Assembly: GCA_964408805.1 (NCBI GenBank)
Contig: CAYPAV010000001.1
Location: 606,024-670,023, forward strand
DNA length: 64,000 bases
Reading direction: 5' to 3'
From: an uncultured Rhodospirillaceae bacterium
GTDB lineage: Bacteria > Pseudomonadota > Alphaproteobacteria > UBA8366
Part shown: positions 1 through 64,000 of the stretch, one piece after another
How the letters are laid out: each line of letters starts with the position of its first letter
How positions within the stretch are numbered: position 1 is the first letter of the stretch
The notes under the pieces: model-generated
What the model saw: the letters and a program-made list of their open reading frames with translations, nothing else
Told to the model about the DNA's origin: nothing
Database searches by the model: none
Program-made: the position numbers and the translations under genes

Positions 1-102
1 TCGCCGTCTCGGCCCTCCTCGAAACCTTCGACGCATTCGCTTACCACCATCCATGCTGGTGGGGTATCGTGGGCGGGTCTATTGGAATGTTTCGCGGATC
101 GG

Positions 103-171
103 AAAAAAACTGTGCATAAGAAGTCCAACCTCGCACATTGGGCACACAATTTTTCCACATTCTTTTCCACA
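103..171. promoter_or_regulatory. Cluster of DnaA-box-like 9-mers (consensus TTWTNCACA) with an A7 tract, in the non-coding region upstream of sdhC
   Basis: TGTGCATAA at 111-119 (reverse complement TTATGCACA). TTTTCCACA at 151-159 and again at 163-171. A7 tract at 103-109. A degenerate CTTTCCACG lies at 311-319, outside this span. Confidence 0.45.
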
Positions 172-457
172 ATGGCGTTGATTCAAGGTGTTAGCGGCGT
201 GCTGGCTCCTTGTTGGCGGACCTCCTAGTGGGCCTCGGTCACGCATAAATGCACCCACGGAGGCGCCCGGGGGACTTGTCGGCGCCTTGAGAGGGCGACT
301 CGGGACAAATCTTTCCACGATGACTGGTCAATGGACGCGCCCGGCGCGGCATTTGACTATATAAGTAAAGCGGGCTAAGCCAGAAACACGGTGTTTCGGT
401 CGCGATTCATCATGGGCGTGCTCCGGGGTGATATCGACCGCGACGTAACCGGGGGCA

Positions 458-868
458 ATGGACGAGGGTCAGATGTCGACACATGAAAGACCGCTGTCGC
501 CGCATCTCCAAATCTACAAGTGGGAATGGACGATGCTGCTGTCGATCCTGCATCGAGCGACCGGCGTGGCGCTCGCGGTGGGGACGTTGTTGCTTGTCGG
601 GTGGCTGCTGGCACTCGCCGAAGGGGCCGACCGCTACGGTGCCTATCAGGCCTTCATCGGGTCGTGGTTCGGCCGTCTGCTTCTCTTCGGCTGGACCGGA
701 TCGTTGTTCTATCACCTCTGCAACGGGATTCGCCATCTCGTCTGGGATACCGGCCGCGGCTACGAACTGCCGACGGCGGCGGCCTCGGGCTATATCGTGC
801 TGGCGGGCTCGATCGCGCTGACGGTCATCGCCTGGATTTGGGCCTATTCTACCGTGGGAGCGATGTGA
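458..868 (+). CDS. sdhC: Succinate dehydrogenase cytochrome b556 subunit
   Basis: Track ORF of 136 aa with the N-terminal RPLSPHLQIYKW signature followed by hydrophobic helices. It is first in the sdhCDAB order. ATG at 473 is an alternative start. Confidence 0.9.
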   Translation: MDEGQMSTHERPLSPHLQIYKWEWTMLLSILHRATGVALAVGTLLLVGWLLALAEGADRYGAYQAFIGSWFGRLLLFGWTGSLFYHLCNGIRHLVWDTGRGYELPTAAASGYIVLAGSIALTVIAWIWAYSTVGAM

Positions 869-1248
869 TGAGCCTGCAATCTCCGATCGGCCGGGTTCGC
901 GGGCTTGGATCCGCGAAGAACGGAACGCATCATTGGTGGGTCCAGCGCATTACCGCGGTAGCGCTTGTGCCGCTTTGTCTTTGGTTCGTCGTCGGTCTGA
1001 TCTCCCTGACCGGCGCCGATTACGCATCGGCGACGACCTGGATCAGATCGCCCTTCAATTCCGTGCTGCTGTTGTTGTTGATCGTCGCGATGTTCCATCA
1101 CTCGCAGTTGGGACTTCAGGTCGTCATCGAGGATTACGTCCATCACGAGGGCGCCAAGCTCGTCCTGATGATCGGACAGAAGCTGTTGAACTTCGCGCTT
1201 GCCGTCGCCGCGGCCTTCGCGGTGCTCAAGATCGCGCTGGGAGGGTAA
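868..1248 (+). CDS. sdhD: Succinate dehydrogenase hydrophobic membrane anchor subunit
   Basis: Internal ATG at 868 of track ORF 520..1248 overlaps the sdhC stop (TGA 866-868). The 126-aa hydrophobic product starts [27 protein letters not shown]. It sits between sdhC and sdhA. Confidence 0.85.
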
Positions 1249-1252
1249 CGGG

Positions 1253-3040
1253 ATGGCCGAGGGATACACGATCATCGATCATGCCTACGACGTTGTCGTC
1301 GTCGGGGCCGGGGGTGCTGGATTGCGCGCAACGGTCGGGTTGGCCGAGGCGGGGCTGAAGACCGCCTGCGTCACCAAGGTTTTCCCCACGCGAAGCCATA
1401 CGGTGGCCGCCCAGGGCGGCGTTTCGGCCGCGCTCGGCAATATGGGCGAGGACGACTGGCGCTGGCACATGTATGACACGGTCAAGGGCTCGGACTGGCT
1501 CGGCGATCAGGACTCGATCGAATATATGTGCCGCGAGGCGATGCCGGCGATTGTCGAGTTGGAACATTACGGCGTGCCCTTCAGCCGCACGGAGGAGGGC
1601 AAGATCTATCAGCGCCCCTTCGGCGGCATGACCACGAATTACGGCGAGGGCATCGCCCAACGGACCTGTGCCGCGGCCGATCGCACCGGCCATGCCATGC
1701 TGCACGCGCTCTACCAGCAGTCGCTCAAGCACAAGGTCGAGTTCTTCATCGAGTATTTCGCGACCGACCTGATCATGGATGACGACGGTACGTGCCGCGG
1801 CATTATTGCGTGGGATCTCGACGACGGCACCATCCACCGGTTTGCCGCCAAGATGGTGATCCTGGCGACGGGCGGTTATGGGCGGGCCTATTTCTCCTGT
1901 ACCTCGGCGCATACCTGCACCGGGGACGGCGGCGGCATGGTGCTCCGCGCCGGCTTGCCGTTGCAGGATATGGAGTTCGTGCAGTTCCATCCGACCGGCA
2001 TTTATGGTTCGGGCTGTCTGATCACCGAGGGATCGCGCGGCGAGGGCGGTTATCTGACCAATTCCGAGGGCGAACGCTTCATGGAGCGCTACGCCCCCTC
2101 GGCGAAGGACCTGGCGTCCCGCGATGTGGTCAGCCGCTCCATGACCATCGAGATCCGGGAAGGCCGCGGTGTCGGCGGCGAAAACGACCATATCCATCTC
2201 CACCTGGAGCATCTCGACCCGGCGGTGGTCGAGGAGCGTTTGCCGGGCATCTCCGAGACGGCGCGGATCTTCGCCGGCGTCGACGTGAACAAGGAGCCAA
2301 TCCCGGTCATTCCGACTTGCCACTACAACATGGGCGGCATCCCGACCAACTATCGAGGCGAGGTGCTGAACAAATCCAACGGAATCGAATCGGTCGTGCC
2401 GGGCCTGATGGCGATCGGCGAGGCGGCTTGCGTGTCGGTTCACGGCGCCAATCGCCTGGGTTCGAATTCACTCCTCGATCTGGTCGTCTTCGGCCGTTCG
2501 GCCTCGGCCCATTGCGCCGAGGCGGTCGATGCCGAGACGGCCGTTCCGGCTCTGCCGGAAGGCGGCGGCGACCAGTCGCTCGACCGGCTCGACAAGGCGC
2601 GGCATGCCAAGGGCGGTCTGCCGACGGCCGATCTCCGACTCGAAATGCAACGTGTGATGCAGAACAATTGCGCGGTATTCCGCACCGGCGAGGTTCTGAA
2701 TCAGGGCGTCGATCTGATGCAGCAGGCGATGTCGAAGCGGGGCGATATCGGGGTTTCCGATCGCTCGATGGTCTGGAATTCGGATCTGGTCGAGACGCTG
2801 GAACTCGAGAATCTGCTCTCGCAGGCGATGGTCACCATCAAGTCGGCGGCGCTCCGCGAGGAATCCCGAGGTGCCCATGCGCGCGAGGACTTCCCGGACC
2901 GCGACGACGAGACCTGGATGAAGCACTCGCTCGCCTGGTGCGACGATGCCGGCGATATCCGGGTCGACTACCGTCCGGTCGTCATGGAGACCCTGACCAA
3001 CGATGTTCAAGTCTTCCCGCCCAAGGCGCGGGTCTATTGA
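1253..3040 (+). CDS. sdhA: Succinate dehydrogenase flavoprotein subunit
   Basis: Internal ATG at 1253 of ORF 1199..3040. It has the dinucleotide-binding motif [13 protein letters not shown] and the covalent-FAD histidine context [10 protein letters not shown]. The length (595 aa) is typical. Confidence 0.97.
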
Positions 3041-3051
3041 GGGGACGATAG

Positions 3052-3831
3052 ATGGTCGAATTCAACCTACCCGCCAATTCCAAGGTCAAGAAGGGCAAGA
3101 CCCACAAGGCGCCCGAGGGTGCGACGCGGGTCAAGAAGTTCAACATCTATCGCTGGAACGGCGACGATGGGGAGAATCCGCGTCTCGATACCTTCGAGGT
3201 CGATCTCGACGATTGCGGGCCGATGGTTCTCGATGCGCTGATCAAGATCAAGAACGAGGTCGACGCGACGGTGACCTTCCGGCGCTCCTGCCGCGAGGGT
3301 GTTTGCGGGTCGTGCTCGATGAATATCGACGGCAATAATTCGCTGGCCTGTACGAGCTTCATCGACGACTGCAAGGGCGACGTCAATGTATATCCGCTGC
3401 CGCATTTGAATGTGGTGAAGGATCTCGTGCCGGATCTCTCGAATGCCTACGCCCAGCTCGCATCAATCGAGCCCTGGCTCAAGACCTCAGATTCAGCACC
3501 CGACCGCGAACGCCTGCAATCGCCCGACGAGCGCCGCGAGCTCGACGGACTTTACGAATGCATCCTTTGCTTCTCGTGCTCGACGAGCTGCCCGAGCTAT
3601 TGGTGGAACGAGGATAAGTATCTCGGCCCGGCGGTCCTACTGCAGGCCTATCGATGGCTCGCCGACAGCCGCGATGACCACACCGGCGAGCGGCTCGACG
3701 CGCTGGAGGATCCCTTTCGCCTCTATCGCTGCCACACCATCATGAACTGCACCAAGACCTGCCCGAAGAGCCTGAACCCGGCCAAGGCGATCGGCGAAAT
3801 AAAGAAAATGATGGTCGAACGGCAGGGTTGA
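3052..3831 (+). CDS. sdhB: Succinate dehydrogenase iron-sulfur subunit
   Basis: 259 aa with three Cys clusters: [27 protein letters not shown] and [12 protein letters not shown]. Confidence 0.97.
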
Positions 3832-3929
3832 GGGTCGTTGGTCCCGTTGAATTAGTTGAATTGGGCCTTTCATGGGTCCGCCCGGCACTGTAGAAGGCCC
3901 CGCCCATTGAACGAACGGGAGTGGCCGCT

Positions 3930-4556
3930 ATGTATGTGCCGGAGAATTTCGCCGAAACCGATCGCGAGACCCAGCTCGCCGTCATCCGGGAGACCGGATG
4001 GGGGTATCTGGTCGGCGTCATCGACGATCTTCCCTATGTGACGCATCTGCCGTTCATGGTCGACGGCGCCGCCGGCCGGGAGAAACTGGTGGCGCACGTC
4101 TCGCGCCTCAATCCCCATTGGAACAGTTTCGCGGAGGGCCGGGAACAGCTCGTCGTCTTTCCGGGACCGCATGGTTATGTCTCGCCGAGCTGGTACAAGG
4201 CGAAGAAGGCGGTGCCAACCTGGAACTACGTCGCGGTGCATGTCTACGGCACGCCCCGAATCGTCGACGATCCGGAGGCCTGTTATGCGGCGCAAAAGAA
4301 CCTGGTCGACTTCCATGAATCCGGTTTGGAGCAACCCTGGCGCATGGAGGACATGCCCGAGAGCTATATCGACGGCATGCTGCGCGGGATCGTCGGCTTC
4401 GAGATCCCGATCGCTCGGATCGAGGCCAAGTTCAAGCTGAACCAAAACCGCAAGCCGGAAGACCGGAAGGGCGTGATCGCCGCTTTTGCCGCCGGTGAAC
4501 GGGAGGACTCCCGGCGCTTGGCCGAGCTGATGGCGGCGCGGGAGACGGCCGACTGA
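3930..4556 (+). CDS. FMN-binding negative transcriptional regulator, PaiB family
   Basis: Lies in ORF 3921..4556. ATG at 3930 follows GGGAG at 3916-3920. The N-terminus MYVPENFAE and overall pattern resemble PaiB-like proteins. The GTG at 3921 is possible but less likely. Confidence 0.7.
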   Translation: MYVPENFAETDRETQLAVIRETGWGYLVGVIDDLPYVTHLPFMVDGAAGREKLVAHVSRLNPHWNSFAEGREQLVVFPGPHGYVSPSWYKAKKAVPTWNYVAVHVYGTPRIVDDPEACYAAQKNLVDFHESGLEQPWRMEDMPESYIDGMLRGIVGFEIPIARIEAKFKLNQNRKPEDRKGVIAAFAAGEREDSRRLAELMAARETAD

Positions 4557-5096
4557 ATGTCGTTTGAAATTCGTGCCGAAACGATTGAAGACCGCGCCGG
4601 CATCCGCGACCTCTGCGATCTCGCCTTCGAATGCACCGACGAGGGGCGGTTGGTTGATCGTCTGCGTGACGCGGGACTGGTGATCGCATCGCTGGTCGCG
4701 GTCGAGAAAGACGCGATCATCGGCCATATCCTGTTCAGCGATCTGCCTATCGAAACCGGCGACAGCCCAATTCGCGGCGCCGCGCTAGCGCCGATGGCGG
4801 TGCGACCCGATCGGCAGAATCGCGGCATTGGCGGGGCCTTGGTCCGGGAGGGCCTGACGGTTTGCGAGGCGCAGGGAATCGCTGTGGTGGTCGTTCTCGG
4901 GCACCCGGCCTATTACCCGCGGTTCGGATTTTCGGCGGCCACCGCGGAACGGCTCGCGGCGCCCTTCGCTGGCGAGGCCTTCATGGGTTTGGAACTCTTC
5001 CCCGGTGTCCTGGACAATGTGACCGGCGTTGTTCGCTACCCCGCCGCCTTCGAGCTCGACGCGGACGGACCGCCGAAGGTGCCGGATCCCGTGTAA
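4557..5096 (+). CDS. GNAT family N-acetyltransferase
   Basis: 179 aa. The acetyl-CoA-binding region RQNRGIGGALV is typical of GNAT motif A. The ATG directly abuts the upstream stop. Confidence 0.8.
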   Translation: MSFEIRAETIEDRAGIRDLCDLAFECTDEGRLVDRLRDAGLVIASLVAVEKDAIIGHILFSDLPIETGDSPIRGAALAPMAVRPDRQNRGIGGALVREGLTVCEAQGIAVVVVLGHPAYYPRFGFSAATAERLAAPFAGEAFMGLELFPGVLDNVTGVVRYPAAFELDADGPPKVPDPV

Positions 5097-5175
5097 CGCG
5101 GTCGTGGCATCGCCGGCCTTGCCCCCGGGCGCCGCCAGCGGGATAATTCCCGCCTTCGATCTGTGGAGACATGCC

Positions 5176-5988
5176 ATGGCGGAACTTCATCTAACCGAAT
5201 CCGATTTGAAGCAGTTCGACGAAGAGGGCTGGCTTTTCTTCGAGGATGTATTCGATGCCGACGAGGTCGGCGTGATGAGCCGCGAGGCGCACAAGATCTT
5301 CGCCATGGACCGCGAGGAGGTGTTCCGCGAATCGGATGGCAAGACCGCCCGCACCGCCTTCGCCGCGCAAAACTACAACGAGGCGTTCCGGCGGCTCGGG
5401 CGTCACCCGAGGCTGGTCGAGCCGGTCAGGCAGATCCTCGACGGCGACGTCTACATGCATCAGTTCAAGGTCAACGCCAAGGCCGCCTTCAATGGCGATG
5501 TCTGGCAATGGCACCAGGACTTTGGCACCTGGACCCGCGACGATTTGATGCCCGAACCCCGGGCCATGAACATTGCTCTCTTCCTTGAGGATGTGACCGA
5601 GTTCAACGGCGCCCTGATGTTCATCCCGCGGAGCCACCAGGGCGGCGTGATCGAGGCCGGCCACGACCTGAAGACGACGAGCTATCCCTTGTGGACGATC
5701 GACGAGGAAACCATCACGAAACTGATCGCCGAGGGCGGGCTGATCTCGCCCAAGGGCAAGGCGGGCTCGGTCATCATGTTCAGCTCGAACCTGGTGCATG
5801 GCAGCCCATCCAACATGTCGCCCTTCGACCGGACGATCGTCTATCTCTCGCTCTGCCATGTCGACAATCACATCCGGCGCTTCAAGCGCGCCGAATGGAT
5901 TGCCCACCGGGACTTCGCGCCGATCGAGTGCCTGCCCGACGACTGCCTGCAGGAGTTGGTCGCGGCCGAGGCGGCGGCGGCCGAATAG
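5176..5988 (+). CDS. Fe(II)/2-oxoglutarate dioxygenase, phytanoyl-CoA dioxygenase (PhyH) family, ectoine-hydroxylase-like
   Basis: Internal ATG at 5176 of ORF 5029..5988. The stretch WQWHQDFGTWTRDDLMP resembles the EctD signature (WHSDFETWHxEDGMP). It contains an HxD pair, and a distal His lies in LVHGSPSN. Confidence 0.75.
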   Translation: MAELHLTESDLKQFDEEGWLFFEDVFDADEVGVMSREAHKIFAMDREEVFRESDGKTARTAFAAQNYNEAFRRLGRHPRLVEPVRQILDGDVYMHQFKVNAKAAFNGDVWQWHQDFGTWTRDDLMPEPRAMNIALFLEDVTEFNGALMFIPRSHQGGVIEAGHDLKTTSYPLWTIDEETITKLIAEGGLISPKGKAGSVIMFSSNLVHGSPSNMSPFDRTIVYLSLCHVDNHIRRFKRAEWIAHRDFAPIECLPDDCLQELVAAEAAAAE

Positions 5989-5997
5989 GGCGGATCG

Positions 5998-7755
5998 TCA
6001 GCGCGCCGCCAGTTCGATCGATTCGGCCAATTCCACGAGACGGATGAATTCCCGGCGATAGCCGTATGTGTCCGGTCCGAGCGCGGTCCGTGCGAGATCG
6101 GCCACCTTGGTCAGGGTCATGTCGTTCGTGTATTTGCCGCCTTTCAGGATTTGCCCGAACGCGGCGACGGCGGCGGCGAAGCGGAACTGCGGACTGGCGA
6201 CATCAAGCGACGATTTCACCGACCGCGCCTTGATCGGGAACTCGAAAAGCGTGCTCTTGGTCTCGCCCGGCGCCTTATAGCGAAGGCGCAGGAAGGCCAA
6301 TTCGGACGTATCGCCGCTGGTCGGCGCGGCGGTTCCGTACCGGAGTGGGTCGAGCCGCCGGCCCGCCCCCTCGACGAGGGCGATCTCGTATAGCGCGGTG
6401 ACGTGGTGCCCGGCCCCGATCTCACCGGCATCGACTTTATCGTTGTTGAAGTCGGCCCGTGCCAGTTGCCGGTTCTCGTATCCGATGAGGCGATATTCTG
6501 CGACCACGGCGGAATTGAACTCGATCTGCGCTTTCACGTCCTTGGCGACGATTTGAAGGGTGGCGCTGGCCTCTCGGCGGAGCACCTTCTGGGCTTCGTC
6601 GAGTTGGTCGATATAGGCATAGTTGCCGTCGCCCTTGTTGGCGAGTTGCTCCAGCAGATGGTCGTTCAGATTGCCGCCGCCGAAGCCGAGCACGGTCAAG
6701 GCCACGCCCTGCTTGCGCTCCCGCGTGATCATATCGATCAAGGCACGGAACGACGTCACGCCGACGTTGAGGTCGCCGTCGGTCGCCAGGATCACTCGGT
6801 TGATTCCGTCTTCGTTATAGGCCTTTCGGGCTTCCGCGTAGGCGAGGCGGATGCCGGCGCCGCCATTGGTGCCGCCGCCGGATTGCAGGCCCTCGATCGC
6901 GGCCAGGATCGTCGCCTTGTCCTTGAGCGGGGTCGCCGGCAAGGCCACCGTCGCCATGTTCGCGTAGGTGACGATCGCGATGCTGTCGCGGGGTGCCAGA
7001 CCGTTCACCAGGAGGCGCAGCGAGGTTTTCAGGAGCGGCAGCTTGTCCGGCGAATTCATCGAGCCCGAGACGTCGACGAGGAAGACGAGATTGGCTTTCG
7101 GCCGCTCGGCTCGGGTCGGGTCATAGGCCTTGATCCCGATCCGCAGGAGATGGGTCTTCGCGTTCCATGGCGTGGGGGCTATTTCGGTGGTCGTGGCGAA
7201 AGGGCGTCCGGGTTGGTCGGGTCCCGCATCGCCATAGTCGAAATAATTGACCAAGCCCTCGATCCGGATCGCGTCCGGTACCGGACGCCGGCCCTGCTTC
7301 AGGAAGCGGCGCATATTGGCATAGGCGCCGGTGTCGACGTCGAGGCCGAAGGTCGAGACCGGCCGTTCCAAAACGCCGCGGATCGGGTTCTCTCCGAGAT
7401 GGGCATATTTCTCGCGGTTTTCCATGTGGCCGCGATTGGGCGGAACGAGCCGTTCTTGACGCGGCGGTGCCGCCAAACCGGCATGTGAATGACGCATGGC
7501 GCTGTAAGCGACGCCGGCACCGGGCATGGCACGAGAGGGATAGACGGTCGATGGCGCGCTCTTGGCCATGGATTGGATATGTGCCGGCCGAACGACCGGT
7601 GCCGAAACGACCGGTGCCGAAACGATTGGCGCCAAAACGTCCGGGACGGACTTACTTGCATTGCCTTGTCTTTCCGGCTCGGTCTCGCAAGCGGCGAGCA
7701 CGGCCAGGGCGGCGAATGGGAAGAGAAGTTTTGGGGAACATAGGCGGGCGGGCAT
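5998..7755 (-). CDS. von Willebrand factor type A domain lipoprotein (YfbK-like)
   Basis: 585 aa. It has a signal peptide with lipobox LAVLAAC, the MIDAS motif LVDVSGSM, and the upstream VSTFGLDVDTGAY region typical of YfbK-type vWA proteins. Confidence 0.85.
   Translation of the reverse strand: MPARLCSPKLLFPFAALAVLAACETEPERQGNASKSVPDVLAPIVSAPVVSAPVVRPAHIQSMAKSAPSTVYPSRAMPGAGVAYSAMRHSHAGLAAPPRQERLVPPNRGHMENREKYAHLGENPIRGVLERPVSTFGLDVDTGAYANMRRFLKQGRRPVPDAIRIEGLVNYFDYGDAGPDQPGRPFATTTEIAPTPWNAKTHLLRIGIKAYDPTRAERPKANLVFLVDVSGSMNSPDKLPLLKTSLRLLVNGLAPRDSIAIVTYANMATVALPATPLKDKATILAAIEGLQSGGGTNGGAGIRLAYAEARKAYNEDGINRVILATDGDLNVGVTSFRALIDMITRERKQGVALTVLGFGGGNLNDHLLEQLANKGDGNYAYIDQLDEAQKVLRREASATLQIVAKDVKAQIEFNSAVVAEYRLIGYENRQLARADFNNDKVDAGEIGAGHHVTALYEIALVEGAGRRLDPLRYGTAAPTSGDTSELAFLRLRYKAPGETKSTLFEFPIKARSVKSSLDVASPQFRFAAAVAAFGQILKGGKYTNDMTLTKVADLARTALGPDTYGYRREFIRLVELAESIELAAR
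7591..7635. repeat. 15-bp tandem repeat (2 perfect copies plus 1 imperfect) inside the vWA gene
   Basis: AACGACCGGTGCCGA at 7591-7605 and 7606-7620, then AACGATTGGCGCCAA at 7621-7635. It encodes the SAPVV SAPVV segment just after the lipobox. Confidence 0.9.
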
Positions 7756-7976
7756 GAAACGGACCTCCGATGGTTCGACGACGACCCGGGTCCGCCCTCC
7801 CCGCCGATCCGGTCGGGGGCCAAGTATCGCCTTGAATATGGCGAGATCGGGGCGCCTTTGCGCCGATAGGATGAAGCGCCTCGGCCTTGAGGCGGCCGGG
7901 CGGCGGCGCTTGTCAGGCAGCGGGACGCACGGGATACTCCGGCCTTCTGTCGAATACTTGCGGGAGCCCGTTCGCC

Positions 7977-9347
7977 ATGCCGCTCCATGATCTTCTCTTG
8001 CAACGTCAGGCGGCGGCAGAGCCGATCCGCGTCGGCGTGATCGGGGCCGGCAAGTTCGGGTCCATGTTTTTGGCCCAGGCGCGCCGGACCGCCGGCCTCC
8101 ACGTCATGGCAATTGCCGAACTCTCACCCGAGCGGGCCCGCACCGCGCTCGACTATATCGGCTGGCCCGAGGCGCAATATGACGCGACCTCGTTCGAGGC
8201 GGCGCGTCAATCCGGCAAGACCCACATTACCGAAGATGCTCCGGCGATGATCGCGGCGGGTGGCATGGAGGTGATCGTCGATGCCACCGGCGTGCCGGCG
8301 GCCGGCATTCGCCACGCCCTCCTGGCGGCGGAGTACGGCCGACATATCGTCATGGTCAATGTCGAGGCCGATGTCTTGGCGGGACCGCTTTTGGCGAAAA
8401 AAGTCCAGGCGGCGGGCGGTGTCTATACGCTGGCCTATGGCGACCAGCCGGCGCTGATCTGCGAGATCGTCGATTGGGCCCGCGCCGTCGGCATGGAGGT
8501 CGTCGCCGCCGGCAAGGGTACAAAATATTTGCCGCACTTCCATGAATCCACGCCCGAGACCGTTTGGGAGCATTACAAGGCCGGCCTGACGCCCGAGGAA
8601 GCCGCGCGGGCGGGTCTGAACGCGCAGATGTTCAACTCCTTCCTCGACGGCACCAAGTCGGGGATCGAGATGGCCGCCGTCTCGAACGCGACGGGATTGA
8701 CCCCGGCGCCGCGGGGTCTCGCGTTCCCGCCTTGCGGGACGCAGGATTTGACCCATGTCTTGCGGCCCGCCACGGAGGGCGGCGCGCTCCATCACAAGGG
8801 CCAGGTGGAGGTCATCTCCAGCGAGGAGCGGGACGCCCGCACGGTGGTGAACGATCTCCGCTGGGGCGTCTTCGCGACCTTCGAGGCACCGGATGATTAC
8901 GTGCGAGAGTGTTTCGCCCAATACGGCCTCGCCCAAGGCGAGGACGCGCGATATGCGGCGATGTTCAAGCCCTATCATCTGATCGGCCTCGAACTCGGCA
9001 TCTCGGTCGCCAACGCCGCACTCCGGAGCGAGGCGACGGGCGCGCCCACAGGCTGGCGCGCGGATGTTGTCGCGACGGCCAAGCGCGATCTCTCGGCGGG
9101 CGAGATGCTGGACGGCGAGGGCGGCTACACGGTCTGGGGCAAGCTGATGCCGGCGGCCGATTCGCTGAAGATCGGCGGCTTGCCGATCGGCCTCGCCCAT
9201 GGCGTCAAGCTGAAGCGGGATTTGCCGAAAGGGGCGGATGTGGCCTGGACCGACGTCGAGATCGACGAGACCTCGGAACCCTACAAGATCCGCCGCGAAA
9301 TGGAGGACGCATTCGCCCTCTCCAACACCGCGCCGTCGCCTGGATAG
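7977..9347 (+). CDS. NAD(P)-binding oxidoreductase, homoserine-dehydrogenase-like with SAF-type C-terminal region
   Basis: Internal ATG at 7977 of ORF 7887..9347. It has an N-terminal Rossmann motif IRVGVIGAGKFGSMF. Length and pattern resemble the predicted homoserine dehydrogenase family, recognised from memory. Confidence 0.65.
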   Translation: MPLHDLLLQRQAAAEPIRVGVIGAGKFGSMFLAQARRTAGLHVMAIAELSPERARTALDYIGWPEAQYDATSFEAARQSGKTHITEDAPAMIAAGGMEVIVDATGVPAAGIRHALLAAEYGRHIVMVNVEADVLAGPLLAKKVQAAGGVYTLAYGDQPALICEIVDWARAVGMEVVAAGKGTKYLPHFHESTPETVWEHYKAGLTPEEAARAGLNAQMFNSFLDGTKSGIEMAAVSNATGLTPAPRGLAFPPCGTQDLTHVLRPATEGGALHHKGQVEVISSEERDARTVVNDLRWGVFATFEAPDDYVRECFAQYGLAQGEDARYAAMFKPYHLIGLELGISVANAALRSEATGAPTGWRADVVATAKRDLSAGEMLDGEGGYTVWGKLMPAADSLKIGGLPIGLAHGVKLKRDLPKGADVAWTDVEIDETSEPYKIRREMEDAFALSNTAPSPG

Positions 9348-9355
9348 CCGAACCC

Positions 9356-10657
9356 CTAGCCCCGGTCCGCCAGAATCTCCTTCGCAGCCGCAAGGCCCGA
9401 CAAATGGGCGCCGGCGATTTGGCCGGCCCAGTCGGCGCTCACCGCTTCGCCCGCGAAATAGAGCCGCCCGATCGGGAGGCCCAAAAGCTTCCGGCTCTTG
9501 GCGTGTCCCGGCCGCGCCGCCGAGAGGGCGCCGCCCGACCAGGGGTCGCTCGCCCATCCGGTGACCCGGGCGCGGCGAAAGGCGTTGTCGAACTTACCGC
9601 CGAAGGCGCGGGTCAGGGCCTGGCGCGCGTAATCGATCGCGGCGAGCGGGCCGGCGCGCTCGAGTTCGCCTGCGAAACCGCCGCCGACGAACCCAATCAC
9701 GAGATCGCTTTCGAAGGGGCGCAGCAGAAAGCGGCACGGCCGATTCTTGCCGTCCCATCCGAGCAGCCAGGTGCCGGCCGGCGCGTCGAGGACGCCAGGG
9801 CGATACTGCAGGGCAATCTTGTTGACCAGTCCCATGGGTACGTGCCCGATCGCATCCCGTTTCCAGTTCGGCAAGGCGGGATCGAAGGCGATGCGTTCGG
9901 CGCCAAGCACGCCCGTCGAGACGGTCAGCAGGGCCGCCGCCGCCTCGATCGTGCCCTTGGGCGTCTCCAGAACAATGCGGTCCGGCCGAAGGCGTATGCG
10001 TTCGACCGGGGTCGACAGCGAGACCGGCAGATCACGGCCAAGGGCCGCCGCCAGATTGCCGACGCCGCGCGGTATCATCCGCTCGATGCCGGTTTCCACC
10101 CTATGCCACCAGTCCCGGCTGGAAAGATCGGCGAAATCGACCCCGCGGGTAAGGGCGCCCGCGACCGTCGCCGCGAGCCGGCCCCAGCCCTCGCCCGGCG
10201 CCCAAATCGATGACAGCGCCACGTCGTCGCCCCCGCGCCGCTCCTCGAGTGTCGCGGTCATCCGGCCCATGGCCGCGTCAAAGGCATCCGAACCGCGAAG
10301 GGCCTTGCCGTTGGTGAAACTCCATATGGCGCCCTGGTCGTCGCTCGGCCGGAAGCCGTGGGCGCGCGCCAGCGGATCGACCGGGTTGCGATCAGCCGAA
10401 TGGAGACTGCCGCCGCCATGATCGAATATGGTCCCGAAGCTCGTGCTTTCGCTATGGGCGCGGCCGCCGATCCGCCCGCGCGCCTCGACGATCAGAACCT
10501 CGAGCCCGGCCGCCTTCAGCACACGGGCGGCCGAGAGACCCGCCATGCCGGCACCGATGACGACCACGTCGGGATTCCCGGGCAGGTTCGCGCGCGCCGG
10601 CAGGGCGAGTGCCGCACCGACGCCCGCGATAAATCCCCGCCGAGTAAAAGCGACCAT
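9356..10657 (-). CDS. FAD-dependent amine oxidase (flavin monoamine oxidase family), Tat-exported
   Basis: Internal ATG at 10657 of ORF 9356..11512. It has a twin-arginine signal FTRRGFIAGVGAALALPARA and the FAD motif VVVIGAGMAGLSAARVLKAAGLEVLIVEARGRIGGR. Confidence 0.85.
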   Translation of the reverse strand: MVAFTRRGFIAGVGAALALPARANLPGNPDVVVIGAGMAGLSAARVLKAAGLEVLIVEARGRIGGRAHSESTSFGTIFDHGGGSLHSADRNPVDPLARAHGFRPSDDQGAIWSFTNGKALRGSDAFDAAMGRMTATLEERRGGDDVALSSIWAPGEGWGRLAATVAGALTRGVDFADLSSRDWWHRVETGIERMIPRGVGNLAAALGRDLPVSLSTPVERIRLRPDRIVLETPKGTIEAAAALLTVSTGVLGAERIAFDPALPNWKRDAIGHVPMGLVNKIALQYRPGVLDAPAGTWLLGWDGKNRPCRFLLRPFESDLVIGFVGGGFAGELERAGPLAAIDYARQALTRAFGGKFDNAFRRARVTGWASDPWSGGALSAARPGHAKSRKLLGLPIGRLYFAGEAVSADWAGQIAGAHLSGLAAAKEILADRG

Positions 10658-10864
10658 GGGTAATGTCCGATTCGTGGCTCCGGCCGTACGCAAGAGTCTC
10701 GCCGCCCGTCGTCGAAGGCGCAAGCTTGCCGCGGAAGTTTTCCGATCCGCGTTAAACAACTCGACAGATTGCCCGTCAATTTGCATAAATGCCGGTCTTG
10801 GTCCGACGAAGCCCGGCGGTGATCGACGGAAACACCCCGGCCGGCCGGACCGGAAGGGAAATGC

Positions 10865-11545
10865 ATGTATCGAAGGCCCATCGCTTGCCTGGCGGCCATT
10901 GTCGCCTTTCTCCTCGCCCCGCTTGCCTCCGCGGCGGACCAGGGCGGGGCGGGCTATTACGCCGGGCTTCGCTTGATCGGCTCCGTCGCCGACGTGAACG
11001 ACAGTACCGGTAGCGGTCTCGGCGGCACGCTTCTCATCAACAACGACTCGGATCTGACCGCCGGCGCCGGGTTTCATGTCGGGTATCGTTGGAAGTCGAT
11101 GCCGCTCCGCACCGATCTCGAACTCAGCTATCGGTTTCGGTTCGATTACGACCTGCGCGATCAAGGAACCACGCAAGTCGGCTACGAGAATAATCTCGCG
11201 ACCATCGGGCTTTTGTTCAACGCGGTTTACGAGTTCCGAAACAAGAGCGGTTGGACCCCCTATGTCGGCGGCACTTTCGGCTGGGCGGGGAATCGGTCCA
11301 GCACCACGCGCACGAACCTCACGACGGCGGCGACCGAGGATCTCGACAACACGGCCAACAACTTCGCCTGGGGCGGCACGGTGGGCCTCGTCTGGCAATT
11401 CGCGAAGCGTTGGGATGTCGATTTCGGGTATCGCTATATCAATCTGGGCGAGGTCGATACGGGACAATTCGCCACCGGCGAGCGGATTACCGCGGACGAA
11501 TACATCGCCCATGACGTTTTGATTTCCGCCAATTACCGATTTTGA
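10865..11545 (+). CDS. Outer-membrane beta-barrel protein (OmpW/opacity-type small porin family)
   Basis: 226 aa. It has a signal peptide ending LASAAD, alternating beta-strand pattern, and a C-terminal aromatic terminus ANYRF. Confidence 0.8.
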   Translation: MYRRPIACLAAIVAFLLAPLASAADQGGAGYYAGLRLIGSVADVNDSTGSGLGGTLLINNDSDLTAGAGFHVGYRWKSMPLRTDLELSYRFRFDYDLRDQGTTQVGYENNLATIGLLFNAVYEFRNKSGWTPYVGGTFGWAGNRSSTTRTNLTTAATEDLDNTANNFAWGGTVGLVWQFAKRWDVDFGYRYINLGEVDTGQFATGERITADEYIAHDVLISANYRF

Positions 11546-11567
11546 GCGCGGCCGGCCCGAACGATCG

Positions 11568-12701
11568 ATGACCGAGGGACCGCTAACGGCCTACCGCGCG
11601 CTTCGCGACGACGGAGAGATCACCGCCGATCCGATGCAGGCGTTGGCCGCGGAGAAACTGCAAAGCGTGCACAACGCGTTGCGCGGCTATACGCCGGTCG
11701 ACGGGGCCGGCGGCTGGAAGGCGCGTTTCGGGCTGGCCCGTCGCCGGCAAGCGCCGCCGCAGGGACTCTACATCTACGGCCCCGCCGGACGCGGCAAGTC
11801 GATGCTGATGGATCTCTTCCATGCCGATGCACCGGTCGAGCGCAAGCGCCGCATCCATTTCCACGAATTCATGATAGAGGTCCACGACACCATTCACCGT
11901 TGGCGGAAATCGGCCGATAAATCGGCGAACGAGGTCGATCCGATGCCGCGGATCGCGCGTGAAATCGCGGGCGATGCATGGTTGTTGTGCTTCGACGAGT
12001 TTCATGTCGCCAACATCGCCGACGCGATGATCCTGGGACGCCTCTTCGAGGGGTTCTTCGACAGCGGCGTCGTCATCGTGGCGACCTCGAATTTTCCGCC
12101 CGACGAGCTTTATCGGAACGGTTTGCAGCGCGATCGCTTCCTGCCGTTCATCGACACGATCAAGGCCCGGCTGGATCTCTTGGAGCTGGCCTCGCCGACC
12201 GATTACCGGCAAGCCCGTCTCAGCCGCAAGCGGGTCTATCACACGCCGCTCGGCGACGGCGCGGCGGCGGCGCTCTCCCAAGCCTTCGACGACCTGACCG
12301 CGGGGGCTCGCGTCGAGGCCGAGGAGATCCAGGTCAAGGGCCGCCGGGTACCGATCCCCCGAAGTGCCCGCGGCGTCGCCTTTTTCGGGTTCGACGAGCT
12401 CTGCGGCCGGCCGTTGGGTGCCGAGGATTACATCGCCATCGCCGGCCGCTATCACACGGTCGTCCTCGATCGCGTGCCGATGATGTCGGCGGAGCGACGG
12501 AACGAGGCGAAACGCTTCATGAACCTGATCGACGTTCTCTACGAGAACAAAGTCAATTTGGTTGCCGCCGCCGCTGCCCCGCCCGACAATCTGTATCCCG
12601 ACGGGGATCATGCCTTCGAATTCCAACGCACCGTCAGCCGCTTGATCGAGATGCAGACGCCTGAATATATCGAGACTCCGCACGGAAAGCCGATCTCGTG
12701 A
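11568..12701 (+). CDS. zapE: Cell division protein ZapE (AFG1-like ATPase)
   Basis: 377 aa with Walker A GPAGRGKSMLMD and Walker B LLCFDEF. Its position immediately upstream of mdh is common in alphaproteobacteria. Confidence 0.9.
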   Translation: MTEGPLTAYRALRDDGEITADPMQALAAEKLQSVHNALRGYTPVDGAGGWKARFGLARRRQAPPQGLYIYGPAGRGKSMLMDLFHADAPVERKRRIHFHEFMIEVHDTIHRWRKSADKSANEVDPMPRIAREIAGDAWLLCFDEFHVANIADAMILGRLFEGFFDSGVVIVATSNFPPDELYRNGLQRDRFLPFIDTIKARLDLLELASPTDYRQARLSRKRVYHTPLGDGAAAALSQAFDDLTAGARVEAEEIQVKGRRVPIPRSARGVAFFGFDELCGRPLGAEDYIAIAGRYHTVVLDRVPMMSAERRNEAKRFMNLIDVLYENKVNLVAAAAAPPDNLYPDGDHAFEFQRTVSRLIEMQTPEYIETPHGKPIS

Positions 12702-13165
12702 CCGGCAGCGACACCGATTGCGGCCCGTCGCTCGAGATCAGACCCTCGCTTGGCCGAAACATCGTCTATTCGGTGACGGCGGTGGCGGTGGCAGCGGTCG
12801 TGATCGACATGGGGTGGTCGGGAGAAACCTCTGCCTTGCCCGCGTTTCTGGCGGGATTCGTGCTTCTCGCGGGTGCCGGCGTGGTGTTGGCCGCGCATCT
12901 TCCGGGGGCGTCCGGGCTCTATCTCACATCAGAGGGATTCGAGGTGCACGAACTCTACAACGTGAAGGCTTGCCGCTGGGAAGACGTGGGACCCTTCACG
13001 CTGAAGCGGCGGTTGGTCGGCAAGGCGGTCGAATTCTCCCATGCCGCGGGCGAGAACGGCCGGCCGGAAATCCGAACCCTTCCCGGCAACTACGCGATCT
13101 CGCCCTATCGTCTTCTTCAAGTCATGAACGAATGGCGCGACCGGGCGATCGAGCCGGTCGAATAG
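12698..13165 (+). CDS. Hypothetical two-helix membrane protein
   Basis: 155 aa. The GTG start overlaps the zapE stop (GTGA). Two hydrophobic segments are followed by a soluble C-terminal domain. I recognise no family. Confidence 0.55.
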   Translation: MTGSDTDCGPSLEIRPSLGRNIVYSVTAVAVAAVVIDMGWSGETSALPAFLAGFVLLAGAGVVLAAHLPGASGLYLTSEGFEVHELYNVKACRWEDVGPFTLKRRLVGKAVEFSHAAGENGRPEIRTLPGNYAISPYRLLQVMNEWRDRAIEPVE

Positions 13166-14314
<1,149 letters not shown>

Positions 14315-14426
14315 ATGTGGGAGCGGCGAAAATAATTGTTTCCGCGTCGCGGCCCGATGTTAACATTCCCGTAAGGACAGCACGCCATAATTGGCACGTC
14401 TCGGAAAACGGGGACGACGGAAACGC

Positions 14427-15623
14427 ATGAATATTCACGAATATCAGGCAAAAAGCCTGCTGAAGAAGTCCGGCGTGGCGGTGCCCGAGGGTGGTGTCGC
14501 CTATACGCCCGAGGAAGCCGTCAATGTCGCCCGGGAACTGGCGGGCGACCTTTGGGTGGTGAAGAGCCAAATCCATGCCGGCGGCCGGGGTGCCGGGCGG
14601 TTCAAGAACGATCCCGAGGGCGCGGGCGGTGTGCGCCTCGCCAGATCGATCGAGGACGTGCACGACCACGCGGCCGCGATGCTGGGCAATGTCCTGGTGA
14701 CCAAACAGACCGGGCCGGCCGGCAAGGAAGTCAAACGGATCTATATCGAGGATGGCTGCGACATTGCGCGCGAGCTCTACCTCAGTGTTTTGATCGACCG
14801 GGTCTCGAGCCAAATCACCGTCATGGCATCGACCGAGGGCGGCATGGACATCGAGGAGGTCGCCGAAAAGACGCCCGAGAAGATCATCAAGGTATCGATC
14901 GATCCCGCACTGGGGATGGAGGCGTTCTATGCCCGAAAAATCGCCTTCGGTCTCGGACTCGAGGGCAAACAGGTGGCGTCCGCCGTCAAGTTTCTTGCCG
15001 GCATTTACAAGGTCTTCACCGATTTGGATGCCAGTTTGGTCGAGATCAATCCCCTGGTGGTGACCGGCGGCGGCGAGGTGCTCGCCCTTGATGCCAAGAT
15101 GAATTTCGACGACAACGCGCTGTACCGTCATCACGACGTCGCCGACATGCGCGACGTGGACGAGGAAGACCCAACCGAGCTCGAGGCCTCGAAATACGAG
15201 CTGAATTATATCAAGCTTGACGGCAATATCGGCTGCATGGTCAATGGCGCCGGTTTGGCGATGTCGACGATGGACATCATCAAGCTTTACGGCAGCGAGC
15301 CGGCGAATTTTCTCGATGTCGGCGGTGGGGCGACCAAGGAACGCGTGACCGTCGCCTTCAAGATCATCCTGTCCGACCCGAACGTGGAGGGCATCCTGGT
15401 CAACATATTTGGCGGTATCATGCGCTGTGACGTGATCGCCGAAGGTGTCGTCGCGGCGGCCCGCGAGGTTAGCCTGCAGGTGCCGCTCGTGGTCCGCCTC
15501 GAAGGGACCAACGTCGATCTCGGCAAGAAAATCCTCGGCGAGTCCGGACTCGCGATCATCGCGGCCGACAACCTCGCCGATGCCGCAGAGAAGATCGTGA
15601 CCGCGGTCAAGGAGGCGAACTGA
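14427..15623 (+). CDS. sucC: Succinyl-CoA ligase (ADP-forming) subunit beta
   Basis: Internal ATG at 14427 of ORF 14391..15623. The N-terminus [17 protein letters not shown] is canonical. Confidence 0.97.
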
Positions 15624-16498
15624 TGGCGGTCTGGGTCGGCAACGACACGAAGGTCATCTGCCAGGGATTCACCGGCAACCAGGGCACATTCCATTGCGAG
15701 CAAGCCATCGCATACGGAACCGACATGGTCGGTGGATGCACGCCGGGGAAGGGCGGGTCGACGCATCTCGACCTGCCGGTTTTCGATACCGTTGCCGAAG
15801 CCGTCGCTACCACCGGCGCCAATGCGTCCGTGATCTATGTCCCGCCGCCCTTCGCGGCGGATGCGATCGAGGAGGCACTCGATGCCGGCGTGCCCCTGAT
15901 CATCTGCATCACCGAGGGCATACCGGTTCTCGACATGGTGCGGGTGAAAAGCGCGTTGCGGCATTCCCGTAGTCGTCTGATCGGTCCGAACTGCCCCGGC
16001 ATCATCACGCCCGACGAATGCAAGATCGGGATCATGCCGGGCCATATCCACAAACGCGGCAAGATCGGCATCGTCTCGCGATCCGGTACCTTGACCTATG
16101 AGGCGGTGGCGCAGACGACGTCGGCGGGCCTCGGTCAGTCGACCTGCATCGGAATTGGCGGCGATCCAGTCAACGGAACGAATTTTATCGAAGCGATCGA
16201 CGCCTTCCTCGGCGACGAGGAGACCGAAGGCATCGTCATGATCGGCGAGATCGGCGGTTCGGCCGAGGAAGACGCCGCTCAATTCATCATGGACAGCAAG
16301 ATCAAGAAGCCGGTCTGTGGTTTCATCGCCGGTCAGACGGCGCCGCCCGGCAAGCGGATGGGTCACGCGGGCGCCATTATCTCGGGCGGCAAGGGGACGG
16401 CGGGCGATAAGATCGAGGCGATGAAAAGCGCCGGCATCTTCGTCTCCGAGAGCCCCGCCGGGATCGGCGAGACCATGACAGCAGCGCTACGCGGCTGA
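15623..16498 (+). CDS. sucD: Succinyl-CoA ligase subunit alpha
   Basis: 291 aa. The start overlaps the sucC stop (TGATG). The phosphohistidine loop context is MGHAGAII. Confidence 0.97.
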
Positions 16499-16578
16499 AG
16501 GCCGGATGGAATGAAGTCGGGGGGCGGACCCCAAGCCGCTCCCCCGCCCAAGATGGGCACCCAAGAGGGAGTGGTTTA

Positions 16579-19569
16579 ATGAGTTCCGATTTCGAGCAGA
16601 GTTCCTACCTCTATGGCGCCAACGAGACCTATGTCGCGGAGATGTATGCGCGCTATCTGCAGGACCCGGGGTCGGTCGATCCGGAATGGTCCGAGGTGTT
16701 CGAGGGTCTCGGCGACGACGAGAAGAGCTTTCTGAGCGAGCAGGAAGGCCCGAGTTGGGCGCCCCGCCAGACGGCCGTGGTCGGCGGCAACGGCGATTCC
16801 CCTTCGATGTCGGACGCAACCGCGGGGATGGCTCATCCGGCGATGGGCCAGCAGATGATGGGCATGCCCTTCATGGGTCCGATGGCGGCACCGGAGCAAA
16901 TTCGCCAGGCGACCACCGATTCCATTCGCGCCCTGATGCTGATCCGCAACTACCGGGTGCGCGGCCATCTGCACGCCGATCTCGATCCCTTGGGAATCGT
17001 CAAGCCACTGCCTCATTCCGAGCTCGACCCCGAATCCTATGGCTTCAGTACGTCCGACATGGAACGGCCGATCTTCATTAATTACGTGCTCGGGCTGGAA
17101 TCCGCTTCGGTTCGCCAGATCGTGAAAATTCTGGAGGACACCTATTGCGGCAAGATCGGCGTCGAGTTCATGCACATCCAGGAGCCGGAGGAAAAGACCT
17201 GGATCCAGGAGCGCATCGAATCGATTCGAAACCGCGCCAATTTCACCGACCTCGGACGGCGAACGATCCTGGAACGCGTCACGCAGGCCGAGGTCTTCGA
17301 ACAATATCTCGACCGGAAATATACCGGCACCAAGCGCTTCGGCCTCGACGGCGGGGAAGCCATGGTCCCGATGATCGAGCAGATCATGAAGCGGGGCGCC
17401 CAACTCGGCATCGAGGAAATCGTGATTGGCATGCCGCATCGCGGGAGGGTGAATTTTCTCGCCAACATCATGCGCAAACCCTATCGCGCGATGTTCTCCG
17501 AGTTCCAAGGCAACACCGCCAACCCGGAAGACGTCCAAGGGTCCGGCGACGTGAAGTATCACCTCGGCACCTCGTCCGACCGGGAATTCGACAGCAACAT
17601 CGTGCATCTCTCGCTGACCGCCAATCCCAGCCATCTGGAAGCGGTCAACACGGTCGTCCTCGGCAAGGTTCGCGCCAAGCAGCGCCAGAAGGGCGATTCG
17701 GAGCGTGAAAAGATCGTCGGGCTGCTGCTGCACGGCGATGCCGCCTTCTCCGGCCAGGGTATTGTGCCGGAGACGCTCGATCTCTCGCAGCTCAAAGGCT
17801 ACAAGACTGGGGGAACGATCCATCTGATCGTCAACAATCAGATAGGCTTCACGACCAGCCCGACCTATTCGCGCTCCTCTCCCTATTGCTCCGATGTCGC
17901 GAAGATGGTTTCGGCACCGATTTTCCACGTTAACGGCGACGACCCGGAAGCCTGTGTCCATGTTGCGCGCATGGCGACCGAGTATCGCCAGCGCTTCAAG
18001 AAGGACGTGGTGATCGACATGTGGTGTTATCGCCGCCACGGTCACAACGAATCGGACGAGCCGGCCTTTACCCAGCCGATCATGTACCGGCGGATCAAGG
18101 AACACCCGACGACCCGGGCGGTCTACGCCAAGCGGCTCGAGGATGACGGGCTGATCGAACGGGGCGAGGCCGATGGGATGGCGCAGCGCTTCCGTAAGCA
18201 TCTCGACCAGGAGTTCGAGGCCGCCACCAGCTACAAACCCAACAAGGCCGATTGGCTCGAGGGGCGCTGGACCGGCATGCAGATGGCGAGCGGCGACGCG
18301 CGCCGCGGCGAGACCGGCGTCGAACTCGGAACCCTACAAGAGGTCGGCTACGCCATCTCCGACGTGCCGCAGAACTTCAACGTCAACTCGAAGATCGTGC
18401 GCCAGTTGGAAGCCAAGCGACGGATGATCGAAACGGGTGCCGGGATCGACTGGGCGACGGCGGAGGCGTTGGCGCTTGGCACCCTGCTCGTCGAATCGAC
18501 TCCGGTCCGCCTCTCCGGGGAGGATTCCCAGCGCGGGACCTTCAGTCATCGCCATGCGGTCCTGATCGACCAGGAGACCGAGGAACGCTACAGCCCGCTC
18601 TCCAACCTCCGCTTCGGCCAGGCGCCGTTCGAGGTGATCGACAGTCCGCTCTCGGAATTCGGCGTGCTCGGTTTCGAATACGGCTATTCCCTGGCCGAGC
18701 CGCATTCCCTGGTGATCTGGGAATCCCAGTTCGGTGATTTCGCCAATGGCGCCCAGGTCATCATCGACCAGTTCATTTCGTCCGGCGAATCAAAATGGCT
18801 GCGGATGAGCGGCCTCGTTCTCTTGTTGCCGCACGGCTATGAAGGGCAGGGGCCGGAGCACAGCTCGGCCCGGCTCGAGCGCTATCTCCAGCTTTGCGCC
18901 GAGGACAATCTGCAGGTCGTCAACCTGACGACGCCGGCGAATTACTTCCATGCGCTGCGGCGCCAGATTCGGCGCGAATTCCGGAAACCCTTGATCGTAA
19001 TGACGCCGAAATCGCTGCTGCGGCACAAGCGCTGCGTCTCGCCATTGAGCGATATGGAAGCGGAGACCACCTTCCATCGGGTCTTGTGGGATGACCGGCA
19101 CTGGACCGGCGATCTCGCCGCCGACGACAAGATCCGCCGTGTCGTCCTCTGCTCCGGCAAGGTCTATTTCGACCTTGCAGAGGAGCGGGACAAGCGCGGA
19201 ATGGACGACGTCTTCATCATGCGGGTCGAGCAGCTCTATCCCTTCCCGCTCAAGGCTATGACGACCGATCTCGTGCGCTTTCCCAACGCGGATTTCGTCT
19301 GGTGCCAGGAGGAACCCCGCAATATGGGAGCCTGGTCCTATATCAACGAGCACATCGACTCCGTGCTGGTCGATGTCGGAATCGAGAAATGCCGGGTTCT
19401 ATATGCCGGCCGGCCCGCCGCCGCCTCACCCGCCACGGGCTCGCTCCGCCGTCACAACGCCGAGCAGGTCAAGCTCGTCGACGAGGCCTTGTCGCTGCCG
19501 CCGGCACCGGTGCGGCGGAGGGCGCCGAGTAGCAAAACCGCCGCGCGGAAATCCGCGAAACGCGGTTAA
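16579..19569 (+). CDS. sucA: 2-oxoglutarate dehydrogenase E1 component
   Basis: 996 aa with a canonical N-terminus ([18 protein letters not shown]) and conserved E1o blocks throughout. Confidence 0.97.
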
Positions 19570-19607
19570 GTCGATCGAACCGCGCGCAAGACAGAAAGGC
19601 GTCCCTA

Positions 19608-20861
19608 ATGTCGATTCAGATCACCGTCCCCTCCCTCGGCGAATCGGTCTCGGAAGCGACCGTGCTGAAATGGTTCAAGAATGTCGGCGACGCGATCACG
19701 GTGGACGAGCCCTTGGTCGAGTTGGAGACCGATAAGGTCACGGTCGAGGTGCCAGCGCCCTCGGCCGGCGTGCTGACGGAAATTCTGGTCGGCGACGGCA
19801 TCGAGGTCGCGGTCGGCACGGTGCTTGGCAGCCTTGAAGCGGGCGCGGTCGCGGCGGCGGTGCCGGCGGCACCCGCGGCTGAACCGGCGCCCGCTCCGGC
19901 CGTGGCGGCCGAACCCGCCGTCGCCGCCCCCGAGGTCAAGCTGTCCCCCGCCGTTCGCAAGCTGGTCGACGAAAAAGGCCTGAACCCCACCGACATCCCG
20001 GCGACGGGGAAGAAGGGTCAATTGACCAAGGGCGATGTCGAGGCCTTCTTGGCGGCGCCCCCGGCATCCGCGTCGGCGCCGACACCGGCCCTCGCCGCCG
20101 CCGCACCGCGGCCCATCCCCGCCGCCCCGGCACTTGGCCCCCTGCCGCCCCGGCCCGAGGACCCGCGCGAGGAGATCGTCCGGATGTCGCGCCTTCGCCA
20201 GCGCATCGCCGAGCGTCTCAAGGAGGCTCAGAACACGGCTGCCATGCTGACCACCTTCAACGAGGTGGACATGACCAATTTGATGGCGCTCCGGGCGGAA
20301 TACCGCGACAGCTTCGAGAAGAAGCACGGTGTTCGCCTCGGCTTCCTCAGCTTTTTCGTGAAGGGCTGTATCCTGGCCCTGAAGGAACTGCCGGCGGTCA
20401 ATGCCGAGATCTACGGCGACAAGCTGGTCTACAAGAACTATTACGATGTCGGCGTCGCCGTCGGCACGCCGCAAGGGCTGGTCGTTCCGGTGCTGCGCGG
20501 TGCCGACGAGATGAGTTTCGCCGAGATCGAGCGGACGATCGCCGATTACGGAAGACGGGCCCGCGACGGCAAGCTTACGGTGGCCGAGATGACCGGCGGC
20601 ACCTTCACCATCTCGAATGGCGGGGTCTACGGCTCGCTGATGTCGATGCCGATCCTGAACCCGCCGCAATCCGGTATCCTCGGCATGCATAAGATCCAGA
20701 AACGGCCGATGGTGGTGGGCGACGAGGTCGTCGTCCGCTCAATGATGTATCTGGCGCTGAGCTACGATCACCGCATCGTCGACGGCCGCGAGGCGGTCAC
20801 CTTCTTGGTCCGTCTCAAGGAATGTATCGAGGACCCGCAGCGGCTGTTGATCGACGTTTAG
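19608..20861 (+). CDS. sucB: Dihydrolipoyllysine-residue succinyltransferase (E2o)
   Basis: 417 aa. It has a lipoyl domain with ETDKV, an Ala/Pro linker, a subunit-binding domain and the catalytic SYDHRIVDG motif. Confidence 0.97.
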
Positions 20862-20886
20862 GCTTGGGGGTGACCACGCAATACCC

Positions 20887-22134
20887 CTATCCCAGAATCA
20901 GCCCCACCATCGCCGCCGTCATCAACGTCGCCAGCGTCCCGGCGAGGATCGACTTCAGACCGAGTCCGGCGATCTCGGCGCGGCGTTCGGGCGCCATCGC
21001 GCCAAGCCCGCCGAGCATGATCCCGAGACTGCCGAAATTGGCGAAGCCGCAGAGCGCATAGGTCATGATCAGGCGCGATCGATCCGAAAGCGTCCCCGCC
21101 GGGAGCTCGGCCAGGCGCAGATAGGCGAGAAATTCGTTCAACACCACTTTAACGCCAAGCAGTGATCCCGCCTCGGCCGCCTCCGACCAGCCGATACCCG
21201 TCAGCCAAGCGAGCGGCGCCATGACCCAGCCGAGGACTCGTTCCAGGCTGAGGGGCGTGCCCCCGACCGTTGGCAACAGCCCAACCGCGAGGTTGATCAG
21301 ATGCACGAGTGCAAGCAGCACCACCAGCATGGCAATGACGTTGATCAGCAATCCCACGCCGTCGATCGTGCCCCGCGCCACCGCGTCGAGGGTGCTTTTC
21401 GATTCCGAGCGGGGAATTTCGAGAGCCGCCGTGCCGCCGTCCTCGCCCGGCACCATGATCCGGGCGATGACGATGGCGGCGGGTGCGTTCATCAAGGAGG
21501 CGGTTAGAAGGTGCCCTGCCGGATCGGCGATCACCTGGCCCAGGATCGAGGCGTAGACCACCAGCACCGTGCCCGCGATGGTCGCCATGCCGCAGGCCAT
21601 TACCAAGAAGAGCTCGCTCCGATCGAGCCGGGCGATATAGGGCCGGATCAGGAGGGGTGCTTCGATCATGCCGACGAAGACGTTCGCCGCGGCCGCGATC
21701 CCGCCCGCACCGCCGACGCCGAGGGCCCGCTCCAATACGATCGAGAAGGCCCGGACCAGGCCCGGCAGCAGGCGCCAATGATAGAGCACCGCGGTCAGCG
21801 CGCTCACCACCAGGATCAGCGGCAAGGCCTGGAACGCAAGGATGAAGCCCGCCCCCGGAAAGGGCGGTTCGAAAGGCAGCGGCCCGCCGCCGAGATAGCC
21901 GAAGACGAAACCCGTGCCGGCCTTGGTGGCGGATTGCAGCGCGAGGACCCCCTGATTGACGGCCTCGAAGACGATACGGGACGGTGGCAGCTTCAGGAGC
22001 AGCACCGCGAGGACAGCCTGGAGGGCCACCCCCGCCGCGGCCGTGCGCCAGGGGAACCGACGCCGGTCCTCGCTTGCCAGCCAGGCGAGGCCGACGAACA
22101 CGACCAGGCCCAACAACCCTTGTAGAAGTGTCAT
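20887..22134 (-). CDS. NupC/NupG-family concentrative nucleoside transporter
   Basis: 415 aa, polytopic. The N-terminus MTLLQGLLGLVVFVGLAWLASEDRR and overall pattern are typical of CNT/NupC transporters. Confidence 0.85.
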   Translation of the reverse strand: MTLLQGLLGLVVFVGLAWLASEDRRRFPWRTAAAGVALQAVLAVLLLKLPPSRIVFEAVNQGVLALQSATKAGTGFVFGYLGGGPLPFEPPFPGAGFILAFQALPLILVVSALTAVLYHWRLLPGLVRAFSIVLERALGVGGAGGIAAAANVFVGMIEAPLLIRPYIARLDRSELFLVMACGMATIAGTVLVVYASILGQVIADPAGHLLTASLMNAPAAIVIARIMVPGEDGGTAALEIPRSESKSTLDAVARGTIDGVGLLINVIAMLVVLLALVHLINLAVGLLPTVGGTPLSLERVLGWVMAPLAWLTGIGWSEAAEAGSLLGVKVVLNEFLAYLRLAELPAGTLSDRSRLIMTYALCGFANFGSLGIMLGGLGAMAPERRAEIAGLGLKSILAGTLATLMTAAMVGLILG

Positions 22135-22143
22135 CGATACCCC

Positions 22144-23037
22144 TCAGTGCCGCCGCCGGCGGGGGCGCCGGCTATTCGACTCTTCGACGAAGCAGAGGAC
22201 TTGCGCGACCGTGAGCTGTCGGCGGAGGCCGCCGCCGTAGCGTACGAAATTCGCCTCCGTCGGTCCCGCCGCCGACAATCCGGCCGAAGGCCGGCCCGCC
22301 GGCCGGGTCTGGGCGCGGTCCAGCATCGCCGTTAGCGTCGCGGGTGCCGTGGTGAAGACGCGGCCGCGGCGCATGCTCGCGGCCACGGTCACGCCGATGA
22401 TCTCGCCGGCGCCGTTGAGCGCCGGCCCGCCGCTCAACCCGCCGAGCGCCTTGGTCATCGGGATCCGTTCGCGCTCGACCCAGGCGATCACGGGTTCGCT
22501 GTGGCGATAGCGGCCGACCGTCCGCATCTTGCGCCGGCCGAGCAGGGCCGAGGTCACCTGGCCCGGCTTGCCCTGGGGAAATCCGAAATGGAAGCCGGCC
22601 TGGTTGATCTGCAACGAATTGTCCGAGATCGAGAGCGCGGGGCCGCCCCGCCGGGTCCAAAGGACCGCCATGTCGGCCCGGGGATGCGGTTCGATCCGCT
22701 GGACCCGCATGCCCTTCCGAGGTCCGGTAATCAGACCCACCTTGTCGCATCCGTCGACGACATGCCGCGCGGTCAGCCAGACCCCGTCATCCTTGATCGA
22801 AAAAGCGGTCCCCGTGCTGTTGCCCTTCTCGCCGACATCGACGGCGAAGGAAGGATCGTTGGGCGAGATCTTCGGCAAGGTGGTGCCGGCCCGAGGCGGC
22901 GGCAGGGTGGGTTCATGATCGCGCGCGACCGGTGGGCGGCGGAACTGGGGGCCGTCGTCCTCGCCCTCGAAATAGGCGCCGTAGATTTCCACCCCGATGA
23001 TGACGAGGATAAAGAGCCAGCGCAGCCGCGAGAACAT
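22144..23037 (-). CDS. Membrane-anchored trypsin-like (S1 family) serine protease
   Basis: 297 aa with an N-terminal hydrophobic anchor. The His context is LTARHVVDGC and the Ser context is GGLSGGPA (GDSGGP-like). Confidence 0.75.
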   Translation of the reverse strand: MFSRLRWLFILVIIGVEIYGAYFEGEDDGPQFRRPPVARDHEPTLPPPRAGTTLPKISPNDPSFAVDVGEKGNSTGTAFSIKDDGVWLTARHVVDGCDKVGLITGPRKGMRVQRIEPHPRADMAVLWTRRGGPALSISDNSLQINQAGFHFGFPQGKPGQVTSALLGRRKMRTVGRYRHSEPVIAWVERERIPMTKALGGLSGGPALNGAGEIIGVTVAASMRRGRVFTTAPATLTAMLDRAQTRPAGRPSAGLSAAGPTEANFVRYGGGLRRQLTVAQVLCFVEESNSRRPRRRRH

Positions 23038-23043
23038 GCCGTG

Positions 23044-23457
23044 CTAACCCGAAACGGCGGCCGCCGTAATCATCGCGACCCCGAGCTTGACGGCGGCGAG
23101 CAGGATGGCGGGACCAACCTCGCCGGCCTCGATTCGCCCCGGCAGGTCTTTGAGTAACAAGTCGATTACCTTGTAGACGATCAGCACGACCGCCAGGGTG
23201 ACCACCCCCCAAACGACGATATCGATGACCCCGACGCTGACCGCCAGCGAGGCCGCAAGGGGCAAGGCAAGGCTGAGGATCGCCGACGCCAGCGAGACCG
23301 CCGCCGCGACGTTGCCCTCGCGAATGAGCGCCAGTTCGCGGTACGGCGTCATCCAGGCATAGACCGTGACACCGATGGCGAGCATCGTCACCGTCACCGC
23401 GAAGTGAAGGATCAATACCGGAAATCCGGCGAAAAGGCTTTGCAAGACCGCTTCCAT
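23044..23457 (-). CDS. DUF350 (YjfL-like) membrane protein
   Basis: Internal ATG at 23457 of ORF 23044..23553. It is 137 aa with four hydrophobic helices, and the pattern TPYRELALIREGNVAAA is typical of DUF350. Confidence 0.7.
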   Translation of the reverse strand: MEAVLQSLFAGFPVLILHFAVTVTMLAIGVTVYAWMTPYRELALIREGNVAAAVSLASAILSLALPLAASLAVSVGVIDIVVWGVVTLAVVLIVYKVIDLLLKDLPGRIEAGEVGPAILLAAVKLGVAMITAAAVSG

Positions 23458-23609
23458 GCGTCGCGTCCGCTCCCGTCGTTGACCAGCCCGAATTTTGGCC
23501 GCCGCATGATATCCCGGCTTGCGGCAGGAGGTCACGCGCGGGATTTTGCGCATGACAATACGGGCGCCGACTCGCTACCCTTCCGCCACCCGGAACAGGA
23601 TAAATCGCC

Positions 23610-25013
23610 ATGTCGGAATCATATGATCTGGTCGTCATCGGCGGCGGACCCGGCGGCTATGTCGCCGCCATTCGCGCGGCCCAGCTCGGCATGAGGACCG
23701 CCTGCGTGGAGCGTCGCGGTACGCTCGGCGGCACCTGCCTCAATGTCGGCTGCATTCCCTCGAAGGCGCTGCTCCACAATTCCCACCTCTACGCCGAGGC
23801 GGCGCATGATTTCAAGGCGCGCGGAATCGAAGTCGGTCCGGTCAAGCTGAACCTCAAGACCCTGATGGGCAACAAGGCCAAGATCGTCGAGGACCTGACC
23901 AAGGGCATCGAGTTTCTGTTCAAGAAAAACAAGGTCGACTACGTCAAAGGGACGGGCACGATCGAGGGGCCGGGCAAGGTTTCCGTGACGATGGCGGAGG
24001 AAAACCTGACGCTGGAGACCACGAACATCCTGATCGCGACCGGCTCCGACAGCGCGCCGCTCGCCGGCGTCGAGGTGGACGAGAAGAGGATAGTGAGCTC
24101 GACCGGTGCCTTGTCCTTGGCAAAGGTGCCGAAGCATCTCGTCGTCATCGGCGGGGGCGTCATCGGGCTGGAGTTGGGATCGGTCTGGCGGCGCTTCGGT
24201 GCCGAGGTGACGGTGGTCGAGTTCCTGGATAGCGTCCTGCCGACCAATGACGGCGAGGTCTCGAAAACCTTCCAGAGGATCCTGAAGAAGCAAGGTTTCG
24301 AATTTCGCCTGTCGAACAAGGTGACGGCGGCGAAGAAGACCAAGTCGGGGGTCCGGTTGACGATCGAGCCGGCGGCGGGCGGTGACGCCGAGACGCTCGA
24401 TTGTGATGTCGTGCTGCTGTCGATCGGCCGCGTGCCCTATACCGAGGGGCTGGGCCTCGAGGCGGCGGGAGTCGAGACGGATGACCGCGGATTGATCACG
24501 GTGGATGGCGATTTTCGCACCTCCGCGGCCGGGATCTACGCGATCGGCGACTGCACGCCGGGTCCGATGCTGGCGCACCGGGCCGAGGACGAGGGAATGG
24601 TCTGCGTCGAGAAGCTCGCGGGTCAGGCGGGCCACATCGACTACGACGCCATTCCCGCCATCGTCTACACCTGGCCCGAAGTGGCCTCGGTCGGCAAGTC
24701 CGAGGAGGAGCTGAGGGCGGCCGGGATCGACTATGCGACGGGCAAGTTTCCCTTCCTGGCGAACAGCCGGGCGCGCTGCAACGGCGATACCGACGGTTTC
24801 GTGAAGATCCTGGCGGACGCGGCGACCGATGCCGTGCTCGGCTGCCATATCATCGGCGCGGATGCCGGCAATCTGATCCACGAGATCGTGACCGTCATGG
24901 AATTCGGCGGCTCGGCCGAGGACGTGGCCCGCACCTGTCACGGCCACCCGACCCTTAACGAAGCGGTCCGCGAGGCGGCCCTTGCGGTCGACGGCCGGCC
25001 GATTCATATCTGA
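23610..25013 (+). CDS. lpdA: Dihydrolipoyl dehydrogenase (E3)
   Basis: 467 aa with the FAD motif GGGPGGYVAAIRAAQLG and the redox disulfide GGTCLNVGCIPSK. Confidence 0.97.
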   Translation: MSESYDLVVIGGGPGGYVAAIRAAQLGMRTACVERRGTLGGTCLNVGCIPSKALLHNSHLYAEAAHDFKARGIEVGPVKLNLKTLMGNKAKIVEDLTKGIEFLFKKNKVDYVKGTGTIEGPGKVSVTMAEENLTLETTNILIATGSDSAPLAGVEVDEKRIVSSTGALSLAKVPKHLVVIGGGVIGLELGSVWRRFGAEVTVVEFLDSVLPTNDGEVSKTFQRILKKQGFEFRLSNKVTAAKKTKSGVRLTIEPAAGGDAETLDCDVVLLSIGRVPYTEGLGLEAAGVETDDRGLITVDGDFRTSAAGIYAIGDCTPGPMLAHRAEDEGMVCVEKLAGQAGHIDYDAIPAIVYTWPEVASVGKSEEELRAAGIDYATGKFPFLANSRARCNGDTDGFVKILADAATDAVLGCHIIGADAGNLIHEIVTVMEFGGSAEDVARTCHGHPTLNEAVREAALAVDGRPIHI

Positions 25014-25016
25014 CGC

Positions 25017-25280
25017 ATGGGTCGTCGCGTCCGTTCGCTTGTCATCCGGGTCCTCGGCTGGACGTTCGTCTTCCTCGGCGTTCTCGGCCTCTTCCTGCCG
25101 ATCTTGCAGGGGATTCTCTTTCTCGCCATCGGTTTCGTGATGCTATCCTACGAATCGCCCTGGTTCCGCCATCAGTTGGAGCGTCTGGAGAAAAGCTCTC
25201 CCAAATACGGTCGCCACCTGCGGGAAGCGCGGATCCGGGCGATGCTGATCGTCCGGCGTCTCTTCGGGCGAATGTCTTGA
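25017..25280 (+). CDS. Small inner-membrane protein, YbaN/DUF454-like
   Basis: 87 aa. It starts 4 nt after the lpdA stop. LGLFLPILQGILFLAIGFVMLSYESPWF resembles the YbaN N-terminal pattern. Confidence 0.55.
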   Translation: MGRRVRSLVIRVLGWTFVFLGVLGLFLPILQGILFLAIGFVMLSYESPWFRHQLERLEKSSPKYGRHLREARIRAMLIVRRLFGRMS

Positions 25281-25304
25281 CCGGGACATGCTCTAACGGT
25301 GCCG

Positions 25305-25340
25305 ACAAATAAAAGGGCCGGCGGGAAGGCCGGCCCAGTT
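25305..25340 (-). terminator. Rho-independent terminator downstream of xerC, possibly bidirectional
   Basis: Stem GGGCCGGC (25315-25322) pairs with GCCGGCCC (25329-25336) around a 6-nt loop. On the minus strand it is followed by TTTTATTTG, on the plus strand only by AGTTTG. Confidence 0.65.
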
Positions 25341-25458
25341 TGCCCATAAGGGCGGGTTGGGAGTGCATAGCGCGCTAACTATGCCCGGCGATAGAGGCCG
25401 CGGCTGTGACGGGCGTCACAGGGCAGTAATCGAGCGAATTCCCGTGTTTGTAGGGACG

Positions 25459-26421
25459 CTATCGCGCCCGGGGGTGGGTCGCCTTGTACTCGCGGAGCAG
25501 CTTTTCGGTCTCGACCGCCGTGTAGCGCTGGGTCGTAGACAGCGAGGCATGCCCCAGCAGTTCCTGGATCGAGCGGAGATCCCCGCCCCCCGACAGCAGA
25601 TGCGTCGCGAAGCTGTGCCGGAGCGCGTGCGGTGTCGCGGTCTCCGGCAGGCCGAGCCAGCCGCGGAGCTTCTGCATCTGTCGCTGGACAACGCGGGGAT
25701 GCAACGGCCCGCCCCGGGCGCCGAGGAACAGCGCCCCCTCGGGGTCGACGGGATGGGGGCAGGTCTCCAGGTATTGTGCCACCGCCTCCCGCACCACGGG
25801 CAGGACCGGCACCATTCGCTGCTTGCCCCCCTTCCCGGTGACCGTCAACGCATCCGAGAACGGCGCCGCCCGGCGGGGCAGTCCGAGCGCCTCGGAGATC
25901 CGCAATCCGCAACCGTAGAGCAGCGTCATCAAGGCGATGTCGCGATCCGCGATCCAGGGTTCGGAGGCCAGCTGGCCGATCGCCGCGACCGATTGCAGGG
26001 CATCGGCCCGGCTCAACGGTTTCGGCACGGCTTGGGGTTGCTTCGGCGTCCGCACCGTGCGGATGGCGTGGTTCTCGCCGAGATCGTTCCGTTCCAGCCA
26101 AAGAAAGAATCCCCGAACCACCGATAGGGCCCGCGCCGTCGATGTCCGGCTCAGCCCGCCCCCGGCCCGGCGCGCCAGCCAGGCGCGAAAGTCCCGGGGC
26201 GACAAGGCTTCGAGGGCCGCGAGATTGGGCGCTTCGGCCCGGTGTTCGCCGAGGAAGGACAGGAACGCCGCGAGATCGCGGGTATAGGCATCGACGGTGT
26301 GCGGCGAGGCGCGTCGCTCGTCGCGGAGCCAGGACAGCCAGCCTGCGAGGGCCGCCGCCAGCCGGGCGTCCGGCTCCACGGCGTCGAAGGGGGGCGGGAT
26401 CAGGCCGGCAGGGTCAGCCAT
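25459..26421 (-). CDS. xerC: Tyrosine recombinase XerC (chromosome dimer resolution)
   Basis: 320 aa with catalytic blocks ARGGPLHPR, HALRHSFATHLL and LGHASLSTTQRYT. Its position downstream of a DUF484 gene matches the yigA-xerC arrangement. Confidence 0.9.
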   Translation of the reverse strand: MADPAGLIPPPFDAVEPDARLAAALAGWLSWLRDERRASPHTVDAYTRDLAAFLSFLGEHRAEAPNLAALEALSPRDFRAWLARRAGGGLSRTSTARALSVVRGFFLWLERNDLGENHAIRTVRTPKQPQAVPKPLSRADALQSVAAIGQLASEPWIADRDIALMTLLYGCGLRISEALGLPRRAAPFSDALTVTGKGGKQRMVPVLPVVREAVAQYLETCPHPVDPEGALFLGARGGPLHPRVVQRQMQKLRGWLGLPETATPHALRHSFATHLLSGGGDLRSIQELLGHASLSTTQRYTAVETEKLLREYKATHPRAR

Positions 26422-27113
26422 CCGCGTATGACGCTTTCCGTCGCGGCCGCGAGAAAGCCCAACAATTCGGTCGACTGGTTGGGATGAAACTTATCCGCAT
26501 CGCGAGACCCGAAGGCAAGGAGAGCCGGCGGTGTCGCGGTCGATATCTCGAGCCGGACCAGCGCTTCCGAGCGTACCAGGCTGGCGCCGCCGCCGAAGAT
26601 CGCCTCGTCGCCCTCTATATCGGCCCGCAAGATCATGAATTCATCGGCTCCCAGCACCGCATCGACGGAGCCCGGCGCCAGCACCCACAGGCCCTGGGTG
26701 TATTCCGCCTCGATATTTCCGGCCTCGGCTTCGATACAGAGTGTCACGATATCCAGGTCGAGCAGAACCGCGAAATCGGTCGAGATGATCTGGATGAGTT
26801 GCTCGAAGCTCCGGGCGTCGAGTTCGGCGAGCACGCATTCGTGGATTCGGGTCTGTATCGAAAGGTTGGCCCGGCTGGTATCGAGCAACTCGCGATGGCG
26901 CGAGCTGTGCCCGTCGACGTCCAGGCGCAGCCGCTGGATCATCGCCGATTGGAAATCGACGACGCCTTCGCCCATATCGCGCGACGGCAGCTGCAGCAGG
27001 TCGATCGCCTGGGGATGGCGGCTCAGAAAATCGGGATGGGCGCGCAGATAGGCCACGACCTGTTCGGCCGTGGGTTCCGGCGTCTGGTTCGTTTCGCTCG
27101 AGTCCCGTGTCAT
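26400..27113 (-). CDS. DUF484 family protein (YigA-like)
   Basis: 237 aa. The N-terminus VVAYLRAHPDFLSRHPQAIDLL is typical of DUF484. It overlaps the xerC start by 22 nt. Confidence 0.8.
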   Translation of the reverse strand: MTRDSSETNQTPEPTAEQVVAYLRAHPDFLSRHPQAIDLLQLPSRDMGEGVVDFQSAMIQRLRLDVDGHSSRHRELLDTSRANLSIQTRIHECVLAELDARSFEQLIQIISTDFAVLLDLDIVTLCIEAEAGNIEAEYTQGLWVLAPGSVDAVLGADEFMILRADIEGDEAIFGGGASLVRSEALVRLEISTATPPALLAFGSRDADKFHPNQSTELLGFLAAATESVIRGWLTLPA

Positions 27114-27115
27114 GA

Positions 27116-27772
27116 TCAGAGGATCGACTGACCGGTCTTTTGCCAGTCGGCCAGAAAGGCATCGAGACCCTTGTCGGTCAGCGGATGCTTCAGCATCTGG
27201 AGCAGCACGTCCGGCGGCACGGTGCAGACGTCGGCGCCGATTTTCGCGGCCTCGACCACATGCATCGGACTGCGGATCGAGGCAACCAAGACCTCGGTCG
27301 TGAAGTCCGGATAATTGGCGTAGATACCGACGATATCCTCGATCAGGTCCATGCCGCTGGTGGCGATGTCATCGAGCCGTCCGACGAAGGGCGAGATGAA
27401 GGCGGCCCCCGCCTTCGCCGCCAGGATCGCCTGGTTGGCCGAAAAGCAGAGCGTCACATTGACCATGGTCCCGCCCTGCGAGAGCGCCTTACAGGTCTTC
27501 AGCCCGTCACGGGTCAGCGGCACCTTGACCGCGATGTTGTCGTGAAGGGCGGCCAGCTTCCGGCCCTCCTCCAGCATGTTGTCGAAATCGGTCGCGGTCA
27601 CCTCGGCGCTGATCGGTCCGTCTACGATCCCGCAGATTTCCTCCACGACTTCGATGAAGTCGCGGCCCGTCTTTGCGACGAGCGAGGGATTCGTGGTCAC
27701 CCCGTCCACCAGCCCCGTATCGGCCAAATCCTTGATCGCGTCAATATCGGCGGTGTCGACGAAGAATTTCAA
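27116..27772 (-). CDS. tal: Short-type transaldolase / fructose-6-phosphate aldolase family
   Basis: Lies inside ORF 27116..28471. The TTG start at 27772 is preceded by AAGGAGAG. The product [14 protein letters not shown]...GVTTNPSL...AVKVP is 218 aa. Confidence 0.9.
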
Positions 27773-27844
27773 TTTCAGGCTCTCCTTGAAGTGTGTGATT
27801 GATGCGATCTGGCGCCAGGGTGATAGTCGGCTACACTCTAAACG

Positions 27845-30058
27845 ATGCAAGTTTCCGGCGCCAGTTCGACCGACCCCAAATCCGAGGCGGAACGACGTTT
27901 TCGCGTGCTTTTGCCGCTGCCGCTGGCCGGTGCCTATGATTATCGTGCGCCGGAAGACCTTGAACTGGCGCCAGGCGATTTCGTACGGGTCCCGCTCGGC
28001 AAACAGACCCGAATCGGCGTGGTTTGGGACGGCGAACCGTCGTCGGACGGCGTTGCCGCCGAGAAGCTCCGGGATATCGAAGCGCGCCTCGAGACGCCGC
28101 CGATGACGCCGGCGATGCGGCGCTTCGTCGATTGGATGTCCGCCTATACGATGGCGCGGCCGGGGGCGGTGCTGCGGCTGGCGATAAGCGTTCCCGAAGC
28201 GCTGGTGCCCGGGCGTCCCCGCATACTCTATCGTCCGAGCGCCGAGCCGCCCGAGTTTCGCCGGACGGCGGCGCGCGAACGCGTATTGGCGCTGCTCGCG
28301 GACGGGCCGGCCCGCGCGGCCAGCGATATCGCGCGCGAGGCCGGGGTGGGAACATCGGTCGTCCGGGGTCTCGCCGATCTCGGCGTCCTCGAGATCCTGG
28401 AGGCGCCCGATGCCATGGCGATCGATCGCCCGGACCCCGATCTCTCCGGACCCCGTCTGTCGCGGACGCAAAAGCTGGCGGCGGACGATCTCGCCGCGAA
28501 GGCGGCGGCGGGCGGGTTCGGCGTCACTCTCCTCGACGGTGTTACCGGCGCTGGCAAGACCGAGGTCTATTTCGAGGCCGCCGCGGCGGCGCTGCGGGCC
28601 GGGCGGCAGGTCTTGGTGCTACTGCCGGAGATCGCCCTCACCGCGCAGTTCCTGGAGCGTTTCGAGGCCCGATTCGGCGTCGCCCCCCTTGAATGGCATT
28701 CCGATATCTCGCGGGCGCGCCGCCGCCGCATCTGGCGGGCGGTCGCCGAGGGACGGGCGCCGGTGGTCGTGGGCGCCCGCTCCGCCCTGTTCCTGCCATT
28801 CTCGGCGATGGGACTGATCGTTGTCGACGAAGAGCATGACGGCTCGTTCAAGCAGGAGGACGGGGTCATCTATCATGCCCGCGACATGGCCGTCGTCAGG
28901 GGGCGGCTCGAGGAAGCGCCCGTAGTCCTATCCTCGGCCACGCCGTCGCTCGAGACGGTGACCAATGTCGAGGGGGGGCGCTACGACCGGCGGCATCTTC
29001 CGGCCCGTCACGGCGGGGCCGATCTGCCCCATATCGCCGCTGTCGATCTCCGTCTGACGCCGCCCGAAAGGCAATCCTGGCTGGCGCCGCCGCTCCGCGA
29101 GGCGATGACGGCAACCCTTGCGGCGGGCGAGCAGTCGCTGCTTTTTCTCAACCGCCGGGGCTATGCGCCGCTCACCCTCTGCCGGGCCTGCGGACACCGG
29201 CTCGACTGTCCGAACTGTACCGCGTGGCTGGTCGAGCACCGCTTCGCCCGGCGCCTATCGTGCCATCATTGCGGCTATTGGATCGCTCTACCCGAGAGCT
29301 GTCCCGAATGCGGTGCCGAGGGACGCCTTGCGGCCTGCGGGCCGGGGGTCGAACGGGTGCTCGAGGAAGTCGCGGGCCTCTATCCCGAAGCCAGGGTCGA
29401 GATCATGACCAGCGACACGATCTGGAGCCCGAGTGCGGCCGCCGAACTGGTCCGCCGCGTCCGCGACCACGAGATCGACATATTGATCGGCACCCAGTTG
29501 GTGGCGAAGGGACATCATTTCCCGAAACTGACCTTGGTCGGCGTCGTCGATGCGGACCTCGGCCTCGCCGGCGGCGATCTCCGGGCCAGCGAACGTACCT
29601 ATCAGCTCTTGCACCAGGTCGCGGGGCGGGCCGGCCGGGCCGAACGCCCGGGCCGGGTGCTGCTGCAGACCCACCATCCCGATCATCCGGTGATGGCGGC
29701 GCTCGTCGAAGGCAACCGGGACGACTTCATGGCCGCCGAGGCGGCCGGCCGTCGGACCGGGAGCTGGCCCCCCTTCGGGCGCCTTGCCGCGGTGATCGTC
29801 TCCGGCCCCGACGAGGCGGCGGTCGACGGGGTCGCGGGCGGGCTCGGCCGGACGGCGCCGCGCTCGGCGAGCGTCCAGGTCTTGGGGCCGGCCCCGGCGC
29901 CGCTTGCCATCCTGCGCGGCCGCCATCGCCGCAGATTGCTGGTCAAGGCGAGCCGCGGCACCCGCCTCCAACCGCTCCTCGCCGCCTGGGTCAAGGGTGT
30001 TCGCGCACCCAATGCGGTGCGCGTCCAGATCGATATCGATCCTTATGGGTTCTTGTGA
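27845..30058 (+). CDS. priA: Primosomal protein N' (replication restart helicase PriA)
   Basis: 737 aa with Walker A GVTGAGKT, Walker B VVDEEHD and a Cys-rich zinc region [13 protein letters not shown]...CHHCG...CPECG. Confidence 0.95.
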
Positions 30059-30304
30059 TTCGGGTGACGATCTTGCTTGGCCGGCACACCCGGATACCGG
30101 GGCAATTGACGCCCGTCGCTCCGCCTCCATTTCACTAGACGGGACAAGCGGCGAAAGAGGCCGGCCCGGCGGGTTGCGCCGCTATTTTGCATGTGCTAAA
30201 CACCGCTCGCCGTTCGGCGGGAGCCCCAAATCCTGGGGCTGAAAAGTCAAGCAAATCCGGGCTTCGGCGCCGGTATTCGGAAAGAATTCGGGGAGAGTTC
30301 CCAA

Positions 30305-30862
30305 GTGGCAACGAGGGCTGGCGAATCGGGGATGGCGGCCCGCTACGCACTGGCTTTATTCGAGCTGGCGGACGAGCAGAAAAAGCTCGATCTGGTCGCC
30401 GATGATTTGCGCGCACTCGACGCCGCGATCACGGAAAACGAAGGTCTGCGCCGGATGATATCGAGTCCGGTGATGCGCCGCGCCGATCAGGGCCGCGGGG
30501 TCACCGCAGTGTTGGAGCAGGCGGGCGCCGACGAACTGACGATTCGCTTCGTCGGCGTTGCCGCGGGCAATCGCCGGCTGTTCGCTCTTCGCGACATGAT
30601 CCGGGCCTATCTCGCCGAATTGGCGGCCCGCCGGGGCGAGGTCACCGCCGAGGTTACTTCCGCCCGTCCGCTTAGCGACGAGCAGGCGCGCGCCGTCGAG
30701 ACGGCGCTGCAGCGCGTCGAGGGCCGCAACGTCGCACTGGCATTGAAAGTTGACCCGTCGTTGATCGGCGGACTGTTGGTCAAGGTGGGGAGCCGGCTGG
30801 TCGATTCCTCCCTGAAGACCCAACTCGAGAGAATGAAACTCGTAATGAAGGGAGCCGGCTGA
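30305..30862 (+). CDS. atpH: F0F1 ATP synthase subunit delta
   Basis: 185 aa from GTG at 30305 (alternative ATG at 30332). It carries the [10 protein letters not shown] signature and is first in the atpHAGDC order. Confidence 0.9.
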
Positions 30863-32394
30863 TGGAAATCCGCGCCGCGGAAATTTCCGCCATCCTGAAG
30901 GAACAGATCGCGAATTTCGGCACCGAGGCCGATGTCGCGGAGGTGGGACAGGTGATCTCGGTCGGCGACGGCGTCGCCCGCGTCTACGGGCTCGATAACG
31001 TCCAGGCCGGCGAGATGGTCGAGTTCCCGGGCGGTGTCAGGGGCATGGCCCTCAACCTGGAAGAGGACAATGTCGGTGTCGTCATCTTCGGCGACGATCG
31101 CGAGATCAAGGAAGGCGACACGGTCAAGCGGACGGGCGCCATCGTCGACGTGCCGGTCGGCAAGGGCCTCCTGGGCCGCGTGGTCGACGCGCTCGGCAAT
31201 CCGATCGACGGCAAGGGCCCGATCGAGGGCAGCGATCGGCGTCTGGTCGAGGTCAAGGCGCCGGGCATCATTCCCCGGAAATCGGTTCACGAGCCGATGC
31301 AGACCGGTCTCAAGGCGCTCGATTCCCTGGTGCCCGTCGGCCGCGGCCAGCGCGAACTGATCATCGGCGATCGCCAGACCGGCAAGACGGCGGTGGCGGT
31401 CGATACCATCATCAACCAGAAATCGGTCAACGAGGACCCGGACGAATCAAAGAAGCTTTACTGCATCTATGTGGTCGTCGGTCAGAAACGCTCGACCGTG
31501 GCCCAGGTGGTCAAGACGCTCGAGGAATACGGCGCGATGGAATATTCGATCGTCGTCGCGGCGACCGCCTCCGAGCCGGCGCCGATGCAGTTCCTGGCGC
31601 CCTATGCCGGTTGCGCCATGGGCGAGTTCTTCCGCGATAACGGCATGCACGCGCTGATGATCTATGACGATCTCTCGAAGCAGGCGACGGCCTATCGTCA
31701 GATGTCGCTGCTGCTGCGCCGGCCGCCGGGACGCGAGGCCTATCCGGGCGACGTCTTTTATCTCCATTCGCGCCTCCTGGAGCGCGCGGCGAAGATGAAC
31801 GATGACGAGGGGGCGGGCTCCCTGACCGCATTGCCGGTCATCGAGACCCAGGCGAACGACGTTTCCGCCTATATCCCGACCAACGTGATCTCGATCACCG
31901 ACGGTCAGATCTTCCTGGAGACCGATCTTTTCTATAAGGGCATCCGCCCCGCGATCAATGTCGGACTGTCGGTCAGCCGCGTCGGATCGGCCGCGCAGAT
32001 CAAGGCGATGAAGCAGGTTGCCGGCTCGATCAAGCTCGAACTGGCCCAATACCGCGAGATGGAAGCGTTTTCGCAGTTCGCTTCCGATCTCGATCCCGCG
32101 ACCCAACAGCTGCTGGCCCGTGGTGCGCGCCTGACCGAGCTGCTCAAGCAGCCGCAATACAGCCCGCTGCCGGTCGAGGAGCAGGTCGTCTCGATCTTCG
32201 CCGGCGTGAACGGCTATCTCGATGCGATCGAGGTGCGCGATATCGGCCGCTTCGAGGAAGGCCTGCTGGATGAATACCGCAACAATCAGAGCGATATTCT
32301 CACCGCCATTCGCGACGAGGGCGAGATTTCCGACGAGACCGAGACCAAGATGACCGAGATCACGGATCAATACGCCAAGACCTTCGCGGCCTAG
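30862..32394 (+). CDS. atpA: F0F1 ATP synthase subunit alpha
   Basis: 510 aa with P-loop GDRQTGKT. The start overlaps the atpH stop. Confidence 0.98.
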
Positions 32395-32409
32395 CGGACG
32401 GATTCGTCG

Positions 32410-33291
32410 ATGCCCAGTCTCAAGGAATTCCGGACCCGTATTTCGAGCGTCAAATCGACGCAGCGGATCACCTCGGCGATGAAGATGGTCGCCGCGGCGA
32501 AGTTGCGCCGGGCGCAGGAGCAGGCCTTCGCCGCCCGTCCCTATGCGGAACGGATGGAGCGGATGCTGGGTTCGCTGGCGTCGGGGACCGGCGGGCCGAA
32601 GCTACTGTCCGGAACCGGCAAGGACGATGTGCATCTGCTGGTCGTCATGACCTCGGATCGCGGACTTTGCGGGGCCTTCAACTCCAGCATTCTTCGCTTC
32701 GTTCGCACCCGGGTGCGCGATCTCCGGGCCGACGGCAAGGAGGTCAAGATTTTCGCGGTGGGCCGCAAGGGCAATATGGCGTTGCGGCGGGAATTTCCGA
32801 ATGCCGTCGTCGAGTCGGCGGAAGAGCTGGCGAAACCGTCGCCGACCTTCGCCGGCGCGAATTCGGTCGCCACGCGCGTCACCGAGATGTTCGAGGCCGG
32901 CGAATTCGACTGCTGTACGGTGATCTACAACCGCTTCGTCTCGGCCCTGACGCAGGAAGTCACCCCTCAACAATTGATTCCCTTCACCTTGCCGGAAGCG
33001 GCCGAGGAAGAGGAAGAGGCGACGGCCGGGACCGCCGCCAGCTACGAATTCGAGCCCGACGAGGAAGAGATTCTCGATGCCCTGCTGCCGCGGAACCTGT
33101 CGGTTCAAGTTTACCGCGCCATGCTCGAGACCTTCGCTTCGGAGCAAGGTGCCCGCATGACCGCGATGGACAGCGCCACCCGAAACGCGGGCGACATGAT
33201 CGATAAATTGACTCTCACCTACAATCGCACGCGCCAGGCCTTTATCACCAAGGAGCTGATCGAGATCATCTCCGGCGCCGAGGCGCTCTAG
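32410..33291 (+). CDS. atpG: F0F1 ATP synthase subunit gamma
   Basis: 293 aa. The N-terminus [36 protein letters not shown] is canonical. Confidence 0.97.
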
Positions 33292-33314
33292 CGGCGCCAT
33301 CCAAGAGGAGCTAA

Positions 33315-34751
<1,437 letters not shown>

Positions 34752-34771
34752 AGCAGCGGAGCTGAACCGAT

Positions 34772-35191
34772 ATGGCCGAGGAAAAGGTCGAATTCGAACT
34801 GGTCTCGCCGGAGCGCCTTCTGGTCTCCAAACCGGTTGATATGGTCGTGGTGCCGGGCGGCGAAGGCGATCTCGGCGTCCTGCCGCGTCATGCGCCCGCG
34901 ATCACGACGGTTCGGACGGGCACGATCGTGGTCTACGAGGACGGTGCCGAGAGCGACCGGATCTTCATTGCCGGCGGGTTCGCGGAAGTAACGCCCGAAC
35001 GCTGTACCATCCTCGCCGAGGAAGCGGTACCGGTCGCCGATATCGACAAGGCCGAGATCGAAAGCGATCTCGCCGATCTCCGCGATGATTTGAGCGTTGC
35101 CGAGGATGACGCGGAACGCAGCGCCGTCGAGGCCGCCATCGCGATCGCCGAGGCCAAGATAGACGCGGTCGACAATCCCGTCTATCCGTAG
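34772..35191 (+). CDS. atpC: F0F1 ATP synthase subunit epsilon
   Basis: 139 aa and last in the operon. The N-terminal beta-sandwich pattern FELVSPE...VVPGGEGDLGVLPRHAP is typical. Confidence 0.93.
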   Translation: MAEEKVEFELVSPERLLVSKPVDMVVVPGGEGDLGVLPRHAPAITTVRTGTIVVYEDGAESDRIFIAGGFAEVTPERCTILAEEAVPVADIDKAEIESDLADLRDDLSVAEDDAERSAVEAAIAIAEAKIDAVDNPVYP

Positions 35192-35219
35192 AGTTTCGAT
35201 CCGGTAGTCTAGCGAACAG

Positions 35220-36107
35220 TCACGTCGACGGGCTCTCGCCCAGCGCCTCGATCATGCCTGCCAATTCGACGGTTCGCCGCGCCTCCTCGACATGCAGGTT
35301 TTCGATCAATTTGCCATCCACCAGGACGACCCCCTTGCCGTCGCGCTCGGCCGATTCGTGCGCCTCGATCACTCGTTCGCTCCAGTCGATCTCCGCCGCG
35401 TCGGGTCCGAAGGCGGCGTTCGCGGCGGCCAGGGTCTTGGGGTGAATCAGGGTCTTGCCGTCGAAGCCCATCTCGCGGCCCTGGCGGCAGGCCGCTTCGA
35501 ACCCCGCTTCGTCGGCGAGGTCGAGATGAACCCCGTCGAGAATGCCGAGACCATAGGCGCGTGCGGTCAGGATACACCAGGCCAGGCTGGTCATGACCGG
35601 CAGGCGGCTCGGGGTATGAAGGCAATGGAGGTCCTTCGCGAGATCCGACGTGCCCATCACCAGCACTGCCAGGCGAGGAGACGCGGCGGCGATTTGCTCG
35701 GCGTGAAGGACGCCAAGGGGTGTCTCGATCATGCCCCAGATCGCGGTCCCACAGGGCAATCCCGCCGCCTCCAGCGCCGCCGCCGCGGACCGCGTCATCT
35801 CCGCCGATTCGAGTTTCGGGAACAGCACCGCGTCGGGCGGGGCGTCGCGAAGGGCGGCGATGTCGTCCGCCCCCCATGGGGTGTCGAGGCCGTTCACCCG
35901 GACGATCAGCTCCCGCGCCCCATATCCGCCCTGGCCGAGCGTTGCGGCGACTTGCGTCCGCGCCTCCGACTTCGCATCGGGCGCCACCGCGTCCTCAAGA
36001 TCGAAAATTAGGGCGTCGGCGCCGAGTCCGCGCGATTTCTCGAGGGCGCGCGCATTGGCGCCCGGCATGTAGAGTACGCTTCGGCGGGGACGAAGGCTGG
36101 CGGTCAT
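35220..36107 (-). CDS. HpcH/HpaI aldolase / citrate-lyase beta (CitE)-like CoA ester lyase
   Basis: Internal ATG at 36107 of ORF 35220..36629. The product is 295 aa. RRSVLYMPGANARALEKSRGLGADALIFDLEDAV is typical of malyl-CoA lyase / CitE-like enzymes. Confidence 0.85.
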   Translation of the reverse strand: MTASLRPRRSVLYMPGANARALEKSRGLGADALIFDLEDAVAPDAKSEARTQVAATLGQGGYGARELIVRVNGLDTPWGADDIAALRDAPPDAVLFPKLESAEMTRSAAAALEAAGLPCGTAIWGMIETPLGVLHAEQIAAASPRLAVLVMGTSDLAKDLHCLHTPSRLPVMTSLAWCILTARAYGLGILDGVHLDLADEAGFEAACRQGREMGFDGKTLIHPKTLAAANAAFGPDAAEIDWSERVIEAHESAERDGKGVVLVDGKLIENLHVEEARRTVELAGMIEALGESPST

Positions 36108-36166
36108 TGTCGGTATTCCTCGGTAAACCTGGACACTTGGCGGTCGCGACCGCAAAAAGGATATCG

Positions 36167-37003
36167 ATGCCCATTCTTTCGATTCAATCCCGGGTCGCGA
36201 GCGGATATGTCGGAAACGCCGCCGCGGTGCCCTGTCTGCAGTGCTTCGGCTTCGATGTCGCCGCCGTCGACACGGTCGTCTTCTCCAATCATCCGGCCGA
36301 TGGGACCCATACCGGCGCGGTCGTGGAGGCGAAAGAGGTCGGGACGCTGATCGATGGGCTGGCCGAACGCGGGATATTCGATGATACGGAAGCAGTGCTC
36401 TCGGGTTATCTCGGCGGGGCGGCAACCGGGCCGGTGGTCCTCGATGCCGTCCGCCGTGTGAAATCGGCCCACCCGGAGGCGCTCTACTGCCTCGACCCGG
36501 TAATGGGTGACAAGGGGCGACTCTATGTCGATCCGGCCTTGCCGGAATTTTTCCGGAAGTGGGCTCTCCCAACGGCCGATATCGTGATCCCGAATGCCTT
36601 CGAGGCCGGGCAGCTCCTCGGACAACCACCTGTTACGGCCGCCGATGCCGTCCCTGCACTTCAGGCGCTTCGGGCATGCGGGCCGCGCTGGGCCGTCATT
36701 ACCGGCCTTCCGGTCGGCGACGAGGTGGAGACGGCGGCCCTGGGGCCGGAGGGCGGGTGGCGCGTTCGGACACCGCGCGTCGCCTGCGCGGATCATGGGG
36801 CCGGCGACGCGTTCGCCGCGATCTTTCTCGGCACCTTCCTTCGGCGGGGTCATGATCTTGGCGGTGCCTTGGCACATGCGGCGGGGGCGCTTCATGGCAT
36901 TCTCCAGCGGACCGCCCACGAGAATGGCGACGATCTGGCGCTGATCGCCGCCCGCGCGGAGATCGAATCGCCAACAATTCCGGCGAAGCCGATCAAAATA
37001 TAA
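36167..37003 (+). CDS. pdxY: Pyridoxal kinase
   Basis: Internal ATG at 36167 of ORF 35720..37003. The product is 278 aa. MPILSIQSRVASGYVGNAAAV and the C-terminal GAGDAF motif are typical of PdxY. Confidence 0.88.
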   Translation: MPILSIQSRVASGYVGNAAAVPCLQCFGFDVAAVDTVVFSNHPADGTHTGAVVEAKEVGTLIDGLAERGIFDDTEAVLSGYLGGAATGPVVLDAVRRVKSAHPEALYCLDPVMGDKGRLYVDPALPEFFRKWALPTADIVIPNAFEAGQLLGQPPVTAADAVPALQALRACGPRWAVITGLPVGDEVETAALGPEGGWRVRTPRVACADHGAGDAFAAIFLGTFLRRGHDLGGALAHAAGALHGILQRTAHENGDDLALIAARAEIESPTIPAKPIKI

Positions 37004-37009
37004 GCACGC

Positions 37010-38407
37010 TTATTTGTCGGCTTGGAAATCCGCCGCGAAAGCTTCCAGTTCGGCACGCAGACGGGCAATGACTCCCGGCCAATCGCGCGGCGATTCCTGG
37101 CGGAAAAGGCGAACGCTCGAATACCAAGGCGAGTCGTCCCGGCCGTAGAGCCAGCGCCAATCGGGCGAAAACGGGATCAGCGCCCAGACCGGGCGGTCCA
37201 TCGCACCCGCCAGATGCACGACCGAGGTGTCGGCCGAAACCACCAGATCGAGCTGCTCCAGAATCCCGGCCGTATCGCCGAAATCCCGCATTCGCTCGCC
37301 GATATTCGGCAACAGGGCATCGGCGCCGAATTTTTCCGGCTGGTCGGCGCCGTTTCCCTTCTGCAGGCCGATGAAGCGGATGTTCGGAAGATCGAGCAGC
37401 GGCATCAATACCTCGAAGGGAAGCGATCGGTTGCGATCGTTCTTGTGGGTCGGTTTTCCGGCCCAGACCAGGCCGACGCGCGGGCCATTGGCGGCGATCT
37501 GTAGCCGGGGAAGCGGTTGCGGGGCGGAGAGATAGGGGACGCCGCCCGGAATCGTCTCCATCGTCGTCTCCAGTGCCCGGGCCATGCTCAACAGCGGGAT
37601 TTGCAGATCGGCGGCCGGCACGGTCTCGCCTTGGGGGATCAGCTCGATCCCCCGCCCGACCGGGCTTTCGGCGACGAGGCGTATTAGCGGCGGCGGGCAT
37701 TCGTAGATGACTTGTCCGCCCAGTTCGGCGGCGAGCGGCAGGTAGCGCAGGAATTGAATGGCATCGCCGAATCCCTGCTCGGTGTGAACTAGCAGCCGCC
37801 GGCCGTCGAACGCCTGTCCGTTCCAGGGCTCGATATTGGTGAACCGCGCCGGGCTTTCGGGCAGTTGCCAGCGCCATTCATATTCCTTGAAGCCGCGTGC
37901 CAAATCGCCCGAGACGAGGTGGGTCAGGGCGCGATCCCAGAACATCTCGGAGGATTTGAAGCCAAGCGACTCCGCGTGTTCGAATCCCTCCAATGCCGGG
38001 GCTAGATTGCCGAGGTCGCGCTCCGTCAGTGCCAGATTGTAATGGACGCGGCCGGCGTCCGGCTCCAGTTCCAGGGATTTTCGATGGCTCGCCGCCGCGG
38101 CTTCGTAGTCGCCGATCGCGCGAAGCGCGTTGCCGAGGTTGGACCAGGCCCCCGCATCCTTGCCGTCCAGGGCCAGACCGCGCCGCAACGCCGCCGCCGC
38201 CGCCTCGAATTTATCGGATGCGCGGAGTGCCACACCGAGATTGTTCCAGGCCGGCGCATAGGCCGGCTGGGCATTCAAAAGTGTCCGATAGAGTTCGATG
38301 GCCCGCTCGAGGCGGCCTTCCTGCTGGTGCCCGATCGCCTCGGCGAACAGCCGGTTCGGATCAAGCGCCGCCGGTTTCGCTTCCTCTCGATTCGAGGCAT
38401 CGGCCAT
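37010..38407 (-). CDS. TPR-repeat protein fused to a glycosyltransferase family 9 (heptosyltransferase-like) domain
   Basis: 465 aa. The N-terminal approx. 170 aa are TPR repeats (AWNNLGVAL, AWSNLGNAL, HYNLAL). The C-terminal GFGDAIQFLRYL...DTSVVHLAGAM resembles the GT9 fold. Confidence 0.75.
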   Translation of the reverse strand: MADASNREEAKPAALDPNRLFAEAIGHQQEGRLERAIELYRTLLNAQPAYAPAWNNLGVALRASDKFEAAAAALRRGLALDGKDAGAWSNLGNALRAIGDYEAAAASHRKSLELEPDAGRVHYNLALTERDLGNLAPALEGFEHAESLGFKSSEMFWDRALTHLVSGDLARGFKEYEWRWQLPESPARFTNIEPWNGQAFDGRRLLVHTEQGFGDAIQFLRYLPLAAELGGQVIYECPPPLIRLVAESPVGRGIELIPQGETVPAADLQIPLLSMARALETTMETIPGGVPYLSAPQPLPRLQIAANGPRVGLVWAGKPTHKNDRNRSLPFEVLMPLLDLPNIRFIGLQKGNGADQPEKFGADALLPNIGERMRDFGDTAGILEQLDLVVSADTSVVHLAGAMDRPVWALIPFSPDWRWLYGRDDSPWYSSVRLFRQESPRDWPGVIARLRAELEAFAADFQADK

Positions 38408-38419
38408 GGCGCGGTCGGC

Positions 38420-39448
38420 TTATGCCGCCCGTTTCTGCAGATGGCGCTCGACCAGGGTCTCGGCGATCTGCACTGTGTTGAGGGCGGCGCCCTTCCGTAA
38501 ATTATCCGACACCACCCAGAGCGCCAGCCCGCTCTCGACCGTCTGGTCCTTGCGGAGCCGGCTGACATAGACGAGGTCCTCGCCCGCCGATTCCTCCGGC
38601 GTCACATAGCCGCCATCGGCCCGATGGTCGACCATCGTGACACCCGGTGCCGCTGCGAGCACTTCTCGCGCCGCCGCCTCGTCGATCGGGCCGTCGAACT
38701 CGACATGCACGGCCTCGCCATGGCCAACGAAGACGGGGACACGAACGCAGGTCGCAATGACTTGGATCGACGGGTCGAGAATCTTCCGCGTCTCGACCGA
38801 CATCTTCCACTCTTCCTTGGTAGCGCCGTCATCCATGAATTTGTCGATATGCGGAATGACGTTGAAGGAGATCCGTTTCGTGAAGGTGTCAATCTCGAGC
38901 GGGTCGTTGACATAGACCTGTCGGGTCTGATTGAAGAGCTCGTCCATGCCGGCCCGCCCGGCACCCGAGACCGACTGATAGGTGCTGACGACGACCCGCC
39001 GGATCGGCACCAAATCGTGAAGCGGCTTCAAAGCCACCACCATCTGAATGGTCGAACAGTTCGGGTTGGCGATGATATTGCGTTTCGCGTAATTGTCGAT
39101 CGCCTGGGGATTGACCTCGGGCACCACTAGCGGCACGTCCGGTTCCATCCGGAAGTGCGAGGTATTGTCGATCACGACGCATCCGGCCGCTGCGGCGACC
39201 GGTGCGTATTTCGCGGAGACGGCGCCTCCCGGCGAAAAGAGACCGATATCGGTGCCCTCGAAGTCGAAATTCGCCAGCGCCTGGACCTTGAGCGTCTCGT
39301 CATCGCCGAAGGAAACCTCCCGGCCGATCGAGGCTTGGGAGGCAAGCGGGATCACCTCGTCCGCGGGGAAATTCCGCTCCGAGAGAATCGACAACAGCTC
39401 GCGGCCCACATTGCCCGTGGCACCCGCGATCGCCACTCTATAGCCCAT
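38420..39448 (-). CDS. asd: Aspartate-semialdehyde dehydrogenase
   Basis: 342 aa with N-terminus VAIAGATGNVGRELL and active-site context IANPNCSTI. Confidence 0.96.
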   Translation of the reverse strand: MGYRVAIAGATGNVGRELLSILSERNFPADEVIPLASQASIGREVSFGDDETLKVQALANFDFEGTDIGLFSPGGAVSAKYAPVAAAAGCVVIDNTSHFRMEPDVPLVVPEVNPQAIDNYAKRNIIANPNCSTIQMVVALKPLHDLVPIRRVVVSTYQSVSGAGRAGMDELFNQTRQVYVNDPLEIDTFTKRISFNVIPHIDKFMDDGATKEEWKMSVETRKILDPSIQVIATCVRVPVFVGHGEAVHVEFDGPIDEAAAREVLAAAPGVTMVDHRADGGYVTPEESAGEDLVYVSRLRKDQTVESGLALWVVSDNLRKGAALNTVQIAETLVERHLQKRAA

Positions 39449-39535
39449 GGCTAAATTCCCACATTATTTCAATCCGTTGACTTAGGTATCCAAGACCCGG
39501 TTTGCAAGTGAATTCAGGTGCCCCAAAACGCACGA

Positions 39536-39571
39536 AACGGCGCGCCCCGGACGGGGCCGCCGTTGCTTTTT
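39536..39571. terminator. Strong GC hairpin with flanking T-tracts, terminator-like on both strands
   Basis: AACGGCG(C)GCCCC-GGAC-GGGGCCGCCGTT at 39536-39564, a 12-bp stem with one bulge. The plus strand follows it with GCTTTTT (T5 at 67-71). The minus strand follows it with TCGTGCGTTTTGG. Confidence 0.55.
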
Positions 39572-39619
39572 CCGGCACGGCCCGTGCTGGGGCGGCCGGG
39601 AAACGGACTGGGTCCGCGC

Positions 39620-39796
39620 CTAGCCGCCGGTGGCGGTCGAGGTCTTGGGCGGAATCTTCGTCTGGCTACCCGAGGCGTCGACAACTTGTTGCGCCGCCGA
39701 TTTGTGGCTGCCGCCGCAACCGCCTTCAGCCCAGACCGGGCTCGAAAGCGAAACGACCGCCAACACGGTAAGGGTCACGCCGATGGTCTTGATCAT
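39620..39796 (-). CDS. Small secreted protein (58 aa), hypothetical
   Basis: Absent from the ORF track because it is under 60 aa. ATG at 39796 is preceded by AAGGGAGAG. The product is MIKTIGVTLTVLAVVSLSSPVWA|EGGCGGSHKSAAQQVVDASGSQTKIPPKTSTATGG, with a clear signal peptide. The hairpin at 39536-39564 lies about 55 nt downstream. Confidence 0.55.
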   Translation of the reverse strand: MIKTIGVTLTVLAVVSLSSPVWAEGGCGGSHKSAAQQVVDASGSQTKIPPKTSTATGG

Positions 39797-39877
39797 TAGG
39801 AACTCTCCCTTTCCATCGAGACCGCCCAGTTTAGGAAGGGACGGGCCGTTGTTACAAGTCTTTTCGGCGACACGGTG

Positions 39878-40990
39878 TCAGCCGGCGAGATTTTCCAGCT
39901 CGTGCAGGATCGAATCGCCCATCACCGAGGTCGAAACCTTGGCCGTGCCGGGGCCCATGATATCGGCCGTCCGGACACCGCCGCGGAGCACGTTGGCGAC
40001 CGCCTGGTCGACAAGATCCGCGTCCTCGCCGAGGCCGAAGGAATAGCGCAGCATCATCGAGTAGCTGAGCAGACAAGCCAGCGGGTTGGCGGCGCCCTGG
40101 CCGGCGATATCGGGGGCACTGCCGTGTACCGGTTCGTAAAGGGCGCGCCGCCTTCCCGTCTCGTCCGGGGCCCCGAGCGAGGCCGACGGCAACATGCCGA
40201 GCGAGCCCGTGAGCATCGCCGCGCAATCCGAAAGAATGTCGCCGAACAGGTTGTCGGTCACGATGACGTCGAACTGCTTCGGCGTTCGCACGAGCTGCAT
40301 CGCGCAGTTGTCGGCGTACATGTGCTCCAGCTCGATATCGCTGTAGGATTCCTGGTGCAGTTCGGTGACCACCTGCCGCCACAGCACGCCGGTCTCCATC
40401 ACATTCGCCTTCTCGACCGAATGGACCTTGTTGTTGCGCTCTCGGGCGAGCTCGAAACCGACGGCGGCGACCCGCCGGATCTCCGCCTCCGTATAGACCT
40501 GGGTGTCGACCGCGCGGCGCGTCCCGTCGGCCAGGGTCTCGATCCCGCGGGGCTCGCCGAAATAGACACCGGAGGTCAACTCGCGCACGATCAGGATATC
40601 GAGGCCGCTGACGATTTCCTCCTTCAACGACGAGGCATCGAGGAGCCCGTTAAAGGTCATGGCTGGCCGCAGATTGGCGAACAGGTCCATTTCCTTCCGA
40701 AGTCGCAGCAGTCCCGCTTCCGGACGCTTGTCGCGATCGACATCGTCATATTTCGGACCGCCGACGGACCCGAACAGAACCGCATCGGCCGCCATCGCGT
40801 CGGCCAGGGTCTCGTCCGTCAAGGGTGTTCCGTGGGCGTCATAGGCCGCGCCGCCGACGAGGCCGCGTTCGACGTCGAAGCCCACGGCGCGCTTGTCGCC
40901 GAACCAGTCGATTACGCGTTCGACCTGGCCCATCACTTCGGGCCCGATCCCATCGCCCGGCAGAACCAGGAGTTTCTTGTTGGCAGCCAT
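39878..40990 (-). CDS. leuB: 3-isopropylmalate dehydrogenase
   Basis: 370 aa. The N-terminus [15 protein letters not shown] and later blocks are canonical. Confidence 0.97.
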
Positions 40991-41016
40991 GACAGCCGCT
41001 CCCTACCAATTGTTAT

Positions 41017-41055
41017 AAAAAAACCGTCGACCGCCGGTCCTTCTCAGAGCGACGG
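41017..41055 (-). terminator. Possible weak terminator/attenuator between leuD and leuB
   Basis: On the minus strand CCGTCG...CGACGG (a 6-bp stem with a 20-nt loop) is followed directly by T7 (41017-41023). The stem is weak, so function is uncertain. Confidence 0.3.
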
Positions 41056-41073
41056 CCGGAACGGGCTCGCCGG

Positions 41074-41697
41074 TCAGCCTTCCGTGCCGCGGCCGAGCCA
41101 GGGCTGCGAGCCCTCACGCTTCGCCTCGAAGGTATCGATGCTCTCCTCGCTCTTCAGCGTGATGCCGATATCGTCGAGGCCGTTCAACAAGCATTCGCGG
41201 CGAAAGGGATCGAGGTCGAATTTGACCACCGCGCCGTTGGGCCGGCGAATCTCCAGCTTCTCCAGATCGATGGTCAGTTCGGGGTTTTCCTTGTCCTTGG
41301 CGTCCGCCATCAGGGCCTCGACATCTTCCTTCGGCAGCTTGATCGGCAGGACGCCGTTCTTGAAGCTGTTATTGTAAAAGATGTCCGCGAAGCTGGGCGC
41401 GATGACGCAGCGGATGCCGAAATCGAGTAGCGCCCAAGGGGCATGTTCGCGCGAGGAGCCGCAACCGAAATTCTCGCCGGCGACGATGAGCTGGCTCTTC
41501 CGGTAGGGTTCCTGGTTGAGGACGAAGTCGGGACGCTCGGAGCCGTCCTCGTTAAAGCGGACCTCGTCGAACAGGACCTTGCCGAGACCTTCCCGTTTGA
41601 TCGTGCGGAGATGGATTTTCGGAATGATCTTATCGGTGTCGATGTTGATCATGTCCATCGGCGCGGCGATACCGGTCAGCGTGGTGAATTTTTGCAT
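41074..41697 (-). CDS. leuD: 3-isopropylmalate dehydratase small subunit
   Basis: 207 aa. [27 protein letters not shown] and [17 protein letters not shown] are canonical. Confidence 0.97.
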
Positions 41698-41715
41698 GGG
41701 GTTGGTCCTTTTCTC

Positions 41716-41928
41716 TCAACGCTTGCGGTTGCGGAGCGCCCAAATGACGGCGGGATCGGGCTTGGGTTCGCCGGGCCGGTCGGCGTTTCGGGATGAGGGG
41801 CGCGCCCGCGCATTGCCGGAAAGGTCGGTTTCGACGAACCAGCCGCCCTGGCGGAGGTCGCGGCCGAACAGTTGATCGACACCGGTCAATTCGGATTTGC
41901 CGCGCGAGGCTTCGGGCGTTTTGCTCAT
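41716..41928 (-). CDS. Small hypothetical protein (70 aa) inserted between leuC and leuD
   Basis: This is the C-terminal part of track ORF 41716..42462. Its ATG at 41928 overlaps the leuC stop (ATGA). The product [36 protein letters not shown]... has strong third-position G+C bias. It ends 18 nt before leuD. Confidence 0.55.
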
Positions 41929-43328
41929 TTCATCAACTCGCGAACGTCGGTCAGGCGGCCCGTGATTGCCGCCGCCGCCGCCATCGCGGGGCTGACCAGA
42001 TGAGTGCGGCCGCCGCGCCCCTGGCGACCCTCGAAGTTGCGATTCGACGTCGAGGCGCAACGCTCGCCCGGCTCCAGCCGATCGGTGTTCATGGCCAGGC
42101 ACATCGAACAGCCGGGTTCGCGCCAGTCGAATCCGGCTTCGGTGATGATCTTGTCCAGGCCTTCGTCCTCGGCTTGCTGTTTCACCAGGCCCGAGCCCGG
42201 CACGATCAGGGTGCGGATACCTTCCTTCACTTGGCGGCCCTTGGCGACTTCGGCGACGGCGCGGATGTCCTCGATGCGGCCGTTGGTGCAGGCGCCGACG
42301 AAAATGGTGTCGATCTCGACATCGGTCAAATTGGTGCCGGGAACGAGGCCCATATAGTCGAGTGCGCACTTCATCGCCTCCGCCTTGCCGGGGTTCGGCG
42401 CGTCTTTCGGGTCCGGCACGACGCCGGTGATCGCGGTGACGTCTTCCGGGTTGGTGCCCCAAGTGACTTGCGGCGGGATATCGCTAATGTCGAGCGCGAC
42501 TTCCTTGTCGTACTTTGCGCCTTCGTCCGAGGGCAATGTCTTCCAGTAGGCAACCGCCGCGTCAAAATCGTCACCCTTCGGCGACATCGGCAGGTCCTTC
42601 AAATAGTCGAAGGTGACTTCGTCGGGGGCGATCAGCCCGGCGCGGGCCCCGCCCTCGATGGTCATGTTCGAAACCGTCATCCGGCCTTCCATGGAAAGCG
42701 CCTTGATCGCCGGGCCGGCGAATTCGATGACATGGCCGGTGCCGCCCGCGGTGCCGATGGTTCCGATGACCGCCAGCACGACATCCTTGCCGGAAAGTCC
42801 GAAGGGCAGGTCGCCCTCGACCGTGACCCGCATGTTCTTGGCCGGCTTCTGCAGCAGGGTCTGGGTCGCGAATACATGCTCGACCTCGGAAGTGCCGATG
42901 CCGAAGGCAAGCGCCCCGAAGGCGCCGTGGGTCGCGGTGTGGCTGTCGCCACAGACGATGGTGTTGCCCGGCAGGGTGAAGCCCTGTTCGGGTCCGATGA
43001 CGTGGACGATGCCGTTTCGGGGATCATCGACCTCGAAGAGCTCGACGCCGAAGGCGGCGCAGTTCTCGCGCAGCGTGTCGATCTGCAACTGCGAATCCTC
43101 AGGGATGCCCTCGCTAAGATCGGTCGCGATGTTATGGTCGATCACCGCCAGCGTCAGTTCGGGCCGGCGCACCTGGCGGCCGGACATCCGGAGACCCTCG
43201 AATGCCTGGGGCGTCGTCACCTCATGGATGAGATGGCGGTCGATATAGAGTATGCAGGTTCCGTCCTCTTGCACGTCGACGACATGCGCGTCCCAGATCT
43301 TGTCGAAGAGGGTGCGGGGCTCCGCCAT
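41925..43328 (-). CDS. leuC: 3-isopropylmalate dehydratase large subunit
   Basis: 467 aa with an aconitase-family pattern and Fe-S ligand contexts VGACTNGR and GCSMCLAMN. Confidence 0.97.
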
Positions 43329-43382
43329 GATGTCTCCTTCCCGAATGCTGTTATTCTAATCTTTTTCCGATTCGCCGTCCGG

Positions 43383-43811
43383 TCAATCCTTCGTGGATTC
43401 GGGCGTGGATTCGGGCGTGGATTCGGGTGTTGCCTCGAGGCCGTCGCGGCGTTGGGTCGCTGCCTCGGCGATCCGGGCGCTCTTGCCGCGGCGGCCCCGG
43501 AGATAATAGAGCTTCGCCCGCCGGACATCGCCCCGGCGGATGACCTCGATCGATCCGATCCTGGGGCTGTAGAGCGGAAAGACACGCTCCACCCCCTCGC
43601 CATAGCTGATCTTGCGCACGGTGAAGGAGCTGTTGATCCCGGCGTTCCGGCGGCCGATGCAGACGCCCTCGAAGGCCTGGACCCGTTCGCGCGTACCTTC
43701 CAGCACCTTGACATTGACCCGGAGCGTGTCGCCCGGATTAAACTCCGGGACCGGCCGCTCGGCCGTCAGCCGCTCGACCTGCTCGGCTTCCAGCTGTTCG
43801 ATGATGTTCAT
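43383..43811 (-). CDS. rplS: 50S ribosomal protein L19, with short acidic repeat tail
   Basis: Internal ATG at 43811 of ORF 43383..43967. The product is 142 aa, starts [11 protein letters not shown] and ends in [15 protein letters not shown]. Confidence 0.95.
43392..43427. repeat. Perfect 12-bp tandem repeat x3 in the rplS 3' end
   Basis: CGTGGATTCGGG at 43392-43403, 43404-43415 and 43416-43427. It encodes (TPES)x3. Confidence 0.95.
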
Positions 43812-44524
43812 TGTGAAACCCTCGTCTCGTTGAGGCCGGCGACGTAGCGGGCCCAAAGATCGACGCGCCGTTCGCGCGTGATTCGTCGGGCCTGGTCCAT
43901 CCGCCAGCGTTGAATACGTTCGTGGTGCCCGCTGAGCAAGACATCGGGCACCGTTCGGCCCCGCCACTCGGCGGGACGGGTGTAATGGGGATATTCCAGC
44001 AGCCCCGATTCGAAACTTTCCTCGGCGTGCGAATCCTGAGCGCCCATGACGCCCGGCAGCAGCCTGACGCAGGCATCGATCAAGGCGATCGCCGCCGGCT
44101 CGCCGCCCGAGAGGACGAAATCACCGAGGCTGACTTCGTCAAGCCCATTGCTTTGGATCACCCGTTCGTCGAGCCCTTCATAGCGCCCGCAAAGCAGGAC
44201 GACGCCGTCGCCCACGGCGATATCGTGCACCATCGCCTGATTGAGAACTCTGCCGCGGGGCGAAAGATAAAGCCTCGGCCGGCCGTCGTCCGGCAGATCC
44301 GCAAGGGCGGCGTCGACCACGTCGGCGCGCATGATCATGCCGGGGCCGCCGCCGAAGGGGGAATCGTCCACCGAGCGGTGAGGGTCGGTCGCATGGCCGC
44401 GAATGTCGCGCGTCTCCAGCGACCAAATTCCCTTGGCCCGCGCGGCCCCGGCGAGCGAGGCGTCGAGGGGACCCGGAAACATCTCCGGGAACAGTGTCAG
44501 GATGGTCGTTGCCCAGGTACTCAC
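43808..44524 (-). CDS. trmD: tRNA (guanine37-N1)-methyltransferase
   Basis: 238 aa with the canonical pattern [13 protein letters not shown]...[13 protein letters not shown]. It shows 4-nt overlaps with rimM and rplS. Confidence 0.96.
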
Positions 44525-45099
44525 GACGCGTCCTCCGGCTCTTCCGGCGACTCCGATGCATGCCCCGGTTCGGGATCGCCGAAGCTCGTCGGCGGATCGA
44601 CCACCACCCGGTCTTGCGCGAGATCGATCTCCGGCACCACCTGCCGTGTGAAGGGAAAGACGACGCTGCCGCCCTCTTCCAGCGTGATCTCGATCATGTC
44701 GCCGGCGCCGAAATCGTGGAGCGCCTTGACGGTGCCATAGATGGCGCCGTTGGTCCGGACCGCTTGCAGGCCGATCAGGTCGGCGTAATAGAACTCGTCC
44801 TCGTCCTCGACATCGGGCAGCGCGTCGCGCGCGACATAGAGTTCGACGCCGCGCAGGCGCTCGGCCGCGTCGCGGTCGTCGATCCCGTCGATGCGCGCCA
44901 GCAGCATGCCGCGCGCATGGCCGTTCAACTTCAATCGCAGCGGCTTGCCGCCGGAATCCGTCAGCGGGCCGTAGGCGGCCAAATCGTCGGGATGGGCCGT
45001 GAAGCTTTTGACGCGCATCAGGCCCCGCACCCCATGGGGGGCGGTAATAACACCGATGCAGAGCCGCTGGCCGGCCATATCCACTGCCTCAAGTCGCAC
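44521..45099 (-). CDS. rimM: 16S rRNA processing protein RimM
   Basis: 192 aa from GTG at 45099 (alternative ATG at 45078). It has the pattern [16 protein letters not shown] and sits between rpsP and trmD. Confidence 0.9.
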
Positions 45100-45111
45100 G
45101 ACGATGGGGTC

Positions 45112-45693
45112 CTAATCCTTGCTCTCTTCCTTGCTTGCGGGTTCCTCGGTCGCCGGCGCGGCCTCGGCTTCCGCTTCTTCTGCCGCTGCTTCCTCTTCCG
45201 CGGGAGCCTCGGCTTCCTCGGTTGCGGCCTCTTCCGCGGCCGGCGCGGCCTCGGCTTCCGCTTCTTCCGCCGCCGTTTCCTCTTCCGCCGGCGCCTCGGC
45301 TTCCGCTTCTTCCGCCGGCGCTTCCGGCTCGGCGGCGGCCGCGTCCTCGACGGCCTTGGCCTTCTCCTCGGCTTCCTGTGCCCGGGCGACGGCCTTTGCC
45401 TTCGGCTGATTCTTCTTGGTCTGCTCGGGGATCGCCGGCACCGGCAGGATTTCCGCCCGGCCCAGGAATCGCGCGACGCGGTCCGATGGCCGCGCACCGA
45501 CGGAGAGCCAATGCTGAATCCGGTCCGTCACCAGCCGGACTCGGTCCGGGTCTTCCTTCGGCAGCATCGGATCATAGGTGCCGACGCGCTCGATGTAGCG
45601 TCCGTCTCGCGGCATCCGCGAATCGGCGACCACGATGCGGTAATAAGGGCGTTTCTTCGCACCACCCCGTGCCAGTCTGATCTTCAATGACAT
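45112..45693 (-). CDS. rpsP: 30S ribosomal protein S16 with a long Ala/Glu/Pro-rich C-terminal extension
   Basis: 193 aa. The core [26 protein letters not shown] is followed by about 100 aa of [11 protein letters not shown]-type low complexity. Confidence 0.95.
45121..45420. repeat. Low-complexity, internally repetitive GC-rich coding region (S16 tail)
   Basis: GGCCTCGGCTTCCGCTTCTTC recurs at about 45161 and about 45249, with related copies nearby. It encodes repeated [12 protein letters not shown] units. Confidence 0.8.
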
Positions 45694-45739
45694 ATCGTCA
45701 ATTCTCCAACCTTGTTGAAATCGCGAATTGGCCCGGCCG

Positions 45740-47110
45740 TCAGCCGCCGCCCATTCCAGGCGGCATTCCGGGCAGGCCCGGTAGTCCGTGGCGCGCCAAG
45801 CCCTTGTTTCCGAGCTTGCCCACCTTCTTCATCATCTTGTTCATCATCATGAACTGCTTCAGCAGCCGGTTGACGTCCTGGACCGACGTTCCCGAGCCCT
45901 TGGCGATCCGCCGCTTCCGCGAGGCCTGGATGATCTTCGGCCGGTGGCGTTCGTCGGGAGTCATCGAATAGAGGATCGCCCTTTGACGGCGGATCGCGGT
46001 TTCGTCCAGCTTGGCCTCGGCCATCTGCTTCTGCGCCTTGGCGACACCCGGCAGCATGCTCATCAGCCCACCGAGACCGCCCATATTCTGCAACTGGTCC
46101 AATTGATCGGCGAGATCGTCGAGATCCATCCCGCCTTTCTTGAGCTTCTTCGCCAGTTGCTCCGCCTTTTCGGCCTCGACGGTCTCGGAGACCTTCTCGA
46201 CCAGGCTCACGACGTCGCCCATGCCGAGGATGCGGCCGGCGATGCGGTCGGGATGAAAATCCTCCAGCGCGTCGAGTTTTTCGCCGACACCGATCAGCTT
46301 GATCGGGCAGCCGGTCACCGCGCGCATGGAGAGCGCCGCGCCGCCGCGCGCGTCGCCGTCGACGCGGGTCAAGGCGATACCGGTGAGACCCACCCGCTTG
46401 TTGAAACTGTCGGCCACGGTGACCGCGTCCTGGCCGGTCATCGCGTCGGCGACCAGCAGAATCTCGTGCGGCAGGACCTCGTCGCGGACCGTGGTGACCT
46501 CGTCCATTAGCATTTCGTCGATATGAAGGCGACCCGCGGTATCCAGTAGAACCACGTCGTACCCGCCGAGCCGACCCGCCTGGAGCGCCCGCTTGGCGAT
46601 ATCGACCGGCTGCTGACCGTCGACAACGGGTAGCGTCGGTACTTCGGCCTGTTGGCCCAGAACCTCGAGCTGTTGCTGGGCGGCCGGGCGGTAGACGTCG
46701 AGCGATGCCATCAGCACTTTCTTGCGCTCGCGGGTCTTCAACCGAAGGGCCAGCTTCGCCGTTGTCGTCGTCTTGCCCGAACCCTGCAGTCCGACCAGCA
46801 TGATCGCAACCGGCGGTTCCGCCGCGAGGCTGATGCCGCCGGCATCCTCGCCAAGGATTTCCACCAGGTGATCGTGCACGATCTTGACGACCATCTGTCC
46901 AGGCGTTACCGAACGGATGACTTCCTCGCCCAGCGCTTTGGTCTTCACCTCGGCAATGAAGTCGCGGACGACCGGAAGCGCCACGTCAGCCTCGAGCAGG
47001 GCGACGCGAATTTCGCGCATCGCCGTCTCCACGTCGCCCTCCTTGAGGGCGCCGCGCCTTGTCAGGCCGTCGAATATGCCGCCGAGGCGCTCGCCAAGGG
47101 TATCGAACAT
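45740..47110 (-). CDS. ffh: Signal recognition particle protein Ffh
   Basis: Lies in ORF 45740..47128. The ATG at 47110 gives the canonical [13 protein letters not shown]. It has GTPase motif [10 protein letters not shown] and a Met-rich M domain. Confidence 0.96.
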
Positions 47111-47473
47111 GTCTGCTCCATGGGTCATCGCGGAAACGCCGACCGCGCCAGTGCGCGAATCTCGCGGACTGGCGGAGCCCCTGAGGGCCGGAAGATCGAT
47201 GCTTCCTCGAAAATCGACCGGCTTTTACGCCGAAGACGGCCGCAAGTCAAGCGAATCAGCGCGTTTGGGGCATCGGAGATCCGATCCCGCGGCAACACCT
47301 AAAACGGGTAAAACAAGATGACGACCCTTGCTTTTCCACTTGGATAAAATAAAATGCAAACAATAATCGTATCGAATTCGTATTTTTCGATCTTTTAAGA
47401 CGGTGAGGGAGAAATCATTATTAAAAAGGCGAGCAATACTTATATCAACACGCATGTCGGGCAGAAAATCCGA

Positions 47474-47794
47474 ATGCGACGCCGTGATATGAAGATGAGC
47501 CAGTCCACCTTGGGTGTCGCGGTCGGTGTCAGCTTCAAGCAGATACAGAAGTACGAAACCGGCGCCAACAGCATCAGTGCCGGCCGTCTGTACGATATCT
47601 GCGAAGTGCTCGATATCGAGATCGACTGGCTGTTCGAAGGTCTACCGCGGTCCTCCGAGACCGGGGTCGTGGCGGTGCCGAAGGTGGCGGACCGCGAAAG
47701 CGCCCGCTTGGTCAACACCTATTACGACATCCGGGACGAGGGTCTGCGGCGTCATTTCCTGGGCCTTCTCAGATCGATCGCCGACAACTACTGA
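47474..47794 (+). CDS. XRE-family helix-turn-helix transcriptional regulator
   Basis: 106 aa from the first ATG. The HTH is MSQSTLGVAVGVSFKQIQKYETGANSISAGRLYDICEVL. Conserved-looking helix-1 sequence (THVGQKIR) is encoded in frame upstream of the ATG, so the real start may lie at 47414-47420 (ATC/ATT). Confidence 0.8.
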   Translation: MRRRDMKMSQSTLGVAVGVSFKQIQKYETGANSISAGRLYDICEVLDIEIDWLFEGLPRSSETGVVAVPKVADRESARLVNTYYDIRDEGLRRHFLGLLRSIADNY

Positions 47795-47919
47795 TCCGAG
47801 GGTCGCGGCGGCGGCAGCGCTCAAACCGGTGGACAGTACGGGCCCGGTGACCATATAAGGCCATCCTGACAAAGGTCGGCGCCATTCGGGAAGCCGACCA
47901 TGGCGAGCGATGGCAAGCG

Positions 47920-48759
47920 ATGACGGCAATACCCTTTACCAAGATGCACGGCGCCGGAAACGATTTCGTCATTATCGACAGGCGATCGTCGGAAGCGGCG
48001 ATTCCGGCCGATCGGTTGCGTGCGATCGCCGATCGGCGGCGCGGGGTTGGCTGCGACCAGATCGTCCTGATCGAGGCGCCGCGGAACGGGGCCGCCGATG
48101 TTCGTCTGGTTTTTCACAACGCCGACGGCGGCGAGGCAGGTGCTTGCGGCAATGGGACGCGCTGCGTGGCCGCCAAGCTGATGGCGGCGAATGGCACCGA
48201 CACGCTTTCGATCGAGACGGCGACGGGCCTTCTCGGGGCCGTTCGCGCGCGCGACGGCGCCGTTACGGTCGATATGGGCCCGGCCGGGAACGAATGGCGC
48301 GATGTGCCCCTCTCCGAGGCCGCGGATACGCTTCGGCTCGATGTCGGCGGCGGAGCGTTCGGAAATCCGGTCGCGGTCGGCATGGGCAATCCGCATTGCG
48401 TCTTCTTCGTCGAGGACGCGGAGGCCGTCGATCTCGATCGCTGGGGACCGGAATTCGAGAACCACGCCCTTTTCCCCGAGCGGACCAATGTCGAATTCGT
48501 AACCGTGCGGCCGGACGGCGGGCTTCGCATGCGGGTTTGGGAGCGCGGTGTCGGCGTAACGCTGGCCTGCGGCAGCGGCGTCTGTGCCGTCGTCGTCGCG
48601 GCCTCTCGTCGCGATCTGATAAGCGGCCGCGCCGCCGAGGTAGTCGCCGATGGCGGAATCCTCTCGGCCGAATGGCGCGCCGATGACGGGCATGTGATTC
48701 TCGGCGGACCGGTCGCGACCAGCTTTACCGGCGAACTGACGATGGCGGAGCCGTCATGA
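47920..48759 (+). CDS. dapF: Diaminopimelate epimerase
   Basis: 279 aa with MHGAGNDFVIID and catalytic Cys contexts CGNGTRC and CGSGVCA. Confidence 0.96.
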   Translation: MTAIPFTKMHGAGNDFVIIDRRSSEAAIPADRLRAIADRRRGVGCDQIVLIEAPRNGAADVRLVFHNADGGEAGACGNGTRCVAAKLMAANGTDTLSIETATGLLGAVRARDGAVTVDMGPAGNEWRDVPLSEAADTLRLDVGGGAFGNPVAVGMGNPHCVFFVEDAEAVDLDRWGPEFENHALFPERTNVEFVTVRPDGGLRMRVWERGVGVTLACGSGVCAVVVAASRRDLISGRAAEVVADGGILSAEWRADDGHVILGGPVATSFTGELTMAEPS

Positions 48760-50012
48760 ACAAGCCGTCCGAGATCATCACCTTCGGCTGCCGGCTCAAT
48801 TCTTATGAATCGGAAGTCATGCGCGGGCATGCGGCGGCCGCCGGCCATGCCGAGCTTGTCGTCGTCAACACCTGTGCGGTTACTCGCGAGGCCGAGCGTC
48901 AGGCACGCCAGGCAATTCGGCGGGCGCGGCGACAAAAGCCTGCGGCACGCATCGTGGTCACCGGCTGTGCGGCACAGATCGACCCGGCGGCTTATGCCGC
49001 CATGCCCGAGGTCGATCAGGTCCTCGGCAACGAGGAAAAATTGAACCCGGCGAGTTTCACCGACAGCGCGCCCGTCCTGGTCAACGATATCATGTCGGTC
49101 AACAACACCGCCGGTCATCTGATCCAGGGCTTCGAGGGCCGTGCGCGTGCTTTCGTGCAGGTCCAGCAGGGCTGCGACCACCGCTGTACCTTCTGCGTCA
49201 TCCCGTTTGGCCGCGGCAACAGCCGTTCGGTGCCGATCGGCGAAATCACGGCTCAAGTTACCGCCCTGGTCGAGAACGGCTATGGCGAAGTGGTGTTGAG
49301 CGGCGTCGATATCTCGTCCTACGGCGGCGATCTGCCGGGCCGGCCTAGCCTCGGTCAGATGGCCCGTCGCCTGCTGGCCCAGGTGTCGGGTTTGAAGCGG
49401 TTGCGCATTTCCTCGATCGACTGCATCGAGATTGACGACGATCTGAAGCGCCTTTTGGCCGAGGAACCGCGCCTGATGCCGCATCTGCATCTGTCGCTGC
49501 AATCGGGTGACGATCTGATCCTGAAGCGGATGAAACGCCGACATGACCGACAGGGAGCGATCCGGCTTTGCGCGGAGCTCCGCGACCTCAGGCCCGATAT
49601 CGTCTTCGGCGCCGATCTGATCGCCGGTTTTCCGACCGAAACCGAGGCCATGTTCCGGCAATCTTGCGACTTGATCGCGGAATGCGGGCTCACATGGCTG
49701 CATGTGTTTCCTTATTCGGAACGGCCGGGCACGCCGGCCGCACGAATGCCGCAAGTACCCATGGCCGAGCGCCGGGCCCGCGCCGGCGAACTTCGGCGGC
49801 TGGGTGAAGCGGCGGCCGCGCAATATTTCGAGCGTCGGGTCGGCACCGTCGAACGGGTTCTGGTCGAGGAGTCGGGACGTGGGCACAGCGAACACTTCGC
49901 ACCGGTCGCGCTCGATCGGCCGGTATCTCCGGGCCAAATCGTCGCTGCCCGAGTCGACGGCGTCGATGACGATCGATTGCGGGCGACCGTTCTCGAAAGG
50001 CGGGCGGCATGA
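48756..50012 (+). CDS. mtaB: tRNA (t6A37) methylthiotransferase MtaB (radical SAM)
   Basis: 418 aa with an N-terminal UPF0004 domain (FGCRLNSYE), the radical-SAM motif CDHRCTFC and a TRAM-like C-terminus. It overlaps dapF by 4 nt. Confidence 0.9.
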   Translation: MNKPSEIITFGCRLNSYESEVMRGHAAAAGHAELVVVNTCAVTREAERQARQAIRRARRQKPAARIVVTGCAAQIDPAAYAAMPEVDQVLGNEEKLNPASFTDSAPVLVNDIMSVNNTAGHLIQGFEGRARAFVQVQQGCDHRCTFCVIPFGRGNSRSVPIGEITAQVTALVENGYGEVVLSGVDISSYGGDLPGRPSLGQMARRLLAQVSGLKRLRISSIDCIEIDDDLKRLLAEEPRLMPHLHLSLQSGDDLILKRMKRRHDRQGAIRLCAELRDLRPDIVFGADLIAGFPTETEAMFRQSCDLIAECGLTWLHVFPYSERPGTPAARMPQVPMAERRARAGELRRLGEAAAAQYFERRVGTVERVLVEESGRGHSEHFAPVALDRPVSPGQIVAARVDGVDDDRLRATVLERRAA

Positions 50013-50941
50013 GCGAAGGCGGTTGGCTGCGCCGCCTTGCGACCGGCCTCAAGAAATCTTCGGCGCGGCTGGTAGACGGCGTCGCCCATGTTCTGACCCG
50101 AGGCCGGCTCGATGCCGAGGCGTTACAAGAACTCGAGGATTTGTTGATCACCGCTGATCTTGGCCCGGCGACGGCGGCGGCATTGGCGGGTAAGCTGGCC
50201 GAGCGTCGGATTGAACGTGACGTCGAGCCGGAGGAGATTCGCGGCTACCTCGCCGAGGATATCGCGGAAATTCTGGCGCCGGTGGCGCGGCCACTGGAAT
50301 TTAGACCCCGGCACCACCCCCATATCGTCCTCGTCGTCGGCGTCAACGGTACCGGCAAGACGACCACCATCGGCAAGCTGGCCCGCCGTTTCGTCGATGC
50401 CGGGCAACAAGTGATGCTGGCCGCGGGCGATACCTTCCGGGCGGCCGCCGTCGAGCAATTGTCGATCTGGGGCGAGCGGACCGGCTGTGCGGTGGTGGCA
50501 CGCGAGACGGGGGCCGATCCGGCGGGGCTCGTCTTCGACGCGATCGAGCAGGCGCGACATGACGGGGCCGACATTCTGCTGGTCGACACGGCCGGGCGGC
50601 TCCACAACAAGGCCGACCTGATGGCGGAGCTCCAGAAGATCCAGCGGGTCATGCAAAAGCTCGATGCGAGTGCGCCGCACGACGTGTTACTGGTCTTGGA
50701 TTCGACCACCGGCCAGAACGCCTTGGCGCAGGTCGAGACGTTCCGCGATTTGGTCGATGTGACCGGGCTGGTTTTGACCAAGCTCGACGGCACCGCGAAG
50801 GGCGGCGTTCTGGTGGCGCTGGCCGAAAAATTCGCCCTGCCGGTGCATGCGATCGGCGTCGGCGAGGGTGCGGAGGACCTACGCCCCTTTTCGGCCCGGG
50901 ACTTCGCCCGCAATCTGATGGGTTTCCCGCCCGAGGCTTAG
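50009..50941 (+). CDS. ftsY: Signal recognition particle receptor FtsY (short form)
   Basis: 310 aa with GTPase motifs GVNGTGKTTTIGKLA, DTAGR and TKLDG. It overlaps mtaB by 4 nt. Confidence 0.96.
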   Translation: MSEGGWLRRLATGLKKSSARLVDGVAHVLTRGRLDAEALQELEDLLITADLGPATAAALAGKLAERRIERDVEPEEIRGYLAEDIAEILAPVARPLEFRPRHHPHIVLVVGVNGTGKTTTIGKLARRFVDAGQQVMLAAGDTFRAAAVEQLSIWGERTGCAVVARETGADPAGLVFDAIEQARHDGADILLVDTAGRLHNKADLMAELQKIQRVMQKLDASAPHDVLLVLDSTTGQNALAQVETFRDLVDVTGLVLTKLDGTAKGGVLVALAEKFALPVHAIGVGEGAEDLRPFSARDFARNLMGFPPEA

Positions 50942-51015
50942 GGTCCTTCGTCCGGCGGCCGCCGATCTGGATTCCATTTACGGCGGCGACTAGAGTCGAT
51001 TTAGGGAGGCGCGCC

Positions 51016-51933
51016 TTGGCACGACGGAAACCGGAGATCGATGGAGAGACGGCGAAACGGGCGATTCTGGACTATTGCGCGCGAAAGGGCGCGCTGGCGG
51101 CCGGCGTCGCCGATCTAGACGCACTCAATCGCATCGCCCCAGAGGGACACCGTCCCGCCGATATCATGCCGCGCGTCAAATCGGTCATCTCGCTCGGCGT
51201 CGGCGGCCAGACCCAGGGGGCCTGGTCCGTGCCCGCGAAGGCGATGGGCTATTTCGGCAGCACCGAGACCCGCGCCTACGGGATCGCCTATGGCTGCGCT
51301 TTTTTCATCGAGAGCCGATTCCTGGCACGGGCCGTCTACTGTCCGCCCGATCTCGACAATGAAGCCGGACCGAGGGTACCGCTGCAAAGCCTGAAACTGC
51401 ATGCCGAACTGGCAGGCATCGGCGCGCGCTCGTTGGCCGGCGACATCCTCTTGCATCCGGAATTTGGATACATGTATTTCGCCTCGGTCTTCACTGAGTT
51501 GGAATTGCCGCCCGACGCGCCGATGGCGGAAAATCCCTGTCCACACGACTCCTGTGTCTCGATGTATCGCCGAACCGGTCAGACGCCCTGCATGAAGTTC
51601 TGTCCGGTGCAGTGCCTCAGCGGCGCGATCGACGAGGCGGGGCGGCAATCGGAGATGCACTACGACATGGCGAAATGCGCGGAACTCTCTGAACAATACG
51701 AAACCTTGCCGCTGATCCTGACCGAGGCGATGAAGGCCGAGACGTCCGTGGAGCGCGAGGCGGTGTTGATGGACCCGGACGCCTCGATGCTCTGGTACAA
51801 GATGTCGGTCGGCTCGGGCGGCCTGCTGGCCCAGTGTTTCGAATGCATGCGGGTCTGTCCGATCGCGACCCAGGCGCCGCTTGCCGATCCGATCCGCCGA
51901 GCCGAAGCGACGGCCGGTGAGGACGCGACATGA
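51016..51933 (+). CDS. Divergent Fe-S protein resembling the epoxyqueuosine reductase (QueG) / reductive dehalogenase fold
   Basis: 305 aa from TTG at 51016. The N-terminal and central blocks (LHAELAGIGARSLAGDILLHPEFGYMYFASVFTELELPPD) resemble QueG. The Cys motifs are CMKFCPVQC and CFECMRVCP. Confidence 0.55.
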   Translation: MARRKPEIDGETAKRAILDYCARKGALAAGVADLDALNRIAPEGHRPADIMPRVKSVISLGVGGQTQGAWSVPAKAMGYFGSTETRAYGIAYGCAFFIESRFLARAVYCPPDLDNEAGPRVPLQSLKLHAELAGIGARSLAGDILLHPEFGYMYFASVFTELELPPDAPMAENPCPHDSCVSMYRRTGQTPCMKFCPVQCLSGAIDEAGRQSEMHYDMAKCAELSEQYETLPLILTEAMKAETSVEREAVLMDPDASMLWYKMSVGSGGLLAQCFECMRVCPIATQAPLADPIRRAEATAGEDAT

Positions 51934-53180
51934 CTCGCGGGCTCTCAAGCGATCAGATCGGCGTCACCCAAGGCATGATCGAGAATTTCGGCGATCTTGT
52001 CTTCGAGCTGTCGCATAACGTCCAGCATCGGCGGGGAGATCCGATTCGTGAGCTCGATTTCGCCGCGATCGAGGCACAGCGGCCGGCGCTCGGGCTTGCG
52101 GATGGGGAAATCGCCCGGCGCCTCGGCCTGACGCCGGATCAAGTCACGCACATTCGCAATCTGGTGGAGCGCCGCCGCATCGTCGCCAACAACTATCAGC
52201 GGCTGCTCGGGCTCGGCGGCGGCCGGCGATTTCGCGCCGAGCAATTCGTCGCACCCGAGGCGCGCCCGGCCTTGAGCGAGACCGCATTGGCCCTCAGATC
52301 CGGGTTGCGGATCGATCCGGCACGCACCCGGCGTCACGTGGCGGCTGGGTGGTGGGGGGCAGACACACTGGCCGGTTGGCTTGCCGCGCGGGCAATCGAG
52401 CGACCGGAGGGGCCGGCACTCGATGCGGGCGGCGACGTGTTGGACTACGGCAACTTGACCCGCCGGGTCGAGAGACTTGCGGCCGGCCTGTTGTCGGCGG
52501 GGCATGGTCCGGGCGATCTCGTGCGGTTGCGTGCCGAGGACCGGGTCTCGGCCATTCTCGGCTATCTCGCACTGGCGCGGATCGGCGCCGTCACGGTGAT
52601 CTTGCCACCGCGCGAGGCGACGCCGGATTTTGCGGCACCTGTTGATCTGAAGACTCTGGCCGAGGGCAATCCGGCCGATCTTCCTCCCCCGTCGATGCTG
52701 GCCGCCGCCGACCCTCTCTATCTCCTCCGGACGGGGAGCGGCGATTTCGCGGTGCATACCGGGCATTCCGCGCTCGGCACGGCCTCGGCCGTGGCGGGCG
52801 TGATGGAGATCGAACCGGGAAGCCGCGTCGTCATCGATAGTGCCGCGGGTCTCGCCTTGCTGCATCTGGCCTTTGCGGTCGGTGCCACGGTGGTGTTGGA
52901 CGATGGCGAGGGATCGCGGCCGTCCTTCTGGGGATTGCCGGCACTTCCCCTAGCCCTCCTCGGTACGGCGGATGGGGCCGACGACCGCTTTGCCGGATCG
53001 CCCGCCCCGGGTGTCGAGGTTCGGCTGGATGGAAGCGGCCGGCTCGAACTTTCCGGTGCCCCGCTCGCCGCCGGCTTTTTCCCGCATCGGACTCCGGAAG
53101 CGATCGATGCGGCGGGCTGGCTCCGAACGAGACTCAGCGCCGAGATTGCCGAGGATGGTTTGGTGCGTCTGTCACCCTAG
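51930..53180 (+). CDS. Hypothetical fusion of an N-terminal HTH-like region and a shortened, degenerate adenylate-forming (AMP-binding-like) domain
   Basis: 416 aa. The ATGA overlap with the upstream gene suggests coupling. Residues from about 150 onward resemble the start of acyl-CoA synthetases (LDYGNLTRRVERLAAGLLSAGHGPGDLVRL...LARIGAVTVILPP). The P-loop position reads LLRTGSGDFAVHTGHS, not TSGTTGxPKG. Confidence 0.55.
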   Translation: MTRGLSSDQIGVTQGMIENFGDLVFELSHNVQHRRGDPIRELDFAAIEAQRPALGLADGEIARRLGLTPDQVTHIRNLVERRRIVANNYQRLLGLGGGRRFRAEQFVAPEARPALSETALALRSGLRIDPARTRRHVAAGWWGADTLAGWLAARAIERPEGPALDAGGDVLDYGNLTRRVERLAAGLLSAGHGPGDLVRLRAEDRVSAILGYLALARIGAVTVILPPREATPDFAAPVDLKTLAEGNPADLPPPSMLAAADPLYLLRTGSGDFAVHTGHSALGTASAVAGVMEIEPGSRVVIDSAAGLALLHLAFAVGATVVLDDGEGSRPSFWGLPALPLALLGTADGADDRFAGSPAPGVEVRLDGSGRLELSGAPLAAGFFPHRTPEAIDAAGWLRTRLSAEIAEDGLVRLSP

Positions 53181-53325
53181 CGCTGCGTTTCGTTGAGCGG
53201 CCAAGACGGGTTCACAGTTCGTTAAGAACCTCGGCATAGGATAGCTATAGGGGATATTCGTATCGTTCCAGCAGTCTGCAATCGTCACGTGGTGGACGTC
53301 AGTGAAGCAAAATCGGGGTTAAGGA

Positions 53326-53862
53326 ATGGAAGTCGACGACAATGAGAAGCTCCTGCGCGAGGTCGGGAACCTGGTCAACTACACGAATAGACTGCGCCAG
53401 GAAATCGCCGGGATCGTCCGCCGCAAGGATGACCAGACGGCGTTCGAAAGCATGTCGAGCCAGCTCGACGAAATCGTCTCAGCGACATCGAATGCGACCC
53501 ATACGATCCTGGAGAGCATCGAGACGATCGAATCCGCGGCCGACCACCTCCGCATGCATCCGGACGATGAGGGCGTCGATGAACAATGCGAGCGCATCTC
53601 GGCCATGACGATGCAGGCGATGGAGGCCTGCAGTTTCCAGGACATTACCGGTCAGCGAGTCACCAAGATCGTCAGTTCCCTCCGCTTCATCGAGGAGCAC
53701 GTCGACGCGATGGCGGAAATATGGGGCAAGGAAGCGATCGACTCGCTTAGTTCCGAACTTGCACCGGTCGAGGAGAAGGGGGACGACGGCGTGCCGCTCG
53801 AGGGTCCGGCGATGCCCGGTGAAGCCATTTCCCAGGCCGATATCGACGCTTTGTTCGATTAG
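53326..53862 (+). CDS. CheZ-like protein phosphatase
   Basis: 178 aa. The active-site motif FQDITGQ gives a DxxxQ pair (Asp106/Gln110). The product is a predicted long helical protein with an acidic C-terminal peptide SQADIDALFD, like the CheY-binding tail of CheZ. Confidence 0.7.
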   Translation: MEVDDNEKLLREVGNLVNYTNRLRQEIAGIVRRKDDQTAFESMSSQLDEIVSATSNATHTILESIETIESAADHLRMHPDDEGVDEQCERISAMTMQAMEACSFQDITGQRVTKIVSSLRFIEEHVDAMAEIWGKEAIDSLSSELAPVEEKGDDGVPLEGPAMPGEAISQADIDALFD

Positions 53863-54018
53863 TCCCTTCGTTGATAGACGGATTCCCGTCCCGAAATTTT
53901 TCGATCTAGCGGGAACAATATTCCATTAGGTCCACTTCTTGTGACCGCCGGCCGGTATAAGTTATCGGAGGAACAACGCGGTGTGGGAATCGATTGGAAT
54001 TTTGAAGGAGATGGCATC

Positions 54019-54588
54019 ATGGACGTAGCGGAATTGGTCGCTCGGTTTTCGGCGGCGACGGCGGCGCCCGAGGAGGAAGCCTCCTACAAGGCGGCGGTCG
54101 CGGTGATGAACGAACTGAAAGACGATCTCGATGGCGTGGCGGGCGCACTCTCCTACCTGACGGGATCGGGCGGCAATGCGCTGCAGGCCTTCTACAGGGC
54201 GCCGAAGCTCAGCCTGCTCAAGGTCAGGTTTCCCAACGGCCGCCGCACGCCGCCGCACGATCACGGCACCTGGGCGGCGATCCTCGTCTTGAAGGGATCG
54301 GAAAAAAACACCGTCTACAAGCGAAACGATGACGGATCGCTGACCTATGAGCGCTCGGTCGATTTGGGCCAGGGCGACATCGTTTTCATGCCGTCGGGTG
54401 CCGTGCACGTGGCCGAATGCACCAGCGATGACGCCGCCATCGGCCTGCACGTATACGGCGGCAACGTGCTCGGCCTCGAACGCCACATGTGGGACCCGGA
54501 TACGCTGGCGGAACACACGCTCGACTGGTCAAAATACGAAGGGCTGGCGCAACGCGCCTCGGCCGCCAGCGCGGCGCCGCTGACCTAA
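54019..54588 (+). CDS. 3-His cupin, cysteine-dioxygenase-type (double-stranded beta-helix metalloenzyme)
   Basis: Internal ATG at 54019 of ORF 53941..54588, preceded by GAAGGAGA. The metal ligand pattern is PPHDH...GAVHV. Confidence 0.65.
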   Translation: MDVAELVARFSAATAAPEEEASYKAAVAVMNELKDDLDGVAGALSYLTGSGGNALQAFYRAPKLSLLKVRFPNGRRTPPHDHGTWAAILVLKGSEKNTVYKRNDDGSLTYERSVDLGQGDIVFMPSGAVHVAECTSDDAAIGLHVYGGNVLGLERHMWDPDTLAEHTLDWSKYEGLAQRASAASAAPLT

Positions 54589-54620
54589 TAGCGGAGTCGC
54601 CGAGAGCGAGACCGAACGGA

Positions 54621-55763
54621 ATGGATTTCGAACTGTCGGAAGAACAACGGCTGGCGGTCGATGGCTGGCGCGGTGTCCTCGAACGGGAGTTTCGCCCGGT
54701 CATCACCGAGTATCTGGATGGGTCGATCCCCAAGGACGTGACCCACCGATTGCTGCGGATCGGCGCCGAATACGGCATGTGTTGCGCAGAGGTGCCGGAG
54801 GCGGATGGCGGTCTCGGTCTCGATATTCTGACCAGCGGTCTCATTAGCGAGGAATTGTCTCGCGTCTCCCCCGATCTCGCCGGGACCGGTTTCCTGACCC
54901 AGGGTGTTGCGTTGAAGATCGCGCGGGGCGGCTCGCCCGAATTGAAGGCGCGCTACCTGCCGGGGCTGCTCTCGGGCGACTTGATCGGCAGTTCGGCCGT
55001 TACGGAGCCGGACGCGGGATCGCATGTTCGCGGCATCAAGACGCGGGCGGTGCGCGACGGCGAAAATTATCGCCTGACCGGCGAGAAGATGTTCAGCTCG
55101 AACATCACCGTCTCCGACCTCGCCCTCATTCTCGCCCGCACGGGCGAGGACGAATTCACGGTCTTCCTGGTCGATCGCGAGGAACACGGCTACGAGACCC
55201 GCGCAATCTCCACGCTGGGCCTCAGCGGCTGGTCCATGGGGCAGGTCGTCCTGGACGACGTCGTGGTGCCGGCGGCAAACGCCATCGGCGGGATCGGCGG
55301 GGGCCTCCGCGAGACCATGAATGGTTTCGAGCGCTCGCGCTGTTTCGTCTCGACGCTGTCACTCGGCATTTCCCAGGCCGCCCTCGACGACAGCATCTCC
55401 TATGCCAAGCAACGCACCAGCTTCGGCAAACCGATCGGCGCCCACCAACTGATCCAGGGATTGATTGCGGAGATGGCGACCGAACTCGACGCGGCGCGTC
55501 TCCTGGTCTATCGCGGCCTCAAGCTGCTGAATTCCGAACACCCCAGCCCGGTCGAGACCAGTATGTGCAAATACTTCGCGACGGAAGCCGCGACGCGTAT
55601 CACGTCGAAGGCGATCCAAGTGCACGGGGCTTTCGGCATCACCAAGGAGTTCCCGGTCGAACGGCACTTCCGGAACGCCCGCATGCTCACCATCCCCGAT
55701 GGCACGACGCAGATCAATCAGCTGATCATCGCGCGAAATCTGCTTGGGCTTTCGGCGTTTTAG
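54621..55763 (+). CDS. Acyl-CoA dehydrogenase superfamily protein (atypical catalytic-base position)
   Basis: Internal ATG at 54621 of ORF 54489..55763. The product is 380 aa, with N-terminus MDFELSEEQ and a typical ACAD pattern. The usual C-terminal IYEGT motif reads IPDGT, with the Asp codon at 55698-55700. Confidence 0.85.
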   Translation: MDFELSEEQRLAVDGWRGVLEREFRPVITEYLDGSIPKDVTHRLLRIGAEYGMCCAEVPEADGGLGLDILTSGLISEELSRVSPDLAGTGFLTQGVALKIARGGSPELKARYLPGLLSGDLIGSSAVTEPDAGSHVRGIKTRAVRDGENYRLTGEKMFSSNITVSDLALILARTGEDEFTVFLVDREEHGYETRAISTLGLSGWSMGQVVLDDVVVPAANAIGGIGGGLRETMNGFERSRCFVSTLSLGISQAALDDSISYAKQRTSFGKPIGAHQLIQGLIAEMATELDAARLLVYRGLKLLNSEHPSPVETSMCKYFATEAATRITSKAIQVHGAFGITKEFPVERHFRNARMLTIPDGTTQINQLIIARNLLGLSAF

Positions 55764-57541
55764 TCCTCGGCCAGTCCGGCCGTGCGCAGGCCGTCCATAT
55801 AATGTTTCTCGTCATCCGCGCGTTTGAAGGAGAACGCGGCTCGAACGGCTGCGACAGAGGCATTCGGCCGGATCGCGTTTATCCGCGTGACCATCTCCCG
55901 CGCCGCATCGATTTGTCCAAGGAGTGCGAGGGCGGTCGCCGCCTCGACGAATGCCAGCCATAGATCACCGCCCGATAGTCGGATTGCCTTCCGGCTCAAC
56001 GCCACCGCCTGTTCGTAGCGATGCGCGTTGATGCAGGAATTCGCATAGCGGCTTAAGTACAGCGCCATTTGGGAATCGCGGGGGCTCAACCGGATCGCGG
56101 TTTGGTGATGTTCGAGCGCTTCTTCGGCAAAGCCCGAGGTGCCCATCGCCAAGCCAAGGGTTGAGTGGGCGAAGGCGTGGCTGGGACCAAGCTCGATCGC
56201 GGTTTCGAGCGCCGACAGCGCCTCGTCGGCGTCGCCGCTCTGCCACAACGCCAAACCGAGAACGGCGTGGCCTTCAACATCTTCCTTGTCGAGGGCGACA
56301 GCGCGCATCGCTGCTTGCGTCAGCAAGTCCCGTACCGCCTCCCGGTCGTCGACATAATTTAGCAGGAGCTGGCGCTGATAGGCATAGGCGAGCGTGCTGT
56401 GGGCTTGCGCGATGGCCGGGTCGGATTCAATCGCGCGCAGGGACAAAGTCACCGCTTCCGCAACCGCTTCCTTCGTGTAGGTATACAACTTGGCGCGGCT
56501 GCGTAGAAGAAGGTCCCAAGCGTCCAGATTTTCCGGTCTCTTGGCCTTGGCGCGTTCGCGTTCGGCCCTTGCGATTTCAGGTTCGATCGCACCGAGGACG
56601 GTTTCGGTAATTTCGTCTTGCAAAGCGAATATATCCCGCAGATCCCGGTCGTATCTCTCCGCCCAGAGATGATTCCCGTTCAGGCCGTCGATAAGCTGGG
56701 CGGAAATTCGCACGTGGTCACCCGCCTTGCGGACGCTGCCTTCGAGCACGTAACGAACACCAAGTTCCTTGGCCACCTCTTGCACGTCGGTCGCTTGTCC
56801 CTTGAACGTAAACGCGGAACTGCGTGCGGTCACGAAGCACCATCGAATGCGGGAGAACGCCGTGATGATGTCCTCCGTGATACCGTCCGCGAAATAGTCC
56901 TGGTCTGGGTCGCCCGACATATTCTCGAAAGGCAACACGGCGATGGAGGGTTTGTCCGGGAGGGTCAATGCGGGCGATGCATCGGCCTCGGTATCCGCGT
57001 CCGGGCCGACAATTCGATAGACCCTTACCGGCGTGTCGATGTTCTTCAATGTCTGTTCGCCAAGATCCGCAAACCCGATCGGCAGGCGCCGATGGACCTG
57101 TTCATGAATGCTCGCCGACACGAAGATGCCGCCCGTCTCCGCCAAGGCCTCGATGCGCGCCGCGATATTGACGCCATCGCCGTAGATGTCCTCGTCGTCC
57201 CAAAGGATGTCGCCCAAATTGATGCCCATTCGAAATTGCACGCGCCTTTCCTCGGGCACGTCGGCGACGCGGGAGGCGATCTCGGACTGTATGGCGATGG
57301 CCGCGGAGACGGCATCGGTCGCGGAGGCGAACTCGGCCAGGAACCCGTCACCCGTCAGCTTGACCACCCGGCCACCATGCTTGTCGACCACGGGATCGAT
57401 GACATCGCGGCGATAGGACCACCACGCGGCCATCGTCCCTTCCTCGTCGAGACGCATCAGGCGCGAATATCCCGCCACGTCGGCGGCAAGTATCGCGGCT
57501 AACCGTCGTTGGACTCGATCATTCCTCATCAATCGGAACAT
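55760..57541 (-). CDS. Class III adenylate/guanylate cyclase with C-terminal TolB-like/TPR region
   Basis: 593 aa. The cyclase domain has LAAILAADVAGYSRLM...KLTGDGFLAEF. The C-terminal half is TPR-like. Confidence 0.85.
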   Translation of the reverse strand: MFRLMRNDRVQRRLAAILAADVAGYSRLMRLDEEGTMAAWWSYRRDVIDPVVDKHGGRVVKLTGDGFLAEFASATDAVSAAIAIQSEIASRVADVPEERRVQFRMGINLGDILWDDEDIYGDGVNIAARIEALAETGGIFVSASIHEQVHRRLPIGFADLGEQTLKNIDTPVRVYRIVGPDADTEADASPALTLPDKPSIAVLPFENMSGDPDQDYFADGITEDIITAFSRIRWCFVTARSSAFTFKGQATDVQEVAKELGVRYVLEGSVRKAGDHVRISAQLIDGLNGNHLWAERYDRDLRDIFALQDEITETVLGAIEPEIARAERERAKAKRPENLDAWDLLLRSRAKLYTYTKEAVAEAVTLSLRAIESDPAIAQAHSTLAYAYQRQLLLNYVDDREAVRDLLTQAAMRAVALDKEDVEGHAVLGLALWQSGDADEALSALETAIELGPSHAFAHSTLGLAMGTSGFAEEALEHHQTAIRLSPRDSQMALYLSRYANSCINAHRYEQAVALSRKAIRLSGGDLWLAFVEAATALALLGQIDAAREMVTRINAIRPNASVAAVRAAFSFKRADDEKHYMDGLRTAGLAED

Positions 57542-57661
57542 CCGCCATGCAAAGTCGCGATATCATATGCGAAAGGCGTGCTGGAAAAAACGATGCCGCC
57601 AGCAATATGAGAAAGAACGGTTTTACCGACCGACATTCACGCGACAACAAGGACAATCTCC

Positions 57662-58819
57662 ATGATCAAGTATATTTCCTCGCTCTTCGCCGGCCATGTC
57701 GATCTGGGCGATATGGGCGAACACGAGACCCCGGCGAACGAGCGCCGCTACTCGAAGGATCATTTGGCGAGCGTTTTCGAGAAATCGGAGGCGCTGGCGC
57801 TGACCATGGAGGATCTCGGCTATGACACGCTGTGGTTCGCGGAGCACCATTTCCAGCATGAGGGATATGAGTGCATTCCGAACATCCTGCTGCTGGGTCT
57901 GCATCTGTCGCATTTGACCAAGAAATTGAACTTCGGTTGCGGGTTCAACATCACGCCGATGTGGCATCCGCTGCGCCTGGCCGAGGATTTCGCGACGGTC
58001 GATCACCTGACCAAAGGCCGGATCAAGTTCGGCGTCGGGCGCGGCTACCACACGCGCGAGGTCGAATCGCTGGGCGGGCCGATGATGGACAAGGACGCCA
58101 ACCGCGAAATCTTCGAGGAACAGGTCGAAATACTGTTCAAGGCATTCAACGAGGATTCCTTCTCCCACAAAGGCAAGCACTATACGCTCCCGCCGCCCGT
58201 CCCCTATCGCGGCTATCAGATGGAGGAACTAACCCTGGTGCCGCGGCCGTTCAACCTGCCGGTGGAATGCTGGCAGCCGGTCGTCAGCGCCACCGACCGC
58301 GGTCTCGATTTCATGATGAAGCACGGCATCAAGGGGATCGTCGGCGGCGGCTCGGCTCTGATGATGAAAAATTCGGTTCACGCATTTCAAGCCGCCCACG
58401 AACGCGCCGGCATTGACGCACCTCTCGGCACGAATTTGGGCATGGGGCTTTCTTTCCACCTTGCGCCGACACATGAGCAAGCCGTGCGCGAAGCGACACC
58501 CTACTACGAAGAGCATGTCAAAATGTTTGCCCCCCTCGGCTTCCTCGGACGCTTGGAGAAGGAACAACATCTTGCCTTGATGGAACGGGGCGGCGTCACC
58601 AAGGCCGGCGTGCCGACTCTCGAGGACAATTGCAAGGCCGGGTCCTGGTATTGCGGACCGCCCGAGGGCTTCGTCGAATTCCTGCAGAAGGTCGCGGAGG
58701 ATTATCCGGGCCTCGAATATATCAACGTCCAGTCGAGCATGGGCACGCCCCAGGCGATCATGATCGAACAGCTCCAGCAGTTTGGCGAGGAGGTCATGCC
58801 GAAGGTGCGTTCGGCGTAA
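57662..58819 (+). CDS. LLM-class (luciferase-like) flavin-dependent oxidoreductase
   Basis: 385 aa. The pattern YDTLWFAEHHF...GRIKFGVGRGY is typical of luciferase-like monooxygenases. Confidence 0.8.
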   Translation: MIKYISSLFAGHVDLGDMGEHETPANERRYSKDHLASVFEKSEALALTMEDLGYDTLWFAEHHFQHEGYECIPNILLLGLHLSHLTKKLNFGCGFNITPMWHPLRLAEDFATVDHLTKGRIKFGVGRGYHTREVESLGGPMMDKDANREIFEEQVEILFKAFNEDSFSHKGKHYTLPPPVPYRGYQMEELTLVPRPFNLPVECWQPVVSATDRGLDFMMKHGIKGIVGGGSALMMKNSVHAFQAAHERAGIDAPLGTNLGMGLSFHLAPTHEQAVREATPYYEEHVKMFAPLGFLGRLEKEQHLALMERGGVTKAGVPTLEDNCKAGSWYCGPPEGFVEFLQKVAEDYPGLEYINVQSSMGTPQAIMIEQLQQFGEEVMPKVRSA

Positions 58820-58847
58820 ACCGTGTGATAATCGCGGTCGAACCGCT

Positions 58848-59948
58848 CTAAGCCGCGACTTCCTTCGCGGGCGCGTTGGCGAATTTCTTTTGGGCGCCTT
58901 CCAGGCTTTTCAGCAGTTCCTTGCCGATGCTGCCGCCGCTGCCCTTGATCTGGCCGCGGATCACGGCGGTGACGCCGTCGATATGGGCTTTCACGAATTC
59001 GAACAGGTTTTCGCTCGGCTTGGCACCGGCGCCGGTACAGTTGAACAGCGACTTGCCGAACTCGGAGATTAGCGGATAGCCGAAGACGCCGCCCTGGCCG
59101 CGCAATTCATGCGCGACGATGTTGATGCGTTCCAGCGCCTCGGTCATGTTCTCCTCGGACTGTCCGAAGGCGGCTTCCATGTCCTTGTGGGCTTGGACGA
59201 GCTCGGTAATCGATTCCTCGACCCAATCCGAATAATCATCCGCCATCTCCGAGATTTGCTCTTGCGCCGCCTCCAGGATGTCCTTGTCGGCGAGGCCGCC
59301 GTCCGGCGAAAACTCGGTGTCGCCACCTTGAAGCTTCTCCTTCAGCCGATTGGGCATGCGGAACAGCCAGACCGGCGGCTTGTCCTTGCGGAACTTGCCT
59401 GGGTCCTTGCCGGAATAAATGATCTCGCAATCGGCATCGGTCAGCTTCCGCTGTTCTTCCTTGGCAAATCCCTTGGTGCGCCGTCGGTCGGGACCGAAAT
59501 AGGTCGGCGTGTACACGTATTGACGGGGGTTCTCGATCACCTTTTGGATTCGCGAGAGGACGGCACCCGGCGAAAACGGTTTGGCGATGAATTCGTTCAC
59601 ACCGACGTCGCGCGCCGTCGTCAGGCATTTCTTGTCGACGAGGCCACTAATCATGATGACCGGCACGAAACGATCGGATGACGATTCGTGCCGCCGAATC
59701 CAGCGCAGCAGCATATGCCCGTCGATTCCGGGCATGACCACGTCGGAGAGGACGAGATCAATCCCGCCCGCACCGGCTTCTTTCAAGGTGCCGGACCGAA
59801 TCTTGAGGATATCGATCGCCTCGCGGCCATCCTGCGCAAAGTAGTAGCTTTGGACGCCGAGCGAATCCATGCAGATGCGCATCACGCTGCGCATGAATTT
59901 GTTGTCCTCGACCAAAAGACAGGTCATTCGACTGAAATCGTAGCCCAT
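58848..59948 (-). CDS. Response-regulator receiver (REC) domain fused through a linker of about 130 aa to a C-terminal HPt-like domain
   Basis: 366 aa. The REC domain has E14-D15, the phospho-acceptor context LVLSD69VVMPGIDG, and K123 in IAKPF. The C-terminal VAH280ELRGQGGVFGY matches the HPt HxxKGxxxxxG motif. Confidence 0.75.
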   Translation of the reverse strand: MGYDFSRMTCLLVEDNKFMRSVMRICMDSLGVQSYYFAQDGREAIDILKIRSGTLKEAGAGGIDLVLSDVVMPGIDGHMLLRWIRRHESSSDRFVPVIMISGLVDKKCLTTARDVGVNEFIAKPFSPGAVLSRIQKVIENPRQYVYTPTYFGPDRRRTKGFAKEEQRKLTDADCEIIYSGKDPGKFRKDKPPVWLFRMPNRLKEKLQGGDTEFSPDGGLADKDILEAAQEQISEMADDYSDWVEESITELVQAHKDMEAAFGQSEENMTEALERINIVAHELRGQGGVFGYPLISEFGKSLFNCTGAGAKPSENLFEFVKAHIDGVTAVIRGQIKGSGGSIGKELLKSLEGAQKKFANAPAKEVAA

Positions 59949-60047
59949 GGCGTTCCAAGGTCCTGTTTTCCACGACGAAATCGTATGATGGTTTATAACA
60001 TATTAATTTCTAAATTATTAACATTTGCGCCGTCGCGGTACCCGGTC

Positions 60048-60293
60048 TCAAACCAAGATGTTGATATAAAACCCCGGCGGTACATCGACGCGCGGGGTGT
60101 TTTCGTCGGCCGCTAGAAGCTGGGTCAAGCGTTCGATGGCCGCGTCGATGTCGTAAGGGTCGCCGTTGGGCAGCCGCCGCCGGATCGTGGGCGGCAGGCT
60201 GACGATCCGGTCGCGTCCCTCGCGCGGCTGGGCGGGGGCAATCCCTCCCGGGCCGGCACCGCTTGGCGGAACGCTTGGTCCTTCCGATGGCAT
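60048..60293 (-). CDS. Hypothetical small protein (81 aa)
   Basis: Track ORF with strong third-position G+C bias across RIVSLPPTIRRRLPNGDPYDIDAAIERLTQLL. It is on the same strand as, and upstream of, the REC-HPt gene. I recognise no family. Confidence 0.4.
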   Translation of the reverse strand: MPSEGPSVPPSGAGPGGIAPAQPREGRDRIVSLPPTIRRRLPNGDPYDIDAAIERLTQLLAADENTPRVDVPPGFYINILV

Positions 60294-60405
60294 GGCGGAA
60301 TACTATCCGTGGAGGGCGACGGACGGCAACCGCTCTTTGGCCGCAAGTTGTTCCGCGACGCCCGAGCCTGTTAAATGCCCGCCTTCATTTCGGGAATTCG
60401 AACCC

Positions 60406-61245
60406 ATGGACTTGAATGTCGTCGGCGCCGTCATGACCTCGGCGCTTCTGCTCGCCGGTTGGAACGCGATGGTGAAGCGCGGTGGGGACGGATTGGTCGT
60501 TCAGGCTATGGTGGTCGGCGGCGGCAGCGTCATCGTATTGCCGTTCCTGCCCCTGGTCTCGATTCCGGCGGGCCCCGTCTGGGTGTTCCTGATCGGAAGC
60601 GCGCTCGTCCATGGGGTCTATTTCTGGGTACTGGCGGAGGTCTATCGCTTCGGCGAACTCAGTCTCGTTTTTCCGATCGCGCGTGGTGCGGCACCGATCG
60701 CGGTCGCGGTCGCGGCGGGTCAACTGCTCGGCGAAACACTGGGCGGCTGGCAGGTCGTGGGCCTGGGATCTATCTGTTGCGGCCTTTTTCTTCTGGCCTG
60801 GAGTGCCCGTGCGGGCGGCGGCGGCAAGGCCGTCGCGAGCGCGCTTTTCATCAGCGGCTGGATCGTCGCCTTTACCTTACTCGACGGGATCGGCGTGCGC
60901 CGGGCCGAAGCCCCCCAGGACTATATCGCCTGGCTGATCCTGCTCGAGGGTCCGCCGATCCTCCTGATCGCCTGGTGGCGGCGGGGGCTCGATTTTCCTC
61001 GTCTGGCGCGTCTCGAATGGTGCGCCGCCATCACTGGTGGGCTGATGTCGAACGGGTCCTACGGTCTGGCGCTTTGGGCCTTCTCCCAAGCGGCGCTGGC
61101 CCCGGTGATGGCGCTCCGCGAGACCTCGGTGATCTTCGCGGCGTTGATCGGCGCCCTCGTCTTCGGCGAGGCCTTTGGCACCTGGCGCATTATCGCCGCC
61201 GTTGCGGTCGCCGTCGGCGCCGTGTTGTTGAATGTCGGCCTCTGA
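60406..61245 (+). CDS. EamA/DMT-family transporter
   Basis: Internal ATG at 60406 of ORF 60166..61245. The 279-aa product has about ten hydrophobic helices in a duplicated pattern. Confidence 0.75.
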   Translation: MDLNVVGAVMTSALLLAGWNAMVKRGGDGLVVQAMVVGGGSVIVLPFLPLVSIPAGPVWVFLIGSALVHGVYFWVLAEVYRFGELSLVFPIARGAAPIAVAVAAGQLLGETLGGWQVVGLGSICCGLFLLAWSARAGGGGKAVASALFISGWIVAFTLLDGIGVRRAEAPQDYIAWLILLEGPPILLIAWWRRGLDFPRLARLEWCAAITGGLMSNGSYGLALWAFSQAALAPVMALRETSVIFAALIGALVFGEAFGTWRIIAAVAVAVGAVLLNVGL

Positions 61246-61289
61246 ACGGGCCTTCCCGGCGGCCGGCCGGAAGGCTATAACCCATCGTC

Positions 61290-61868
61290 ATGCAAACTAG
61301 CTCACCTCCCTGGCTGAAGGCGGTCGTCGATTACGTCCCGCTAGTCGTGTTCTTTGCCGCCTATTCGTGGGGCGGGCTGTTTGTGGCGACGGCGGCGTTG
61401 ATGGTGGCCGCCGTGCTGGCGGTGACGGTCTCGTTCGCGATCGAGCGGCGCCTCCCCCTCATGCCGATGGTCACGGCCGGGCTGGTCTTGGTTTTCGGCG
61501 GGCTGACGCTTCTGCTTGATGACGAACGCTTTATAAAAATAAAACCGACGATCGTGCAGTTGCTGTTCGCGTCGGTGATGTTCGGCGGGCTGATCCTGAA
61601 CCGGCCGGTCCTGAAGCCGATCTTCGGGGCGGCCTGGCAATTGGAGGATCGGGGCTGGCGGGTGCTGACGCTCCGCTTCGGCCTTTTTTTCGTCGCCGCG
61701 GCGGGTCTGAACGAACTGGTTTGGCGGACCCAGACGACCGATGTCTGGGTCAGCTTCAAGGTCTTCGGGCTGATCGGACTGACCTTCATGTTCGTGATGT
61801 GTCAGGTACCGCTGATCCAACGCTATCAAATTTCAAAACCGGTCGAGGAAGACGCCGGCCCGTCCTAG
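61290..61868 (+). CDS. yciB: Intracellular septation protein A (YciB/IspZ family)
   Basis: 192 aa with five helices. The pattern FIKIKPTIVQLLFA...W is typical of YciB. Confidence 0.8.
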   Translation: MQTSSPPWLKAVVDYVPLVVFFAAYSWGGLFVATAALMVAAVLAVTVSFAIERRLPLMPMVTAGLVLVFGGLTLLLDDERFIKIKPTIVQLLFASVMFGGLILNRPVLKPIFGAAWQLEDRGWRVLTLRFGLFFVAAAGLNELVWRTQTTDVWVSFKVFGLIGLTFMFVMCQVPLIQRYQISKPVEEDAGPS

Positions 61869-61887
61869 CGGCCTTTCGGTTCGTCCT

Positions 61888-63084
61888 TCAGGTGCCGCCT
61901 TCCAGGGCCGCGACACCTGGCAGCGTCCGGCCCTCCAGCCATTCGAGGAAGGCACCGCCCGCGGTCGAGACATAGGTAAATCCGTCGATCGCCCGGGCAC
62001 GGCCGAGTGCGGCAACCGTATCGCCGCCGCCGGCCACCGAAATCAGCCGGTCCGCTTGGGTCAACGCCGCCGCGTGCCGGGCGACCCGGTTGGTGCCCTC
62101 GTCGAAGGGGCTCACCTCGAAGGCGCCGAGCGGTCCGTTCCACAAAAGCGTGCGGCATCCCTCCAAATGTCGATTGAGGGCGGCGATCGAATCCGGCCCG
62201 ATATCCAGGATCATTCGCCCGGCCGGCACAGCGGCGATGGGAACGGTGGCCGACGCCGCGCCGGCTTCCAGGGCGTCGGCGATCACAACGTCGCTCGGCA
62301 GGACGATCTCGCAGCCGGCGCCGTCGGCCCGCGCCAAGATCTCGCGCGCCGTGTCGGCGAGATCGTGTTCGCAGAGACTGGCGCCGACATCGGTGCCGAG
62401 CGCATGGAGAAAGGTATTCGCCATGCCGCCGCCGATTACCAGCGAGTCGACCTTTTCAATCAAATGGCCCAACACCGCGAGCTTGCTCGATACCTTGGCC
62501 CCACCGACAAGGGCCGCAACCGGTTTCAACGGATCATCGAGGGCCGCCGTCAGCGCTTCCAGCTCCGCCTGCATGCCGCGTCCCGCATGGGCCGGCAGCC
62601 GGCGCGCCAGACCCTCGGTCGAGGCATGCGCCCGGTGCGACACCGAGAAGGCGTCGTTGACATAGCAATCGCCGAGTTCGGCAAGCGCCGCGGCGAAATC
62701 CGGCTCATTCGCCTCCTCGCCGGCATGGAAGCGGAGATTTTCGAGCAGCGCGAGCTCGCCCGGCGCCAGCCCATCGATCGCCTGGCCGGCGGCCTCGCCG
62801 ATGCAATCTTCTGCAAAGACGACCGGCCTGTCGCCGAGCGCCGCCGAGAGTGCATCGACAACGGGCCGAAGCGACATCTCGGGGTCGGGTTGTCCCTTTG
62901 GCCGGCCGAAATGCGAAATGACGGCGACGCGGGCTCCCTTCTCCAGAAGCTCCAGCAAGGTGGGGGCCAATCGATCGATGCGCGTTCGGTCCGATACCGC
63001 GCCGTCCCGCATCGGAACATTGAGATCGCCGCGCACGATCACGCGCCGTCCCGCCACATCCAGATCGTCCAGGGTCTTGAACAT
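61888..63084 (-). CDS. pgk: Phosphoglycerate kinase
   Basis: 398 aa. The N-terminus [21 protein letters not shown] and later blocks are canonical. Confidence 0.97.
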
Positions 63085-63156
63085 GCGATCTCCTCGCTTC
63101 GTCGCAACCGACTACCTGATTCGCTTCGTCGGAGCAACGCACTGCATGGCGAAGGC

Positions 63157-63189
63157 AAAAAAAAGGCGGCGAGGGCCAGCCTCGCCGCG
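63157..63189 (-). terminator. Rho-independent terminator downstream of the glycine-zipper lipoprotein gene
   Basis: On the minus strand GCGGCGAGG-CTGGC-CCTCGCCGC is followed by a T8 tract (plus-strand A-run 63157-63164). Confidence 0.75.
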
Positions 63190-63222
63190 AGTCTTGGGGG
63201 GGGAGGGGAGGAAAAATTCGGT

Positions 63223-63633
63223 TTAGTGAATCGTCCAGCCGCCGCGCGGCGTCCGGCAGGCGGTTCCGTAGTAGCTCCGCCGACCATCCTTGAGCCTTAC
63301 CGATTGGCGGACCTTGCGGCAATGAGAGGCCGCGCGTTGTCGCCGATGATGGGTGCGCGGCCGGTCCGCGGACGCGCGCTGATGAAGCTTGTCGGCGCGA
63401 TCCAGCGAGCGCCCGAAATCATTGCCGATCGCCGCTCCGGCGACGGCGCCGATGGCGGTGGCGGCGAGCTGTCCGCGACCGGAACCGATCTGCGAGCCGG
63501 CGAATGCGCCCAAGCCCGCGCCGAGCAGCGTCCCGCCGGTCTGCTTCGGTCCCGCCGTCCCTTGATAGCAACCGGCGAGGGCAGTGAGCAGGGCGGCGGC
63601 GAGAAAGGGTTGGATTCTGTGTCGAAGGGACAT
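63223..63633 (-). CDS. Glycine-zipper lipoprotein (17-kDa surface antigen family)
   Basis: 136 aa with lipobox LTALAGC and the glycine zipper GAGLGAFAGSQIGSGRGQLAATAIGAVAGAAIG. The C-terminal YGTACRTPRGGW is typical of the family. Confidence 0.8.
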   Translation of the reverse strand: MSLRHRIQPFLAAALLTALAGCYQGTAGPKQTGGTLLGAGLGAFAGSQIGSGRGQLAATAIGAVAGAAIGNDFGRSLDRADKLHQRASADRPRTHHRRQRAASHCRKVRQSVRLKDGRRSYYGTACRTPRGGWTIH

Positions 63634-63669
63634 CTTGGTTCTCCTCGATAAAGGGTTGTCTCTTGGTGC

Positions 63670-64000
63670 CTAGCGGCGTGCGATCGTATAGCGACGACCC
63701 CGGCGGTCATGGCAGACCAGCTTCTGGACACGATGCCGGTAGCCGTAACCGTCGATCACGATGCGCGTGACCCGGCGGCAGTCGCGGCCCCTTGTGCGGC
63801 CCCAATCGCGGCCATGGGGGCGGCCACGGTAACCGATGTGGCGGCGGTGACCCCGATGCATCTTGGGAAGAGGACGGGGCTGATGGCGGCGATAATGGTT
63901 CCGATTGGGCCGGTGATGGTTGGGCAGACCAAACAGGTCGCGAACGATGCGGCGGACCAGACGATGGGTATTGCGGTCGCCATGTTCGGCTTGGACGGTT
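63670..64000 (-). CDS. Possible Arg/His-rich basic protein, 5' end outside the window
   Basis: The frame of track ORF 63670..63861 stays open to the window edge. The product is ...NHYRRHQPRPLPKMHRGHRRHIGYRGRPHGR...CRRVTRIVIDGYGYRHRVQKLVCHDRRGRRY. Third-position G+C is only moderate and a competing frame exists (63756..63983). Confidence 0.3.
   Translation of the reverse strand, partial: TVQAEHGDRNTHRLVRRIVRDLFGLPNHHRPNRNHYRRHQPRPLPKMHRGHRRHIGYRGRPHGRDWGRTRGRDCRRVTRIVIDGYGYRHRVQKLVCHDRRGRRYTIARR

Follow-up and report, generated by a model that had tools for sequence, protein, structure and literature searches.

A conserved gene pair encoding a predicted QueG/RdhA-fold protein and a probably inactive remnant of an acid-activating ligase

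We analyzed a window of 64,000 nucleotides from the genome of an uncultured marine Rhodospirillaceae bacterium and focused on two overlapping genes, referred to here as ORF1 and ORF2 (Table 1), which probably encode a two-subunit B12/Fe-S reductase in which ORF2 serves as a noncatalytic docking and scaffold subunit. According to this proposal, ORF1 would carry out the catalysis: as a minimal, cytosolic representative of the QueG/RdhA/MMACHC superfamily, it would reduce a small organic molecule. The basic 140-amino-acid N-terminal domain of ORF2 (N-domain) would wrap ORF1 beside its putative Fe-S motifs and lend order to loops that the model of ORF1 alone defines poorly. Most relatives appear to bear an active aryl/alkyl-acid adenylating ligase on the docking domain, suggesting that a carboxylic acid was probably activated in the ancestral system and then passed to the reductase. 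The ligase part in the window would then be a compact, folded, but catalytically dead remnant with a structural or scaffold role, and the activation step may be needless here or may be provided in trans by one of ~40 other ANL-type matches in the genome.

Table 1. Features of the ORF1-ORF2 pair, in positions of the window
Feature	Positions	Strand	Description
Shine-Dalgarno-like AGGGAGG	51003..51009	+	6 nt upstream of the ORF1 TTG; read directly
ORF1	51016..51933	+	TTG start, 305 aa; minimal QueG/RdhA-fold protein, putative cobalamin and two [4Fe-4S]
ATGA overlap, ORF2 start/ORF1 stop	51930..51933	+	read directly
ORF2	51930..53180	+	ATG start, 416 aa; N-domain and shrunken ANL core
ORF2 aa 1-140, conserved basic N-domain, predicted ORF1 docking domain	51930..52349	+	
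ORF2 aa 141-416, shrunken ANL N-terminal subdomain	52350..53180	+	Pfam, alignment, AF2, Foldseek

The ATGA shared by the two genes, already noted in an earlier sequence-only reading of this DNA, is read directly from the letters, and the motifs quoted there (CMKFCPVQC, CFECMRVCP, GEIARRLGLTPDQVTHIRNLVERRR, LLRTGSGDFAVHTGHS, and GWLRTRL) are all found in the translations. The overlap recurs in the copy of the nearest relative, genome G308, and the intergenic spacing elsewhere ranges from -4 to +30 nt. The start assigned to ORF1 is supported by its N-terminal MARRKPEID, which aligns with the starts of homologs. Contigs from two other seawater studies cover positions 51824 to 52959 and 52137 to 53400 with 0 differences and no indels; given this identity between independent assemblies, the shortness of ORF2 does not stem from misassembly. 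A promoter and terminator scan of positions 50700 to 53500 returned 0 promoter-like and 2 terminator-like sites, not above shuffled sequences, and none of the 18 runs listed was an RNA run holding the sequence.

ORF1 had been likened to the epoxyqueuosine reductase/reductive dehalogenase fold, and two structure comparisons agree with this assignment. With the predicted model, which is of moderate quality (AF2 pLDDT of 70, four segments below 50), VIA gave Z scores of 17.1 for QueG (224 aligned residues, rmsd 4.4), 15.3 for PceA, 14.5 for NpRdhA, and 10.3 for MMACHC, while Foldseek gave E values of 4.9e-8 for PceA, 7e-7 for QueG, and 9e-6 for NpRdhA. ORF1 is thus predicted to have the cobalamin plus double [4Fe-4S] fold of QueG and RdhA. 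At the level of sequence, the only Pfam match was a subthreshold Fer4, and NCBIfam gave a weak match to QueG (TIGR00276, 25.1 bits versus a cutoff of 200) over amino acids 130 to 203 only. The Pfam dehalogenase model (PF13486) did not match ORF1 at E values up to 0.1, and TIGR02486 reached 14.3 bits versus a cutoff of 160. A search of PDB sequences with an ORF1 profile found QueG alone (E value of 0.038). In an HMM alignment to QueG, in which the loops are not reliably aligned, the invariant K127 of ORF1 lies near the position of the catalytic Arg141, and no residue could be matched to the catalytic Asp134 or His106.

The atypical cysteine spacing of ORF1 pointed out in the sequence-only reading is a property of the family. 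In all 34 aligned sequences, Cys109, 175, 180, 192, 196, 200, 221, 274, 277, and 281 are invariant, with a first motif of the unusual form C175x4C180x11C192x3C196P and a second of the form C274xxC277xxxC281P. We found 731 relatives of ORF1, and identity among the 119 relatives listed is 74 to 83%. The N terminus of the protein (MARRKPEIDGETAK) has no hydrophobic signal stretch. The host genome encodes a true QueG elsewhere (441.6 bits) and a cobyric acid synthase, CobQ (456 bits). ORF1 is neither QueG nor RdhA; it cannot be assigned to QueG because it has no tRNA-binding domain and because the true enzyme is found elsewhere in the genome. Judging from the modeled fold, ORF1 most likely binds a corrinoid and two [4Fe-4S] clusters.

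The sequence-only reading had suggested looking at whether the two genes stay together in other genomes, and they do: the N-domain gene lies directly downstream of ORF1 on the same strand at 15 of 15 loci besides the window (12 of 12 loci fetched from the class, plus those of G243, G308, and G337). Strong matches to the cassette occur in 10 of 300 other genomes of the class. Beyond the pair, no gene was common to the loci in a Pfam scan of 64 neighbors from 11 of the 12 fetched loci (none of them from L036 or L042) and of 7 ORFs from G308, and no consistent pathway was seen in the cassette neighborhoods. PaaK-like or other ligases, RidA, and TetR are found near cassettes sporadically only. Shared synteny with G308 was considered and rejected, its cassette being located in a different context, with radA, cvpA, purF, and an SDR. 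An apparent ORF1-ORF2 fusion in genome G073, an 850-amino-acid open frame, was likewise rejected, since the matches are in different frames.

In relatives of ~650 amino acids, the same N-domain is found on an intact ligase (with TSGTxxxPK, GWFRTGD, GRxKD, and a C-terminal subdomain of ~92 amino acids), and alignment with these proteins upholds the earlier claim that a replaced P-loop and a GWLRTRL motif mark a dead adenylation domain. The domain, first estimated at ~265 amino acids, comprises 276 (141 to 416), of which Pfam AMP-binding covers only amino acids 154 to 228 (44.7 bits, cutoff of 29.9). At the A3 P-loop site, the window reads LLRTGSGDFA versus YTSGTTSAPK in intact relatives, and the pattern [ST][ST]G[ST]xGxPK is absent. 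The A7 GWxxTGD motif carries a ribose-binding Asp, which is gone in the window (GWLRTRL versus GWFRTGD in intact relatives). The hinge and the C-terminal subdomain are missing, with 0 residues aligned to positions 556 to 650 of the intact relative P0011 and no match of ORF2 to PF13193, and the core has shrunk from 141 to 72 residues relative to intact relatives. As P-loop, A7 Asp, and the entire C-terminal subdomain have all been lost, adenylation by ORF2 is very probably dead. What is left is predicted to fold (AF2 pLDDT of 78.5, pTM of 0.81), and Foldseek matches the model to PchD (7tz4, E value of 8.7e-16), feruloyl-CoA synthetase (8wev, E value of 1.9e-15), and MenE. Of the two roles proposed earlier for such a pseudoenzyme, a scaffold is better supported than a ligand sensor.

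To classify the family, we sorted 75 homologs by these motifs, which gave 33 degenerate, 26 intact, and 16 unclear forms, although truncated gene calls may account for some of the metagenome proteins scored as degenerate. The degenerate forms are 394 to 506 amino acids long, and in those listed the C-terminal subdomain is absent (0 to 4 aligned residues, 7 in one). They are spread over at least four clades of a 74-row tree, and an AU test rejects a single degenerate clade (ΔlnL of 46.7, P = 0.0038); the test was run after the tree had been inspected, with the classes fixed from the motifs beforehand. Ligase decay thus occurred several times in the family.

The remnant in the window is under persisting purifying selection. 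In comparison with G308, dN/dS was 0.10 for ORF1, 0.16 for the N-domain, and 0.28 to 0.31 for the remnant, values that come from one pair only, with dS of 0.7 to 1.0 near saturation. ORF2 is an open frame of conserved length in the window, P0002, P0003, and G308, at 66 to 69% identity. With a dN/dS of ~0.3, the same sequence in independent assemblies, and several decays in the family, the dead ligase is maintained and is not a decaying pseudogene. One could still argue that only the N-domain matters and that amino acids 141 to 416 are a relic on the way out, with no role of their own. The locus L036, where the N-domain stands alone as a 105-amino-acid ORF after ORF1, the variable length of the remnants, the loss of every catalytic motif, and the fast evolution of this part (61% amino acid identity between G000 and G308, versus 88% for ORF1) fit such a scenario. 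We nevertheless regard it as unlikely, given a remnant dN/dS well below 1, the retained frame and length, the complete absence of the C-terminal subdomain from the listed degenerate forms, and the compact fold predicted for what remains.

If the remnant is a scaffold in a two-subunit reductase, as we favor, the lost activity may have been taken over by another protein. Two of four degenerate loci (L041 and L042) adjoin an intact ligase without N-domain, and no ligase neighbors the window or G308 copies. The host genome contains 41 matches to the intact long-form ligase (~40 ANL paralogs), and the N-domain is found on ORF2 only. Supply of the ligase in trans is therefore plausible but a guess. 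None of three intact long-form ligases reached any NCBIfam cutoff.

The contact between the subunits is predicted to be made by the N-domain. Complex modeling, as suggested in the sequence-only reading, supports docking of this domain on ORF1: three runs gave ipSAE values of 0.84, 0.84, and 0.85, while the best of 3 controls reached 0.00, and the runs agreed in at least 87% of contacts with a partner pLDDT of at least 74. This score is the model's own confidence; the ipSAE mark is reached by 116 of 157 solved complexes and by 2 of 215 mismatched pairs, a calibration that is approximate here, with alignments of our own. Conserved positions of the N-domain concentrate in the predicted contact, with 16 of 30 located inside the 43-residue interface (of 140 residues; Fisher P = 0.003). 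The domain is strongly basic (pI of 11.2), with an Arg/Gly-rich segment at amino acids 82 to 103, a weakly HTH-like helix trio at amino acids 44 to 84, and the invariant strand residues N30, Q32, R34, G36, D37, and R40. It is rare, being found in only 104 clusters of 1.84 billion representatives, and in most of the matches listed it starts within the first 10 residues of the protein. No Pfam family was assigned to the 140 amino acids, and a search of the ESM Atlas gave no usable match.

A more far-reaching version of this idea, which we consider rather improbable, is that ORF1 and the N-domain form the functional unit. They would be a B12/Fe-S reductase of a new, heterodimeric class, with the N-domain completing the active site or gating the substrate and with a dispensable ligase that has been inactivated or lost at least four times. 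In that case, neither an acyl-adenylate nor a CoA thioester would be required as the substrate, and ORF1 could even act on a nucleic acid or other macromolecule, in view of the extreme conservation of ORF1, its closest likeness to QueG, and its Arg-rich, HTH-like partner. The same features would fit a QueG-like reductase modifying tRNA or another nucleic acid, in which the N-domain replaces the HEAT-like RNA-binding domain: the highest Z score of ORF1 is that to QueG, ORF1 is unusually conserved (both in its identity among the relatives listed and in its dN/dS), and the protein has no substrate recognition domain of its own. This is very unlikely in a genome that already holds a true QueG, for a cassette as sporadic as this one, and with basic residues predicted to contact ORF1; the ancestral fusion is, moreover, to an acid-CoA-ligase-type enzyme, a class for which we know of no role in RNA base reduction.

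The N-terminal region had also been read as HTH-like. The segment is present, and its likeness to known HTH domains is weak. A profile of the N-domain against the PDB gave weak Cro/C1-type HTH matches, best to DBP48 (E value of 0.012), with the 434 repressor at an E value of 1.3. The domain in the window matched no Pfam HTH family, and its best hits, Sigma70_r3 (E value of 0.19) and DUF7645 (E value of 0.24), were both far below the cutoffs; among 23 members, 5 to 6 have a subthreshold HTH_3 or HTH_23 (HTH_3 in 5, best E value of 0.0027). Moreover, the would-be recognition helix (amino acids 69 to 84) and the basic stretch are part of the predicted ORF1 interface, so that the domain is predicted to pack on ORF1 and not on DNA. 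For ORF2 to be a regulator, whose N-domain binds DNA and whose dead ligase senses a carboxylic acid to control ORF1 or other genes, is thus highly improbable despite these profile matches and the basic charge, as no HTH family is reached at its cutoff, the helix is engaged in the predicted contact, most relatives carry the domain on an active enzyme, and translational coupling is more in keeping with a stoichiometric complex than with a regulator and the gene it controls.

Our preferred reading, a reductase with a scaffold subunit, bears on the chemistry of a superfamily for which, to our knowledge, few reaction types are known, namely, dehalogenation, epoxide reduction, and B12 processing. 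Proteins of the ORF1 family occur widely among marine and soil Proteobacteria, are very strongly conserved, have an obligate partner, and have no published function that we found, and this makes the family a candidate for new B12 chemistry. The family also constitutes a natural experiment, in which the ligase half has repeatedly lost its activity and strong selection still acts on the docking domain and reductase, making the essential parts visible and offering matched active and dead pairs for biochemistry. ORF2 would also illustrate clearly how an ANL enzyme can become a pseudoenzyme that is maintained as a subunit.

A full-text literature search found no paper describing the ORF1-ORF2 pair, in agreement with the sequence-only reading, which knew of no described system with this pairing. 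Small cytosolic RdhA-like proteins are the subject of PMC12219181, the main text of which has 0 occurrences of "CoA ligase," "acyl-CoA," and "synthetase." Among known systems, ORF1 resembles QueG (Bacillus subtilis 5d08, 5d0a, and 5t8y; Streptococcus thermophilus 5d6s) in its cobalamin core and ferredoxin-like domain at ~20% identity, with model residues 9 to 297 mapping onto QueG residues 2 to 259 and a weak collinear sequence match as well. According to an excerpt of PMC5175355, QueG is a monomer with no partner subunit and has a HEAT-like tRNA-binding domain at Leu257 to Leu385. ORF1 ends at residue 305 and lacks this C-terminal domain. The RdhAs, i.e., PceA (4ur3 and 4uqu), the RDH complex 8q4h, and NpRdhA (4ras and 6zy1), share the predicted fold (Z scores of 15.3, 14.3, and 14.5, respectively), and ORF1 is predicted to be cytosolic, as is the catabolic NpRdhA. 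The second Fe-S motif of RdhAs is also shortened, of the CxxCxxxCP type. Unlike RdhAs, which comprise 440 to 700 amino acids, ORF1 has only 305 and is without the vestigial second B12 domain, and its partner is a ligase-borne docking domain instead of RdhB or a reductase module.

The remnant of ORF2 compares with ANL enzymes (PchD/EntE/CahJ, feruloyl-CoA synthetase, and MenE), whose N-terminal subdomain fold it shares in the model (E values of 9e-16 to 2e-14, TM scores of ~0.52 to 0.56) and whose Pfam AMP-binding domain its first 75 residues match. It differs from them in lacking the A3 P-loop, the A7 Asp, the A8 hinge, and the C-terminal subdomain with the A10 Lys; its core is ~145 residues shorter, and ORF2 adds the 140-amino-acid N-domain. 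Also close are the ligase-intact cassettes (L031 to L035 and L037 to L040), which have the same gene order and tight coupling, with 64 to 79% identity in ORF1 and 45 to 61% in the N-domain. Their partner proteins are ~650 amino acids long with all adenylation motifs and AMP-binding_C, whereas the partner in the window is a 416-amino-acid pseudoenzyme.

The two genes of the pair share an ATGA overlap (51930-51933), as the sequence-only reading had claimed and as can be read directly in the DNA, and every string quoted in that reading is present in the translations. A stretch AGGGAGG lies 6 nt 5' of the TTG start of ORF1, and the resulting N terminus, MARRKPEID, aligns in register with the starts of its homologs. 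Judging by their translations, the neighbors of the pair appear to be housekeeping or unrelated genes, in the order ffh (minus strand), small HTH_3 protein, dapF, mtaB, ftsY, the pair, CheZ-like gene, cupin gene, and acyl-CoA dehydrogenase gene; ftsY and the HTH, CheZ-like, and cupin proteins were run through Pfam, and the others were named from translations only. A promoter scan of 50700-53500 found no promoter-like sites, and the pair may be transcribed by read-through from the dapF-mtaB-ftsY housekeeping operon. The CheZ-like protein reaches 36.2 bits in Pfam (cut-off, 30.7) and stays far under the NCBIfam cut-off; its gene stands alone, with no further che gene recognized among the window ORFs looked at. 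The true start of the acyl-CoA-dehydrogenase-like ORF is probably further downstream, near MDFELSEEQ.

Coordinates of the gene pair, its neighbors, and features of related loci (L, fetched loci; G, other genomes)
Feature	Sequence	Position	Strand	Description
dapF, mtaB, ftsY	Window	47920-50941	+	Gene string with 4-nt overlaps (48756-48759, 50009-50012), ending 75 nt 5' of ORF1
ORF1	Window	51016-51933	+	TTG start, 305 aa
ORF2	Window	51930-53180	+	ATG start, 416 aa
CheZ-like protein	Window	53326-53862	+	178 aa, Pfam match to CheZ C-terminal half only
Cupin-domain protein	Window	53941-54588	+	Cupin_2, 28.5 bits
Acyl-CoA-dehydrogenase-like ORF	Window	54489-55763	+	Longest frame, 100-nt overlap with cupin gene
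ORF1 with stand-alone N-domain	L036 (G261:C28)	9360-10591		105-aa N-domain ORF ends directly after LGSGKRYR motif
Long-form partner	L063 (G337:C68)	283-2231		52% identity to P0011 (intact long form) over aa 25-652
Second module	L037 (G164)	14150-17498		About 4 kb from cassette
Conventional RdhA-type protein	L033 (G073)	6286-7545		420 aa, Pfam Dehalogenase + Fer4_16, 1.6 kb upstream of cassette
Intact AMP-binding + AMP-binding_C ligase without N-domain	L042	5957-7504	-	Directly beside degenerate cassette
Intact AMP-binding + AMP-binding_C ligase without N-domain	L041	11680-13239	+	Directly beside degenerate cassette

In Pfam, ORF2 matches AMP-binding at aa 154 to 228 only. A homolog search gave 36 close relatives, including two near copies of 421 aa (66 to 69% identity), further short forms of 423 to 487 aa, and many proteins of ∼650 aa with PF00501 and PF13193, whose resemblance to ORF2 (∼54% identity) is confined to the first ∼228 residues. 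An N-terminal domain of ∼140 aa (N-domain) is highly conserved across all aligned relatives; in the long forms, a full adenylating enzyme comes after it, which has the motifs TSGTxxxPK, WGMTE, GWFRTGD, and GRxKD as well as a C-terminal subdomain. Alignment with the intact relatives places LLRTGSGDFA at the P-loop position of ORF2 and GWLRTRL at motif A7, where the long forms have GWFRTGD; the stretch from A2 to A3 is ∼46 residues shorter and the core ∼69 residues shorter, and the chain stops just past the final strands of the N-terminal subdomain, without a single residue of the C-terminal one. Adenylation by ANL (acyl-CoA-synthetase-type) enzymes needs the P-loop and a C-terminal Lys, and the ligase domain of ORF2 is therefore almost certainly inactive, which agrees with the earlier proposal of a degenerate, probably dead adenylation domain. 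The ORF2 model is nevertheless confident (AF2; pLDDT 78.5, pTM 0.81), with Foldseek matches (E 9e-16 to 1e-14) to aryl-acid adenylases, feruloyl-CoA synthetase, and MenE.

Since contigs of two other seawater studies match 51824-52959 and 52137-53400 with 0 differences and 0 indels, an assembly error does not explain the short form of ORF2. Selection maintains the dead ligase. Between the window and G308, the nearest copy (same family, other genus, different gene context), Nei-Gojobori dN/dS is 0.10 for ORF1 (88% amino acid identity), 0.16 for the N-domain (78%), 0.28 for ORF2 residues 141 to 228 (61%), and 0.31 for residues 229 to 416 (61%), at dS of 0.7 to 0.99 over these regions. That the ligase remnant is a pure relic would go with its fast evolution (61% identity versus 88% for ORF1) and is unlikely beside a dN/dS well under 1 and an open frame and length kept in four proteins at 66 to 69% identity.

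Decay of the ligase is recurrent in the family. Among 75 homologs of at least 330 aa, 26 are intact, 33 degenerate (lacking P-loop and C-subdomain, with a shortened core but a GW region), and 16 unclear. In a tree of the first 228 residues (74 rows, one homolog being too incomplete there; quick search mode, with one row on a long branch and some metagenome proteins that may be truncated gene calls), the degenerate forms spread over at least four clades, and the clade of the window (P0001 to P0003) is nested among intact forms. When all degenerate forms are constrained to one group, even the best tree is rejected by an AU test (dlnL 46.7, p 0.0038), which was done after the unconstrained tree had been seen.

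For ORF1, Pfam gave only sub-threshold matches, all to Fer4. Relatives found by a word-index search number 731. Those listed (119, apart from the window's own protein in row 120) are all ∼300 aa in length, have 74 to 83% identity, and lack a Pfam domain; some carry the JGI label QueG, and two come from alpha- and gammaproteobacterial MAGs. Ten Cys (109, 175, 180, 192, 196, 200, 221, 274, 277, and 281) are invariant in an alignment of 34 sequences with identity down to 52%, and they include C274xxC277xxxC281P and the atypical C175x4C180x11C192x3C196P. The AF2 model (pLDDT 70, pTM 0.68; four loops below 50) bears out the QueG/reductive-dehalogenase fold suggested from sequence, with matches to QueG (Foldseek E 7e-7; VIA-align Z 17.1, rmsd 4.4, 224 aligned, model 9-297 on chain 2-259), PceA (4.9e-8; Z 15.3), NpRdhA (9e-6; Z 14.5), and MMACHC (8e-4; Z 10.3); nitroreductases are not listed by Foldseek and reach a Z of ∼6. 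By these matches, ORF1 consists of no more than the cobalamin-binding core and the ferredoxin domain of the QueG/RdhA/MMACHC superfamily. PMC5175355 places the HEAT-like tRNA-binding domain of QueG at Leu257-Leu385, for which ORF1 has no room, and the genome encodes its own true QueG (441.6 bits, on a different contig) as well as cobyric acid synthase (456 bits). ORF1, lacking the tRNA domain beside the genome's own QueG, is thus a separate, uncharacterized branch of the superfamily. A QueG-like nucleic-acid reductase whose basic N-domain replaces the RNA-binding domain would account for the fold and the partner's charge, and is improbable next to that separate QueG.

The pair is conserved as neighbors at 15/15 loci. 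Ten of 300 other genomes of the class have strong ORF1 matches (E < 1e-100), 13 in all; at each of these (G243 being the thirteenth), the N-domain lies immediately downstream in the same orientation, and so it does for two copies among 40 relatives (G308 and G337). Beyond the pair, Pfam found no gene common to the loci among 64 neighbors. The N-domain alone gave only 104 clusters in a search of 1.84 billion representatives, and most listed matches start within the first 10 residues. Ten partners are intact long forms (L031 to L035, L037 to L040, and L007 over the part fetched), one (L063) is a long form in which a frameshift near aa 25 to 49 interrupts the N-domain (a sequencing error, or a pseudogene that arose recently), and three besides the window are degenerate (L041, L042, and L062). 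Ligase loss goes furthest at L036, where the partner consists of the N-domain alone (105 aa) and the next gene is unrelated. L036 is a paralogous cassette, its genome (G261) also holding L042 with a degenerate 515-aa partner.

Several further arrangements were seen. The second module at L037 holds a distant ORF1 paralog (340 aa, 26 to 29% identity), a 340-aa protein without a Pfam family, and a PaaK-like 437-aa ligase, and the RdhA-type gene at L033 adjoins an MTHFR-like gene. In two metagenome proteins, P0170 (238 aa) and P0198 (266 aa), the place of the ligase behind the N-domain is taken by a GNAT acetyltransferase or by a piece of DAHP synthase; these may be true alternative fusions or chimeric gene calls. 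The region 51016-53180 is nearly complete in seawater/marine metagenomes (83 to 100% of sampled words; 14 runs, five studies, 2019 to 2023), so that the source organism is apparently a planktonic bacterium that recurs in the sea; diverged ORF1 relatives lie on other contigs of those runs.

We modeled ORF1 with ORF2 residues 1 to 140, from a custom alignment of each. Three runs gave ipSAE of 0.84, 0.84, and 0.85 versus 0.00 for the best of three controls, with at least 87% of contacts in common and a partner pLDDT of at least 74; the tool's mark, reached by 116/157 solved complexes and 2/215 mismatched pairs, is only a rough guide because custom alignments were used. The predicted interface comprises the invariant strand S28-R40, pairing with ORF1 210-219, and the Arg/Gly-rich stretch 83-103 of the N-domain, and residues 71-78, 115-121, 194-199, and 274-280 of ORF1. 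These ORF1 segments are the loops that lacked order when ORF1 was modeled alone, together with residues flanking the two Fe-S motifs. The interface is enriched in conserved N-domain positions (16/30 versus 43/140 interface residues; one-sided Fisher p 0.003), and the charge match between acidic ORF1 (pI 5.1) and basic N-domain (pI 11.2) fits docking. Model, conservation, and charge together support the predicted binding of the N-domain to ORF1. Of the HTH-like N terminus proposed earlier, a real but faint likeness remains at the level of sequence: a profile of 23 N-domains matches Cro/C1-type HTH proteins weakly at positions 45 to 77 (best, a designed DNA binder, E 0.012; 434 repressor, E 0.43 to 1.3), and 5 to 6 of the 23 have sub-threshold HTH_3 or HTH_23 matches, while the window's own copy has neither. 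An HTH regulator with a sensor domain, which this likeness would favor, is very improbable for ORF2, the candidate recognition helix lying inside the predicted interface with ORF1.

The simplest account would be a heterodimeric enzyme, in which ORF1 would be a corrinoid/[4Fe-4S] reductase and the N-domain its obligate docking partner, which might also cover the active site as a lid. The ligase would originally have supplied an activated carboxylic acid, and in the window lineage its core would be left only as a folded, noncatalytic body, with activation possibly supplied in trans. At two of the four degenerate loci (L041 and L042), an intact ligase without N-domain adjoins the cassette and may replace the lost activity in trans. 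No adjacent ligase is found at the window or G308 cassettes; the genome of the window has 41 matches (∼40 ANL paralogs) to an intact long-form ligase, and among them the N-domain occurs in ORF2 only. The stand-alone N-domain at L036 indicates that the reductase can do without a ligase body in cis. None of three intact ligases reached a curated family cut-off, the best scores below it being to generic medium-chain, cyclohexanecarboxylate, and DHB-type models.

Full-text literature searches and term look-ups in PMC12219181 and PMC5175355 turned up no account of a docking domain carried on a ligase as the partner of an RdhA/QueG-like protein. New here are the pseudoenzyme form of the cassette partner, the evidence for selection on it, and the recurrent ligase decay in the family, down to a partner that is N-domain only. 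The closest known enzymes of ORF1 are QueG, PceA, and NpRdhA, and it stays under the NCBIfam cut-offs of both QueG (25 bits versus 200) and RdhA (14 bits versus 160). ORF2 is closest to aryl-acid ANL enzymes, but of the four motif features that define ANL enzymes it lacks three.
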